Shown: positions 1-39,898 of the stretch, one piece after another | Numbering within the stretch: the first letter of the stretch is position 1 | Layout of the letters: every line of letters begins with the position of its first letter | DNA from: Anaerolineales bacterium | GTDB lineage: Bacteria > Chloroflexota > Anaerolineae > Anaerolineales > UBA6663 | DNA: 39,898 nt | Direction of reading: 5' to 3' | Assembly (NCBI GenBank): GCA_025057205.1 | Contig: JANWXR010000002.1 | Location: 1-39,898, forward strand | Position numbers and translations under genes: made by a program | Notes under the pieces: generated by a model | Seen by the model: the letters and a program-made list of their open reading frames with translations, nothing else | Told to the model about the DNA's origin: nothing | The model's database searches: none

Positions 1-440
1 GTAGTTATTGAATTTGCGCTGGGAAGCAACTCCTTGGGCGTTATTTCCGGTACCAGTGCACGATAAGCAGGCAAGTAAAAAGCGTATGCCAGACCAAAGA
101 GCACCTTAACAGCGAAAATATGCCATACCGCCAAGTCATCGCTAAGGGCCGCCCAGGCCAGCAATAGCACTGCACTACCCTGTACAACGTCAGCCACCAA
201 CATCACATGCGCGCGCCGCAGCCGATCCACCACCACTCCACCGAATAGCAAGAGCATCAGCACTGGCACTCGGCTGAAGAGCAGGGCAGCGCCCATGGCA
301 AGAGGCGACCCCGTCATTTTGACTATCAGCCAAGCTAAGGCAATCTCGGTGAAATAGTTGCCCACTTGAGAGACCGCCTGGCCAGCCCATAAGATAGCAA
401 AAGGGCGATACCTCAGGGCTTTGACTAATGCAACGTTCAT
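1..440 (-). CDS. MFS-type transporter, N-terminal part (gene runs off the left edge)
   Basis: My own translation of the minus strand from the ATG (complement of 438-440) gives MNVALVKALRYRPFAILWAGQAVSQVGNYFTEIALAWLIVKMTGSPLAMGAALLFSRVPVLMLLLFGGVVVDRLRRAHVMLVADVVQGSAVLLLAWAAL... It shows alternating hydrophobic helices and a D-R-L-R-R loop typical of MFS (EntS/MFS_3-like) exporters. It is absent from the ORF track because it has no in-window stop. The listed 190..459 ORF is a different frame of the same DNA. Confidence 0.7.
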   Translation of the reverse strand, partial: MNVALVKALRYRPFAILWAGQAVSQVGNYFTEIALAWLIVKMTGSPLAMGAALLFSRVPVLMLLLFGGVVVDRLRRAHVMLVADVVQGSAVLLLAWAALSDDLAVWHIFAVKVLFGLAYAFYLPAYRALVPEITPKELLPSANSIT

Positions 441-716
441 GAGCATGTTTTATTTCCAATGAGGCTTTGTTGCGCGATTATGGCCCAAAGCGTCGCTCGC
501 TTGGGCGGCTGCATGCCAGCATACTTGCCGCATCAGCAAATCGCCTTCTCTGCATTACAGTGCGCTGTGAGTGTTAGGAGAGTTGTCCTCTCTGCCTTGT
601 TGTACGTCATCGTTGCTACTGAGTTTTGATGAAATAATTTCCGCCCAAAAACCCAATTTTCTCTTGCAAAAACGCCATTTTGAGCGGAAATTAGAGCGAA
701 TTCCTAACTCACCTTA

Positions 717-817
717 CTGGACTTTGGCAAATGGAATTTTTGGTGCCAGATATGGCGGCCTGCTGCTTTGCCTGACCGCCATATCTTGTGTCCGAGCCAG
801 GATTTGCCAGACTCCAG
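717..817. mobile_element. 101-bp palindromic MITE-like element (family B), copy nested in the IS terminus
   Basis: About 87% identical (manual alignment, reverse orientation) to 17050-17150. It has terminal inverted repeats CTGGA(C/G)T(T/C)TGGCAAAT and a central 11-bp perfect hairpin AGATATGGCGG/CCGCCATATCT. It is bounded by TCACCTTA at 709-716 and 818-825. Confidence 0.8.
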
Positions 818-822
818 TCACC

Positions 823-1418
823 TTACGCAGCCAGCGGAGTGGGTTTGAGTTCTCGCAGGGCAGCAAAAGCGGATTGGATGGCACGCAGATACAACTTTGA
901 CTTGAGAGCAAAGTGATAGAGCTTCGTGTCGCCTTTGAGCAGTTCAAGCTTGATGTAACCGCACAAAGCCGCAAAGAAGTGGTTGGTTTGTGCCGGAGCA
1001 AACCAGATATCACTGAGCGCATATTTGATACGGAATCCGGTTTTTCACAGCTTGTTGCAACCGACAGCGATACGCCCCGGCTGTGAGATAAGCAAGTCAC
1101 AAAGTGGATGCCCTTGACATTGCGCTGTTTAGAATGGTCATCGTGCCAGCAAATGAGGTCGTTTGCGTCTGTGTACGGCTTCTCGGCAATACTGTCATCT
1201 ACAATCATGACGCCATCCGCGCTCTCCATCTGGCGCACATGTGGCTTGGCTATCCGCCATAAATCCGCCGAGGTCCGCTCCCGCCCCGCCAACATCCGTT
1301 GGATTTGGTCGTGGCTGACTTCTCCGCCCAACAGAGAAGACAAGCCGGTCGCCGTCGTCTGCCCGAAGGCGTTAATCAGATAATCACTGTACAGGTCGAA
1401 GAGTTTGCTGTTTTTCAT
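823..1418 (-). pseudogene. DDE transposase (IS701/IS4-like), internally deleted
   Basis: The N-terminus MKNSKLFDLYSDYLINAFGQTTATGLSSLLGGEVSHDQIQRMLAGRERTSADLWRIAKPHVRQMESADGVMIVDDSIAEKPYTDANDLICWHDDHSKQRNVKGIHF is transposase-like. After about 120 aa the listed ORF becomes nonsense. A different frame reads the family C-terminus ...QTNHFFAALCGYIKLELLKGDTKLYHFALKSKLYLRAIQSAFAALRELKPTPLAA*, with its stop at 823-825. The catalytic middle is missing. Confidence 0.75.
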
Positions 1419-1548
1419 GGGCTGATTTTACGCAAAACTGCGTAAGGTGAGTTCCTAATAGATTTACGGCTCCGCAGTAGAAACTCACTGAAAACAGATC
1501 GAATTTTGTACGCCTTGCCGTAAATCAAGCTGGAAATCGCTCTAAGGC

Positions 1549-4050
1549 TCAGTGAACAGCCTGGCTGCTGATGGCGGCAATCTCCGTTTCTGCGCCGTCC
1601 ACTTCGATCTGCCAATAGGGAGTCCAACCGATGCCGAATAGCTCTACGAGGATGTCGCCCCGGCGCGGCGTGACTCGGAGTTCCTGGATGTTTTGAGCGA
1701 GGTTCATCCACTTGCTCTGGCTGGCCTGGAACAATGCCTGCGCTTCGCGCTTCAGACCGTCAATCTGCGCTTGTAATCGCTGTACGGCCTCTTCGCCCTG
1801 TTCCACTTCCGCGCGCGTCTTTTTCACCAGCCGCGAGCGCATACTGGCTGTGGACATAGGCCGGTGGGGGGTGCGTCCCAGCATGAAGCCGATAATGTTC
1901 TCGATGCTCGTCCAGCGGTCCTCGGCCTCGCGGGCGCGCAGTTGCTCGCGGTCTTCTTCCAAGTCGCGCTGCGAAGCGATCAGCCGCTCTTCGAGGCGGT
2001 CGAGCTGACGGTCGAAGCGCGCGCGGATGGTCTCGACTTCAGCGTGCATCCGGGCATCCGCAGCGCGCCGGCACTCTTCCAGAAACTCGGCGTAGGACTG
2101 GCCGGGCCGGGAGACCAGCTTGAGCGTGGGGTTGTGGTAAAGGGTGAAATCTGCCGTGCGGTAGAGATAATTCACAAAGTCTTTCTGCCAGGCGGCCAGC
2201 TTCTTTGCATCGGTCAGGGCCAGCGGCACGTCGCCGCGCAGCACGGCGGCCTGCGGCGCGCTGCGCGAGATCGAGCCGGGCGCGAAGGCGGCGGTTTCGT
2301 GCTCGCGCCAGTGCGGGGCGAAATCCGGCGATGGGTCGGGCACGAGGCAGGCGAAGCGCCGGTCGGTGTTCAACTGCGCCTTCTGCGAAAGGTAGCGCAC
2401 TACGGCCTGAGTCAGCAGCGCAGGCCGGTACACTAGCGTTGCCGCTTCGCCAAACTGCGCGCGCCGATTGCCTGTCGCTGCGCGCCATTCAGCCACCGAG
2501 TCTTCTAGCGAACGCGCCGGCAGAAAGTATTGCGGGATGGCGGATGGTATGGCCTGTGATGGCCGGTTTTTGATTGTTGATTTCTGATTGGCCGCCGGCG
2601 TTGCCATGCTGCCGGATTTTCGGCTCGTGACTCCTGCTTCCCGCTCCCCGGCCTCCGGCCCTTGAACGGGCTTGAAGACGCGAATCTGTTCGCGCGTGAG
2701 CGGGCCGGCCAGGTAGCTCATCGCCCAGCGCGTCTGGAAGAGGACCGGGCCGTCACCGTGGACGTTGTTGAGCAGGAACTGGCGCGGGGCGAGCGAAGAG
2801 ATGAGTGAGTCGAGATCGGCGATGCGAAGATGGGCGCGCGCGGCGGAGGAGATGGTCTCCAGACCTTCGAGCAGGCGGGCCTTGTCGCGCTCGGTTTGCA
2901 GCTTGCCGATGAACCAGGTGCCGGTGTTGGTCAGGCCCTTATAGTCGAGGTCGCCGGGGTTCTGCGTGACCAGCAGCACGCCCAGGCCGAAGGCGCGCGC
3001 CTGTTTGAGCAGCCGCATCAACGGCGTCTTGGTCGGCGGGTTGAACGGGTAGGGCGGGAAGTAGCCGTACACCTCGTCGAAGTACAACAGCGCGCGCAGC
3101 GAGGTGGTTCCGCTCTGTCCGCGCAGCCAGGCCACCGCCTGCTCCAGCAGCAGGGTGATGAAGAACATGCGCTCTGGCTCGGTGAGGTGGGCGACGTACA
3201 GGATGGAGATGCGCGGTTTGCCCTCCGGCGTGCGCAGCAGCGCGCTGATGTCGAGTGGCTCGCCGTTGATCCACGACCGGAACGACGGCGCGGCGATGAT
3301 GGCGTTGAGGTCGAGCGCCAGCTTGAGGCGGTCGGCCTCGGGGTAGAAGCGGTCCACCTCGAACACGCCCAGCCGCTCGAAGGGCGGGTTTTGCACCTGC
3401 AATATCAGCTCGCCGAGGTCAAGCGACGGGTCGTTCTTCCAGGCGTGCTCGAAGAGGTTGGCGAGCAGGATGTGCTCGCGACTCTTCACCGGGTCGGCCT
3501 GCACGCCGATGAGGCCGAGCAGTCCCGAACAGACTCCGGCGATGCGCTCGCGCATCAGCTCCTGATTCTCGTCCCAGGGCAGGTCGGGCCGCTGCAGCGA
3601 TTTGAGGATGCTGATGGGCCGGCCAGCGTCGGAGCCGGGCGTGTAGAGCGCCCACTCGACCGAGTCCTTCAATCGCCTAAGGTGTTCCGGCCCCAGGCCC
3701 CACTCGGCCAGGCCGGCGCGCCAGCGTTCCGCCGCCTGTGCCGCGTAGGCTTCTACGGAGAGCTTCGCGCGCCGCGCCTCGTCCACGTTCACCCAGGGCG
3801 CGAAGTCCTCGGCCCTCAGCTCGGGGAATTGCAGCAGCAGGTTGGCGATGTCGCCCTTGGGGTCTATCAGGATGGCGGGCAGGCCGTGCAGCGCGGCCTC
3901 TTCGAGCAGGGTGACGCACAGGCCGGTCTTGCCGCTGCCCGTCATGCCGACGCAGACCGCGTGCGTGGTCAGGTCGGCGGGGTCGTACTCGAGGCGCCGG
4001 CCGGTGGGCTGTTGCGTGCGAGGATCAAGTTGTTGACCGAGAAAGAACAT
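1549..4050 (-). CDS. HerA/FtsK-superfamily P-loop ATPase (about 833 aa) with a C-terminal coiled-coil region
   Basis: Walker A GMTGSGKTG is encoded near 3922-3948 and a Walker B-like LLYFDEV is present, together with a VLLVTQNPGDLDYKG motif. The C-terminal segment is heptad-rich (RFDRQLDRLEERLIASQRDLEEDREQLRAREAE...). I moved the start to the ATG at 4048-4050 (MFFLGQQLDP...). The 89 upstream codons of the track ORF overlap the neighbouring gene and look non-coding. Confidence 0.8.
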   Translation of the reverse strand: MFFLGQQLDPRTQQPTGRRLEYDPADLTTHAVCVGMTGSGKTGLCVTLLEEAALHGLPAILIDPKGDIANLLLQFPELRAEDFAPWVNVDEARRAKLSVEAYAAQAAERWRAGLAEWGLGPEHLRRLKDSVEWALYTPGSDAGRPISILKSLQRPDLPWDENQELMRERIAGVCSGLLGLIGVQADPVKSREHILLANLFEHAWKNDPSLDLGELILQVQNPPFERLGVFEVDRFYPEADRLKLALDLNAIIAAPSFRSWINGEPLDISALLRTPEGKPRISILYVAHLTEPERMFFITLLLEQAVAWLRGQSGTTSLRALLYFDEVYGYFPPYPFNPPTKTPLMRLLKQARAFGLGVLLVTQNPGDLDYKGLTNTGTWFIGKLQTERDKARLLEGLETISSAARAHLRIADLDSLISSLAPRQFLLNNVHGDGPVLFQTRWAMSYLAGPLTREQIRVFKPVQGPEAGEREAGVTSRKSGSMATPAANQKSTIKNRPSQAIPSAIPQYFLPARSLEDSVAEWRAATGNRRAQFGEAATLVYRPALLTQAVVRYLSQKAQLNTDRRFACLVPDPSPDFAPHWREHETAAFAPGSISRSAPQAAVLRGDVPLALTDAKKLAAWQKDFVNYLYRTADFTLYHNPTLKLVSRPGQSYAEFLEECRRAADARMHAEVETIRARFDRQLDRLEERLIASQRDLEEDREQLRAREAEDRWTSIENIIGFMLGRTPHRPMSTASMRSRLVKKTRAEVEQGEEAVQRLQAQIDGLKREAQALFQASQSKWMNLAQNIQELRVTPRRGDILVELFGIGWTPYWQIEVDGAETEIAAISSQAVH

Positions 4051-4124
4051 GGGCACATTTTCGGTGCAAAGGCGTACAGGCGCAAGGCGCAAGCACGGCC
4101 CGGGATCACGAACGCAACGCACGT

Positions 4125-4595
4125 TCAGCGCCGCTGTGCCCACGGCGGCGCAACCAAAGCGAACCCCAGCGCCAACAGCCCGCCCAGCACACTCCAGCCG
4201 CCTAGGCTGAGCAAATTCAATTCCGGATTGGCGTTGGTCATGGTCAATATCTGGAATGCCTGAATGCTCAAGCCGCCCAGCGCCCAGACGATGAGCCAAG
4301 CCGCCAGCCAGCGGCAAGAAGGCCGCCAGAGAGGCAAGACCAGTAGCCCGCTCGCCAGGCCGCCTGCCAGCCCCGCAACGCCTCCGCTCACCAGCAGGCC
4401 CGGCAGCAACGCCGTCACAAAAACGATGCCGGCGAGAATCCAGTCGCCGGCCTGGTCGCCGAGGCCGACGGCGAGGGCGAATGTGAGTTGGCCGAGCACA
4501 GTTGCGATGAAGGCGGCGAGCAAGCCGCTCACGCCTCCGAAGAGGAACATCAGGCCGAGATTGCGCCGGGGATGATGAGAAGGTTGGCTCGTCAT
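4125..4595 (-). CDS. Small polytopic membrane protein (about 156 aa), function unknown
   Basis: From the ATG at 4593-4595 it reads MTSQPSHHPRRNLGLMFLFGGVSGLLAAFIATVLGQLTFALAVGLG... It has four or five Gly/Leu/Ala-rich hydrophobic segments and lies 74 nt upstream of the ATPase gene on the same strand. Confidence 0.6.
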   Translation of the reverse strand: MTSQPSHHPRRNLGLMFLFGGVSGLLAAFIATVLGQLTFALAVGLGDQAGDWILAGIVFVTALLPGLLVSGGVAGLAGGLASGLLVLPLWRPSCRWLAAWLIVWALGGLSIQAFQILTMTNANPELNLLSLGGWSVLGGLLALGFALVAPPWAQRR

Positions 4596-4763
4596 AGGAA
4601 GCGCCGTGTCATCAGCGAATTGCCTTGATCGGGTTCGGAATTGCGGGCTGATTCTACAAAAAAGGCGATAGCACTGCCGTCGCCAAACCACCGCCGTCGC
4701 GCTTCACTGCCGCATCAGCCCCTCGCGCCAAGTCGCTGCTTACTGTTTCCGGCGGGGCCGTGG

Positions 4764-4872
4764 GCCTACGGCCCGGCGCTGCGCGGGCGCGCGAGCAGCA
4801 AGGCGAGCGCGGCAATCGTCAGGGCGAGGATGACGGTGGCGGCCAGCCCGCCATCCGGCCCGAACGCGCCGC
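4764..4872 (-). repeat. Duplicated copy of the last ~109 bp of the CPBP protease gene (compare 5683-5791)
   Basis: Manual alignment gives about 100/109 identical bases. The copy still reads GAFGPDGGLAATVILALTIAALALLLARPRSAGP*, against GAFGPEGGLAATVILALAIAALALLLALPRSAGP* at the true gene end. Similarity stops abruptly at 4872/5791. Confidence 0.85.
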
Positions 4873-4941
4873 TCCCCTTGATAGCGAGTTGTCTGAACGC
4901 TTCGCCGCAACTGCAACGCCGGCTGGGCGAAGGCGCACCGG

Positions 4942-5166
4942 CTAGAGCCTCGCCCGACTTTCCCGAATGGCTTCGAGGATATCGCGTTTCGTGATTGGGA
5001 GCCTGACGCTCCTGACGTCAAAAGGCGAAGTCTTGGGCGGGCGCGCCGGGCGAATAACGAAGACCCGTCCGTCCCGGCTTTTGAACTTCACTTGCCCTTC
5101 GGCCAGGGCCTTCTCCAGCAGAGCCGGAAGCTGTTCGCGCACTTCGGCGTCGGTGTAAATAGTCAT
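4942..5166 (-). CDS. Type II antitoxin, Phd/YefM-like (74 aa)
   Basis: MTIYTDAEVREQLPALLEKALAEGQVKFKSRDGRVFVIRP... matches the usual Phd/YefM N-terminal pattern. It overlaps the upstream PIN gene by 4 bp in an ATGA junction (5163-5166). Confidence 0.7.
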   Translation of the reverse strand: MTIYTDAEVREQLPALLEKALAEGQVKFKSRDGRVFVIRPARPPKTSPFDVRSVRLPITKRDILEAIRESRARL

Positions 5167-5561
5167 GGTTCCACCTCAATAACTTGAATGCCTTCACGTC
5201 TTGCGATGTCGTTCAACCTCTGATCCAGCGAGATGAGCGGCAGGCTGTGTTCGATGGCGCATTGAAGGACATAGGCATCGTAGGCGTAGATATCGAGTTT
5301 GCCTGCCAGCCTCACGGCTGCCTTCAGGTCTATGTCCAGGATTTCCAGCGCGATTTCCTGAAATACCTCGATGGCTTCGAGCGCCTGCTCCAGATTAATC
5401 CGTGACCGCTTGAGCATCGCGGAAAAGGCGTTGCCGACTTCCCAAGCAATCGAAGGGGGCGCAACGATAGTCGCGTCGCGGGTCAGCTCAATCAACCTGG
5501 CCTTTTCGGCTTCGCCGGCGATTACGGCAATCACGGTTGACGTATCAACGACGATCCTCAT
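5163..5561 (-). CDS. vapC: PIN-domain ribonuclease toxin (VapC-like, 132 aa)
   Basis: MRIVVDTSTVIAVIAGE... supplies the first acidic PIN residue. Later acidic residues occur in DIYAYDAYVLQCA and ISLDQRL. The size and the coupling to a small antitoxin-like ORF also fit. Confidence 0.8.
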   Translation of the reverse strand: MRIVVDTSTVIAVIAGEAEKARLIELTRDATIVAPPSIAWEVGNAFSAMLKRSRINLEQALEAIEVFQEIALEILDIDLKAAVRLAGKLDIYAYDAYVLQCAIEHSLPLISLDQRLNDIARREGIQVIEVEP

Positions 5562-5684
5562 GAGCGCCTCTGCCCGGATTGTAGCACGCGATTGGGCGAT
5601 TGCACCCGAATAACCGGCATCGTGTCCCCTGCGGAGCTTGCCGCTGCCGATGGGATTCCTTTAGCAGACAGCGAAGTTGCGCGC

Positions 5685-6623
5685 CTATGGCCCGGCGCTG
5701 CGCGGAAGCGCAAGCAGCAACGCGAGCGCGGCAATCGCCAGGGCGAGGATAACGGTGGCGGCCAGCCCACCCTCCGGCCCGAACGCGCCGCCGGTGAACC
5801 AATCCGGCCCGGCCTCCGCCAGGTTGAACAGCATCGGCCCGGTCTCGGCGCTGCCGCTCACCTGCAGGCCGAAGACGTTGCCCTGCATCCAGTTCCACGC
5901 CGCGTGCGCGGCACAGATGCCCCACAGCGACCTCTCCCAGAGCGCATACAGCGCGGCGAAGACGGCGAACAGGAACAAGTTGAGCAGCGGCAGCGCGCCG
6001 ATGTTCGGGTTGAGGCCGTGCAGCACGACGAAGACAAGCGAAGAGACGAGCAGGCCCAGCCACGGCCTGTAGCGCGCGCCGATCACGTTCATTAGCCAGC
6101 CGCGCGTCAGCGCCTCCTCCGCCGCGCCCTGCACCATCCACCCCAAAAAGATGACCAGCACGCCGCCGAGGGCGAACCACCCCTCGCGCTCCGGCAGGCC
6201 TGCCTCGGGCGCAACGTAGCCGAACGGCAACATCAGGCCGACGCTGGCCGCAAACATCCCGCCGCCGACGAGCAGGCCACGCGCGTACTTCCACGCCGCG
6301 CCGTCGCGCTCGAATCCCAGAGTCCACAGCGGGCGCTTCTCGAACAGCCGCAGCCACAGCGCGAGCAGGATGAAGATGGGGCCGAAAGCGGCAACGAGAA
6401 AGAGGGCAATCGCGGCCCCGTGGATCAGCGGCTGGTCACGCGGCAGGCCACGGTCGCCGAAGACGAGCCACTGCGCGAGCAACAACGGCAGGCCGCCGCC
6501 GACCTGCGCGGCCAGCACAAAGACGAACGTTAGCGGGATGGCGAGGGCGATATGCGGCAGGCGTTTGCCGGCGCGGGCAAGCTCGAAGAGGCGGTGGCCG
6601 GGTTGGACGAATGGCGCAAGCAT
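5685..6623 (-). CDS. CPBP-family intramembrane glutamic endopeptidase (CAAX protease-like)
   Basis: It is a polytopic membrane protein with the EExxxR motif (AAEEALTRGWL) and FxxxH motif (SSLVFVVLHGLNPN). Confidence 0.8.
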   Translation of the reverse strand: MLAPFVQPGHRLFELARAGKRLPHIALAIPLTFVFVLAAQVGGGLPLLLAQWLVFGDRGLPRDQPLIHGAAIALFLVAAFGPIFILLALWLRLFEKRPLWTLGFERDGAAWKYARGLLVGGGMFAASVGLMLPFGYVAPEAGLPEREGWFALGGVLVIFLGWMVQGAAEEALTRGWLMNVIGARYRPWLGLLVSSLVFVVLHGLNPNIGALPLLNLFLFAVFAALYALWERSLWGICAAHAAWNWMQGNVFGLQVSGSAETGPMLFNLAEAGPDWFTGGAFGPEGGLAATVILALAIAALALLLALPRSAGP

Positions 6624-6648
6624 CGCAGCGAACGAGGGCGCCTTCTGC

Positions 6649-7056
6649 TTAGCTGATGAACTGGATGATGTAGCTGAGGTAGCCGCGCCGGCCGCGCTCC
6701 TTCGTCCACAGCGTTACCGATTTGCGGATGCGCTTGAGGCAGGCCACGATTTCTTCCGGCGTCAGGGGCGTCAGTCCCACATCAACCGGGCGGCCTGCAT
6801 CGTCATACAGGTGCTCACGACCGAGTCGCCAATCGCAGACCGCTTTGACGGTCTCATAGACTTGCTGCGCCGGCGGCGAGAGGCGCACCGCCGGGGCCGC
6901 GCGCCCGCGCACCTCGGCCTGATAAGCGCGTATCAAACCTTCGAGAGCGTGTTCAACGTCCACGTCCAGCAATTGCGGGTTGGATCTGTACACCTGCACG
7001 ATCCCGGACTCGATGTTTTGCAGCACGTCTATATGGTTTTCTTCGAATTCCGTCAT
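6649..7056 (-). CDS. Conserved hypothetical protein (135 aa)
   Basis: A clean ORF with coding-like composition, tightly packed between the DUF72 and CPBP genes on the same strand. I recognise no motif. Confidence 0.55.
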   Translation of the reverse strand: MTEFEENHIDVLQNIESGIVQVYRSNPQLLDVDVEHALEGLIRAYQAEVRGRAAPAVRLSPPAQQVYETVKAVCDWRLGREHLYDDAGRPVDVGLTPLTPEEIVACLKRIRKSVTLWTKERGRRGYLSYIIQFIS

Positions 7057-7071
7057 GTCTGCCTCTGATGG

Positions 7072-7929
7072 TCAAAGCAAGTTCGCCTGCGCCGGTGCGG
7101 GCAGCGCCTCCCACTCCGGCAGCGGCGAGATGGGGTGGCGCTCCTTGACCAGCGCATGGAAGAAGCGCGCCATGGCGGGCGCGTGCGTGTCATCCGGGTT
7201 GTGAAGGAAGAAGAACACCTCGTCGCCCGCGCGCAGCCATTCGGCGACGGCATCCGCCCACGCTTCCAGCCAGGGGCGGTTGGCCATCACCTCCGGCTGG
7301 CCGACGAAGCGGACGAAGGCGAACGACGTAGTGCGAGTGCGCCTCAACGGGAGCTTCGGTTTCCGGCTCTGCGCCTCGGCGACATCCAGGCTGTGGTCTT
7401 GCGGCAGCGCGAATAGCGCCGTCGTGTCAAAGATGCTGCGCGCAACGCCGTGCTCGCGGAGCGCCTCGTCGAAGCGCGCCTCGTTCACGCCGCCGTCGAA
7501 GAAGTCGGCGTGGCGCGGTTCGACGGCGTAGCGGAAGTTGCGGGATAGAGCTTGGAGATAAGAGATTAGAGAGTCGAGATGGGCGGCGCGGAAGGTGGGC
7601 GGCAATTGCAGGAAGGCCGGGCCGCAGCGGTCGCCGAGGCGCTCCAGCCGGTCGAGGAACGCGCGCGTCTCGGCCTCGCAGTTGCGCAGCCGCTTGCGGT
7701 GCGAGATAACCTGCGGGAACTTCAGGCAGAACTTGAAGCCGGGCGGGGTCGCCTCCCGCCAGCGCTCGACGGTGGCGGCATCGGGCAGAGCATAGAAAGT
7801 GGTGTTGCCCTCGACCGTGTTCAGCCGGCGGCTGTAGAGCGAGAGAAAATCCTTCTGCTTTGTGCCCTGGGGGAAGAAGCTGCCGGCCCAGCTCTTCAGA
7901 CCCCACATCGGGCAGCCCAGGAATAACAT
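7072..7929 (-). CDS. DUF72 (YecE/UPF0759) family protein
   Basis: MLFLGCPMWGLKSWAGSFFPQGTKQKDFLSLYSRRLNTVEGNTTFYALP...WREATPPGFKFCLKFPQVISH... is the characteristic DUF72 N-terminal pattern. Confidence 0.8.
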   Translation of the reverse strand: MLFLGCPMWGLKSWAGSFFPQGTKQKDFLSLYSRRLNTVEGNTTFYALPDAATVERWREATPPGFKFCLKFPQVISHRKRLRNCEAETRAFLDRLERLGDRCGPAFLQLPPTFRAAHLDSLISYLQALSRNFRYAVEPRHADFFDGGVNEARFDEALREHGVARSIFDTTALFALPQDHSLDVAEAQSRKPKLPLRRTRTTSFAFVRFVGQPEVMANRPWLEAWADAVAEWLRAGDEVFFFLHNPDDTHAPAMARFFHALVKERHPISPLPEWEALPAPAQANLL

Positions 7930-8075
7930 GCCGGAAATTATAACGGGCCGTTTGCCGCTGTGGCACGCGCACCTGGCATTTCATGGCATAACCGCAGTCG
8001 CACGCAACATACACGCGCTTTGCACGCAATCTTCATTGTCACAGAAAGTGAAGAAACTCTGATTCTCTTACACTC

Positions 8076-8660
8076 TTAAGAAGCGCTGTAACAAACCGCT
8101 TTGAAATGTTTCAAGGGCGATATGCGCGCCAGGAAGGGCGGTAACAAAGCGATATGGGTGGAAAGGCAGCGCCTCAACCAGCGGAGGCCGAGTTGAAACA
8201 GGCTCAGTTCGCGTTGCGGGCCGGGGTCAATCATCCGGCGCGCCGCTTCGCCCTGCGCCAAAACATGCTCGCCCAGCTCATGGCACCAGAGCTTGGCAAT
8301 GGCCAAAGCCAGCAACAGCCGTTCCAGGCGCTCTGCGTGCTGCAAGCGCGTATGAGCCATGTCGAAGCCGCCGGACTTATCATCGCGGAACCCTTCTGCG
8401 GTGTGCCTGCGCCGAGCATATTCCCGCAGGCGCGCGCGTGCGGCGGGCCGGTTGGAGATAATCGCCAGCGATTCGGACAAGTTCTTGGCATCACCTGTCG
8501 TCCAGGTCACCGTCCGATGGGTCAGCAGCTTGCCGTCCTGGGTCAAGCGGACGTGTTGGTCATAGCGGCGATGTCCCGGTCGTACGCCCAGCGCTTCAAT
8601 CGGCCCGTACCAAACTTATTGAAGCGGCACTTGATCCGCTCCGCTGGCGCTTCTTGACCT
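8076..8660 (-). pseudogene. IS4-like DDE transposase, C-terminal fragment with an upstream frameshift
   Basis: ...REYARRRHTAEGFRDDKSGGFDMAHTRLQHAERLERLLLALAIAKLWCHELG... resembles the Y-R-E-K region and tail of IS4-type transposases. Upstream sequence (8547-8660) continues in another frame and ends in a stop. There is no N-terminal catalytic part. Confidence 0.6.
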
Positions 8661-8716
8661 TCGCCAAAAAGGGCGTGTGTTGGCTTCACCACCGGATGTG
8701 CGGCTGACGCCCCAGG

Positions 8717-9190
8717 CTAAGACGCCGCCGCTTGCTGCAGGTCAGCGGGCGTGACGTCGTGGGCGCGGGCGAAGCCGCCGACGAAGCGCCCACCGGCGGG
8801 CGTGAAGCGGAAGAGGCTGAAATCGCCGAGCGTGAAGTTGAACTCGGTGAAAGGGAGCTTCTCGATGTAGAGCGCTTTGGCGGTTGTGAACTCGGCAGCG
8901 TCCGGCGCGAGCACGGAGGCAACGCCGTACAGCGAGACGCGCGCCAGCGTCAGCGGATTCTGGCTGGGGCGCTCGGTCTCGACGAGCAGCAGCGAGCAGC
9001 GCGGGTCGGCCAGCAGGTCGCGGGTGTGTGTGGCGAGGCGGCTGAGGTGCAGGTAGATGGCGGAGAAGTCCGGCGCAGCGGCGAAGACAACGTGCGAGAC
9101 AGACGGGGCGCCGGCATGCAGTGTGCCCAGCGCGGCGATCCGCTGTGCGCGCAGCAGGCGGGCCAAGGTACGCAGATCGTCGGCAGTCAT
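8717..9190 (-). CDS. Pyridoxamine 5'-phosphate oxidase-like FMN-binding (split-barrel) family protein
   Basis: MTADDLRTLARLLRAQRIAALGTLHAGAPSVSHVVFAAAPDFSAIYLHLSRLATHTRDLLADPRCSLLL... is the typical PNPOx/HugZ-like beta-barrel pattern. The size is about 157 aa. Confidence 0.65.
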   Translation of the reverse strand: MTADDLRTLARLLRAQRIAALGTLHAGAPSVSHVVFAAAPDFSAIYLHLSRLATHTRDLLADPRCSLLLVETERPSQNPLTLARVSLYGVASVLAPDAAEFTTAKALYIEKLPFTEFNFTLGDFSLFRFTPAGGRFVGGFARAHDVTPADLQQAAAS

Positions 9191-10380
9191 TGCAGCTGAG
9201 TATCGCAGAAGTTCAGTGAAGCGTGAAGGAAGCAGGAGTTCGCCCTCACCCCGGCCCTCGTGGGCGAGGGGGCGGGGGGTGAATTTGAACCGCGAAGCCG
9301 CGAAGAGCGCGAAGGGCGCGCAAAGTTCTTCATGTTCCTTCGGGTGACTTCGAGTTGTGCAAATCGGACAAAAGCATAGCCCGGCTTCGCCGAGAAATGC
9401 TCATTTTGAATCGCGAAGACTCGTGGTGGAGGCGGCGATAGCTGATGCGGTTGCCCTCGAAGAGGATGGCCGTCTTCAACGGGAAGCGCCGCTAAGTGCA
9501 GGAATTTATAGATGGGGATATCGGGGATGTCGATGGTGTAGGGCACGTCAGAGTCATAATACGCCAGCCAGGGGCGCTCGCGCGTCTCCTCCTCCAGCCC
9601 GACGCCGGCGCGCCGCGTCTTGCGCCCCTGGATAAAGCGCTCGATGGCGCGGTTGACGGCGTCGCGGCGCCCCAGCATCATCAGGTGCGCACTTACCCCC
9701 ACATCCTCGGCGTCCTCAATGTGCTTGGCAATGTTGGCAAAGAACCGGGCCTCGAAGACCTGGTCGCGGTTGCTGCGGATGACGAGCGTGGGCACCCGCA
9801 ACCGGCGAAACTTCTCCCAGCCCGCCCAGCGGCTGAGGTTGTTGCGGTAAACGCGCTTCATGATCTGCGGCGAGGTGGAGAAGATCCGCTTCAGATAAAC
9901 GGTGTAGGCAAAGTTCAGCACAGCGTTCGGGATGCGCAGGGCGAGGCGGTTCAGCCAGGTCAGCGAATACTCGCCGGCGGCGGCGACCAGCACCAACCGG
10001 GACACGCGCTCCGGGTGGGCCAGCGCGTACTCGGTGACCACCGCGCCGCCGAACGAGTGGCCCAGCAGCACGCAAGGCTCGGTCACCCCCAGCACCTCGA
10101 GCGCGCGGTCAATATCCCCCATCATCTCTTCCATGGTGTAGGCCGAGTTGGCCGGCTCGTCGCTTGGGCCGAAGCCCCGCAGGTCGAGGGCGATACAGCG
10201 CGATTCGTCGGAGAAGCGCCGCAGCTGGTGCACCCATTGTGAGGCCTGGCCGCCGAAGTCGTGAATGAACACCATCGTCCGCGCCGGGCGATCCGGGGCC
10301 GGGTCAATGGCGCCCAGCCGCAGGCGCGGCTGCTCCGAGATGAGCACCTCGCGGCGGTAAAGCTCGATGTCAACGTCCAT
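9187..10380 (-). CDS. Alpha/beta hydrolase, in-frame with the truncated acyl-CoA ligase remnant; the C-terminal ~100 codons are probably not native
   Basis: From the ATG at 10378-10380 (MDVDIELYRRE...) it shows an HDFGG oxyanion-type motif, the nucleophile elbow GHSFGG, and a late His in VSAHLMM. The ORF then reads without a stop into the ligase N-terminus and through the REP-like repeat to a stop at 9187. Confidence 0.65.
   Translation of the reverse strand: MDVDIELYRREVLISEQPRLRLGAIDPAPDRPARTMVFIHDFGGQASQWVHQLRRFSDESRCIALDLRGFGPSDEPANSAYTMEEMMGDIDRALEVLGVTEPCVLLGHSFGGAVVTEYALAHPERVSRLVLVAAAGEYSLTWLNRLALRIPNAVLNFAYTVYLKRIFSTSPQIMKRVYRNNLSRWAGWEKFRRLRVPTLVIRSNRDQVFEARFFANIAKHIEDAEDVGVSAHLMMLGRRDAVNRAIERFIQGRKTRRAGVGLEEETRERPWLAYYDSDVPYTIDIPDIPIYKFLHLAALPVEDGHPLRGQPHQLSPPPPRVFAIQNEHFSAKPGYAFVRFAQLEVTRRNMKNFARPSRSSRLRGSNSPPAPSPTRAGVRANSCFLHASLNFCDTQLQ
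9243..9325. repeat. GC-rich REP-like hairpin plus a GCGAAG triplet tract
   Basis: An imperfect hairpin TCACCCCGGCCCTCG-TGGG-CGAGGGGGCGGGGGGTGA lies at 9246-9282. It is followed by CGCGAAGCCGCGAAGAGCGCGAAGGGCGCGCAAAG. This resembles intergenic repeat families common in several phyla. It sits exactly where the ligase remnant ends. Confidence 0.5.
9395..9576 (-). pseudogene. Acyl-CoA synthetase (AMP-binding) N-terminal remnant, frameshifted and truncated
   Basis: RPWLAYYDSDVPYTIDIPDIPIYKFLHLAA is a typical FadD-type N-terminus. One frame over it continues FPLKTAILFEGNRISYRRLHHESSRF. The rest of a ~550-aa ligase is absent. Confidence 0.65.
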
Positions 10381-10489
10381 GACCGAAGCGTGGGGGGGGG
10401 TGAGCCGGCGCAACACGCCCGCGCCGGATCATTTCGCAAGGTTAACGGCAGCGTTTGGGAACGCGCCGCAATTGTACCCGGCTCCGGGG

Positions 10490-10888
10490 TCAGAACAGCC
10501 GTGCCCAGAGCGGCGGGCCGAGGACGAGCAGACCGATGAGGACAGCCGAGAGCGCCGCCACCAACACGGCAGCGGCACCCACATCCTTGCCGACCTTCGC
10601 CAGCGGATGAATGTTCGGCGAAGCCAAGTCCACAACCGCCTCGATGGCCGTGTTGAGGAACTCCGCCACCCAGACAAAGCCGACCGTCAAGAAGATGATG
10701 GCCCACTCCAACGTGCTCAGTCCGAGCCACGCGGCCAGGATGAAAACTGCCACCGAGACGAGACTGTGGATCCAGGCATTGGGCTGTGTACGCAGCATGT
10801 GCCACCAGCCGGCGAATGCATGCCGGAACGCGGCCAGGCGGGAGACGGCGCGGCGAGATGGTCCGGTCGTCGCTTCAGATGTTTTCAT
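10490..10888 (-). CDS. dgkA: Diacylglycerol/undecaprenol kinase (DgkA family)
   Basis: A 132-aa three-TM protein with the EFLNTAIEAVVD motif and GKDVGAAAVL, characteristic of prokaryotic DAGK. Confidence 0.8.
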   Translation of the reverse strand: MKTSEATTGPSRRAVSRLAAFRHAFAGWWHMLRTQPNAWIHSLVSVAVFILAAWLGLSTLEWAIIFLTVGFVWVAEFLNTAIEAVVDLASPNIHPLAKVGKDVGAAAVLVAALSAVLIGLLVLGPPLWARLF

Positions 10889-11193
10889 GCGTCAGCCTGA
10901 GCGTCATCATTTTTGGAGTACACGAGATGGATAGGGTGCACTTCAGATTATTGGTCACCCCTTCGACTACGGCCCGCAAAAGCAGCGGGCCTCCGTTCAG
11001 AGTGTAGCCCGGCCAAAAAATAGAAATGCACCCGATGGATAGGCAACTTCCGGCCCGATATAGTAGATTGTCCACAGTTCCACCGTTCTTGCAATTCGCG
11101 CCTGCCGCGGTCTTGCCCGCGAACCATTGGTCGGCGCGACTCCGCTTGCTCTGAAGCATACCGCGTGGCGCTTCTGAGACGGCGAACCGAAGA

Positions 11194-11295
11194 TAGAGCG
11201 GTTTCCAGCTTGGGTTACGGCAAGGCATGCAAAATTCGATCTGTTTTCAGCGAGTTTCTACTACGGAACCGCAAATCCATCAGGAATTCTCTCTA
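11194..11295 (+). mobile_element. 102-bp MITE-like element (family A), copy 2, intact
   Basis: TAGAGCGGTTTCCAGCTTGGGTTACGGCAAGG...CAGGAATTCTCTCTA is about 84% identical by manual alignment to 37617-37718. It has the same length and the same termini. Confidence 0.85.
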
Positions 11296-11402
11296 ATCAA
11301 GCAATTCAAATGGAGCAGCTCCGAAGACTCGTGAAACGGCTTGAGGGGCACTAGGGTTGGCCATGTTGCTGTTGGAAGGATTGACGCGGAACGCTAAATC
11401 GG

Positions 11403-11870
11403 ATGACGCGAGCGGCGGCCTCGGTTTACGTGCGTCCCGGCAGCAGCAATGATACCACCTGCAACAGCACAGTAGATGCCGCTTACTCGGCGTCCGCCGC
11501 GCCGCTGTGCGCTGTAGCGACAATCAGCCGGGCGCTGCAATTGGTCGAGACGGGCGGCGTGGTCAACGTCGCCGCCAGCCAGTATCTGCTGGGACGGTGG
11601 ACATCACCCGCGCGGTGATGCTCAACGGCCCGAACGCCTTCATCAGCCCGAACTCCGGGGTGCGCGCGCCTGAGGCCGTCTTCACCGGCGCAGGCGCACA
11701 GCTGCGCTTCACCAGCAGCAACCCCGCCAACATCTCCATCCAAGGCTTCACCTTCCAAACCATCATAGGCATGCTCAGCAGCTCCGGCGTCATTGAGGAC
11801 AGTAGCATGAGCGGCGTGGTAAGTAACCTGACGTTCGCGCGCAGTGCCTTGCAACTACATAGACTTCCAC
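11403..11870 (+). pseudogene. Fragment of a secreted right-handed beta-helix/pectate-lyase-fold-like protein, frameshifted and 3'-truncated
   Basis: Two overlapping frames read VYVRPGSSNDTTCNSTVDAAYSASAAPLCAVATISRALQLVETGGVVNVAAS and then VDITRAVMLNGPNAFISPNSGVRAPEAVFTGAGAQLRFTSSNPANISIQGFTF. The reading ends where the IS1595-like fragment begins. Confidence 0.45.
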
Positions 11871-11878
11871 TTCGCCGC

Positions 11879-12256
11879 TCAATGGGGTCGGCTTTTTTTA
11901 GCCACAATCCCTTCGCGCAATCGGGTCGTCATCTGCTGGGCATCGCCCGCGGCCAGATCGAGTTCGGCCGCGATTTGCTCATTCGACAAGTTCAACTCCA
12001 TCAAATAGAGACACAGCACCCACACCTTCAGAGGCTGATGATGACCTTCAAAGATCGTCTCCGTCAGATCATCAAACTGGCGCTGACAGGCTTGACATTC
12101 ATACCGTTGACGTTCTCTTTGCTGCGTGTGAAACCCCCGTTTCGTGACCTGCGCCGACCCACACCGGGGCCGGTGCGCGCCTTCCGGCCAACGCAGTTGG
12201 CGAAGCACTTCGTAATACTTGGCTTCATCCACCAGATGCTGGATGTGGATCAACAC
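11879..12256 (-). pseudogene. IS1595-family transposase, N-terminal zinc-ribbon/HTH part only
   Basis: LRWPEGAHRPRCGSAQVTKRGFHTQQRERQRYECQACQRQFDDLTETIFEGHHQPLKVWVLCLYLMELNLSNEQIAAEL matches the CxxC...CxxC Zn_Tnp_IS1595 pattern. The DDE domain is missing, leaving only 125 aa. Confidence 0.7.
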
Positions 12257-12456
12257 GGCACAACTCCCAACTGGTCTTGAAGACCAGATTATCGCAACCT
12301 CCTTGAAATCGGTTAAGAGCGAAACGTTCTACAAGCCTTGCAGCGGCCCCGCGCTTGGGCGGGATTGTTCCACACTCAAGCCTGCCAGTACGTCCGCTAA
12401 AGCTTCCAGCGTGCAAATCCTTGCCCGAACGCGCGTGCTTGTGTACCATTCCGTCC

Positions 12457-13230
12457 ATGCGCAGCGCGCCGTCCCTCGGCTCCATCCTCGCACAGGCCCT
12501 GCGCCAGTTTGCGTTAGTGGTGATGGCCGGCATGGCCCTCGCTACGGTGTTCATCCTCTGGACGCCCGGCAGCTTTTCGGTGACGGCGCTGGCTGGCCAG
12601 CTCGCCGACGCGCTCAGCCCGCGGAACGCCGGCCTGCCCAATCCAGTTACACCGCTGCCGCCCACACCCACACCGCTCCTCAGCGCGCCGCGTATCGGCC
12701 TCGTCTCCGGCCACCGAGGCAACGACTCCGGCGCAGTCTGCCCGGACGGCCTGACTGAGGCCGACTTAAATTACGACATCGCCCTGCGCGTCAAGGCCGG
12801 GCTGGAGGCCGCCGGATTTCAGGTGGATATCCTGGACGAGTTCGATAACCGGCTGACCGGCTATCGCGCACTGGCGCTCGTCTCCATCCATAACGACTCT
12901 TGCCAGTACATCAACGAGCTGGCGACCGGCTTCAAGGTGGCGCGCGCGCTCTACAGCCAGACGCCCGAGCGCTCCGACCAGCTGGTGGCTTGCCTGATTG
13001 ACCGATATCACAAAGCCACCGGCCTGGGCTTCCATGCCAACTCCATCACGCCGGACATGACCCAGTATCACGGCTTCGATGAGATCCACGCGACGACGCC
13101 GGCGGCCATCATCGAAACCGGCTTCATGTATCTGGATCGGCGCATCCTGACCGAGGAACCGTACCGCGTGGCGCAGGGCGTCATTGACGGCATCATTTGC
13201 TTTGTGCGCGGTGAACCGGTCGGCCAGTAA
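12457..13230 (+). CDS. N-acetylmuramoyl-L-alanine amidase (Amidase_3 type) with an N-terminal membrane anchor
   Basis: The ATG at 12457 gives MRSAPSLGSILAQALRQFALVVMAGMALATVFILW (anchor). The catalytic part reads IGLVSGHRGNDSGAVCPDGLTEADLNYDIALRV...ALVSIHNDSC...AAIIETGFM. Confidence 0.8.
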   Translation: MRSAPSLGSILAQALRQFALVVMAGMALATVFILWTPGSFSVTALAGQLADALSPRNAGLPNPVTPLPPTPTPLLSAPRIGLVSGHRGNDSGAVCPDGLTEADLNYDIALRVKAGLEAAGFQVDILDEFDNRLTGYRALALVSIHNDSCQYINELATGFKVARALYSQTPERSDQLVACLIDRYHKATGLGFHANSITPDMTQYHGFDEIHATTPAAIIETGFMYLDRRILTEEPYRVAQGVIDGIICFVRGEPVGQ

Positions 13231-13243
13231 ACTTGTCTCCAGC

Positions 13244-15961
13244 ATGGACGTTCTTGCACCTGCCGCCCCTTCAGCGCCCGCCGAAGTCGTCTACCGCGAG
13301 ATCCTGGAGCGGAGCGGGAGCGGCGTGTTCCAGAGCACGGCGGAGGGGCGCTTCATCTTCGTCAATGCCGCGCTGGCACGGATTTGCGGTTACGCCTCAC
13401 CCGAAGAGATGAAGGCCGCCGTCACCGACATCCGCAACCAGCTCTACGTCCTGCCCCAGCAATACGACGATTACCTCCGTGAGATGGAAGCCAGCGATGA
13501 AGCTCCCGGCCAGGAGGTGCAAATTTACCGCAAGGATGGCACGCGCCTGTGGGCCCAAATCCGGGCGCGCGCCGTGCGCGGCGAGGACGGTCGGACGCTA
13601 TATTACGAGGGCACACTCGAAGACGTCACCGCCCGCCGCCAGACCCAGGCACGACTGGAACGGAGCGCGCGCCAGCTCACCGCGCTCAGCCAGATGGGCC
13701 TGGCGGTGACCTCCAGCCTGGATCAGACCATCGTCCTCAACCGCGTTCTGGACGAAATTCTCAACTTGCTGAACGTGGACAGCGTGGCCGTGCTGCTGTT
13801 GGAGGGCGAACAGCTGGTGATGGCCGCCGTCGGCGGCTCGGGCACCGTTAGCCTCATCGGGCGGCGGATGCCGGTCGGCGCGGGGGTGGCCGGCGAAGTC
13901 GTCCGCACCGGTCGTTCGGTGCTGATTCAGGATGAGGCCGGCCAGGCGCGGCTCTATCGTCCGCTGGAGCAGTTCACCGTGTACGAGGCGCAATCGCTGC
14001 TAGCGGCCCCCCTCAAGTTACAGGGCGAAGTCATCGGCGTGATCGAGGTGGTGCACGAAGCGCCGGCATCTTTTTTGCAGGACGATGTGCAAATGCTCGA
14101 GGCCGCTGCCAGCTGGGCCGCGCTCGCCATCGGCAACGCCCGCCAGCACGCGCGTTTGGAGCGCCGCCTCCAGGAAAGCGAAGCGCTGAGCGTCATCAGC
14201 CAGGCGCTCAACGAGACGCATGACCTCGACGCCATCCTCAAGATGATTGTAGACGCAGCCCGGCAAATCATTCCGAAAGTTGAGCGCGCCGTCATCCACC
14301 TGCTGGATGAGGACGCGCAGACGCTGCGCTCCGCGGCCTATTCTAGCGACGAGCCGCTGAGCCGCTCCGAGCTGGCGATGCGCCCCGGGGAGGGCGTGGC
14401 CGGACGCGTGCTGGCCGAGGGCATCCCCATCAACGTCGGCGATATCCGCACCGACCCGCGCTATCTGCCCAGCGGCTCGCACCACAACATGCACTCACTG
14501 CTGGTCGCGCCGGTGCAAAGCGGTGAGCGGCGGCTGGGCACCATCAGCGTACAGAGCGCCGAACCGCATGCCTTCTCCTCCGACGATCAACAATTGCTGC
14601 GGACGCTGGGTTTGCAGGCCGCGTTGGCCATCGAGAACGCACGTCTGCTGGCCGCCGAGAGCCGCGCCCGCCACGACGCCGAAGTGCTGGGCGAGATTAG
14701 CACCATCCTCAGCTCGACGCTCGACTACGAGCGTGTGCTCGACCAGTTGCTGGAACAGGTGAACCGTCTCGTCCCCTCCGACATGGCCGAACTGATGTTG
14801 GTGGAAGGCAACCTGTACGCGCGCACGGTGCGCCAGCGCGGCTACGAGAAGTTCGGTGAGGAGGTGGTGCGCGCTGTGGGCGCCATGGCGCTCGACATCA
14901 CGGCCACGCCGCGTCTGCGGCATATGACCGAGACCGGCCAGCCGCTGGTCATCCCCGATGTACGCGCCGATCCTGGCTGGCTGCCGCGCGCTGCGATGAT
15001 CCACATCGGCTCTTGGGTAGGCGCGCCGATTGTGGTGCAGAACCAAGGCGTCATCGCCTTCTTTTCCCTGGAGAAGCTGGAGTCGGGCTATTACACCGCT
15101 GAGCATGGACACCGGCTGGCGGCTTTCGCTGGGCAAGCTTCGCTCGCGATTCAGAATGCGCGCCTGTATGCCAACCTAGAACGTGCGCTGCGCCACGAAA
15201 AATCCATGCGCGCCCAGCTGGTGCAATCGGAAAAGCTGGCCGCGATGGGCCGGCTGGTGGCCTCAGTGGCGCATGAGTTGAATAACCCGCTGCAGGCGAT
15301 TCAGAACTCCCTCTATCTCGTCAGCCAGGAGAACGAGCTTACCCCGCAGGCGCGCGAGGACTTGCAGGTGGCGCTAACGGAGGCCGACCGCATGGCCGCG
15401 CTCATCAGCCGGTTGCGCGAGACGTACCGCCCGGCCACCGCCGAGCAGTTCCGCTACGAATCACTCAACTCGATTATCGAAGAGGTACAGAAGCTCATCT
15501 CTACGCACCTGCGTCACAACAACGTGCACTTCAGCTTTGAGCCTGACCCTCGCCTGCCCAAAGTGCCCGGTCTGCGCGACCAGCTGAAACAAGTGATCCT
15601 GAACCTGTGCCTGAATGCGGTGGAAGCCATGCCGCGCGGCGGCGAGCTGCGTTTGCGCACTGAACATCTCCCCAAGCAGGGCGAGGTGCTGGTGACCATC
15701 TCCGATACCGGCGAGGGTATTGACCCAGTAGACCTGCGCAACATCTTCGAACCGTTCTTCACCACCAAGGAGGGCGGCACAGGCCTCGGCCTGTTCATCA
15801 CGCACGAGATTATCCAGCGCCATCAAGGCCGCGTCGAAGTGGAAAGCCAAGTTGGACACGGAGCGACGTTCCGAGTCTGGCTGCCGGTGACGCGCACCGA
15901 AATGTCCCACACCGACCCGGGCGCGCAGTTTGACGCGAAAAGTATAAACCAATGGTGCTAG
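13244..15961 (+). CDS. Sensor histidine kinase: PAS, three or four GAF domains, HisKA, HATPase_c
   Basis: PAS reads FQSTAEGRFIFVNAALARICGYASPEEM. GAF blocks end in ...AIGNARQHARLE, ...AIENARLLAAE and ...AIQNARLYANLE. The H-box is VASVAHELNNPLQAI. N/G boxes are LNLCLNAVEAM, DTGEGI and GGTGLGLF. I chose the ATG at 13244, 14 nt after the amidase stop. Confidence 0.9.
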   Translation: MDVLAPAAPSAPAEVVYREILERSGSGVFQSTAEGRFIFVNAALARICGYASPEEMKAAVTDIRNQLYVLPQQYDDYLREMEASDEAPGQEVQIYRKDGTRLWAQIRARAVRGEDGRTLYYEGTLEDVTARRQTQARLERSARQLTALSQMGLAVTSSLDQTIVLNRVLDEILNLLNVDSVAVLLLEGEQLVMAAVGGSGTVSLIGRRMPVGAGVAGEVVRTGRSVLIQDEAGQARLYRPLEQFTVYEAQSLLAAPLKLQGEVIGVIEVVHEAPASFLQDDVQMLEAAASWAALAIGNARQHARLERRLQESEALSVISQALNETHDLDAILKMIVDAARQIIPKVERAVIHLLDEDAQTLRSAAYSSDEPLSRSELAMRPGEGVAGRVLAEGIPINVGDIRTDPRYLPSGSHHNMHSLLVAPVQSGERRLGTISVQSAEPHAFSSDDQQLLRTLGLQAALAIENARLLAAESRARHDAEVLGEISTILSSTLDYERVLDQLLEQVNRLVPSDMAELMLVEGNLYARTVRQRGYEKFGEEVVRAVGAMALDITATPRLRHMTETGQPLVIPDVRADPGWLPRAAMIHIGSWVGAPIVVQNQGVIAFFSLEKLESGYYTAEHGHRLAAFAGQASLAIQNARLYANLERALRHEKSMRAQLVQSEKLAAMGRLVASVAHELNNPLQAIQNSLYLVSQENELTPQAREDLQVALTEADRMAALISRLRETYRPATAEQFRYESLNSIIEEVQKLISTHLRHNNVHFSFEPDPRLPKVPGLRDQLKQVILNLCLNAVEAMPRGGELRLRTEHLPKQGEVLVTISDTGEGIDPVDLRNIFEPFFTTKEGGTGLGLFITHEIIQRHQGRVEVESQVGHGATFRVWLPVTRTEMSHTDPGAQFDAKSINQWC

Positions 15962-16026
15962 TTCGATAGGAGTTACACAGTTGCGCCCGCGCTTCCGTAT
16001 ATGTGGCGGTCATATCCGCCGGAAGT

Positions 16027-16070
16027 CCGCCAGATATGGCGGCAACTCCCGCCAACTGCGTAAGTCCTAA
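16027..16070 (-). repeat. Short scar resembling the IS terminus and family-B hairpin arm
   Basis: GCCAGATATGGCGGC (16029-16043) equals the family-B hairpin arm. AACTGCGTAAG-TCCTAA (16054-16070) resembles AACTGCGTAAGGTGAG-TTCCTAA at 1436-1458. Confidence 0.35.
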
Positions 16071-16205
16071 CATTCAATTTCGTTTGGCCTTCATCTCGGC
16101 GATGTTCAATGTGCTCCTGGATTTATTTCACTCTCTCCACCCAGACGCCATGCCTCACCCGATGTCCATCGCCGAGTTCGCTCTCTAAAAACTAGCACCA
16201 AAGGT

Positions 16206-16211
16206 TATAAT
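16206..16211 (+). promoter_or_regulatory. Candidate -10 box (perfect TATAAT) upstream of the response-regulator gene
   Basis: A TATAAT hexamer lies 18 nt upstream of the ATG at 16230 in otherwise GC-rich DNA. No convincing -35 was found. Confidence 0.25.
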
Positions 16212-16229
16212 CCTGGTGGGAAAGTCGCC

Positions 16230-17024
16230 ATGAAACTCTCCGGACGCATCCTCATCATTGAGGACGAAGCCAGTCTGCGCCAGACCATGACGCGCATCAT
16301 ACGCCAGACCGGCTGCGAGGTGACCGCCGCCGCCAACGGCGTCGAAGCGCTGCAGCGCCTGGCCACCGCCACTTACGACCTGGCCTACCTGGACATCCAC
16401 CTGCCGGAGATGGACGGCATGCAGGTGCTCCGCGAGATTCATCGTCTGTATCCGCAGATGCCGGTCGTGCTGTTCACGGCATACGCTTCGCTGGATACCG
16501 CCATCGAAGCCATGCGACTGGGCGCGACCGATTACCTGCTCAAGCCGCTCAACCCGGAGCTGCTCATCTCGCGCACCGAGTCCATCCTAAAAAAGCAAGC
16601 AGTGGAGCAGCGCCGGCGCGAATTGCAAGCGCAAATCGTCAACCTCCAGGAAGAGCTGCGCCGGCTGGAAGAAAGCCTAGCCCCGCAGCCCTCGGCCAAT
16701 CTGCCGCAAAGCAGCCGCTTCTTGAAGCTGGGCCAGCTCAGCCTCGACCTGCAGGCGCGCCGCGCCATCTTCGCAGAGCGCGAATTGCAGCTGCCGCCCT
16801 CAGCCTTCGACTACCTGACGGTGCTCATGCGCCACGCCCCGGATGTGGTGGACTATCAGACGCTGGTCAACGAAGCGCAGGGCTACCAGGCCGACCGACG
16901 CGAAGCGCAGGAATTGGCGAAGTGGCACATTCACGAACTGCGCGACTCCCTCGAGCCGGACCCCGGAAATCCGCGCCATATCCTCAATGTTCGCGGCGTA
17001 GGTTATCGTTTGGTTATAGACTGA
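16230..17024 (+). CDS. Response regulator: receiver, coiled-coil linker, OmpR/PhoB-type winged-helix DNA-binding domain
   Basis: REC reads ILIIEDEASL...LAYLDIHLPEMDGMQV...LLKP. The C-terminus reads LSLDLQARRAIFAERELQLPPSAFDYLTVLMRH...VRGVGYRLV. Confidence 0.9.
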   Translation: MKLSGRILIIEDEASLRQTMTRIIRQTGCEVTAAANGVEALQRLATATYDLAYLDIHLPEMDGMQVLREIHRLYPQMPVVLFTAYASLDTAIEAMRLGATDYLLKPLNPELLISRTESILKKQAVEQRRRELQAQIVNLQEELRRLEESLAPQPSANLPQSSRFLKLGQLSLDLQARRAIFAERELQLPPSAFDYLTVLMRHAPDVVDYQTLVNEAQGYQADRREAQELAKWHIHELRDSLEPDPGNPRHILNVRGVGYRLVID

Positions 17025-17049
17025 GGCCACAGGGCCGACGAACTTCGTA

Positions 17050-17150
17050 ACTGGAGTCTGGCAAATTCCGGTTGGGGCACAAGATATGGCGGTTAGGTAA
17101 AGCAGCAGGCCGCCATATCTGGCGCCAAAAGTTCCATTTGCCGGACTCCG
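17050..17150. mobile_element. 101-bp palindromic MITE-like element (family B), copy 2, with a 7-bp direct duplication
   Basis: It is flanked by TTCGTAA at 17043-17049 and 17151-17157. The terminal inverted repeats are CTGGAGTCTGGCAAAT / ATTTGCCGGACTCCGG, with a central 11-bp perfect hairpin. It lies between the regulator and hybrid-kinase genes. Confidence 0.85.
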
Positions 17151-17262
17151 GTTCGTAAAAACCCCGCCCCTTTCCTTAATACAACCCCCTCACTGCGCCT
17201 GCCGCTTTCCCGGCGGCGACGCGACTTTCCCAACTTATGCCTCCAAAACCCAAACAGACCGG

Positions 17263-20199
17263 ATGCCGAAGCCCCGCGATAATAGCAGTATGTTGCCTAG
17301 CCCTCTTGTCTCATCACCCACCGTGCCTGCCCGAATTCTGATCGTTGACGATCACCCCAATACGGCTTCGATGCTGGCGCGCGCTCTCAAACAATTTGAC
17401 AAACCGGTCGAAGTGCTCACCGCCCGCAGTGGGCGCGAAGCGCTAGACATTATGCATCAGCAGCCAGTAGAAGTGCTGATTACCGATTTTATGATGCCGG
17501 GCATGAACGGCCTGGAACTGATCGAGCAAGCGCAGAAGAAGCAGGCGCCGTCGCAGATCATCCTGGTCACCGCGTATGACAGCCCCGGCCTGGCCGCTAC
17601 CGCGCGCCGGCTCAAAGTCAGCCACTATCTTATCAAACCCGTTCAGCCGGAGAAGCTGCGTGACCTGGTGGGACAGGCCATCGAGACGCTTTCCCGGCCT
17701 GCACCGTCAAAGCCGTCCGCCGAGATGCCTCCTGCCTCACAGTTCCGCATCCTCATCGCCGACGACCAATCCGACAACACGCAACTGCTGGCGACGCGCC
17801 TGTCGAGCGAAGGCTACACGTTCATCACTGCCAGTGATGGCCAGGAGACGCTGGACAAAGTTCGCGCCGAAAAGCCCGACCTGGTGCTGCTCGATGTGAA
17901 CATGCCGGGCAAGAGCGGCTTCGAAGTTCTCGCCGAAATCCGCGCCGACCCGGACATCGCCCACATCCCCGTCATCGTGTTGACCGCCGCGCGCACTTCG
18001 GTGCGCGACATCCGCGAAGGCCTCGGCCTGGGCGCGGACGATTACGTGACCAAGCCCTTCGATTGGCGTGAGCTGGCCGCCCGCGTCCGTTCCAAGCTGC
18101 GCGTCAAGTACGCCGAAGACAGACTGCGTCGCCGCAATCGTGAACTCAGCCTGCTGCCGGCCATCGGCCAGGATCTGAGCGCACGCACCGACGTGGACGA
18201 GCTGGGTCATGTGGTGCTGCGCCGCGCCGTGGAGGCCCTCGGTGCGGCCAGCGGCAACCTCGCCCTCATCGGATTGAACGATCAATGGCAGTACCAAAGC
18301 TACATAGCACGCGAAATCAGCGGCTGGGACTGGGAACGGGCGCAGGCCTGGCTAACGGCACGCAGCCTGATTGCCCAAGTGATGAACTCCGGGCAAGGCA
18401 CCATCCTGACCGACACCGCCGGCAACGCCGACTGGCCCCGCTTCGATTCCGACGAAAGCCCGGTGCGCTCGGCGATCTGTGTGCCGCTCCTGGGTCGGCG
18501 CGGCCCCCTTGGCACGCTCACCCTGCTGCACGAAACACCCGCGTACTTCGCCCAGGACCATATCGGGCTGCTGCAAGCCATCGCCAGCCAGGCCGCCATC
18601 GCCCTCGAAAATGCGCAGCTGTATGCCGCCGAGCGGCGGCGCGTGAACGAATTGGTGGCCCTGAATCAGCTCTCACAAGAGCTGGGCCGGATGATGCGCT
18701 CCGAAGAGCTGATTGACAGACTCCCACAGCTCGTCTGTAACGCGCTGGGATACCCCACCGTTACGCTGTGGTTGATGAACTCCGAATCCACCGGCCCGGA
18801 CGCCCTCAAGCTACGCAGCGTCGCCGGAATGGAAAACGCGCCACGCATGTCCCTACTGGCGCTGGCCCCGCAACAGGTAGCCGCAACCGGCCAGCCAGCC
18901 TGCCTCTCCGGTTCGGTGGAAGAGCGCACCGGCCATCGCGCCACGAAGTTGCCCACCAGCCAGCTGCCAACCCACTCGGCGGTGGCCGTGCCGTTGTGCG
19001 AAAAGTCCAGGGTTATTGGCGTAGTCGCCATTCACAGTCGCTTCCCCAACGCTTTCCAGGAAAGTGACCGCGTGCTGCTGGAAACCTTGGCCGCGCAGGT
19101 CATCTCCGCCCTGGAGCGCATCCGCTGGTTCGAGTCGGTGGAGCGTGAGCAGCAGCGATTGGCGGCGGTCCTCAACGCCACGCCCGAAGCCATCTTGGGC
19201 CTGGACGGCTTGGGCAACCTGCAATTCATCAACCCCGCCGGCTTCCGGCTGTGGGACGGCGTGAGCCTGCGCCTAGGCGAACCTTTGCCAAAAGGCACAC
19301 CCTACGATGAGTTGGTGCAGTTCCTCGACCAGGCGCGCGGCATGGCTCAGGCCGGGCTGCTGACGCGCCAGCTGCAATGGCCGGATCGGCGCGTCTTCAA
19401 CGTCTCGGTCACGCCGCTGGAGCCGGACGGGCAGGTCGTCATGCTGCACGATGTGACGCACTTCAAGGATATGGAGCGCGTCAAGAACGAATTCCTGGCC
19501 TCCGCCTCGCACGACCTGAAAAACCCGCTGACCGCCATCATCGGCTACGCCGACCTACTCCAGCGCGTGGATGATCCGACCGAGCGCCAGCTCCAGTTCA
19601 TTCAACGCATTCAAACCGCCTCGAGTCGCATGCTGGACCTGGTGAAAGACCTAATGGAGCTGGCACGCATTGATATGGGCCTAGAATTGCGTAAAGAACG
19701 CCTGGATTTGCACGACCTGCTCGCCGCTGAACTGGAAGACTTCCGTGACCAGGCCGCCGTCAAGCATCAGACTGTTCATTTGGAGCCGGCCACGGGGCCG
19801 GTCGTTGTCGAGGTAGATTTAGCCCGAATGCTGCAAGTGCTGCGTAACTTGGTGAGCAACGCCATTAAGTACACACCTGAGGGCGGGCAAATTACGCTGA
19901 GCGCCTCGGCTAGCGGGCAGGCCGGACAGTTTCAGGTGCGCGATACCGGGCTAGGCATCCCGGCGCCAGACCTGCCGCGCATCTTCGAGAAGTTTTACCG
20001 GGTACACACCACCGATCGCGAGGGCATCGAAGGCAGCGGCCTCGGCTTGGCGATCGTCAAAGCCATCGTTGAGCAGCATGGTGGTCAGGTTGCCGTGGAG
20101 AGCACACTCGGACGCGGCAGCTGCTTTACCGTGACGTTGCCTTTGGCCGAGATAGCCGAGACAACCCACAAACCGCTTCCCGTTCAAGCCGAATCTTAA
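17263..20199 (+). CDS. Hybrid sensor kinase: REC, REC, GAF, GAF, PAS, HisKA, HATPase_c
   Basis: There are two receivers (ILIVDDHPN...ITDFMMPGMNG and ILIADDQSDN...LLDVNMPGKSG). The H-box is FLASASHDLKNPLTAIIGY. ATPase boxes are LRNLVSNAIKYT, DTGLGI and GSGLGLAIVK. An alternative ATG lies nine codons downstream. Confidence 0.9.
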   Translation: MPKPRDNSSMLPSPLVSSPTVPARILIVDDHPNTASMLARALKQFDKPVEVLTARSGREALDIMHQQPVEVLITDFMMPGMNGLELIEQAQKKQAPSQIILVTAYDSPGLAATARRLKVSHYLIKPVQPEKLRDLVGQAIETLSRPAPSKPSAEMPPASQFRILIADDQSDNTQLLATRLSSEGYTFITASDGQETLDKVRAEKPDLVLLDVNMPGKSGFEVLAEIRADPDIAHIPVIVLTAARTSVRDIREGLGLGADDYVTKPFDWRELAARVRSKLRVKYAEDRLRRRNRELSLLPAIGQDLSARTDVDELGHVVLRRAVEALGAASGNLALIGLNDQWQYQSYIAREISGWDWERAQAWLTARSLIAQVMNSGQGTILTDTAGNADWPRFDSDESPVRSAICVPLLGRRGPLGTLTLLHETPAYFAQDHIGLLQAIASQAAIALENAQLYAAERRRVNELVALNQLSQELGRMMRSEELIDRLPQLVCNALGYPTVTLWLMNSESTGPDALKLRSVAGMENAPRMSLLALAPQQVAATGQPACLSGSVEERTGHRATKLPTSQLPTHSAVAVPLCEKSRVIGVVAIHSRFPNAFQESDRVLLETLAAQVISALERIRWFESVEREQQRLAAVLNATPEAILGLDGLGNLQFINPAGFRLWDGVSLRLGEPLPKGTPYDELVQFLDQARGMAQAGLLTRQLQWPDRRVFNVSVTPLEPDGQVVMLHDVTHFKDMERVKNEFLASASHDLKNPLTAIIGYADLLQRVDDPTERQLQFIQRIQTASSRMLDLVKDLMELARIDMGLELRKERLDLHDLLAAELEDFRDQAAVKHQTVHLEPATGPVVVEVDLARMLQVLRNLVSNAIKYTPEGGQITLSASASGQAGQFQVRDTGLGIPAPDLPRIFEKFYRVHTTDREGIEGSGLGLAIVKAIVEQHGGQVAVESTLGRGSCFTVTLPLAEIAETTHKPLPVQAES

Positions 20200-20322
20200 C
20201 GTGACTTCTATGGTCAGCATCTGCCAAGCACCTGATAATTCGGTTGAATTCGGCCGGTAGCCGTCGACAGTGAATAAGGTGCCGCCGATGCGTCGGAGAA
20301 CTGACCCAAAACAGTACGCGGA

Positions 20323-22818
20323 GTGCATCTGATGTCATCTCCCTCCCCACAGAACACATCGGCAACGCCAGCGCCCGCTATGCCAACTTCGGCGGAAGCA
20401 AAAAACGCGCAGCGCGCCGCCCTGATTACGCTCATCGTCACCGCCGGGTTGACGGTGTATTTTGGGTTTCTGGCTTACCGGCAGCTCGATACCAACTCGA
20501 TCTGGGCTACGCTGAATACGCTCGGCATGACGCTGGCCAACCTGGCCGGCTTCTGGTTCAGCCGACGGGGTCGCCATGTGCTCGGAACATGGCTGGTTCT
20601 GGGCGGCTTGATGGTCGGCGTAGTGACATCACCGGCCATACGAGCCGGTCTGGGCCTGGCCCTCTTTATTAGCGCACCCTTGTTTGTTGCCGTCGTTGCC
20701 GGTCAGACCCTGCCGCCACGACAGGTTCCCTGGGCCGTCGGCCTGGGGGTCGGGGCAGGCATCATCGCCGGGCTGGGAGACTACTTCTGGCCGTGGCCCC
20801 GCCCCCTCTCGCCGGTCTATCAAACCCTGCCCATCATCGCCACCGGCGTGGTGCTGATACTGGGCTGGGGGATCGTGCGCCGCTTCCCGCACTACAGCCT
20901 GCGTACCAAGCTGTTGATAAGCTCCGTCACCGTGGTGGCGCTAACGGTCGGCGCACAATCCATCATTTTCAGCCAAATCGCCACCTCCGAAATTCGTGCC
21001 CAGGTGGGCAACAGTCTGGTCGCTCTGGCTGAGGACCGGGCAACGACCATCGGCAGCCGGATCGGCCTGCAGGCGGACGTGCTGCGCGCGCTGGCGCTCA
21101 ACAAGTTCCTGCAGGACGGGCTGGAAGAGGCCAGTCGCACCAACACGCAGAGCGCCGAGGCCCTGCGCGCCGCCGATGAGCGCTGGCGCCGGGCCGTGGA
21201 GGCAGGCCGGCCGGACGACCCGCTTATCCTTCAGGTGCTCAACCATCCACTGGCCGGCGAACTCAATGAACTCCGCGAGCGTTTCTCGCAATCCGAGCTG
21301 TTCCTGACCACCGACCAACACGGCGCTACGGTCGCATCCACCCAGGTCGTAGAACGTTACTATCACGGCGACGAGGCCTGGTGGCAAACGGCCTCTTCAC
21401 GCGGCATCTTCATCGGCCTGATTGAGCAGGGTTTCGGTGGTCCTCGACTCGGCATTGCCGTTGCCGTGCCCGCTCACGAGCGTGAGCAGATCGTCGGCGT
21501 GGCGCTGACCTTGCTCCACCTCGACCAATTTGCGGATGACCTGGCAAGCGCACGCCGCGGCAAGACAGGCCGCACCGAGATTTACTTCGAAGGTGGGGGT
21601 GGGCTGAAGTTACACGAAGCTGCCGACGGCAGCCTCAAACTCGAACTAGAGAGAGAGGCGAGGTTAGATTTGCAGCGGTTGATTGCGTCATCGGAGCCAT
21701 TCCTTGAGATCGAACACGATGGAAAGGTGGCGTTATCCAGCTCTGCGCGCGTCCGTTCCAATCTCAAGGCAGACCCTATCGGCGACGAGAGGGGCTCCAT
21801 TACTGGCCTGGGCTGGTACGTCGTTGTCTCTCAAGAAAAGAACGAGGCTCTGGAGCCGGTGGCTGTGATCATGCGCGCCAACTTTCTCATCACAGTCGTC
21901 GCCCTGCTGATTGCCGGCCTGGCAGCGGTGGTGGTGGCCCAATTGCTGACGCGCCCCCTCACCCGTCTGACCGCCGTGGCCGCCCGCGTCTCCGCCGGCG
22001 ACCTGAAGGTGCAGGCACCGGTGGAAAGCGGCGACGAGATCGGCGCGCTGGCGACGACCTTCAACGTAATGACCACACAGCTGCGTGAAACGCTCGAGGG
22101 CTTGGAACAGCGCGTGGCCGACCGCACGCGCGCCCTGGCCACCAGCGCTGAAGTCAGCCGACGGCTCTCCACCCTCCTTGACCCTACTGAGCTGGTGAAG
22201 CAGGTCGTTGAGCGAGTACAGCGCGCGTTCGGCTATTACCATGTACACATCTATCTGTTCGATGAGTCGCGTGAAAATCTGGTGATGAGGGGCGGCACGG
22301 GCGAGGCCGGCGCATTGATGCTGACACGCGGCCACAAGCTGCCGCGCGGCAAAGGCTTAGTCGGCCGCGCCGCCGAGACCAACCAGATCGTGCTTGTGCC
22401 CGAAACCGCGCGCGACCCCGGCTGGCTGCCCAACCCGCTGCTGCCGGAAACGAAGGCTGAGGTCGCCGTGCCTATTGCCATCGGTGAAGAAGTGCTGGGT
22501 GTGATCGATGTCCAGCACAACGTGGTCGGTGGGCTGACGCAAGACGACGCCGACCTGCTCCAGGCGATTGCGAACCAGATGGCCATCGCGCTCCAGAACG
22601 CCCGCATCTACCGGCAGGCGCAACGCCGGGCCGAGGTGGAAGCGCTGGTGAACTCCATTAGCCAGAGGCTTCAATCCACCACAACGGTAGATGAGGCGCT
22701 TCAAGTAACGGCGCGCGAAGTGGGCCGCGCCCTGGGCGGCGTGCGCGTACAGGTGCGTCTGGCCCCAACAAACGGACACACAGCGCCGCCGACCGGCGTT
22801 GCGGAATCGCAGAACTAG
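20323..22818 (+). CDS. Membrane sensor with no recognisable output: multi-TM N-terminus, Cache-like periplasmic domain, HAMP, GAF, conserved C-terminal tail
   Basis: The N-terminus has about six hydrophobic helices. A Cache-like segment reads ...[19 protein letters not shown].... HAMP reads [44 protein letters not shown] reads [13 protein letters not shown]...[30 protein letters not shown]. The protein ends 65 aa after the GAF domain with no kinase, cyclase, GGDEF or HTH. The track start at 20323 is GTG. An ATG alternative is at 20332. Confidence 0.85.
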
Positions 22819-22828
22819 GGAACCCGCT

Positions 22829-25552
22829 ATGCCACCAAACACTTCTGCGCCTTACCTCTCTCACGGCCACGACCCGTGGCTGGTCATGTTGTCCGTCGCG
22901 ATGGCGGTGCTGACGGCATACGCCGCGCTCGAACTGGCGTGGCGCATAGTTGGGGCGCGCGGCCGGGAGCGCTATCTGTGGCTGGCCAGCAGCGCAGTCG
23001 CTCTCGGCGCCGGCGCCTGGTCCGCGCATTTTATTGGGATGTCGGCCCTTCAGCTGCCTGTGCCGGTGCGGTATGACGTGCTCACCGCGCTGGCGGCGCT
23101 GCTGCCGGTGGTGGCCGGCGCAGCGCTGGCATTCTGGCTCAGCGGCAGAGCCAGAGCCGAAGTACGCCCGTGGCAGATCGGCCTGGCTGGCTCGGTCCTG
23201 GGCGGGGCCATTGCCGGTATGTACTTCATCGGCATGGCTGCCCTGCGCCTCCGAGCGACGTTCAGCTACGACCCGGCCTGGTTGGCGTTTGCGTTCGTCG
23301 TCGCCACAGTCACTTCGAGCTTTGCGCTTTGGCTGCACGTAGGCCTCCGTGCCGCCGCTACGTCTGCTAGGCAGCTGGGCAAAATCGCCGGCGCCCTGGC
23401 GCTGGGCGGCGCGATTGCCGGCCTGCACTACGCCGGGATGCGCGCGGCTAAGTTCCTGCCGACGACCGACTACTTGCCTAATCCCATCGGCCTGGTTGAC
23501 ATTGACGTACTCGGCTCCGCAGCCATCATCGTTGGCGTTCTAACCGTAATCACCACCGGCCTGACGGTCTTGGTGTTCAACCAACAATTGCTGAGTCAAC
23601 TCAGCTTTACACGCAAATTCCTGCTCGTCAGCGCGCTCTTCATCACGCCGCTTCTTGTCGTCATCGGCGTGTTCTCCTTCGAGCTGTACGATCGTATTGA
23701 TAAATACGGCTACCGCGAACTGTACGGCGTTCGCTATGTGACGCCGCTGCAAAGCCTGCTCGTTAACTTGCAATTGCATCAGGAAGCGCTGGCCGAATAC
23801 GCCGCCGGCCGACTGACCGAACAGCAGTTGCTCGACGTTCGGAGCGCCGTTGATGCCGACTTAGCCACCCTTGCCGAACTAGACCGCCGGTATGGCACGA
23901 TATTGCAAACTAACACATGGCTATCCAGTCTGAGGTATAAGTGGTCTGGCCTGCAAAGCCAGACACTCCGGTTCTCGCCACAGGCCGCCCGGTTGCGTCA
24001 TATCGAATCGGCAACGAACGTACGTGAGTTGATCGCCTACATCGGCGACAGCTCTTTCCTAAGCCTTGACCCCGACCTGGATAGCCACAACTTAATGAGG
24101 GCAACACTAATCCACCTGCCGGATAATCAAATGTTGCTCAACCGGTCGGCGCAGATGTTCCTGGCAACACTACACGGAGAACTGGTAACGCCGGAAGAAA
24201 GAGCACAGCTCTCAGCAGCGCTCACATTATTGCGTGCTAATCTCGATGCGTTGGAGGCTGAGCTTGAGGTAGCTTATCGCAACCACCCAGACGGCTTCAT
24301 TGAGCCGAACCTTGCACCGGAGTTTGCCGCCTATCGCCAGGTCCTGACAGAATATTTGGACTTCCTGAAATTTCAGCTGAACCTGACGAAACCGACGGTC
24401 TCCCTCTCGGATGCCCGGCGCCTCATCGGCGAAGCGCGCGCCGCAAATCAGCGGTTTTACGCTGTGGTCAGTGAAAATTTGGCCGCCAGCATCCAGGGCC
24501 GGATTGACCGCTTGACTTTTCGCCTGGCCAGTTTGGTTGGGTTCAGCCTATTCACCGGCGCCTTGGCGCTGGCCTTCGGCCAGGCGGTGTTCCGCGTCAT
24601 CCTTCGGCCGCTGCGCGCCCTGACTGACGCCACACAGGCTCTAGCAGGCGGCGATTTGAGCGTGCGCGTCAACGTGGTCGGCTCTGATGAGATAAGCACG
24701 CTGGCGCTGGCCTTCAACGACATGGCCCGCCGCCTGCAGCTGAGCCAGACCGAATTGGCTGAGCGCAACCGCGCTTTGGCCACTTCGGCAGAGGTCAGCC
24801 GCCGCCTCTCGACGCTGCTGGATGAAAAGCAGCTGGTGCGGGAGGTCGTCGAGCAGTTGCAACTGGCCTTCGGCTATTACCATGTCCACATCTACCTTTT
24901 CGACGAGCAGCGCGAAAATCTGATAATGGCCGGCGGCACCGGCCCGGTGGGCGCGGCGCTGCTAGAGCGCGGCCACAAGCTACCACGTGGCAAGGGCCTG
25001 GTCGGCCGCGCCGCCGAGACCAACGCACCCGTCATCGTGCCGAACACCACGCTCGACCCAGGCTGGCTGCCCAACCCGCTACTGCCGGACACCAAAGCCG
25101 AAGTCGCCGTCCCCATCGCTCTGGGCAACGAAGTGCTCGGTGTGCTGGACGTGCAGCAGAACATGGTCAACGGCCTCTCGGCTGCCGACGCTGAGATGCT
25201 TCAGGCCATCGCCAACCAGGTCGCGCTGGCGCTGCGCAACGCGCGCTCCTATGCCCGCGCGCAACGCACCGCCGAGCGCGAGGCTTTGGTCAACAGCATC
25301 AATCGCAAGATCCAATCTGCCGCTAGCCTGGAATCCGTGCTAGACATTGCCGCGCGCGAACTAGGCCTGGCGCTGAGAGCGCGCACCGCCGTTGCAGAAC
25401 TCAACCTGCGCCCCGCAATGGAACGCTCAACCACTATTGCGACGGCTGACGAACGAAGGCCGAGCGCTCGCGCCAAACTTGAAATAAGCAGAGCGAACCC
25501 GGTCAGCACCGGCTTCATTGACGCAGAAACCAACGGCCGCAGTCACAGTTAA
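22829..25552 (+). CDS. Membrane sensor with no recognisable output: MHYT domain, helical periplasmic/linker domain, HAMP, GAF, conserved C-terminal tail
   Basis: Three MHYT-type motifs are present ([29 protein letters not shown]) in six TM helices. HAMP reads [41 protein letters not shown]. The GAF domain is about 75% identical to that of the preceding gene. I chose the ATG at 22829 because the track start at 22799 is TTG and overlaps the previous gene. Confidence 0.85.
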
Positions 25553-25561
25553 AGTCGCGCT

Positions 25562-28500
25562 ATGAACGCACCTGAACTATCTCCCCACAAGAAAGCCGTA
25601 CCCGGCCTGAACACATTGCAGCGCATCTGGCAATCGCTGGTGCAGCCATCGGCGCTTATCACCGAAATCGGCGAACGCCGCCAGGCCGAGCTGCTGGCCT
25701 CCCTGACGCTGATCTTCATTTCTCTCTCGAGTGCAGGCGCGTTTGCCAACCTGGTGACCGTGCCAGGCCGCGGGTTCAATGCCGCCTCATGGGCGCTGTT
25801 GGCGACGACGCTCGTGACGCTGGTCGCATATCTTCTTAGTCGCAGCCGCTATTTTCGTCTGGGCGTGTGGCTCCTCATCATCATCCTTGTTGCAGGTGGC
25901 TTCTCTTTGGCTCAAAGTGACCCGAGCCGCGCCAGCTTTGCACTCTTCAGGTTTGTGCCACTTGCATTTGTCGTCACCAACATCTTTTTGAACTTTACCG
26001 GCGCCGCCATTGTGATGGCACTAACCGTTGCTGCCTTGCTGATGCTGCCTCTCTGGCTCGACGTGACGCCGCGCGAGGCCACTTCGCTGGCCGGTGCCCT
26101 TGGCGCGTTTGGCACGTTGCTGCTCATTGCCGCCGGCTTCCGCAACAAACTGGAACGCGACCGCCTGGCCGAGCTCTCGGCAGCCAATGAGAAACTGCGA
26201 ACCCTCGGTGCACTGCTGGAACAACGCGTCGCCGAACGTACCCGCGACATTATCCTGGCCGCCGACGTGGGCCGGTCATTAGCCAAAGCTCGCGACCTTG
26301 ACACACTCCTGGCCGACGCTGTAGAGCTGATTCGCGAACGCTTCGACCTGTATCACGTTCAAATCTACGTGACGGACTCCGCCGGGCACAAATTGCTGCT
26401 CCGCGCCAGTAGCGGCGAGGTGGGCGCAGAGCTGCTGCGCCGTCGACACTACCTGCCTGTCAGCCTCGGCTCGCTCAACGGCCAGGCAGCACTGGAACGC
26501 CGCCCAGTGCTCGTCACCAACACACTGTCCGACCCCAACTTCAAGCCCAATCCTCTCTTGCCGGAGACCCGCTCCGAGGCCGCCATCCCGCTTATCGCCG
26601 AAGGCCGTGTGCTGGGCGTGCTCGATCTGCAAAGCAATCAACCGGGTGCGTTCACGGCAGAGAGCCTGCCCGTCTTCGAGACACTGGCCGGCCAGCTCAC
26701 GATCGGCATCGAAAACGCGCTCCTGCTGCGGGAGGCCGAAGCCGCTCGCAACGAGCTGGCCGAGCAAACGCGCCGCCTCAGCCGCAGCGGCTGGCAGGCT
26801 TTCCTCGATGCCATTCACCGGGCTGAACATGTGGAACGCCGCTATGTGAGCGAGGCAGCAGAAGCCACAGAGCTCGCAGCAGCGGACGAAGAACGCTCCG
26901 TTTTGACCGTGCCCATGACCATCGCCGGCGAAGCCATTGGCGCACTGCGGGTGGAGGCCGGCGAACAACGTAGCTGGTCGGCAGATGAAGTCGAATTGGT
27001 AGAGGTGGTTGCTCGGCAGGTAGCCGCGCATCTGGATGACCTGCGCCTCATCGCTCAGGCCGAGCAATACCGCGCCGAGGCCGAGGACGCTATGCGTCGC
27101 CTGACGCGAGAGAGCTGGCAGATGTACCTGGTCGAAGCCGAGAAACCGCCCGCCTACGTGTACGACGGCGAGCAAGTTCAGACCGTGTCCGATGAAACCG
27201 CTTCGGTTGAACCCAGGCACATCTGGCCGCTGACCTTGCACGGCGAACGACTGGGCGAAATTGCCATCGAGGCCGAGACCGTCGGGCCGGAGGCCGAGCA
27301 CATCCTCGCTGCCGTCGCCGAGCGCCTCAGTGTGCATCTGGAGAACCTGCGCCTCTCCGCCCAGACCGAGCAGGCGCTCACCGAGAATCAAAAACGCGCC
27401 GACCAGCTAGCCCGACTCTCCGAGATAGAACAGGCGCTCTCATTGGCAAAGACCGAAGAGGAAATCATCGAAGCTATACAGCCCGCCTTCGACGCAAAGA
27501 ACCTGACGGCCATCACCCTTACCTACATCACCGGCGACGAACGCGGTCGGGCGATGACGCTCGATGGCGCGGCAGTCTGGGCTGACGGACGGTTCTGCCA
27601 CGACCGGTTGCCTGCTCTACAAAACCTGAGCCTTGAGAAGCACCCCCTCACACCGCTCTGGATGACGCGTGCCGCCGAACCGACCTTTGTCGGCGATGTG
27701 CTGACCGACCCGCGCGTCGGTGAAGCGGTACGGGCGTTGGCCCGTGAAGAGGGTTGGCGTTCACTGCTGTTGCTACCGCTCCGCAGCGGTGGCCGGTGGC
27801 AGGGGCTGCTCACCGTGAGCTGGGCAGAGCCGCGCACGCTTAGCGCCGATGAGGCCTTCTTCGCCGAGCGGTTGCTGGAGTCGGTGGCCGGCGTTACCGC
27901 CACCCGTTGTGCTTCCCTGGCGCAACAACGAGCTCTGGCAGAAAACCTGCGCCGCAACGAGGAACTGACCGCCCTCAATCGGCTTGTCATTAGCGCCGCT
28001 TCCGCGCGCGACGTGACGGAGCTGCTGCAATCCGCCGCCCGCGAAGTGGTGCAGCTGCTGCACGCCCGCAGCGCCGCCTTCGCCCTGCTGGAGCCGGACG
28101 GCCAGCATCTGCGATTGATCGCCGACTACACTACCACCAGCGACGAGCCGAGCGCCGTCGGCATGCTCATCCCCCTGGCGGGTAACCTCTCGACTCAATG
28201 GGTGTTCGAGCACCGGCGCGCGCTGGTGGTGAATGACGCCCAGAGCAATCCGCTGACGACGCCGATCCACGAGCTGATGCCCACGCGCCGGACGCAGGCG
28301 TTGCTCATCGCGCCATTGACAGTCCGCGGCGAGGTCATCGGCACGCTGGGCGTAGACCTGGAAGAAGTGGGCCGCACCTTCACCCCAAACGAAGTCTCGT
28401 TCGTCGAAACGCTGGCCGGCCAGCTGGCCGGTGTGCTGGAGAACCTGCGCCTCTACGCCGAAGCGCAACGCCGCGCCGAGCGCGAGTACCTCATCAACAC

Positions 28501-28633
28501 CATCACGCAGAAGATCCAGAGCACGACCACCGTGACCGGCGCACTGCAAACAGCCGTGCAGGAGCTGGGGCTGGCACTCAAAGCCAAACGTACACATGTA
28601 GAGCTAAGCCCGGCGCCGATCAACGGCCACTGA
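25562..28633 (+). CDS. Membrane-anchored multi-GAF protein (1023 aa) with no recognisable output and the same conserved C-terminal tail
   Basis: It has about five N-terminal TM helices, then a coiled coil, then repeated GAF and half-GAF-like modules ([30 protein letters not shown]; ...[16 protein letters not shown]...). It ends [50 protein letters not shown]. Confidence 0.85.
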   Translation: [1023 protein letters not shown]

Positions 28634-29400
28634 AGAAGTTATGGCCATGCCCTATGTGATTGCACTTTGGCATCAGAAAGGTGGAGTCTCCAAGACCACC
28701 ACGGCCTTAGCGTTGGCCGCCTGCCTAGTGGAGAAAGCTCACCCAACCCTGTTGCTGGACCTGGATCCACAGGGCAACCTGACCACCGGCCTAGGTCTCA
28801 ACCCGGCAGAAGCGCGTCACTCCCCCGCCGACTTGCTGCTTGGCAATGACACCGTCTCCCGCGTCGTTTGTGCAACTCCCTGGCCTGGCCTGGACATTAT
28901 CCCCTCCAACCCGGACATGGTGACGGTGAGCCGGTGGCTGCATGTGCGCGAGGGCTACGAGCCGGTGCTGCGCCATGCGCTGAGCCGGCCGGACGTTGCC
29001 GGTTACGACTTCGTCTTCCTCGATTGCCCGCCGATGCTCGGCCCCATCACCATCGCCGCGCTCACCGCCGCCCAGCTGGTCATCGTGCCCACGCAGTGCG
29101 AATACTTCTCGGTGCAAACGCTGGGCAGCAGCCTCAAGCTGGTACAGCTGGTGCGCGGGCGCACCAACCCGGGCTTGGCCTACCGCGTGCTCGTCACCCT
29201 CTTCGACCTGCGCGGCGCGCTGCACAGCCGCGTCCTCGCCCAATTGCAGCAACACTTCGCACCGGCCATGTTCCAAACCATCATCGGTGTGGACTCCAAG
29301 CTGCGCGAAAGCCAGCTCGTCGGAACGCCTATCACCTTGCATGCCCCTCATAGCCGAGGCACCCAGCAATATCGTCAACTGGCCGAGGAACTTTGCGCCT

Positions 29401-33975
<4,575 letters not shown>

Positions 33976-34033
33976 GTTTAGAAGGGAATTCGCCTCATTC
34001 GAGCCGTTCCATTCGTTTATAAATTTTCTTTAC

Positions 34034-35710
34034 ATGGCACGACCTTCCTATCTTGAGTGCGTTCACTGCGGCGATCGGCAGCCGTACGTTCCGTTCATAC
34101 CGCCGGTGTGTGCACGCTGCGGCTCAGAGTGGCTAGAGCCGTGGTACGACTACGCCGCCTTTAAGCGCGAGCTGCTGCGCGGGTTGCCAGGCCGCCCGGC
34201 CAATTTGTGGCGCTACCACGACGTCCTCCCGGTGGACGACCCGTTGCGCTTCGACCTGAACAGCGCCGGCGGTACGCCCATGTTGCACTCGCGCCGCTAC
34301 GCCGACCGCCTGCGCCACGCACAGCTCTACATCAAGGATGAACGCCATGGCCCGACCAGCTCGTTCAAGGACCGGCAGGCCGCGGTGGCCGTCGCCGCCA
34401 TGCTGGAAGCCGGCGTCCGTGAGTGCGTCATCGCCTCCACCGGCAACGCTGCCGTTGCCTACGCCTCCGCTTGCGCGCGTGCCGGCATCAAGCTGTGGGT
34501 GTTCATGACCAGCCTGGTGCCCAACGAGAAGCTGCGCGAAGCGGCGCTCTTCGGCGCAGAGGTCATCAAAGTCAGCGGCAACTACGACCAAACCAAGCAA
34601 ATCGCCGCTGACTTCGCCAAACGCCGTGGCCTGCTGCTGGACCGCGGTGCGCGCAGCATCCCGGCGCGTGAGTCCATGAAGACCATCGCCTATGAGATCG
34701 TCGAGCAGCTGGGCTGGCGCGCGCCGGACTGGTACATCCAATCGGTCAGCGGCGGGCTGGGGCCGCTCGGCGTCTATCACGGCTTCAGCGAGCTGCAACA
34801 CATGGGCCTGATTGACAAAATCCCCAAGCTGGGCATCATTCAGGCCGAAGGTTGTGCGCCGATGGTGCGCGCCTTCAAGGCAGGGCGGGACACCGCTGAG
34901 CCGGTGACGCCCGAGACGCGCATCGCCGTGCTTTCCACCGGCGACCCGGGCCGCACCTACACCTATCTCTGGCAGCTGGTGCAGAAGCATGGCGGCGCCA
35001 TGGAGAGCGTCTCCGACCATGCGGCCTGGGACTCGATGCTGACGCTGGCCAAGGCCGAAGGCATGGCCGTCGAGCCGGCTGCTGCCGTCGCCTTTGCCGG
35101 CTTCGAAAAGCTGCTAGCTCAGGGCCATATCCATTCGGAGGAGCTGGTCGTGATCAACGGCACCGGCCACACCTTCCCTGTGGAAAAGCACGTGCTCGGC
35201 GAGCAGTGGCACGTGGACGTGCACTTGAGCGACGACATGCGGCCGGCCCCGCGCGAGGGCCTGCTCGCCGCGCTCAACCAGCTCGATGAGAAGGTGACCA
35301 GCGTGCTGCTGGTGGACGACAATCCCGACGACGCGCTGCTCATCCGGCGGTTGCTGGAGAACCGCAAGTCGTACCGCGTCTTCACCGCCAGCAACGGCGT
35401 GGATGGACTGCGGCAAGCTCGCGAGCGCCTGCCTGACTTGATCATCACCGACCTAACCATGCCGGAAATGGATGGCTTCACTTTGCTGGAAGAATTGCGT
35501 CATGACGCGCGCACCCGCAACATTCCGGTAATTGTGGTCAGTGCACGCGACATCACCGCCGACGAGCGTGCCCGCCTGAACGAGGCAGCGATCGAGGCTC
35601 TTTACGAGAAAGGCTCACTCTCACCACGTGCGTTCGTGGAACAGGTCGTACAGGTGATCGGCGACAAGACGTCGCCGGGTGGAAAGACATCGCCGAACGG
35701 AGGTCATTGA
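34034..35710 (+). CDS. Threonine-synthase-like fold-type-II PLP enzyme with an N-terminal zinc ribbon, fused to a C-terminal receiver (REC) domain
   Basis: A CxxC...CxxC ribbon is present (CVHCGD...CARCGS). The PLP-lysine motif is PTSSFKDRQAAV, and STGNAA and GGLGPLG motifs follow. The C-terminal REC reads VLLVDDNPDDALLIRRLL...LIITDLTMPEMDGFTLL...VVSA. Confidence 0.8.
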   Translation: MARPSYLECVHCGDRQPYVPFIPPVCARCGSEWLEPWYDYAAFKRELLRGLPGRPANLWRYHDVLPVDDPLRFDLNSAGGTPMLHSRRYADRLRHAQLYIKDERHGPTSSFKDRQAAVAVAAMLEAGVRECVIASTGNAAVAYASACARAGIKLWVFMTSLVPNEKLREAALFGAEVIKVSGNYDQTKQIAADFAKRRGLLLDRGARSIPARESMKTIAYEIVEQLGWRAPDWYIQSVSGGLGPLGVYHGFSELQHMGLIDKIPKLGIIQAEGCAPMVRAFKAGRDTAEPVTPETRIAVLSTGDPGRTYTYLWQLVQKHGGAMESVSDHAAWDSMLTLAKAEGMAVEPAAAVAFAGFEKLLAQGHIHSEELVVINGTGHTFPVEKHVLGEQWHVDVHLSDDMRPAPREGLLAALNQLDEKVTSVLLVDDNPDDALLIRRLLENRKSYRVFTASNGVDGLRQARERLPDLIITDLTMPEMDGFTLLEELRHDARTRNIPVIVVSARDITADERARLNEAAIEALYEKGSLSPRAFVEQVVQVIGDKTSPGGKTSPNGGH

Positions 35711-35711
35711 G

Positions 35712-36092
35712 ATGGCTCCAACGATTCTCTACATCGAAGACAACCCGGACAACATGCTGCTGGTGCAGCGGGCGCTGGAGGCACGCGGTTACAACTTTCT
35801 CTGGGCGGCCAACGGCTTGAGCGGTTTGGCGGAGGCTGAGGCCAAACGCCCCGACCTGATCCTGCTCGACATCAACCTGCCCGATATTGACGGTTACGAA
35901 GTGGCGCGCCGCATCCGCGCCCACGCCGAGCTGCGCACGCTGCCCGTCATCGCCATCACCGCCAACGCCCTGCGCGGCGACGCCGAGAAAGCGCTTAACG
36001 CCGGCTGTGATGTGTACATGTCCAAACCCATCAACATCCGTGAACTGTGGGCTAAGATTAATTCCTTCTTGCCGAACGGAGCAGGCTTCTGA
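35712..36092 (+). CDS. Single-domain response regulator (CheY-like receiver)
   Basis: ILYIEDNPDNMLLVQRAL...LILLDINLPDIDGYEV...ITANALRGD...YMSKP. A GGAGG sequence lies 8 nt upstream of the ATG. The start is 1 nt after the stop of the preceding gene. Confidence 0.9.
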   Translation: MAPTILYIEDNPDNMLLVQRALEARGYNFLWAANGLSGLAEAEAKRPDLILLDINLPDIDGYEVARRIRAHAELRTLPVIAITANALRGDAEKALNAGCDVYMSKPINIRELWAKINSFLPNGAGF

Positions 36093-36126
36093 AAGACCCC
36101 GCGATTTATCCCTTTGCCCCCACACC

Positions 36127-36160
36127 AACCGGCCGGACTTGGCACCGTCGGTTTCTCTTT
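36127..36160 (+). terminator. Weak candidate intrinsic terminator after the receiver gene
   Basis: AACCGGC...GCCGTCGGTT forms a 7-bp stem including one G-U pair. It is followed by the T-rich TCTCTTTC. The loop is long, so this is low quality. Confidence 0.3.
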
Positions 36161-36244
36161 CTATCCTCTCAAAATTCTGCCGACCGTCGCCAAGTCACCA
36201 ACAAATTCAAACTGTTCACGCCCTTCTGCACTACCACCGAACCC

Positions 36245-36273
36245 TTCCCACCTTTGCCCAAAGCATTTATGAT
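36245..36273 (+). promoter_or_regulatory. Candidate sigma-70-type promoter for the riboswitch transcript
   Basis: TTCCCA (36245-36250), a 17-nt spacer, then TATGAT (36268-36273), about 50 nt upstream of the aptamer. It overlaps a perfect 9-bp inverted repeat CTTTGCCCA/TGGGCAAAG (36252-36260 / 36275-36283). Confidence 0.35.
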
Positions 36274-36321
36274 ATGGGCAAAGTGAGTCACGGAGCCTGG
36301 CAAATCTTCAGGCTCTAGCCA

Positions 36322-36412
36322 TACAGAAAAAGGCAAACCCGTCGAAAGGCGGGGGCGCAAAGTTACGGGTCTAAGCGCTTGCGGCTGCAAGCGGATGATC
36401 GCCGGACTGCCT
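36322..36412 (+). promoter_or_regulatory. c-di-GMP-I (GEMM-I)-like riboswitch aptamer
   Basis: The sequence reads GGCAAACCCGUC-GAAA-GGCGGGGGCGCAAAGUUACGGGUCUAAG-CGCUUGC-GGCU-GCAAGCG-GAUGAUCGCCGGACUGCC. It has the hallmark GGCAAAC, a GAAA tetraloop hairpin, the GCGCAAAG junction, and a UCUAAG...GAUGA tetraloop-receptor-like hairpin. From memory, V. cholerae Vc2 reads GGCAAACCAUUCGAAAGAGUGGGACGCAAAGCCUCCGGCCUAA. GGCA (36332-36335) can pair with UGCC (36408-36411). Confidence 0.7.
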
Positions 36413-36433
36413 GACGAACCACTTGCTCTCCCA

Positions 36434-36468
36434 ACCTCGGCAGTCCGCAAATGCCGAGGTTCTTTGTT
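36434..36468 (+). terminator. Intrinsic terminator (riboswitch expression platform)
   Basis: A perfect 9-bp stem ACCTCGGCA / TGCCGAGGT (36434-36442 / 36452-36460) has a 9-nt loop and is followed by TCTTTGTT. Its 5' arm and loop, GGCAGTCCG (36439-36447), are perfectly complementary to CGGACTGCC (36403-36411) in the aptamer's 3' strand. Confidence 0.7.
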
Positions 36469-36636
36469 ACTCGGTCTGTGTTGTTGACGGAGATTGATGA
36501 TGACAGCCTGACGCCGGTTTGCCCACTCATCGTTAACCACCGGTAAAAAGCCTCGCTAGATTGCGTCAAACTCGTGGGAGATCGCGGCGCCGTCGCCATC
36601 ACCCCCGAAAAGTTTCTTAGTTAGAAAGGTGCTCTC

Positions 36637-36846
36637 ATGTCCCACAATCCTCACTGGCTCTCAGCGGATACCGATACCGAACTCACCTGGCCGGCGTGGC
36701 TGCTTTCGGACACGCTGACGGACGATGCCTCACCGCTGAAAAGCCTGGCGCGCCATCGTCGTTACGGCTACAACGCCGACGAACCCTCACCCTCGCCGCT
36801 GCGCATCATCGCGCGCGATCGGCGCCCACCGCGCGCCACGCGCTAG
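36637..36846 (+). CDS. Hypothetical small protein (69 aa), possibly the first piece of a decayed gene
   Basis: The ATG is preceded by GAAAGG. About 75% of third codon positions are G/C (counted by eye), similar to real genes here. I recognise no motif. Coding-like signal continues downstream, but only in shifted frames. Confidence 0.3.
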   Translation: MSHNPHWLSADTDTELTWPAWLLSDTLTDDASPLKSLARHRRYGYNADEPSPSPLRIIARDRRPPRATR

Positions 36847-37616
36847 CCGCCGCTATATGGCCGGCACGCTCACGCCGAACAGTGCCGTGCCGGTGATGGA
36901 ACTGGGCCAGCGGATGCTACGCCGCTATACGGCGCTGTCATTGCGCCGTAACCGCTGAAGATGCGGTTGCCATCGAACGTGACGTGGCGTTCGGTAACGC
37001 AGCCGTGGCCACAACCGCCGCGCGGCTGGCCTTCGCGATGTCGCACGTGAAGGTGTTCCCTCTCAGTATGACCTCATCCCTAATGGACGGTGAAGGCTAC
37101 GTAAAGGTCGAGCAGGGAAGGCGGATAAGGCTATACTTTGGCGATTGTCTCCACTGAACCATCGCGGTTCGACACCTCCGCCGCCACTTTAATCGTGGTT
37201 GAGGAGGTGTCCTATAATCAGCAGTTGGGCCTATCCGTCCACAGGCAGACGCTGAGTTGTTGCAAGAGTGCTCGTGATGGTAGGGTTCGGTCACAACACA
37301 ATCGTCTCGTGATGAAAAGGCGAGCAGCAGCGTAGGCCTTGGGAAGGCAGAGCGGCATTCGTCACGGTCACAATGACCGGCAAGGTGATGTGGGCTTGGT
37401 GTGACAAAGTGCTTGCGATTGGCGACGGCCTGGGTGAGCAGTGGCCAACCATCGGAGAGTTGGGGAGAACGTCTAGCGCGGTCGGGGAACGGCAAAACGA
37501 TATTCAGGGTTGAGCGTGGCCGGTTGTCGGGCGATGGTGTGGTGCAACCACAGCAAGCGTATAGGTCAAGGTCTTTGTGGGTTCAGGTTCGTTCCGGCGC
37601 ATAAGCTGCGTGGGTT

Positions 37617-37718
37617 TAGAGCGATTTCCAGCTTGATTTACGGCAAGGCGTACAAAATTCGAGCTATTTTCAGTGAATTTCTACTGTGGAGCCGTAAATC
37701 AATTAGGAATTCGCTCTA
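37617..37718 (+). mobile_element. 102-bp MITE-like element (family A), copy 3, intact
   Basis: TAGAGCGATTTCCAGCTTGATTTACGGCAAGGCGTACAAAATTCGAGC...AATTAGGAATTCGCTCTA has 13-bp terminal inverted repeats with one mismatch and begins and ends with TA. Confidence 0.85.
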
Positions 37719-37915
37719 GGCGCGGCGTGGGCCGGTCATGACCCGCCCCAACAGGCGGTTTCCAGCCGACCGCTTCGCTCCGCTGCGTGGGTGGCTAAAA
37801 CCCAAGCCGTTAGCCCACCTGGTCCGCCAGGTCGTGCAGTCCATCTTCGGGAGCTATCGCGCTTTACGTTTTTACCAACCGATTGTGGTTTCGTGATGTA
37901 TTGACAATTGGGTGT

Positions 37916-39184
37916 ATGGTCTTCGATCAAGCAACGATCATAGTGCGCTCGGGCGACGGCGGCGACGGGGCGGTACACTTTCGCCGCGAGAAATATGTGC
38001 CACGTGGTGGCCCAGACGGCGGCGACGGCGGGCGCGGCGGCGATGTGATTCTCAAAGTGGACCCGAAGCTCAACACGCTCCTGCACTTTGCCACCAAACG
38101 CAGATTCGTAGCGAAGAATGGGGGGCGCGGCGGAAGGAACCACATGCGCGGTAAGAGCGCCGAGCCGCTGATTGTGCCAGTGGCGCCAGGCACCGTCGTC
38201 CGCAACGCCGAGACCGGCGAGGTGCTCGGTGACCTGGTCGAGCCGGGGCAGACGCTGGTGGTGGCGCGCGGCGGGCGTGGTGGGCGCGGCAATGCGCGCT
38301 TCGCCAGCTCACGCAACCAGACGCCGCACGTTGGCGAGCGCGGTGCGCCCGGTGAGGAAGTGACGCTCACATTGGAGTTGAAGCTGATTGCAGATGTGGG
38401 CATCGTCGGCGTGCCGAACGCGGGCAAGTCCACCCTGCTCGCCAGCGTCACGGCGGCCAAACCGAAGATCGCGCCGTACCCGTTCACTACACTGCAGCCT
38501 AACCTGGGCGTGGCCCTGCTCGATGAGCGCAGCGGCGAGACGCTGGTGCTGGCCGATATCCCCGGTCTGATCGAGGGCGCACATCGCGGCGTAGGCTTGG
38601 GCTTCGACTTCTTGCGCCATGTCCAGCGCACCCGCGTCCTCATCCACCTGCTCGATGGCCTGAGCGCCGACCCGCTGGCCGACTTCTCCCAAATCAACAC
38701 CGAGCTGGCGCTCTTTGACGAAGCGCTGGCCCAGAAGCCACAGCTCGTGGCGCTCAACAAGATGGATTTGCCGGAAGTGGCCGCACGCTGGCCGCAGGTG
38801 GAGGCGGAGCTGAAGCGGCGCGGCTACGAGTGCGTTGCCATCTCCGCCGTGGCCGGAACCGGGGTGCGCGACCTGCTGTTCCGCGCCGCGCGCCTGCTGG
38901 CCGAGGCCCCGCCCGCGCCGATCTTCGACGAGTTGCCCGTTTACCGCCCCGCCTTCGCCGACGACGAGTTCACCATCAGTCGTGACCCCGACGGGGCGTA
39001 CCGCGTGAGCGGCAAAAAAATCGAGCGCGCTGCTCGCATGACGTACTGGGAATACGACGAAGCCGTGTTGCGCTTCCAACGTATCCTCGAGGCGCTGGGA
39101 GTCCGGCGTGAATTGGAGGAGGTCGGCGTGCGGGAAGGCGACACCGTGCGCATCGGCGAGTACGAGTTGGAGTGGAGCGACTAG
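37916..39184 (+). CDS. obg: GTPase Obg/CgtA with a C-terminal OCT-like extension
   Basis: The Obg fold reads FDQATIIVRSGDGGDGAVHFRREKYVPRGGPDGGDGGRGGDV. G1 is GIVGVPNAGKSTLL, G3 is DIPGLIEGA and G4 is LNKMD. The C-terminal segment reads ...ERAARMTYWEYDEAVLRFQRILEALGV. I chose the ATG at 37916 over the upstream track start. Confidence 0.9.
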   Translation: MVFDQATIIVRSGDGGDGAVHFRREKYVPRGGPDGGDGGRGGDVILKVDPKLNTLLHFATKRRFVAKNGGRGGRNHMRGKSAEPLIVPVAPGTVVRNAETGEVLGDLVEPGQTLVVARGGRGGRGNARFASSRNQTPHVGERGAPGEEVTLTLELKLIADVGIVGVPNAGKSTLLASVTAAKPKIAPYPFTTLQPNLGVALLDERSGETLVLADIPGLIEGAHRGVGLGFDFLRHVQRTRVLIHLLDGLSADPLADFSQINTELALFDEALAQKPQLVALNKMDLPEVAARWPQVEAELKRRGYECVAISAVAGTGVRDLLFRAARLLAEAPPAPIFDELPVYRPAFADDEFTISRDPDGAYRVSGKKIERAARMTYWEYDEAVLRFQRILEALGVRRELEEVGVREGDTVRIGEYELEWSD

Positions 39185-39211
39185 GGGATTGCGGATTCCC
39201 GATTACGGATT

Positions 39212-39600
39212 TTAGGTTGTCTTGCTGTGCAAATCGGCTATCGGCCGTCCGCAACCACCCCTTGTGGATTGTCGGGAGGATGTTGCGATTTTCTCTTCTT
39301 CCACCATGACCGGACGCCGCTTACCTGCCGGTGGGGCTGTCAGTGACCTTCCTGAGCTACCAAGCGTTGGAAGTTCGCCAGCAGCATGGTGGTCTTCCCA
39401 GGCTCCACACGCCGGCGCCGCCCAGGCGCGGCGCACAGCTTCGACCGTCAAACCGCTGGCAACCAAGGAGGGAATGAGCGCCCCTCAACCGGTTAGCAAC
39501 CGGCCACTGAGCATGGCCCAGAGCAACTGGAACACGGCCAGGTTCGTTCCGAGCGGCAGATTCAGCACCGGGACAGACAACACTTCGGTAACTCGGTAGG
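39212..39600 (-). pseudogene. Possible multiply frameshifted transposase N-terminal remnant
   Basis: Shifting minus-strand frames read VLNLPLGTNLAVFQLLWAMLSGRLLTG / GALIPSLVASGLTVEAVRRAWAA / KTTMLLANFQRLVAQEGH. This loosely resembles the N-termini of some IS4/IS701-type transposases. The evidence is weak. Confidence 0.2.
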
Positions 39601-39764
39601 CTGGGGTGAGCATCGTGGGTGACGTTGGTTAGATTGTCGGTCGTAACCCAACTTCACCAAACGTCCGGCAATGCCTACTCAGTTAGCGGAAACTAGGATT
39701 AGTGGCATTCGTGAACATCCATGCCTGTTCGTGTCCATTTGTGTTCACGTACGACTGACCACAT

Positions 39765-39898
39765 ATGCCTTTCTTCACTCATGACGATGTGCGGTTGCGC
39801 TATGAAACGTACGGCGCGGGAACCCCCGTTATCTTCCTGCATGGCCTTGGCTCCGGTGCGGATGATTGGGCGTTGCAAATCCCGGCCTTTGCCAAACG
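39765..39898 (+). CDS. Alpha/beta hydrolase, N-terminal part (runs off the right edge)
   Basis: MPFFTHDDVRLRYETYGAGTPVIFLHGLGSGADDWALQIPAFAK is the classical N-terminus and HG oxyanion motif of alpha/beta-fold hydrolases. Confidence 0.7.
   Translation, partial: MPFFTHDDVRLRYETYGAGTPVIFLHGLGSGADDWALQIPAFAK

Follow-up and report, generated by a model that had tools for sequence, protein, structure and literature searches.

How can a membrane sensor that carries no output domain of its own pass on what it senses? The question is posed by a compact gene array in an Anaerolineales bacterium (assembly GCA_025057205.1, contig JANWXR010000002.1, positions 1-39,898; this whole stretch of 39,898 nt is called the window here), in which three such sensors precede a ParA-type ATPase, a large histidine kinase and two receiver proteins. 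The sequence-only reading of the window had suggested that the sensors feed the kinase by protein-protein contact.

Layout and domain content of the array

The genes of the array are as follows.

17263-20199, plus strand: hybrid kinase, REC-REC-GAF-GAF-HisKA-HATPase_c by Pfam; outside the coordinates of the sequence-only reading
20323-22818, plus strand: P1 sensor, 831 aa; multi-TM, weak dCache-like region, HAMP, GAF, tail
22829-25552, plus strand: P2 sensor, 907 aa from the ATG; MHYT, helical region, HAMP, GAF, tail
25562-28633, plus strand: P3 sensor, 1023 aa; multi-TM anchor, four GAF or GAF-like modules, tail
28641-29432, plus strand: ParA, 263 aa; Soj-like ATPase, accessory
29401-33975, plus strand: kinase (P5), 1524 aa; soluble PAS/GAF histidine kinase
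34034-35710, plus strand: ThrC-REC (P6), 558 aa; zinc ribbon, threonine-synthase-like PLP enzyme, C-terminal receiver
35712-36092, plus strand: REC (P7), 126 aa; single-domain receiver, CheY/DivK/PleD-REC like

The seven genes from P1 to P7 are co-directional and packed in an operon-like manner, with successive gaps of 10, 9, 7, -32, 58 and 1 nt; no gap exceeds 58 nt, and the first 32 nt of the kinase gene lie within parA. Both the open reading frames and their spacing agree with those given in the sequence-only reading. The open frame of P2 already begins at 22799, before the ATG at 22829. Between positions 19500 and 38000, 14 terminator-like sites were found against 15.5 expected from shuffled sequence, those listed lying within coding sequence; the promoter and terminator scans both represent consensus matches only. 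A long antisense ORF (30046-33396, minus strand) was discarded as a by-product of high G+C. The first gene of the array is probably the preceding one, for the hybrid kinase, high-scoring orthologues of which occupy the 5' end of the array at six related loci (L083, L158, L001, L105, L131 and L164). This hybrid kinase could itself be the true partner of either receiver.

Most of the domains assigned by the sequence-only reading were recovered with Pfam, which found GAF in P1, MHYT and GAF in P2, four GAF matches in P3, AAA_31/CbiA in ParA, PAS, GAF, HisKA and HATPase_c in the kinase, PALP and REC in P6, and REC in P7. Its Cache assignment in P1 obtained only a weak match (dCache_1 at 20 bits against a cut-off of 45; relatives of P1 do score for dCache), and it had overlooked a HAMP domain that is clear in both P1 and P2 (E about 1e-16 each).

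At the 3' end of the array, the ThrC part of P6 still has both the PLP-lysine motif (SFKDR) and the substrate-phosphate loop (STGN). Its alignments to threonine synthases of known structure reach about 1e-37, and its scores against curated models are borderline (168.9 against a cut-off of 167.1 for TIGR00260; 250 against 303 for NF006050). The receiver domains of P6 and P7 (Pfam REC, 1.6e-19 and 2.9e-27, respectively) retain the acidic pocket and the phospho-acceptor Asp in a DD...D...T/S...K pattern. Relatives of ThrC-REC make up more than 120 clusters at 72% identity or above, and an unfused second thrC-like gene follows in 12 of 54 loci. Judging from sequence, ThrC-REC is probably the output of the system, controlled by the kinase.

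A common sensor tail in a conserved neighbourhood

The claim that P1-P3 lack any known output domain held up in profile, PDB and fold searches. Specifically, Pfam and NCBIfam scans of the three proteins returned no kinase, cyclase, GGDEF/EAL, HD-GYP, MCP or DNA-binding match, no MCPsignal domain (matches to MCP models being restricted to HAMP regions) and no STAS domain. The input modules vary among the sensors (e.g. dCache, MHYT, plain TM anchors and PAS, together with HAMP and/or GAF), and all of the output-less sensors end in a common C-terminal tail of ~50 residues, located in the window as follows.

22609-22767, plus strand: P1 tail, HMM 77 bits; 53-residue core, 16 aa before the C-terminus
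25250-25408, plus strand: P2 tail, HMM 76 bits; ends 47 aa before the C-terminus
28454-28612, plus strand: P3 tail, HMM 90 bits; ends 6 aa before the C-terminus

The tail HMM matches only the C-termini of output-less proteins, 3-47 aa from the end (99 unique sequences), and the tail is the most conserved stretch in the last 260 residues, with a column identity of 0.48-0.56 versus 0.23-0.40 in GAF. It has no match in Pfam. In profile comparison it aligns with the beginning of GAF domains from cyanobacteriochromes and phytochromes (8w26, 3.6e-15; 6oap, 9.5e-13). The match takes in no more than the initial 45-50 residues of a phytochrome-class GAF domain, its first helices, and stops short of the complete alpha/beta GAF fold of ~140-170 residues. 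An AF2 model of P1 residues 599-831, for which the input was a shallower alignment of window paralogues and fragments, has a pLDDT of 88.6 and contains a confidently predicted GAF domain followed by two helices, the first of 45 residues, with 27 disordered residues at the end; with this model, Foldseek matched only GAF, tandem-GAF and GAF-PHY structures. The tail could merely cap a dimeric helical stalk.

The same profile finds 12,583 representative proteins at E<=0.001, and in 88-91 of the best 150 of these 12,583 matches the tail lies at the extreme C-terminus. When a word-indexed protein database was searched with the 53-residue profile, nothing but 28 short fragments came back, and the sole name obtained in cluster look-ups was 'GAF domain-containing protein', from metagenomes.

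Conservation of the neighbourhood outside this genome was among the checks that the sequence-only reading had proposed, and a census of 86 related loci bears it out (denominators are the loci testable for each question). In 74 of 74 loci the gene immediately upstream of ThrC-REC is the kinase, at least one output-less tail sensor lies upstream in all 40 loci with at least 6 kb of upstream sequence, and a small receiver gene is found 3' of ThrC-REC in 77 of 78. Starting from the tail alone, both of two loci again present the order tail, kinase, PALP-REC. This gene order is beyond chance, as it is found again in independent genomes and metagenome contigs by the dozen. The number and type of the tail sensors vary, from one to four per locus. 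A lineage-specific expansion of paralogous sensors, which had been offered as an equal alternative, accounts for this variable number (1-4) and leaves the invariant tail, kinase and ThrC-REC unexplained. The module is real, occurs widely among Anaerolineae and seems not to have been described before: literature searches turned up nothing on the tail, on the ThrC-REC fusion or on an operon joining ParA and a kinase.

The kinase peptide, ParA and competing explanations

The kinase has a short conserved N-terminal segment.

29401-29448, plus strand: kinase N-terminal peptide, MSKDLYSKRLEDLFSG; then a Pro-rich linker and a coiled coil

Pfam places the protein among two-component kinases (HisKA 7.2e-20, HATPase_c 1.3e-28). 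Across loci, the kinase nearly always begins with [KR][KR][VLI]xxLF[SA] followed by a coiled coil; in 108 aligned kinases, residues R9, L13, F14 and D16 of the peptide are nearly invariant, as is the H-box core HELRTP. The peptide is predicted to be helical in an AF2 model of a minimal kinase, at modest confidence (pLDDT 68). Each locus encodes exactly one peptide-bearing protein, the kinase, with the exception of L005, where a soluble tail protein carries the peptide. At four further loci (L083, L086, L114 and L151) tail proteins are present and the kinases begin with TM or PAS segments without the peptide motif, which rules out a universal pairing of tail and peptide. Minimal kinases of ~620-660 aa have neither a membrane domain nor a recognised ligand-input domain. 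With its four PAS and four GAF domains, the kinase of the window could itself sense signals without the upstream proteins. In BLASTP, P3 and this kinase share 30% identity over 536 aa and 36% over 275 aa, with collinear GAF arrays. The idea that the peptide is specific to ParA was rejected, as the census places it in ~25 loci without ParA within 10 kb.

The ParA protein has a deviant Walker A motif (KGGVSKT), matches AAA_31 at 4.5e-42 (Pfam), is about 40% identical to chromosomal Soj proteins and aligns end to end with the Soj structures 1wcv and 2bek at about 1e-45; the closest solved structure is 1wcv from T. thermophilus (5.8e-46), and the Arg equivalent to the DNA-binding R189 of Soj is retained. 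An exact look-up of the protein found no public record. Canonical soj loci (L007-L080) carry parB downstream; in the window no ParB adjoins parA or is encoded elsewhere, and the downstream gene is the kinase. Wherever parA occurs, it follows the last tail gene and precedes the kinase gene, whose start it overlaps. The sequence-only reading had seen in it a possible scaffold or positioner of the complex, a role at the core of the system that is hard to maintain with ParA in only 8 of 40 complete loci. Absent from about 80% of otherwise complete loci, ParA cannot scaffold the core system and is at most a lineage-specific addition.

An explanation centred on ParA would nevertheless take the kinase peptide as a ParB-like activator, through which ParA distributes kinase or sensor clusters on the nucleoid (cf. 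PpfA/TlpT, ParC/ParP and McdA/McdB), with the chromosomal Soj substituting where the operon has no ParA. The peptide is N-terminal, basic and predicted helical and is followed by a disordered linker; in 11 of 11 ParA loci the gene overlapping the 3' end of parA encodes the peptide protein, and the ATPase is Soj-like with its DNA-binding Arg kept. Moreover, [KR][KR]LxxLF resembles the [RK]GLxALL found at the ParB N-termini of 54 soj-parB loci, and this register is also the one in which hhalign matches them. That match is weak, however (P = 0.011, probability 3.8%), and an HMM of the same 54 ParB N-termini fails to detect the kinase peptide. With the peptide equally present in the ~25 loci without a nearby ParA, and no ParB, CheW or other adaptor encoded in the window, we regard this explanation as unlikely.

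Two further explanations do without a dedicated coupling tail. The sensors might be kinase-dead paralogues, i.e. multi-GAF kinases minus their DHp-CA part that, much as RetS acts on GacS, form heterodimers with the kinase and serve as anti-kinases or co-sensors, with the tail as a remnant of the junction. The collinearity of P3 with the kinase GAF array, a joint alignment that puts the tail where kinases have DHp helix 1, and the weak matches of giant multi-GAF kinases to the tail profile at every GAF junction all point in this direction; the highest conservation within the protein would not be seen in a remnant, however, nor would an end point common to 99 sequences, and the single-GAF P1 and P2 have little to pair along the kinase array, which makes this account quite unlikely in our judgement. 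Alternatively, the sensors could be independent of the kinase, as clustered paralogues that bind or sequester ligand via GAF or meet unlinked partners, their gene order reflecting co-expression only. GAF domains often bind small molecules, the sensors vary in number and type at one to four per locus, and the window kinase has PAS and GAF inputs of its own. Such independence appears improbable given that tail genes accompany the kinase and ThrC-REC in every one of the 40 testable loci and in both loci found from the tail, and that minimal kinases are devoid of membrane or recognised ligand-input domains.

A proposed wiring and its relation to known systems

We favour, at a probability of roughly 0.6, a multi-input two-component module in which the tail couples the output-less sensors to a dedicated kinase, which in turn controls ThrC-REC and the small receiver; signalling by direct contact between sensor and kinase is plausible on the sequence evidence. 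Indirect support for sensors that feed this one kinase comes from their common conserved tail, from the GAF array of P3 that is collinear with that of the kinase, and from the conserved kinase peptide. All protein-protein contacts, the phosphotransfer partners, the substrate of the enzyme and the function of ParA are inferred in the wiring that follows. One to four membrane sensors would detect different signals through their variable input modules, none having a catalytic output. The tail, a predicted helix continuing from the last GAF domain plus one further helix, homologous to the start of a phytochrome-class GAF, would be the sensor output that physically couples the sensors to the single kinase encoded directly downstream. 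The minimal kinase, which has no membrane or recognised ligand-input module of its own but does carry the N-terminal peptide, the coiled coil and GAF-like modules that share homology with the sensor modules, would phosphorylate the adjoining ThrC-REC, thereby switching a threonine-synthase-like PLP enzyme, as well as the small CheY-like receiver. In the clade of the window, a Soj-like ParA would have entered the array between the last sensor gene and the kinase gene, translationally coupled to the latter; its probable role is to position or partition, on the nucleoid, the kinase or its assemblies with the sensors. A bolder form of this proposal, which we put forward only tentatively, is that tail proteins are a large unrecognised class of receptors whose tail docks specifically on the kinase peptide or coiled coil, forming an MCP-independent complex resembling a chemoreceptor array that places a PLP enzyme of an amino-acid pathway under direct phospho-control, ParA having been acquired in some lineages for positioning.

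The textbook picture of two-component signalling pairs one sensor kinase with one regulator; here there are up to four output-less receptors per kinase, and an enzyme takes the place of a transcription factor as regulator, in a lineage, the Anaerolineae, that is abundant in sediments, sludge and soils. The shared sensor tail, the N-terminal peptide of the kinase and the patchy occurrence of ParA are new here. If the tail is a docking module, it represents a new way of wiring many inputs into one kinase and defines a protein family with thousands of members and no domain model. The ThrC-REC fusion would tie environmental sensing directly to amino-acid metabolism, and the patchy ParA offers a natural experiment on the recruitment of a positioning ATPase to a signalling complex.

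Among known systems, chemosensory arrays (MCP-CheW-CheA-CheY) likewise combine several TM, HAMP-containing receptors that lack enzymatic output and have a common cytoplasmic end with one soluble kinase and a CheY-like receiver encoded together. Unlike these arrays, the module has no MCP signalling domain, CheW, CheR or CheB (no CheW or CheA domain was found in the 25 window ORFs scanned), its kinase is of the HisKA/HATPase_c type rather than a CheA-type protein with Hpt/P2/P5, and its output is a PLP enzyme, not a motor. Arrays positioned by ParA-family proteins (PpfA/TlpT in Rhodobacter sphaeroides and ParC/ParP in Vibrio) share with it the ParA-family ATPase that is sometimes in the operon, whereas here ParA is absent from most loci. 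Similarly, the ParA of the window has the deviant Walker A motif and conserved Arg of chromosomal Soj/ParA-ParB systems, but the downstream gene that overlaps parA encodes a histidine kinase instead of ParB.

RetS and LadS, which modulate GacS via DHp contacts, still have kinase domains. As in that system, extra sensors would modulate one kinase by contact and not by phosphotransfer; the sensors described here differ in having no DHp-CA, in carrying a dedicated tail and in always being encoded in cis, immediately upstream of the kinase. The stressosome, built from RsbR paralogues, RsbS and the RsbT kinase, has a conserved STAS module and a serine kinase. It resembles the present module in its paralogous sensors with variable input ends, one conserved C-terminal module and a single kinase, the counterparts here being a two-helix GAF-junction tail and a histidine kinase. 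With phytochrome and cyanobacteriochrome GAF domains, the tail shares homology to the connecting helix, first helix and strand-1 region, but the tail proteins stop at about strand 1 and have no chromophore pocket or Cys. Finally, receivers fused to enzymes are known from CheB, PleD and RpfG; as ThrC-REC also joins a receiver to an enzyme, phosphorylation probably switches its catalysis. Unlike fusions of the CheB, PleD and RpfG type, ThrC-REC carries its receiver at the C-terminus, behind a PLP enzyme with an N-terminal zinc ribbon.

Gene content of the array

The seven plus-strand genes described by the sequence-only reading were confirmed from their open reading frames and translations, with intergenic spacings of 10, 9, 7, -32, 58 and 1 nt.

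Genes of the array and their Pfam matches
20323-22818 (+), sensor P1, 831 aa: HAMP (3e-16), GAF (1e-19), and weak dCache_1 at 20 bits, below the cut-off
22829-25552 (+), sensor P2, 907 aa: MHYT (3.5e-29), HAMP (2e-16), GAF
25562-28633 (+), sensor P3, 1023 aa: multi-TM N-terminus, then four GAF matches
28641-29432 (+), ParA: AAA_31 (4.5e-42)
29401-33975 (+), kinase P5, 1524 aa: PAS/GAF repeats, then HisKA and HATPase_c
34034-35710 (+), P6 (ThrC-REC, a threonine-synthase-like part plus receiver): PALP (3e-66) and REC
35712-36092 (+), P7: REC

Pfam and NCBIfam agreed with the domains recognized earlier, except that the HAMP domains of P1 and P2 had been overlooked. Neither scan found a kinase, cyclase, GGDEF/EAL, HD-GYP, MCP, or DNA-binding module in P1-P3, and the proposed absence of a known output domain also held in PDB-profile and Foldseek searches. 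Domain scans of the window's ORFs identified no ParB, CheW, or CheA. The ThrC part of P6 retains the SFKDR lysine motif and can be aligned to threonine synthases of solved structure (~1e-37); its borderline score against curated ThrC models (NCBIfam) makes it no more than a putative threonine synthase.

The plus strand carries two additional signalling genes further upstream, namely a PAS-GAFx3 histidine kinase (13184-15961, +) and an OmpR-type regulator (16230-17024, +), so that ~23 kb of the window consists of co-directional signalling genes. Near the contig start, where G+C is 0.54 (bases 1-2000) versus ~0.63 elsewhere, a 922-aa ORF (1549-4317, -) has weak matches to HerA/DUF87-type ATPases; a predicted tRNA-Gln (4102-4194, -) overlaps its 5' end, which places its true start further in.

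Conservation of the neighbourhood

When one genome per species was searched with ParA as query, we identified six close relatives, all in Anaerolineae or Anaerolineales MAGs; the remaining matches were ordinary chromosomal soj genes (~40% identity). Related locus L001 keeps the entire array. In L002-L005, ParA is retained with one to four sensors upstream and a kinase or peptide protein downstream, as are ThrC-REC and REC. The ThrC-REC family is highly conserved (at least 72% identity in >120 clusters). ParA is missing from two loci with relatives at 72-75% identity (L081 and L083), which do contain sensors, kinase, ThrC-REC, and REC. We collected the surroundings of ThrC-REC at 80 metagenome loci and applied custom-built profiles to every locus. 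Conservation outside this genome was evident: in all 74 loci that extend far enough, a kinase core lies immediately 5' of ThrC-REC, and all 40 loci that reach at least 6 kb upstream encode one or more tail-bearing sensors there (1 to 4 in the available sequence). Downstream, 77 of 78 loci have a REC gene and 17 a second one. An unfused second thrC-like gene lies downstream in 12 of 54 loci. Moreover, the gene order recurs in two loci found through the tail profile alone.

The conserved unit probably begins at the hybrid kinase gene 17263-20199 (+; REC-REC-GAF-GAF-HisKA-HATPase_c), because its orthologues occupy the 5' end of related arrays wherever sequence extends that far. At least two related arrays carry, 5' of the sensor genes, an NMT1/THI5-like gene (L081 1-24, L164 502-1506), whose type is akin to periplasmic binding proteins; it is absent from the window. 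Just 3' of the REC gene is a c-di-GMP-I (GGC variant) riboswitch (36323-36415, +; 71 bits versus a gathering score of 59), conserved at the equivalent place in L001 (19482-19572), L002 (9395-9496), and L003 (18053-18154). The next gene encodes a subtilase (Peptidase_S8) in L002 and L003, and an ORF follows in L001; the 1.4 kb from riboswitch to obg (37883) in the window holds no subtilase-gene homologue and no ORF >69 aa.

Besides aligning end-to-end with Soj structures (1wcv, 5.8e-46), ParA contains the KGGVSKT motif and an Arg that corresponds to Soj R189. Where present, its gene always separates the last tail gene from the kinase, its end overlapping the kinase start (by 32 nt in most loci). 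The suggestion that it acts as a scaffold was not borne out, as only 8/40 loci with at least 6 kb upstream carry ParA (it is additionally present in L136, L004, and L005). ParA is an add-on of one clade and not the scaffold of the core system.

Sensor tails and the kinase

Side-by-side reading of P1-P3 revealed a common C-terminal sequence, AEREALINxIsQKIQsxTTVExALQxAxRELGxALgAxRxxVxL. The profile of this tail is confined to the C-termini of output-less proteins, where its match stops 3-47 residues short of the end, and it has no other match in the window. Across 87 proteins, the tail is the best-conserved stretch of the last 260 residues (column identity 0.48-0.56, versus 0.23-0.40 in the preceding GAF domain). 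It has no Pfam match; against PDB sequences, it matches the very start of cyanobacteriochrome/phytochrome GAF domains, i.e. the connecting helix, first helix, and strand-1 region (8w26, 3.6e-15; 6oap, 9.5e-13; NpR6012g4 residues 11-53). An AF2 model of P1 residues 599-831 (pLDDT 88.6) shows a GAF domain whose last helix is extended by 45 residues, then a second helix and 27 disordered final residues, and Foldseek returned only GAF, tandem-GAF, and GAF-PHY structures. Together, these results reject both a known output domain and a decaying remnant and identify the tail as a conserved module of two helices that derives from a GAF junction.

In an exhaustive HMMER search, 12,583 representative proteins matched the tail profile (E<=0.001). 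Among the best 150 of these, 88-91 score strongly (40-80 bits) at the very C-terminus, and the rest are giant multi-GAF kinases with a weak match at each GAF junction. Some representative proteins (P0178, P0198, P0229, P0243, P0196, and P0202) contain two or three tail-like segments with strong scores (39-60 bits), an internal one as well as a terminal one; these proteins may have arisen by fusion of two tail proteins or may use tails as internal junctions. The short motif N-G-[HN] turns up repeatedly in the low-complexity stretches that follow the tail (...INGH*, ...TNGHTAPP, ...SPNGGH*), as well as in the linker of the kinase (TLNGHH). It is seen at the C-termini of P1, P3, and P6, in P5, and in many relatives, and may be a mere composition effect.

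As a rule, the N-terminus of the related kinases is a conserved peptide, M..[KR][KR][VLI]x.LF[SA][DEG], after which come a variable linker and a coiled coil (E.EALRARV.ELE). R9, L13, F14, and D16 are almost invariant among 108 aligned kinases. In the scored loci, exactly one protein per locus, the kinase, carries the peptide, apart from L005 and a minority of kinases without it. The pattern [KR][KR]LxxLF resembles the ParB N-terminal motif [RK]GLxALL, and hhalign gave a weak match (P = 0.011); an HMM of ParB N-termini from 54 real loci did not detect it. Loci that lack ParA encode the peptide just as those that have it do, and it is thus not ParA-specific.

In the more distant, ParA-bearing L005 (10740-13115, 15363-19088), the peptide is instead on a soluble post-ParA protein with a long coiled coil, GAF domains, and its own tail, so both elements can reside in one chain; the L005 kinase is membrane-anchored and ends in a receiver. 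Minimal kinases (~620-660 aa, 59-77% mutual identity) consist of peptide, coiled coil, three small modules, and DHp-CA, with no membrane or recognized ligand-input domain. These ~110-residue modules (RRLTxEGWQxYL...GFVYD...PLxVRGExIGxL...ENLRL) are repeated in kinases and sensors (29401-33975, 25562-28633, minimal kinases P0302-P0421); each has four strands and a long helix in AF2 models, is only a partial GAF by Pfam, and occurs three times consecutively in minimal kinases. The GAF array of P3 is collinear with that of P5 (30% identity over 536 residues, 36% over 275).

A proposed multi-input module and known systems

The evidence best supports a multi-input two-component module, in which output-less sensors would couple via their tails to one dedicated kinase, which in turn would control a PLP enzyme and a CheY-like protein; we infer all of its protein contacts and phosphotransfer steps. 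We found no description of this system in the literature. Interest lies chiefly in its ThrC-REC output and in the tail-bearing receptors, which form a large, unrecognized family. While none of the defining components of a chemoreceptor array or a stressosome is present, the module follows a logic similar to both.

Follow-up and report, generated by a model that had tools for sequence, protein, structure and literature searches.

The C-terminal tails of three output-less sensors encoded side by side in an Anaerolineales genome represent, judged from sequence comparison, a genuine and strongly conserved C-terminal module of a large undescribed family in Chloroflexota, and this module is homologous to the alpha1-alpha2-beta1 (helix-helix-strand) N-terminal segment of a GAF domain, its first third. 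The best-supported mechanism, to which we give a probability of roughly 45%, is that the tail would be the output of these sensors, docking by fold complementation on a histidine kinase encoded in the same gene cluster.

The window, i.e. the whole stretch of DNA analysed (39,898 nucleotides of contig JANWXR010000002.1; all features below lie on its forward strand), contains the three sensor genes in succession. Gene A (20323..22818; 831 aa) encodes a TM, dCache-like, HAMP, GAF and tail sensor, with Pfam placing HAMP at residues 538-589 and GAF at 620-758 and giving a weak match to dCache_1. Gene B (22799..25552; 917 aa) combines three MHYT domains with HAMP, GAF and the tail, and gene C (25562..28633; 1023 aa; MCS6909008.1, from an Anaerolineales bacterium MAG) encodes TM, a GAF, two mini-GAF modules and more GAF hits including a terminal GAF, followed by the tail. 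No HisKA, HATPase, GGDEF, EAL or MCPsignal domain was found by Pfam in any of the three, and the Pfam GAF hits stop ahead of the tails (at 758/759 in A, 812/814 in B and 957/961 in C). The tails themselves occupy 22618..22761 in A (aa 766-813), 25259..25408 in B (aa 821-870) and 28463..28606 in C (aa 968-1015). An earlier note on this DNA had reported a related C-terminal segment of ~50 aa on all three sensors, and its reading of the sequences was accurate: the tails (~48-50 aa) share 44-59% pairwise identity and 18 columns that are invariant in all three. When all six reading frames of the window were searched with a tail profile, only the three ORF ends were retrieved (E-values 2.6e-29, 3.8e-25 and 2e-24), with the next-best ORF at 0.22, so the resemblance is far beyond chance. 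The low-complexity extension that the note had seen after the tail of B is present (47 aa, 25409..25549) and unusually long against a family median of 10 aa past the conserved strand, but the note had also let A stop at ...QVRL and C at its tail, whereas A continues with an 18-aa polar extension to 22815 and C with the eight residues SPAPINGH. The ends of A and C contain NGH, and that of B has NGR. As a family feature, a C-terminal 'NGH' was rejected, with no more than 36 of 158 members having 'NG' past the strand.

A word-indexed search with the tail alignment returned only 10 short fragments, and the family was defined by exhaustive profile search, which gave 3059 representatives of clusters at 50% identity at E ≤ 1e-3 and 1030 at E ≤ 1e-10. 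The position of the tail is constant: in each of the 158 proteins inspected, no more than 52 residues (median 6) separate its end from the C-terminus, a stop codon follows within 43 residues at 200 of 200 genomic copies, and all of 120 additional homologues of the GAF-plus-tail region terminate in it too. A complete GAF domain downstream of the tail was found in none of the 158 proteins or 200 genomic copies. Every full-length member carries a GAF domain (55/55) and none a HisKA, HATPase, GGDEF, EAL or MCPsignal domain (0/55); the input modules of the family comprise dCache, MHYT, PAS, HAMP and GAF, with no enzymatic output, and the same tail is common to sensors with unrelated input domains. 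Conservation is concentrated in the tail, where 14 of 48 columns are at least 90% conserved, compared with one of 116 in the GAF core, and numerous polar positions of the tail are invariant (N, Q, Q, E, Q, R, E). In databases these proteins are named 'GAF domain-containing protein' or, misleadingly, nitrate/nitrite sensor kinases, and a literature search found no description of the tail or its operon.

That homology covers only the first third of a domain is what one could hold in favour of reading the tails as functionless GAF leftovers of frameshift, assembly error or pseudogenisation. We consider this reading effectively refuted, and its probability negligible, by the identical end point across 158 proteins and 200 genomic copies from independent assemblies, by the 1030 clusters retained at the stricter threshold, by tail conservation exceeding that of the neighbouring domain, and by the state of the window itself, where ORFs A, B and C are intact and the following gene begins immediately past each tail gene. 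The earlier view that accidental truncation was improbable is thus borne out by the constant end point together with the higher conservation of the tail relative to the preceding GAF.

The GAF origin of the tail, proposed in the same note from its sequence pattern, is corroborated by three lines of evidence. Against solved structures, the best match of the tail profile was the start of the cyanobacteriochrome GAF in 6oap (E = 1.2e-5, tail positions 3-46), and 8w26 and 2lb5 were also matched at their GAF N-termini. With hhalign, tail columns 8-52 aligned to columns 10-54 of the window's own GAFs (E = 2.8e-4, at a probability of only 41%). Thirdly, a natural fusion described below takes on a GAF fold in its predicted structure. 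With GAF domains (PF01590 / PF13185), especially those of the phytochrome / cyanobacteriochrome type (6OAP), the tail shares the pattern I-x-QKI-x-QS...L...E....R-x-x-V. Unlike a GAF domain, the tail has about 48 of about 150 residues; it has neither the ligand-binding half (beta2-alpha3-beta3-alpha4) nor beta5-beta6-alpha5, elements of the ligand-pocket sheet, and the proteins stop 3-56 residues past beta1. The tail alone cannot be a ligand-binding domain. Domain libraries do not capture it: tails alone gave no match at E ≤ 10 in Pfam-A (2025), GAF models included, falling short of the gathering threshold that GAF, GAF_2 and GAF_3 apply over about 130-150 residues, and NCBIfam 20.0 returned chance-level matches only (E ≥ 0.087). 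A known small domain as the identity of the tail was thus looked for in both libraries and not found.

Structure models bear on how such a fragment might act. In the AlphaFold model of gene A (segment aa 596-831, numbered from its own first residue), a helix at 145-189 is followed by a turn (STTT) and a second helix at 194-208, and the conserved hydrophobic tail strand VRVQVRL is modelled as unpaired coil with pLDDT falling from about 68 to 54; with helix, turn, helix and unpaired strand, the tail is not a plain coiled-coil continuation. In this numbering, Q189, E204 and G206 are among the invariant residues. P0011 has an internal tail that continues into a hairpin plus helix; in its predicted structure the tail strand is paired, and the tail, hairpin and helix unit (modelled from a block-diagonal alignment) is compact, with a pLDDT of 91.5 and a fold that matches GAF structures only. 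Such natural fusions of an internal tail to the C-terminal half of a mini-GAF are rare, occurring in three of 158 proteins (P0011, P0016 and P0046), with P0046 joining the tail to a helix-less mini-GAF module; no more fusions were found with the tail-plus-module segment of P0046 as query. Taken by itself, the tail would be a partial fold in which the beta-strand is left unsatisfied and one face of the helices lies exposed, and the suggestion of the earlier note that it serves docking or strand complementation is plausible, fitting both the gene context and these predicted structures.

The first tail helix of the gene A model (within helix 145-189) runs on unbroken from GAF alpha5, a geometry typical of dimeric signalling helices in HAMP/GAF proteins. 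It is compatible with a simpler role, in which the tail would only end and stabilise the parallel coiled coil that forms the spine of the dimeric sensor and bind no other protein; tails would then pack mutually as four helices plus a two-stranded sheet, and signalling would take some other route, e.g. GAF-GAF heterodimerisation or ligand buffering. Tail-tail pairing of this kind is compatible with all data, but one would not expect a mere cap to exceed the rest of the protein in conservation and to be rich in invariant polar residues, nor the same tail to recur across sensors with unrelated inputs. It would also leave the whole family without any output and the strict adjacency to one type of kinase unexplained, and on balance we regard it as rather improbable.

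Gene context points to the kinase. In Chloroflexota (Anaerolineae), tail sensors are usually encoded by three consecutive genes immediately upstream of a soluble mini-GAF histidine kinase. Three tail genes were present in 56 of 83 loci, and the gene past the last tail gene was of kinase type, made of mini-GAF modules, in 79 of 83, with the kinase core also detected in 74 of those 79. The 80 genomic loci were chosen through a four-sequence alignment, by similarity to one tail subtype, which tilts these context figures towards a single type of cluster. In the window, the slot of the mini-GAF kinase of other genomes is occupied by histidine kinase K (29401..33975; three PAS domains, GAFs, one mini-GAF and HisKA-HATPase). 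Upstream of gene A lies a trio (13184..20199) of a histidine kinase with three GAF domains (13184..15961), an OmpR-type regulator (16230..17024) and a REC-REC-GAF hybrid kinase (17263..20199), which recurs in loci L002, L011, L017 and L083. Downstream of K are two conserved members, a PALP (threonine-synthase-like) enzyme fused to a receiver domain (34034..35710) and a single-domain response regulator (35679..36092). Between the last tail gene and K sits a ParA/MinD-like ATPase (28641..29432; Pfam AAA_31/CbiA), an insertion shared with L083 and absent from that position in the other loci examined (about 2 of 86 loci), which makes it an optional component of the cluster.

These neighbours could offer the tail a docking site other than the kinase, namely on the single-domain response regulator, the PALP-receiver enzyme or the ParA-like ATPase. 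PALP-REC and the stand-alone REC do follow the kinase in most loci, and the ParA-like gene comes directly after gene C and after its L083 equivalent. At about 2 of 86 loci, though, ParA, one of the candidate partners listed in the earlier note, is too rare at this position to be a general partner of the tail and was rejected as such, receiver domains normally dock on DHp helices and not on GAF fragments, and we found no structural complementarity for any of these proteins, whereas the kinase has a matching truncation in most loci. Docking on another member of the cluster accordingly strikes us as improbable.

The truncation on the kinase side concerns its first mini-GAF. Mini-GAFs are modules of about 105 aa (W-x-x-YL ... 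ENLRL) whose C-terminal half corresponds to the last third of a GAF domain (hhalign probability 97%), and we found no curated model capturing them as one unit. They and the tail are both cut-down GAF derivatives; the tail matches the opposite, N-terminal end of the GAF, and is terminal in nearly all proteins where the modules are internal. No similarity was detectable between the tail and the N-terminal helix of the mini-GAF itself. In 67 of 77 kinases the first module is without this helix, beginning at model position 24-26; of 152 later modules, 146 begin at position 1-3. This arrangement raises the possibility, in our view a doubtful one, of a naturally split GAF-like domain working as plug and socket, in which the N-terminal third supplied by the sensor and a kinase module missing that part would be joined in trans, and up to three different membrane sensors would share one kinase dimer or compete for it. 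Three kinase modules accompany a single tail gene in some loci, which excludes a simple 1:1 stoichiometry. In the window, PAS domains lie at the N-terminus of K, whose sole mini-GAF (31837..32169, local module HMM) is complete, so a helix-less first module as partner is missing here; two further complete mini-GAFs of ~105 aa were identified by the same HMM in gene C (26750..27376, as 26750-27073 and 27074-27376). A 'third mini module' in C was discarded as a cross-hit on the C-terminal part of its last GAF.

What K does share with the other kinases is only an N-terminal motif and a coiled coil. The motif, MSKDLYSKRLEDLFSGS (R-x3-L-F; 29401..29451), is a candidate docking peptide: the strict pattern is found in 62 of the 79 kinases, R, L and F reach 98-100% in the aligned ones, and the six unmatched kinases inspected carry a near-variant. 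The coiled-coil segment past it, AEVEALRARIAELEIELAAT... (29584..29670), is of the E-x-E-x-LRAR-x-x-ELE type that recurs in kinase N-termini. Docking of the tail on the co-encoded kinase could take either of two forms, completion of a GAF-like unit in trans or binding of the tail to the conserved N-terminal R-x3-L-F helix. In both, several different membrane sensors would feed one kinase. We infer the interaction, the partner and the direction of signalling alike.

Accessory sensors of this general kind have precedents. In Staphylococcus carnosus, the accessory GAF sensor NreA controls the kinase NreB by direct contact. The family of A, B and C likewise combines the marks of an accessory sensor, GAF proteins without transmitter domains beside a histidine kinase, with a presumed protein-protein contact. 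Unlike NreA, which is a small, soluble and complete GAF, these sensors are large, multi-domain and often membrane-bound, there are several paralogues per kinase, and contact would be made by a fragment of a domain. Completion of a fold in trans is familiar from donor-strand complementation in chaperone-usher pili and from engineered split phytochrome reporters, where an incomplete fold is filled by a segment of another polypeptide, as we infer here. We know of no natural split GAF domain used in sensor-kinase coupling.

Thousands of bacterial sensors lack a recognisable output domain, and for few of them is the mode of signalling understood. The tail family, with >1000 clusters and covered by no Pfam or NCBIfam model, marks a gap in the domain databases and offers such sensors a concrete candidate output that can be tested. 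If the tail docks on the kinase, several inputs would be connected to one two-component kinase in a new manner, and a compact natural heterodimerisation pair would become available for engineering; and if the contact does prove to be a split GAF domain, sensor and kinase would be coupled on a principle not yet described among two-component systems.

In the 39.9-kb contig of this Anaerolineales (Chloroflexota) MAG, three consecutive plus-strand ORFs encode sensors with no output domain: gene A (20323-22818; weak dCache_1, HAMP and GAF), gene B (22799-25552; three MHYT repeats, HAMP and GAF) and gene C (25562-28633; four GAF-model stretches), the last identical to MCS6909008.1. The longest ORF of gene B starts at a TTG and shares 20 nt with the end of gene A (22799-22818); translation may instead start at an ATG 30 nt inside it (MPPNTS...). 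C-terminal to its final Pfam GAF match, each protein carries a related segment, the tail (A, aa 766-813, nt 22618-22761; B, aa 821-870, nt 25259-25408; C, aa 968-1015, nt 28463-28606), with 44-59% pairwise identity and 18 invariant columns. Searched against a six-frame translation of the window, the tail profile matched these three ORF ends only (E 1e-24 to 1e-29; best other ORF, E 0.22), confirming the related endings described in an earlier note made from sequence alone. The tails lie where that note placed them, but its claim that A and C end exactly at the strand did not hold, as 18 and 8 residues follow, respectively; in B, the tail is followed by 47 low-complexity residues.

The tail was proposed to be the N-terminal part of a GAF domain, and profile matches to solved structures, hhalign and structure models all bore this out. 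No Pfam-A model matched it even at E<=10 and NCBIfam returned chance-level matches only, yet the top match of its profile among solved structures was the cyanobacteriochrome GAF of 6oap (E 1.2e-5), where tail positions 3-46 pair with chain residues 138-181 (QRIERERVVSQITQKIHQTLDLEEILQTTVTEVRQFLQADRVFV), the helix-helix-strand beginning of that GAF. The GAF N-termini of 8w26 and 2lb5 (residues 10-53) were also matched, hhalign placed tail columns 8-52 on columns 10-54 of the window's own GAFs (E 2.8e-4, probability 41%), and the start of gene C's last GAF weakly matched the tail profile. In an AlphaFold model of A residues 596-831 (79-row alignment, mean pLDDT 89), the last helix of a normal GAF and the first tail helix form one unbroken helix (residues 145-189), after which come a turn at STTT, a second helix (194-208) and the conserved VRVQVRL as coil (pLDDT ~68 falling to 54). 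The predicted helix-turn-helix and the coil at VRVQVRL indicate that the tail does more than extend a coiled coil and has a strand that lacks a partner in its own chain; neither this model nor Pfam-A and NCBIfam returned the coiled coil or known small domain that would have spoken against a GAF origin. The tail is related to GAF yet is not a GAF domain, being too short, incomplete in fold and below Pfam thresholds.

Searched exhaustively with the tail profile, 1.84 billion cluster representatives yielded 3059 matches at E<=1e-3, of which 1030 reached E<=1e-10, and the homologue search suggested earlier placed the tail consistently near the C-terminus. In 158/158 inspected proteins, no more than 52 residues (median 6) separated the end of the last match from the C-terminus, and the tail was terminal in 120/120 listed homologues of A's GAF-plus-tail region. 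All 200 tail copies in 83 genomic loci ran into a stop codon no more than 43 residues on (median 8), rather than continuing into a complete GAF. The extension after the strand is short (median 10 residues), polar and rich in K, S, G, N, E and D. Truncation as an artefact is ruled out by this terminal position in proteins, genomic copies and homologues alike, and the view that the tails are no accident stands, given 1030 clusters at E<=1e-10, their position and their conservation: in a 143-sequence GAF-plus-tail alignment, 14/48 tail columns were at least 90% conserved, against 1/116 in the GAF core. That the tail is a functionless relic seems extremely improbable. Many conserved positions are polar (N-x-I-x-Q-x-IQ ... 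E ... Q-x-A-x-RE-x-G-x-A-x-G), suggesting a specific interaction surface and not a hydrophobic core alone. All 55 full-length members contained GAF, with HAMP in 27, PAS in 21 and dCache in 16, and none (0/55) contained HisKA, HATPase_c, GGDEF, EAL or MCPsignal. Many HAMP-GAF-tail fragments in JGI are annotated 'nitrate/nitrite-specific signal transduction histidine kinase' or 'methionine-R-sulfoxide reductase with GAF domain', and kinase or reductase domains are absent from them.

The cluster also encodes a cut-down GAF module of ~105 aa (mini-GAF; W-x-x-YL ... YxYD ... PL..GE.IG ... ENLRL), which Pfam detects only weakly, as GAF, and whose C-terminal half and the C-terminal third of GAF are homologous (hhalign probability 97%, E 2.6e-11). 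These modules occur in tandem in gene C (26750-27376) and in the kinases that lie downstream in other loci, and one lies in the window's downstream histidine kinase, kinase K (31837-32169). Three homologous proteins carry an extra internal tail (P0011, aa 759-809; P0016, 480-529; P0046, 714-762), followed, beyond a short linker, by the mini-module half that comprises hairpin plus helix; P0046 has the whole module there, minus its N-terminal helix only. Modelled from a block-diagonal alignment that combined 45 tails with 45 module halves and the 3 fusions, the P0011 unit reached a pLDDT of 91.5, with the tail strand (53-58) as a beta-strand beside the hairpin (73-80, 83-91), and Foldseek matched it to GAF domains only (e.g. 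6oap, PDE2A with TM 0.77, PDE5/6 and KdpD-GAF). On the strength of this model and its matches, the tail is predicted to be half of a minimal GAF fold, the other half being the hairpin plus helix. The rare fusions, apparently minimal three-stranded GAF-like units, may be ancestral units that were never split or may have arisen by secondary fusion.

GTDB species genomes, when scanned, yielded 190 relatives, and the best 80 of these 190 loci, nearly all Chloroflexota (Anaerolineae, Anaerolineales, Thermoflexales, Ca. Villigracilis), were annotated with local profiles alongside five metagenome loci and the window. The conserved order is a histidine (GAF) kinase, an OmpR-type regulator, a REC-REC-GAF hybrid kinase, two X-HAMP-GAF-tail sensors, one HAMP-GAF-mini-mini-(GAF)-tail sensor, a mini-mini-mini-(GAF)-HisKA-HATPase kinase, PALP-REC (PALP being a threonine-synthase-like enzyme), REC and PALP. 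Exactly three tail genes were present in 56/83 loci, and the gene after the last of them was kinase-type and built of mini-GAF modules in 79/83, 74 of these 79 also showing the kinase core. The whole signalling cluster (13184-36092) is kept across Anaerolineae genomes, with up to three tail sensors. The PALP enzyme with a C-terminal receiver (34034-35710) follows the kinase in most loci, and this conserved fusion hints that the pathway has a metabolic output; its terminus (...SPNGGH) resembles the NGH-type endings of A and C. Outside the cluster, positions 1-2000 are markedly lower in G+C (0.54 vs about 0.63) and hold a 234-aa ORF (714-1418, minus strand), at a guess a mobile-element remnant.

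The window is a variant of this cluster, with a ParA/MinD-like ATPase gene (28641-29432) between gene C and kinase K, and three added PAS domains in K. The same insertion occurs in an unrelated metagenome locus (L083, 15344-16159), and in both the kinase start apparently overlaps the end of the ParA-like gene. Docking of the tail onto REC, PALP-REC or ParA is improbable; ParA, a candidate partner in the earlier note, occurs at this position in only about 2/86 loci and is therefore not the general partner.

We consider it most likely, at a probability of roughly 45%, that the tail serves a family of accessory sensors as output or partner-binding element, being an incomplete GAF-like half-fold that would dock onto the co-encoded kinase. 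A self-satisfying homodimer cap is a less likely alternative. The candidate socket would be the kinase's truncated first module or an R-x3-L-F helix. In 67/77 of the downstream kinases, the first mini module begins at model position 24-26 and therefore lacks the N-terminal helix, the same arrangement as in the module fused behind the P0046 tail; later modules begin at position 1-3 in 146/152 cases. An R-x3-L-F motif is common to the inspected kinase N-termini (loci L001-L084; e.g. RIQSLFSDIEHLA), usually followed by a coiled coil and low-complexity linker. The strict pattern was found in 62/79 kinases, R, L and F each reaching 98-100% in the aligned ones, and all six inspected kinases outside it had a near-variant. 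Kinase K (29401-33975, plus strand) has no truncated first module, and despite its different architecture keeps the motif (29401-29451; MSKDLYSKRLEDLFSGS) and coiled coil (EVEALRARIAELE). The docking idea is strengthened, if unproven.

The nearest structural concept is a fold completed in trans, of which donor-strand complementation is an example, and the nearest functional analogue is presumably NreA-NreB, in which a stand-alone GAF accessory sensor acts on a kinase. Literature searches returned no account of the tail, of mini-GAF modules or of the operon. We judge the finding genuine and not trivial: the tail is a GAF-derived terminal module that defines an undescribed sensor family and operon, in which several sensors with different inputs would regulate one kinase through tail docking.

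Follow-up and report, generated by a model that had tools for sequence, protein, structure and literature searches.

A single gene in the window analysed here (the whole stretch of DNA, 39,898 nt) joins a threonine synthase (ThrC)-like, PLP-dependent enzyme to a C-terminal phospho-receiver (REC) domain, and this fusion is genuine and has been conserved in hundreds of bacteria of the Anaerolineae (Chloroflexota). It has the appearance of an enzyme-type response regulator of a kind not yet described: a full-text literature search returned no description of a PLP enzyme-receiver fusion, and we know of no response regulator with a PLP-dependent amino-acid-type enzyme as its output. The reading preferred here, to which we give a probability of roughly 0.45, is that the protein acts as a phosphorylation-gated ThrC-like enzyme with a re-specified substrate. 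Far from being a rare oddity, the fusion occurs with 72-92% identity in species of Anaerolineales that number in the hundreds, always accompanied by a GAF kinase and by an additional receiver. These bacteria are commonly found in wastewater, sediments and groundwater and have seen little experimental study. Should phosphorylation indeed gate catalysis, an amino-acid- or metabolite-forming step would come under direct two-component control, providing a post-translational link from environmental sensing to central or signalling metabolism.

The original prediction had read the gene as a fold-type-II PLP enzyme with a zinc ribbon, the lysine motif SFKDRQA and glycine-rich loops, followed by a canonical receiver with the DD...D...T/S...K pattern, and both halves are borne out by Pfam and by the invariance of the residues concerned (Table 1). 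The '~40-aa linker' placed between them exists as a segment but is not a loose linker: its 45 residues are a conserved ThrC-type tail that ranks among the best-conserved stretches of the whole protein and corresponds in both pattern and length to the C-terminal tail that unfused ThrC-type proteins have as well. AlphaFold2 (AF2) models the PALP region with pLDDT values mostly between 75 and 98 and the receiver as a (beta-alpha)5 pattern (pLDDT 81-96 for residues 421-530), with the connector at about 30 and a whole-protein pTM of 0.65-0.69 in two runs (121 and 147 sequences). The top Foldseek matches are the ThrC structures 2d1f, 2zsj and 1uin (TM 0.82-0.84, 29-31% identity) and the top PDB sequence matches of the PLP part are likewise threonine synthases (E 1e-37), while the fused receiver matches RR468-type, PleD and CheY receivers.

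Table 1. Positions of the fusion gene, its parts and its neighbours in the window.
Feature	Position (nt)	Strand	Basis
Three large sensor proteins without transmitter domains	20323..28633	+	Pfam: HAMP-GAF; MHYT-HAMP-GAF; TM + 4 GAF
ParA/MinD-like ATPase, 32-nt overlap with kinase start	28641..29432	+	Pfam AAA_31/CbiA
Presumed cognate histidine kinase, 1524 aa	29401..33975	+	Pfam: PAS x4, GAF x4, HisKA, HATPase_c
ThrC-like PLP enzyme-receiver fusion gene, 558 aa, ATG start	34034..35710	+	ORF, Pfam PALP + Response_reg
N-terminal Cys4 zinc ribbon (C9, C12, C26, C29)	34058..34120	+	CxxC...CxxC read directly
Fold-type-II PLP domain, PALP, residues 78-376	34265..35161	+	Pfam E 3e-66, 224 bits
Schiff-base Lys112 of SFK(112)DRQA	34367-34369	+	Invariant in relatives
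STGNA loop (S135-T-G-N138)	34436-34450	+	Invariant
SGGLGP Gly-rich loop (S239-G-G-L-G-P244)	34748-34765	+	Invariant
ThrC-type C-terminal tail as inter-domain connector, residues 377-421	35162..35296	+	Conservation, tail comparison
Receiver (REC), residues 422-545	35297..35668	+	Pfam Response_reg residues 424-517, E 1.6e-19
REC acidic pair D428-D429	35315-35320	+	
REC phospho-acceptor D473	35450-35452	+	
REC S503	35540-35542	+	
REC K526	35609-35611	+	
Stop codon TGA of the fusion	35708-35710	+	
REC2, stand-alone receiver, 126 aa, ATG 35712	35712..36092	+	Pfam Response_reg E 2.9e-27

Could the fusion have been created by an assembly or frameshift error, or represent a gene in decay? This is practically inconceivable, given a continuous ORF whose homologues align through the PLP/REC junction with G409, A413, L414, L417 and E419 invariant, and given that hundreds of independent assemblies (NCBI, JGI, ENA, Logan) carry the same PALP + REC fusion. 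All 120 of the 120 best matches, at 72-91% identity, combine PF00291 with PF00072, and full-length homologues form more than 120 clusters at 72-91% identity. The closest assembly with the fusion, JBBIQY01, reaches 92%. Relatives occur in at least 567 species-representative genomes, and the best 80 of the 567 are all full-length. The PALP + Response_reg architecture is spread over Anaerolineae orders in one- and two-receiver forms, the latter making up a subfamily of their own. Its roughly 117 members (686-726 aa, about 700 aa) retain PALP and REC, are some 50% identical to the main family and come from Anaerolineae, Aggregatilineales, Phototrophicales and other Chloroflexota MAGs. The idea that such ~710-aa proteins (P0121, P0122) are ThrC-REC fusions joined to REC2, the stand-alone receiver encoded downstream, was rejected; they represent an internal REC duplication, because their second REC shares 40-46% identity with the first fused REC and less, 31-37%, with REC2, and because a distinct REC2-like gene is still encoded downstream. 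In the combined P0126 and P0122 genome scans, 62 of 68 uncut ORFs were fused and 6 unfused. Members of the fused clade that lack a REC are rare, lie on cyanobacterial-type contigs and have non-signalling neighbours (LptC, Dus, DUF2301, SDF symporter). One distant representative, P0128, carries a REC that looks degenerate by eye.

Both halves of the protein retain the residues on which their activities would depend. In the receiver, D428, D429, D473, S503 and K526 do not vary among 121 sequences. With the ~50%-identical two-REC subfamily added (147 sequences in all), conservation of these residues is still 90% or higher. The Cys4 ribbon is kept at 90% or more among 121 homologues and is invariant in 23 of 23 diverse clade members, as is the PLP scaffold (K101, E103, F111, K112, R114, G137, N138, E213, K216, E221, Q270, G321, D328, G343, P348, G378). 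The degenerate catalytic residues that would have reduced the PLP domain to a pseudo-enzyme were thus not encountered, and a pseudo-receiver or pseudo-enzyme is ruled out, all phospho-acceptor and catalytic residues being retained. A further set of positions is invariant within the clade and yet differs from both canonical ThrC and ThrC2, a PRK08197-type relative described below: R104, Q115, Y143, W155, Y184, K188, D203, G205, M215, W233, Q236, S239, P244, T302, G306, Y309, N375 and T380. Such invariance is what selection for a changed active site would produce, and it speaks against decay.

A presumed cognate histidine kinase is encoded beside the gene, as for a response regulator. As the original prediction stated, it lies straight after the kinase and 1 nt before a second REC gene, the kinase ending 58 nt upstream of the fusion start and REC2 beginning 1 nt past the fusion stop, with GGAGG just upstream. 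The kinase has its H-box at His1291 and neither a REC nor an HPt domain according to Pfam. Across 80 Anaerolineales genomes, counting evaluable loci only, a homologous GAF-HisKA-HATPase kinase stands directly upstream of the fusion in 73 of 73 loci and REC2 lies downstream in 79 of 79 (66-99% identity); a REC2-like gene (48-53% identity) also follows the distant two-REC fusions in loci L205, L207 and L209. Independent gene calls place the module on a single strand with gaps of 2-55 nt. Gene order varies in other Anaerolineae lineages, and a GAF kinase plus one to four single REC genes flank the fusion wherever flanks are available. Immediately upstream of the ATPase and kinase genes, on the same strand, lie the three sensor genes, whose products are probable inputs of the kinase. 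Their tblastn matches occur upstream in most of the 80 loci, with GAF/HAMP repeats blurring gene assignment, and in locus L284 the independent gene calls before the kinase are PAS-HAMP-GAF, dCache_1-HAMP-GAF and dCache_3-HAMP-GAF proteins. A gene for the ParA/MinD-like ATPase again precedes the kinase in L001, L003, L004 and L054 and in distant loci (L194, L195, L214, L217, L221-L223, L225); it may be an accessory member of the module. A promoter/terminator scan of positions 33800-37900 gave nothing informative.

How might such a module work? The N-terminal zinc-ribbon, fold-type-II PLP domain would descend from the threonine synthase family, its active site having been re-specified for substrates and products that are probably small amino-acid-like molecules, processed by beta/gamma elimination or replacement. 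A seemingly fully competent receiver is joined straight behind the ThrC C-terminal tail. The three membrane sensor-HAMP-GAF proteins encoded alongside would probably feed signals to the soluble PAS/GAF kinase. The kinase would presumably phosphorylate D473 of the fused receiver as well as the separate REC2, and REC2 could then form a parallel branch or drain off phosphate as a sink. Phosphorylation may then alter the contacts of the receiver, through dimerisation or through docking on, or release from, the PLP domain, and thereby switch PLP catalysis, the presumed regulated output, on or off. The switching mechanism is conjecture, because AF2 gives no confident arrangement of the PLP and REC domains in either run (121 and 147 sequences).

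Is the PLP part a genuine threonine synthase or a paralogue, a question that the original prediction had left undecided? It is conceivable that the fusion is simply the organism's ordinary housekeeping enzyme that has acquired a receiver as a regulatory appendage, much as plant threonine synthase possesses a SAM-binding regulatory extension, and the fact that the closest sequence and fold matches are threonine synthases speaks for this possibility. It is also in line with the very high conservation across the order (72-92%), which would suit an essential enzyme, and with the presence of the protein in at least 567 species-level genomes. Among the NCBIfam models, TIGR00260 (thrC) is passed by 1.8 bits (168.9 versus a cut-off of 167.1), a marginal pass set against four of the five ThrC cut-offs shown being missed: PRK08197 (250.4 versus 303), PRK05638 (181.8 versus 421), PRK08329 (138.7 versus 358) and PRK06450 (126.9 versus 301). 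Most members are named by NCBI merely 'pyridoxal-phosphate dependent enzyme', and the gene is embedded in a sensor/kinase/REC cluster. In the tree, the fused proteins form one clade (94/100 bootstraps), with canonical ThrC (83/100) and the ThrC2 group (100/100) each separate. The outcome leans towards a paralogue, on the strength of its own clade, the missed cut-offs and the changed residues.

The active-site comparison with ThrC showed differences at positions conserved in five distant canonical enzymes. The motifs STGNT, NS..NPxRxEGQKT and GNAGN are common to Thermus, Aquifex and Mycobacterium ThrC and to P0193 and P0237; at these positions the fusion has A139, R204-G205, A211 (with R212 adjoining) and S239-G240-G241, and position 212 varies between R, K and V within the fused clade. 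P0193 is a canonical-motif Zn-ribbon ThrC from a Planctomycetia MAG. We take the replaced positions to be the O-phosphohomoserine phosphate site of canonical ThrC, by comparison with the T. thermophilus structures, in which the phosphate ligands are reportedly T88, N154, S155, R160 and N188. The replacement of these motifs argues against a housekeeping role, whereas the clade-invariant R104 and K188 could serve as substitute phosphate ligands, so that, as far as residues can tell, the changed site could still allow O-phosphohomoserine binding or ordinary threonine synthase activity. In other respects, the fusion resembles canonical ThrC (Thermus thermophilus 1UIM/1V7C, Aquifex 2ZSJ, M. tuberculosis 2D1F, B. 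subtilis 6CGQ): it shares the fold, the Schiff-base Lys in FKDR, the S-T-G-N loop, E213, K216, Q270, D328, P348 and G378, the C-terminal tail and, with some ThrCs (P0193, P0237), the N-terminal Zn ribbon. It differs in its 29-31% identity and separate clade, in the change of FKDRGMT, STGNT, (V/L)NS-xNPxRxEGQKT and PVGNAGN to FKDRQA, STGNA, xDRG..RS.PARESMKT and VSGGxGP, and in its C-terminal REC and signalling-cluster location.

Is there a separate thrC in the genome? A PRK08197-type gene, ThrC2, follows REC2 on the same strand with gaps of about 40 nt in 35 of 66 evaluable main-family loci, so that a separate gene of the PRK08197 class (568-585 bits) stands in the same row of genes in no fewer than 35 related genomes. 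This counts against the housekeeping role, as does the finding of neither hom nor thrB among the Pfam matches of the window genes scanned and of the L284 neighbours. On the other side, ThrC2 is absent after REC2 in this window and in 31 of the 66 loci (L001-L005, where it is missing among the matches listed, and 26 others), and no other ThrC homologue appeared for those genomes among the matches listed. All in all, we consider it unlikely that the fusion is the housekeeping threonine synthase, and database entries that label it 'threonine synthase' are probably misnamed.

An alternative that inverts the direction of control is that the PLP domain serves as a ligand sensor and not as a catalyst. 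By analogy with GabR/MocR regulators, whose aminotransferase-like domain binds its ligand as an external aldimine, it would bind an amino-acid-like metabolite in the same form, the ligand would tune phosphate gain or loss by the REC, and metabolic status would thereby tune how much phosphate the kinase passes on to REC2. A PLP-based sensor would be expected to keep Lys112 and the PLP loops just as an enzyme would, and the kinase-fusion-REC2 unit encodes no DNA-binding or other classical output detectable by Pfam. The REC is C-terminal, REC2 is its invariable partner (79/79), up to four further REC genes occur in other lineages and the REC is internally duplicated in about 117 proteins; a C-terminal REC accompanied by one to four further REC genes fits a phosphorelay or sink with the PLP domain as input equally well. 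Nevertheless, the whole catalytic scaffold is invariant, well beyond the PLP-binding residues, and the REC-less clade members in their non-signalling surroundings suggest a stand-alone, probably enzymatic, function of the PLP domain. Moreover, we know of no fold-type-II PLP sensor domain. Taken together, these points make the sensor role quite unlikely.

It is also imaginable, if very doubtful, that the module works as a PleD-like circuit, in which the receiver, once phosphorylated, would activate a ThrC-derived PLP enzyme producing or breaking down a small amino-acid-derived molecule, and some of the many GAF domains would read this molecule as an intracellular signal. The three sensors together with the neighbouring kinase have at least 13 such domains, and all signalling genes of the window taken together at least 18. 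Were this true, it would amount to a self-contained two-component/small-metabolite second-messenger circuit specific to filamentous Anaerolineae.

What, then, is the relation of the fusion to ThrC2? Since ThrC-type enzymes are dimers, heterodimers of the two can be proposed, with the fusion acting as a regulatory paralogue whose phosphorylation-dependent heterodimers or complexes with ThrC2 would control threonine (or homocysteine) synthesis at the post-translational level. The gene order in the 35 of 66 loci and the Zn-ribbon ThrC architecture common to both proteins would agree with such a partnership. Against it stand the loci, this window included, in which ThrC2 is missing from that place, the fact that it never adjoins the fusion in other Anaerolineae lineages carrying the fusion, its stand-alone occurrence in other Anaerolineales and in Acidobacteriota, the mere 31-35% identity between the two proteins and the complete active site that the fusion retains of its own, all of which render the partnership distinctly improbable. 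The genes beside stand-alone ThrC2 copies are rpoD, aroK/aroB/aroQ and those for an MFS transporter and a class-V aminotransferase; neither hom nor thrB is among them. This context is compatible with a housekeeping thrC role but not decisive. ThrC2 may instead be a MetM-type enzyme; no plausible GG-ending small ORF (ThiS/MoaD-like) was found beside the fusion or ThrC2 in the window and in loci L001-L156, L284 and L285.

The preferred reading of the fusion as a phosphorylation-gated enzyme has precedents on the signalling side. Enzyme-type response regulators include the CheB methylesterase, the PleD and WspR diguanylate cyclases, the HD-GYP protein RpfG, and RegA. Like these, the fusion has a canonical receiver covalently tied to a catalytic domain and encoded beside a kinase; unlike them, with their N-terminal receivers and nucleotide- or protein-modifying outputs, it has a C-terminal REC and a PLP amino-acid-type partner. 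PhyR and CheV share its order, with the effector N-terminal and the receiver C-terminal, and phosphorylation of PhyR releases the effector domain. Their effectors (sigma-like and CheW-like, respectively), in contrast to the enzyme proposed for the fusion, are non-catalytic protein-binding modules.

On the enzyme side, the fusion would be one more case, next to cysteate synthase and MetM, of a ThrC relative that has taken on a function of its own. Cysteate synthase (CapA2, 9K3C) is a ThrC-derived PLP enzyme for an O-phospho amino acid with a TM of 0.73 to the fusion; the PDB sequence match is distant (E 6e-13), and the TIGR03844 score of 121.8 lies well below the cut-off of 324.9. ThrC2 and MetM are both ThrC-type PLP enzymes with a Zn ribbon, some 390-400 aa long. 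ThrC2 scores 568-585 bits with PRK08197 against 250 for the fusion and falls in a separate clade, and it keeps the PYR.EG arginine at the position where the fused clade has R, K or V. MetM, a MetO-thiocarboxylate-dependent homocysteine synthase, illustrates that homologues of ThrC have diverged to accept new nucleophiles and are 'often misannotated' as ThrC (10.1101/2024.10.14.618325; PMC12172450). Altered or dual chemistry has likewise been described for a non-canonical lineage represented by a divergent ThrC of Microcystis aeruginosa with threonine deaminase side activity, which is 51.6% identical to MetM (PMC12172450). That protein, unlike the fusion, has no receiver domain; the few unfused members of the fused clade resemble its lineage in lying on cyanobacterial-type contigs.

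The gene joining a threonine synthase (ThrC)-like PLP domain to a C-terminal receiver (REC) is a single open reading frame, and the zinc ribbon, SFKDRQA motif, glycine-rich loops and receiver pattern that the original prediction had read in it were borne out by ORF calling, Pfam and direct reading (see table). As far as residues can tell, every phospho-acceptor position of the fused receiver and the catalytic scaffold of the PLP domain are intact. Its placement directly after a large kinase (58 nt apart) and one nucleotide ahead of REC2, a stand-alone receiver gene, likewise held. The ~40-aa stretch between the domains has the length foreseen, but it is not the plain linker it had been taken for: in the alignment it corresponds, in length and pattern, to a tail that unfused ThrC-type proteins also have at their C-terminus. 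This stretch is strongly conserved, yet its AF2 pLDDT is ~30, so the model does not show how the two domains are placed relative to each other.

Features of the fusion, of its surroundings and of related loci (window coordinates unless a locus in another genome, L001 or similar, is named)
Feature	Position or motif	Strand	Detail
Fusion gene	34034..35710	+	ATG start, 558 aa
PALP	fusion residues 78-376		Pfam E 3e-66
Response_reg	fusion residues 424-517		Pfam E 1.6e-19
Zinc ribbon	C9xxC12...C26xxC29		read directly
PLP lysine motif	SFK112DRQA		read directly
PLP loop	S135-T-G-N-A139		read directly
Gly-rich loop	S239-G-G-L-G-P244		read directly
Receiver pattern	LLVD428D429NPDD ... IITD473LTMPEMDG ... 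VVS503A ... YEK526G		read directly
Histidine kinase	most likely 29401..33975		1524 aa; 4 PAS, 4 GAF, HisKA (H-box His1291), HATPase_c
REC2	ATG one base after fusion TGA (35708-35710)		126 aa, single-domain receiver, GGAGG before start
Sensor	20323..22818	+	HAMP-GAF
Sensor	22799..25552	+	MHYT-HAMP-GAF
Sensor	25562..28633	+	TM + four GAF
ParA/MinD-like ATPase	28641..29432	+	32-nt overlap with kinase start
Second two-component block	13184..20199	+	upstream of sensors
PAS-GAF kinase	13184..15961	+	second block
OmpR-type regulator	16230..17024	+	second block
REC-REC-GAF-GAF-HisKA-HATPase hybrid	17263..20199	+	second block
c-di-GMP-I (GGC variant) riboswitch	36323..36415	+	71.3 bits vs gathering score 59
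Orthologous riboswitch	L001 12381-12471
ARAGORN tRNA-Gln(ttg) call	4102..4194	-	93 nt
922-aa ORF	1549..4317	-	weak HerA-like ATPase matches
Rce1-like + DUF72 genes	5708..7921		L001 16508..14311, inverted
ThrC2 (examples)	L020 12056-13234; L284 12079-13290		directly after REC2; found among L006-L080
TIR + FGE-sulfatase domain protein	L284 15181..16632		~2 kb downstream of module

The fusion is genuine, and it is both old and widespread. In a collection of 5.8 billion proteins, PF00291 and PF00072 occur together in all 120 of the 120 best clusters (72-91% identity over about the full length), the named ones being Anaerolineales or Chloroflexota MAGs labelled 'threonine synthase' or 'pyridoxal-phosphate dependent enzyme'. 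Scanning one genome per GTDB species returned 567 relatives, the best 80 of which are all full-length and labelled nearly all as Anaerolineae or Anaerolineales. An exhaustive phmmer search (1.84 billion 50%-representatives) collapsed this main family into one representative and also uncovered distant fused forms (43-52% identity), some of ~710 aa; one of these as query yielded another 117 clusters, whose proteins run ThrC-like-REC-REC over 686-726 aa and come from Anaerolineae, Aggregatilineales, Phototrophicales and other Chloroflexota MAGs. Joining of a ThrC-REC protein to REC2 is ruled out as the origin of these two-REC forms, whose second receiver is 40-46% identical to the first fused receiver vs 31-37% to REC2; a separate REC2-like gene (48-53%) still follows them in L205, L207 and L209. 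Two further scans supplied 70 loci, two with the ORF cut by a contig end; among the remaining 68, one REC is fused in 51 (546-607 aa) and two in 11 (712-734 aa), leaving only six genes unfused (402-429 aa). Neighbour joining of the PLP domains places all fused and a few unfused members in a single clade (94/100) with the unfused ones nested inside, a position that points to the receiver having been lost secondarily. The receiver-less members (L157, L158, L167, L176, L187 and L199) fall among fused Anaerolineae proteins, and the five with neighbourhoods examined (all except L187) lie on low-GC contigs (0.43-0.47) beside cyanobacterial-type neighbours (LptC, DUF2301, Dus, SDF symporter); nesting, GC and neighbours together suggest transfer of the PLP gene without REC into cyanobacteria.

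The neighbourhood of the fusion is a conserved signalling module. Among the 80 main-family loci, a homologous GAF-HisKA-HATPase kinase lies directly upstream in 73/73 evaluable cases and a REC2 orthologue (66-99% identity) downstream in 79/79, with two tandem REC2-like genes in 13 of the 80. Independent gene calls in L284 give the order PAS-HAMP-GAF, dCache_1-HAMP-GAF, dCache_3-HAMP-GAF, GAF kinase, PALP+REC, REC, PALP, on a single strand with gaps of 2-55 nt, which the window parallels with HAMP-GAF, MHYT-HAMP-GAF and TM + 4xGAF sensors followed by a ParA-like ATPase and the kinase. In other Anaerolineae lineages the order varies (kinase up- or downstream, one to four single REC genes on either side), and fusion, GAF kinase and extra receivers are linked wherever flanks are available. 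The three large window sensors, encoded just ahead of the soluble PAS/GAF kinase, lack any output domain, kinase and cyclase domains included; their signal possibly reaches the kinase through GAF-GAF contacts. The ParA/MinD-like ATPase may position the signalling complex; a ParA-like gene also precedes the kinase in close relatives, as it does in the distant loci L194, L195, L214, L217, L221-L223 and L225. With its second two-component block, the window is unusually dense in GAF signalling proteins.

What kind of enzyme is the PLP domain? Among solved structures its best relatives are threonine synthases, both in sequence (Aquifex 2ZSJ at 1.7e-37, Thermus 1UIM, M. tuberculosis 2D1F, B. subtilis 6CGQ) and in fold (TM 0.82-0.84 for the better AF2 model, mean pLDDT 84.3), whereas cysteate synthase is much farther by family scores and PDB sequence matches. 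The fusion exceeds the NCBIfam TIGR00260 cut-off by only 1.8 bits and falls below that of PRK08197 (250 vs 303) and of three other ThrC models among those shown. Several canonical motifs are replaced: five canonical ThrCs (three solved, two with a zinc ribbon) share FKDRGMT, STGNT, (V/L)NS-xNPxRxEGQKT and PVGNAGN, and the fused clade has FKDRQA, STGN(A/V/I), xD(R/K/Q)G, (R/K/V)E(S/A)MKT and VSGGxGP instead. The replaced positions include T88, N154, S155, R160 and N188 of T. thermophilus ThrC, which we take to be the substrate phosphate ligands; its complexes were reportedly described by Omi in 2003 and Murakawa in 2011. Since the fusion lacks this conserved site, with the ligand roles as presumed, it does not demonstrably belong to the threonine synthase equivalog. 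Across 23 diverse clade members, K101, E103, F111, K112, R114, G137, N138, E213, K216, E221, Q270, G321, D328, G343, P348 and G378 are invariant in common with canonical ThrC and ThrC2 (an unfused PRK08197-type protein), and ~25 further positions are clade-invariant but unlike both, among them R104, Q115, Y143, W155, Y184, K188, D203, G205, M215, W233, Q236, S239, P244, T302, G306, Y309, N375 and T380. Invariant scaffold and clade-specific divergence together argue, on sequence grounds, for a selected, re-specified active site; a degenerate pseudo-enzyme is ruled out by the scaffold.

We consider it somewhat less than an even chance (about 0.45) that the kinase-phosphorylated receiver switches the activity of the PLP domain. 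An intact receiver is covalently joined to that domain and encoded, in every evaluable locus, beside a second receiver and a non-hybrid histidine kinase; in the window's kinase Pfam found neither receiver nor HPt domain. The kinase would transfer phosphate to D473 of the fused receiver and likewise to REC2, a parallel output or phosphate sink, and the phosphorylated receiver would alter PLP-domain activity, perhaps through pairing of receivers that acts on the ThrC-type dimer or, alternatively, by docking at the active-site cleft and release from it in the manner of PhyR.

Might the fusion instead be a regulated housekeeping threonine synthase? Its very high conservation would fit, as would the fact that in about half of the genomes no other ThrC has been demonstrated, but the changed substrate site, the family cut-offs that it misses, the signalling context and the separate ThrC2 gene make this unlikely. 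ThrC2 (about 392-400 aa, with a zinc ribbon) follows REC2 on the same strand in 35/66 evaluable main-family loci, so many fusion genomes have a separate ThrC-type gene; it occupies this position neither in the window and its five closest relatives nor in any non-Anaerolineales lineage with the fusion. Its score on PRK08197 'threonine synthase' is 568-585 bits (cut-off 303), it shares only 31-35% identity with the fusion, and in the tree it has a clade to itself (100/100). In other Anaerolineales it occurs without the module, beside rpoD, aroK/aroB/aroQ, an MFS transporter or a class-V aminotransferase, and Acidobacteriota also have it (55-57% identity). 'Threonine synthase' is here an annotation name that may hide a MetM-like function, MetM being a MetO-thiocarboxylate-dependent homocysteine synthase and ThrC homologue 'often misannotated as such' (preprint 10.1101/2024.10.14.618325; PMC12172450). 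No ThiS/MoaD-like carrier gene was seen adjoining ThrC2 or the fusion; some ThrC2 copies (L118, L136, L155) end in Gly-Gly. Still less probable is a PLP domain that senses a ligand and modulates phosphate flow, and a phosphorylation-dependent regulatory partner of ThrC2 is the most doubtful reading.

In its proposed working logic, the fusion resembles the enzyme-type response regulators CheB, PleD and RpfG, and in domain order PhyR and CheV. By ancestry it joins other ThrC-family offshoots, i.e. cysteate synthase, MetM and the divergent cyanobacterial ThrC with deaminase activity (PMC12172450). Full-text literature searching turned up no account of a ThrC/PALP-receiver fusion, and the database names are probably wrong; the protein is abundant, strongly conserved and open to direct test.

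Downstream of REC2, the window's riboswitch lies in a lower-GC stretch of ~1.8 kb (36100..37880) with no ORF >135 aa, and therefore appears to control no gene. Its orthologue in L001, the closest relative, precedes a 480-aa HD_5 (HD-GYP-type) gene missing from the window, and L002 has two such riboswitches, each followed by a subtilase. The tRNA-Gln call, which lies within the 922-aa ORF, is probably false. In L001 the Rce1-like and DUF72 genes are inverted and flank the module on its opposite side, indicating a rearrangement between two genomes otherwise collinear over 25813..36468.

Follow-up and report, generated by a model that had tools for sequence, protein, structure and literature searches.

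What does a c-di-GMP-I-like RNA element sense and control in a neighborhood that has no GGDEF, EAL or PilZ gene? The question is raised by a stretch of 39,898 nucleotides from an uncultured Anaerolineales bacterium (Chloroflexota), referred to here as the window, in which the original prediction placed such an element and a terminator at positions 36322-36468. It was read as an OFF switch, and the choice between c-di-GMP and 3'3'-cGAMP as ligand was left open. The absence of GGDEF, EAL and PilZ genes was confirmed by Pfam scans of 30 ORFs covering the window, which detected none of these domains. Our analysis suggests, with a probability of roughly 0.85, that the element is a canonical class-I cyclic-di-GMP riboswitch acting as a transcriptional OFF switch, which most likely stops transcription when c-di-GMP is high.

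Scanning of the whole 39.9-kb window with cmscan (Rfam 15, curated gathering thresholds, GA) returned a single match at 36323-36415 on the forward strand. The matching model is RF03167 (c-di-GMP-I-GGC), which is covered in full (model positions 1-80) with 71.3 bits versus a GA of 59 and an E value of 4.2e-15, and a second member of clan CL00126 also scores above its own GA. The sequence noticed by inspection is thus a c-di-GMP-I (GEMM-I) aptamer by family membership. In the model alignment, it folds into a P1 helix of only 3 bp (36324-36326/36411-36413, with the pairs C36324-G36413, A36325-U36412 and G36326-C36411), P1a (G36333-C36358 and C36334-G36357), P1b (36338-36343/36348-36353), P2 (36361-36371/36397-36408) and a distal P2 hairpin of 7 bp (36376-36382/36387-36393). 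Across an alignment of nine copies, which are few and closely related, pairing in P1a, P1b and P2 reaches 99-100%, and three base pairs of P1b and P2 show compensatory changes; in slid-register controls, pairing drops to 18-48%. P1 is poorly conserved and is paired to 40.7% in the same alignment.

In the Vibrio cholerae aptamer Vc2, the ligand is contacted by G20, A47 and C92, and the interhelical Watson-Crick pair C44-G83 is universal in the class (PMC4744006). By model-alignment position, the window has G36332, A36359 and C36410 at the three contact sites. The interhelical pair is represented by C36356 (model position 34) and G36401 (model position 66), which are mapped to C44 and G83 by consensus reading and not by a 3D model. 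The GAAA tetraloop of P1b is located at 36344-36347, and CUAAG at 36371-36375 together with AUG at 36395-36397 matches the receptor in the RF01051 consensus ('CUAAg...uAuGa'). A deviation is found at G36355 in the internal loop (GAC to GGC), where RF01051 and RF03167 both have a strongly conserved A; this change is common to eight of the nine copies of this Anaerolineales clade.

One part of the original prediction had to be revised, namely the helix proposed to close the aptamer upon ligand binding. The segments GGCA (36332-36335) and UGCC (36408-36411) are indeed complementary, but the P1 helix of the family is formed by CAG (36324-36326) and CUG (36411-36413). The GGCA/UGCC helix cannot be the ligand-bound fold because it uses G36332 (G20), the P1a bases G36333 and C36334, which pair with G36357 and C36358, and the ligand contact C36410 (C92), next to which G36409 is a junction base. 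A GGC/GCC closing helix was also proposed by RNAalifold for the nine copies and was rejected as ligand-bound fold, as it conflicts with the family model, which is based on crystal structures. The RNAalifold helix gives no covariation evidence because its columns are invariant, and it could exist transiently without ligand.

Downstream of the aptamer we found a G+C-rich hairpin with a U-tract, and in addition a mutually exclusive helix that is made with aptamer bases. The hairpin is the predicted intrinsic terminator that had been recognized in the sequence, and it spans 36433-36468 on the forward strand. Its perfect stem of 10 bp, including 6 G-C pairs, joins A36433-A36442 with U36452-U36461 around a 9-nt loop and has a folding energy of -16.4 kcal/mol alone, and it is followed by the U-rich tail UUCUUUGUU, which ends at 36468 and in which the U-tract is broken by one C and one G. 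A pattern scanner missed this terminator because the maximum loop it allowed was 8 nt. The switching strand CGGACUGCC (36403-36411, forward strand), composed of the lower P2 3' strand, the junction G, C92 and the first P1 base, can pair either with the aptamer interior or with the antiterminator partner GGCAGUCCG (36439-36447, forward strand), which comprises the uppermost 3 nt in the 5' arm of the terminator together with the loop. As originally claimed, the two 9-nt segments are exact reverse complements; in 41 of 20,000 shuffles, the aptamer 3' end had a perfect complement of at least 9 nt within the 60 nt that follow it.

The calculated energies are consistent with a switch between these two helices. 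The 9-bp antiterminator helix has -15.1 kcal/mol, and the minimum-energy fold of a transcript truncated at 36447 contains it. In the full-length RNA, the minimum-energy fold with the terminator (-53.8 kcal/mol) and the best antiterminator fold (-52.4 kcal/mol) are near balance. The values for the family fold plus terminator and for the antiterminator state are -49.9 and -42.4, respectively. Terminator/antiterminator or sequestering helices are generally used by c-di-GMP-I riboswitches, with OFF as the usual logic (PMC11218506). The covariance-model match, the folding energies and the retention of the same design in related copies all lend support to the predicted OFF-switch model.

These related copies were recovered by exact look-ups and one metagenome pattern scan from Anaerolineales metagenome contigs. 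They are located at L005:80-169, L003:3512-3601 (L003a) and L003:6934-7023 (L003b), with two more in L090, three in L092, two of which are in tandem, and partial copies in L004 and L091. The window element itself recurs in two independent metagenome assemblies, unchanged or with 99.8% identity. A hairpin and a U-tract are found 3' of all complete copies (9/9), and the homologous terminator of L005 has a run of 9 U. The sequence GGCAGUC, located where the terminator 5' arm meets the loop, is kept in five copies (window, L005, L003a, L003b and L090b), while the terminator stems of the same five differ (AACCUCGGC, CCUCGGC, AGCCCUGGG, AGCCCUCG and CCCCUUGGC, respectively). An invariant loop sequence beside variable stems is what an antiterminator predicts and therefore supports the OFF-switch model. 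The aptamer strand of L003b has an A-to-G change but can still pair with the antiterminator partner through a G-U, and L090a and L092b have a different, co-varying antiterminator pairing of CCUAAG with CUUAGG.

Some of the copies show arrangements of their own. The tandem c-di-GMP-I aptamers of L092 (3430-3528 and 3635-3733), each with its own terminator, are located ahead of S8 protease and GGDEF+HD-GYP genes, and the third aptamer copy on this contig (2514-2612) precedes a 204-aa ORF. In L091, only the aptamer 5' half is found (766-852, reverse strand, 38 bits), and it runs directly into an ATG and a signal-peptide-like ORF, so that it is apparently a riboswitch that has decayed or been truncated.

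On the 5' side of the aptamer, a consensus scan detected a putative promoter at 36245-36273 on the forward strand (TTCCCA and TATGAT separated by 17 nt, 9/12 matches), which ends approximately 50 nt before the aptamer. A palindrome (CTTTGCCCAAAGCAT/ATGATATGGGCAAAG, 36252-36266/36269-36283) overlaps this site and straddles the -10 element TATGAT (36268-36273); a DNA-binding regulator might use it as operator, or it might form an RNA hairpin if transcribed. Directly 5' of the aptamer, a leader hairpin of 9 bp is predicted by folding at 36292-36316 on the forward strand, and similar hairpins immediately precede the aptamers of L005 and L003:3512. The segment 36127-36153, which was considered as terminator of the upstream response-regulator gene, forms a weak hairpin (region -12.4 kcal/mol, z = 0.3).

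The only plausible gene under riboswitch control is, as we infer from its position, a 69-aa ORF at 36637-36846 on the forward strand, which is preceded by a Shine-Dalgarno-like AAGGUG (36626-36631). The gap between the terminator and this ORF, which has the same orientation, is 168 nt, and a consensus scan of the sequence from the terminator to the ORF start found no promoter-like site; owing to the length of the gap, an unrecognized promoter there could uncouple the gene from the riboswitch. Homologues of the 69-aa protein form three clusters, are all 69 aa long and are 80-88% identical. When the gene is compared with each of three homologues, 31-37 substitutions are seen per pair, of which 15-25 affect the third codon position; the flanks of the gene cannot be aligned. 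Judged from this substitution pattern, the ORF is a real coding gene under purifying selection. The protein has no Pfam family and no match among GTDB species representatives, and a profile search for relatives among 1.84 billion representatives yielded only two additional matches, which were repetitive and not credible. It is an orphan without homologues outside the clade, with an acidic N-terminal half and a basic, Arg-rich C-terminal half (RHRRY, RDRRPPR). An AlphaFold2 model from a 4-sequence alignment was unusable (pLDDT 55, pTM 0.16). About 40 nt upstream of the start codon, a short G+C-rich hairpin was noticed by eye in the window (36584-36596), in L005 (~5035-5053) and in L003 (~9942-9960), and its stems differ between the three (GCGGC/GUCGC, GCGACGGC/GCCGUCGC and CGACAG/CUGUCG, respectively).

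In the related contigs, the 69-aa gene is found in an operon with the order riboswitch, S8 protease, small protein, GGDEF+HD-GYP enzyme and 69-aa protein. It is located approximately 95 nt 3' of a 915-924-aa GGDEF+HD-GYP gene in L003, L004 and L005-L008, and in the encoded enzymes the RxxD-x5-GGEEF and GYP motifs are both intact. This gene is headed by a riboswitch of the same type, with the S8 protease gene and the small ORF sometimes ahead of it. Window positions 36305-36468 with the aptamer and terminator are 82% identical to L005:62-220, and positions 36589-36850 with the 69-aa gene are 81% identical to L005:5045-5307, whereas the ~4.8 kb between these two parts of L005 have no counterpart in the window. 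A tblastn search for traces of the operon genes absent from the window, or of a convergent 1179-aa gene, found only the 69-aa gene itself. The locus looks like the operon of the relatives with its middle removed, and the window would lack GGDEF, EAL and PilZ genes because this operon was apparently trimmed to the riboswitch and the 69-aa gene. In L009, the 69-aa gene follows a response-regulator gene, as in the window, but neither an aptamer nor a GGDEF+HD-GYP gene is present, and positions 1427-1520 match L003 6820-6918, which immediately precedes the L003b aptamer. The upstream module of the 69-aa gene is evidently labile.

Such a loss of genes could have left the element as a stranded relic, in which the controlled operon is deleted and no useful regulation takes place, the terminator ending read-through from the sensory operon or the 69-aa gene having its own promoter. 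The retention of the riboswitch, terminator and 69-aa gene around a ~4.8-kb deficit relative to L005, the failure of tblastn to detect remnants of the missing genes, the occurrence of the 69-aa gene without any aptamer in L009, the half aptamer in L091, which indicates that decay happens within the clade, and the surrounding 1.8 kb, which are ORF-poor and not syntenic with the relatives, would all be in line with a relic. However, the element retains all conserved core bases together with an intact terminator and 9-nt antiterminator, it is almost unchanged between the two independent assemblies, the 69-aa gene is intact and apparently under purifying selection, and no promoter-like site separates it from the terminator. 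A relic is improbable on this evidence, though it is the alternative that fares best, and a working riboswitch ahead of the 69-aa gene is the reading that we prefer.

The wider surroundings of the locus are distinct from those of related genomes. The downstream Obg protein (37919-39181) has 96% and 90% amino-acid identity to two Anaerolineales/Anaerolineae MAGs, and its 80 best loci are all from Chloroflexota, but none of these 80 loci shares the synteny of window positions 36100-37880. The approximately 1 kb between the 69-aa gene and obg (36850-37880) has no ORF of more than 132 aa, a lower G+C content of 50-60% and no counterpart upstream of obg in the 80 related loci; GC skew is strongly positive at 37200-37600. 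A permissive E-value search of 36416-37950 against Rfam gave nothing credible. Just after the 69-aa stop codon, a direct repeat (CGCCGCTATATGGC/CGCCGCTATACGGC) occurs at 36848-36861 and 36920-36933, 72 nt apart. Two short nucleotide matches of 62-75 nt were found between the window and the L003 1179-aa gene, and positions 36873-36946 match part of this convergent gene with 80% identity. An inverted repeat of 28 nt (37617-37644/37691-37718, 86% complementary, 46-nt spacer) is located in the ORF-poor stretch upstream of obg, and two nearly identical Logan contigs, L001 and L002, both stop at window position 37644/37645, exactly where the left arm of the repeat ends, which suggests either that the assembly broke at a long hairpin or that the boundary varies between strains.

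Further upstream, three consecutive large sensory proteins without recognizable output domain (20323-28633, forward strand; Cache-like-HAMP-GAF, MHYT-HAMP-GAF and four GAF domains) are encoded directly before a 1659-aa PAS/GAF histidine kinase. Between this kinase and a stand-alone receiver protein, a gene at 34034-35710 (forward strand) encodes a 558-aa protein with a PLP-dependent, threonine-synthase-like domain (PF00291) and a C-terminal receiver domain. A 93-nt tRNA-Gln(UUG) called by ARAGORN at 4102-4194 on the reverse strand lies inside a 922-aa HerA-like ORF (1549-4317) and is probably a false positive.

As to the ligand, the name of the best-scoring model points away from the parental class. 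Weinberg et al. in 2017 reportedly used 'GGC' for the bases at positions 20/47/92, and an RNA of the c-di-GMP-I-GGC class (RF03167) would have an altered pocket and perhaps a ligand other than c-di-GMP. RF03167 is the best clan model for the window, well above its GA, and it is again the top model with 57 bits when the query is trimmed to the core (36328-36411). The consensus lines of RF01051 and RF03167 have a single core difference, GCAAAg versus GCGAAg, in the base just 3' of P1a. The window core reads GCGCAAAG and thus keeps the parental A at A36359, the A47 equivalent, where the RF03167 consensus has the G that defines the variant, a diagnosis obtained by comparing the two Rfam consensus lines. 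Moreover, the sister copy L003:3512-3601, which is 86% identical to the window copy and has the same core, is matched best by RF01051, with a score of 78 bits (GA 35) that belongs to the sister and not to the window copy. What favors RF03167 is apparently not the pocket but the modelled P1 and the greater length of the distal P2 hairpin. Membership in the GGC variant class is accordingly quite unlikely; with G36332, A36359 and C36410 all canonical, we assign the aptamer to the standard c-di-GMP-I type, not to the GGC or the cGAMP (A20) variant.

The least probable alternative, that the aptamer senses 3'3'-cGAMP as a GEMM-Ib aptamer, draws on the facts that GEMM-Ib aptamers have the same overall fold, are close variants that also match GEMM-I models, and that sequence cannot prove specificity, but cGAMP recognition depends on A20 and the wild-type G20 discriminates against cGAMP (PMC6140456), whereas position 20 is a G in the window (G36332) and in all nine relatives, and the genes associated with the relatives encode GGDEF+HD-GYP enzymes of c-di-GMP metabolism with intact motifs. 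The choice left open by the original prediction is narrowed accordingly: with G at position 20 and canonical A47 and C92, c-di-GMP is the predicted ligand.

The window element shares with RF01051 and Vc2 the two-helix aptamer, the GAAA tetraloop and its receptor, the G20/A47/C92 pocket, the interhelical C-G pair and the 5' leader location, as well as, in the relatives, the association with c-di-GMP turnover genes. It differs from them in the A-to-G change at G36355, 3' of P1b, in the longer distal P2 hairpin, in the very short P1 and in that its only downstream gene encodes an orphan 69-aa protein. A terminator-type c-di-GMP-I OFF switch is known from Clostridioides difficile, where Cd1 is located upstream of the flagellar operon. 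Similar to such Firmicutes switches, including Bc1 of Bacillus (PMC11218506), the aptamer in the window is followed by a rho-independent terminator, and the ligand is expected to favor termination. Bc1 has two terminators (PMC11218506) and the window one. In contrast to the Firmicutes switches, the element in the window uses the P2 3' strand, C92 and the first base of P1 for its antiterminator, and the phylum is Chloroflexota.

We propose the following mechanism for the switch. Transcription would probably start at a promoter near 36245-36273 or reach the element by read-through from the response-regulator gene. At low c-di-GMP, 36403-36411 would pair with 36439-36447 as soon as the latter is transcribed, and this antiterminator would block pairing of the terminator 5' arm, so that RNA polymerase could proceed into the 69-aa gene at 36637. 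Binding of c-di-GMP through G36332, A36359 and C36410 would lock P2 and the short P1. With the switching strand occupied, 36439-36441 would be free, the 10-bp terminator (36433-36461) could form, and transcription would stop at the U-rich tail.

With this element, a well-formed c-di-GMP-I riboswitch and a small subfamily with multiple copies become known from the uncultured Anaerolineales (Chloroflexota). Its switching helices can be read straight from the sequence and have comparative backing. The Rfam label 'GGC variant' would mislead annotators in this case, because the pocket bases are parental. The aptamer and the terminator/antiterminator platform are of a known, standard type, and the only unusual point is the tiny orphan gene that they appear to control here. 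This 69-aa gene is the sole lead beyond routine annotation. As the last gene of riboswitch-headed GGDEF+HD-GYP operons in the relatives and the sole gene kept in the window, it might encode an unrecognized c-di-GMP signaling component of the Anaerolineales, such as a small effector or a protein that partners with the GGDEF+HD-GYP enzyme, a reading that we put forward tentatively. Since two independent contexts, the riboswitch here and the GGDEF+HD-GYP operons elsewhere, tie the gene to c-di-GMP, its product would be a cheap candidate for c-di-GMP binding.
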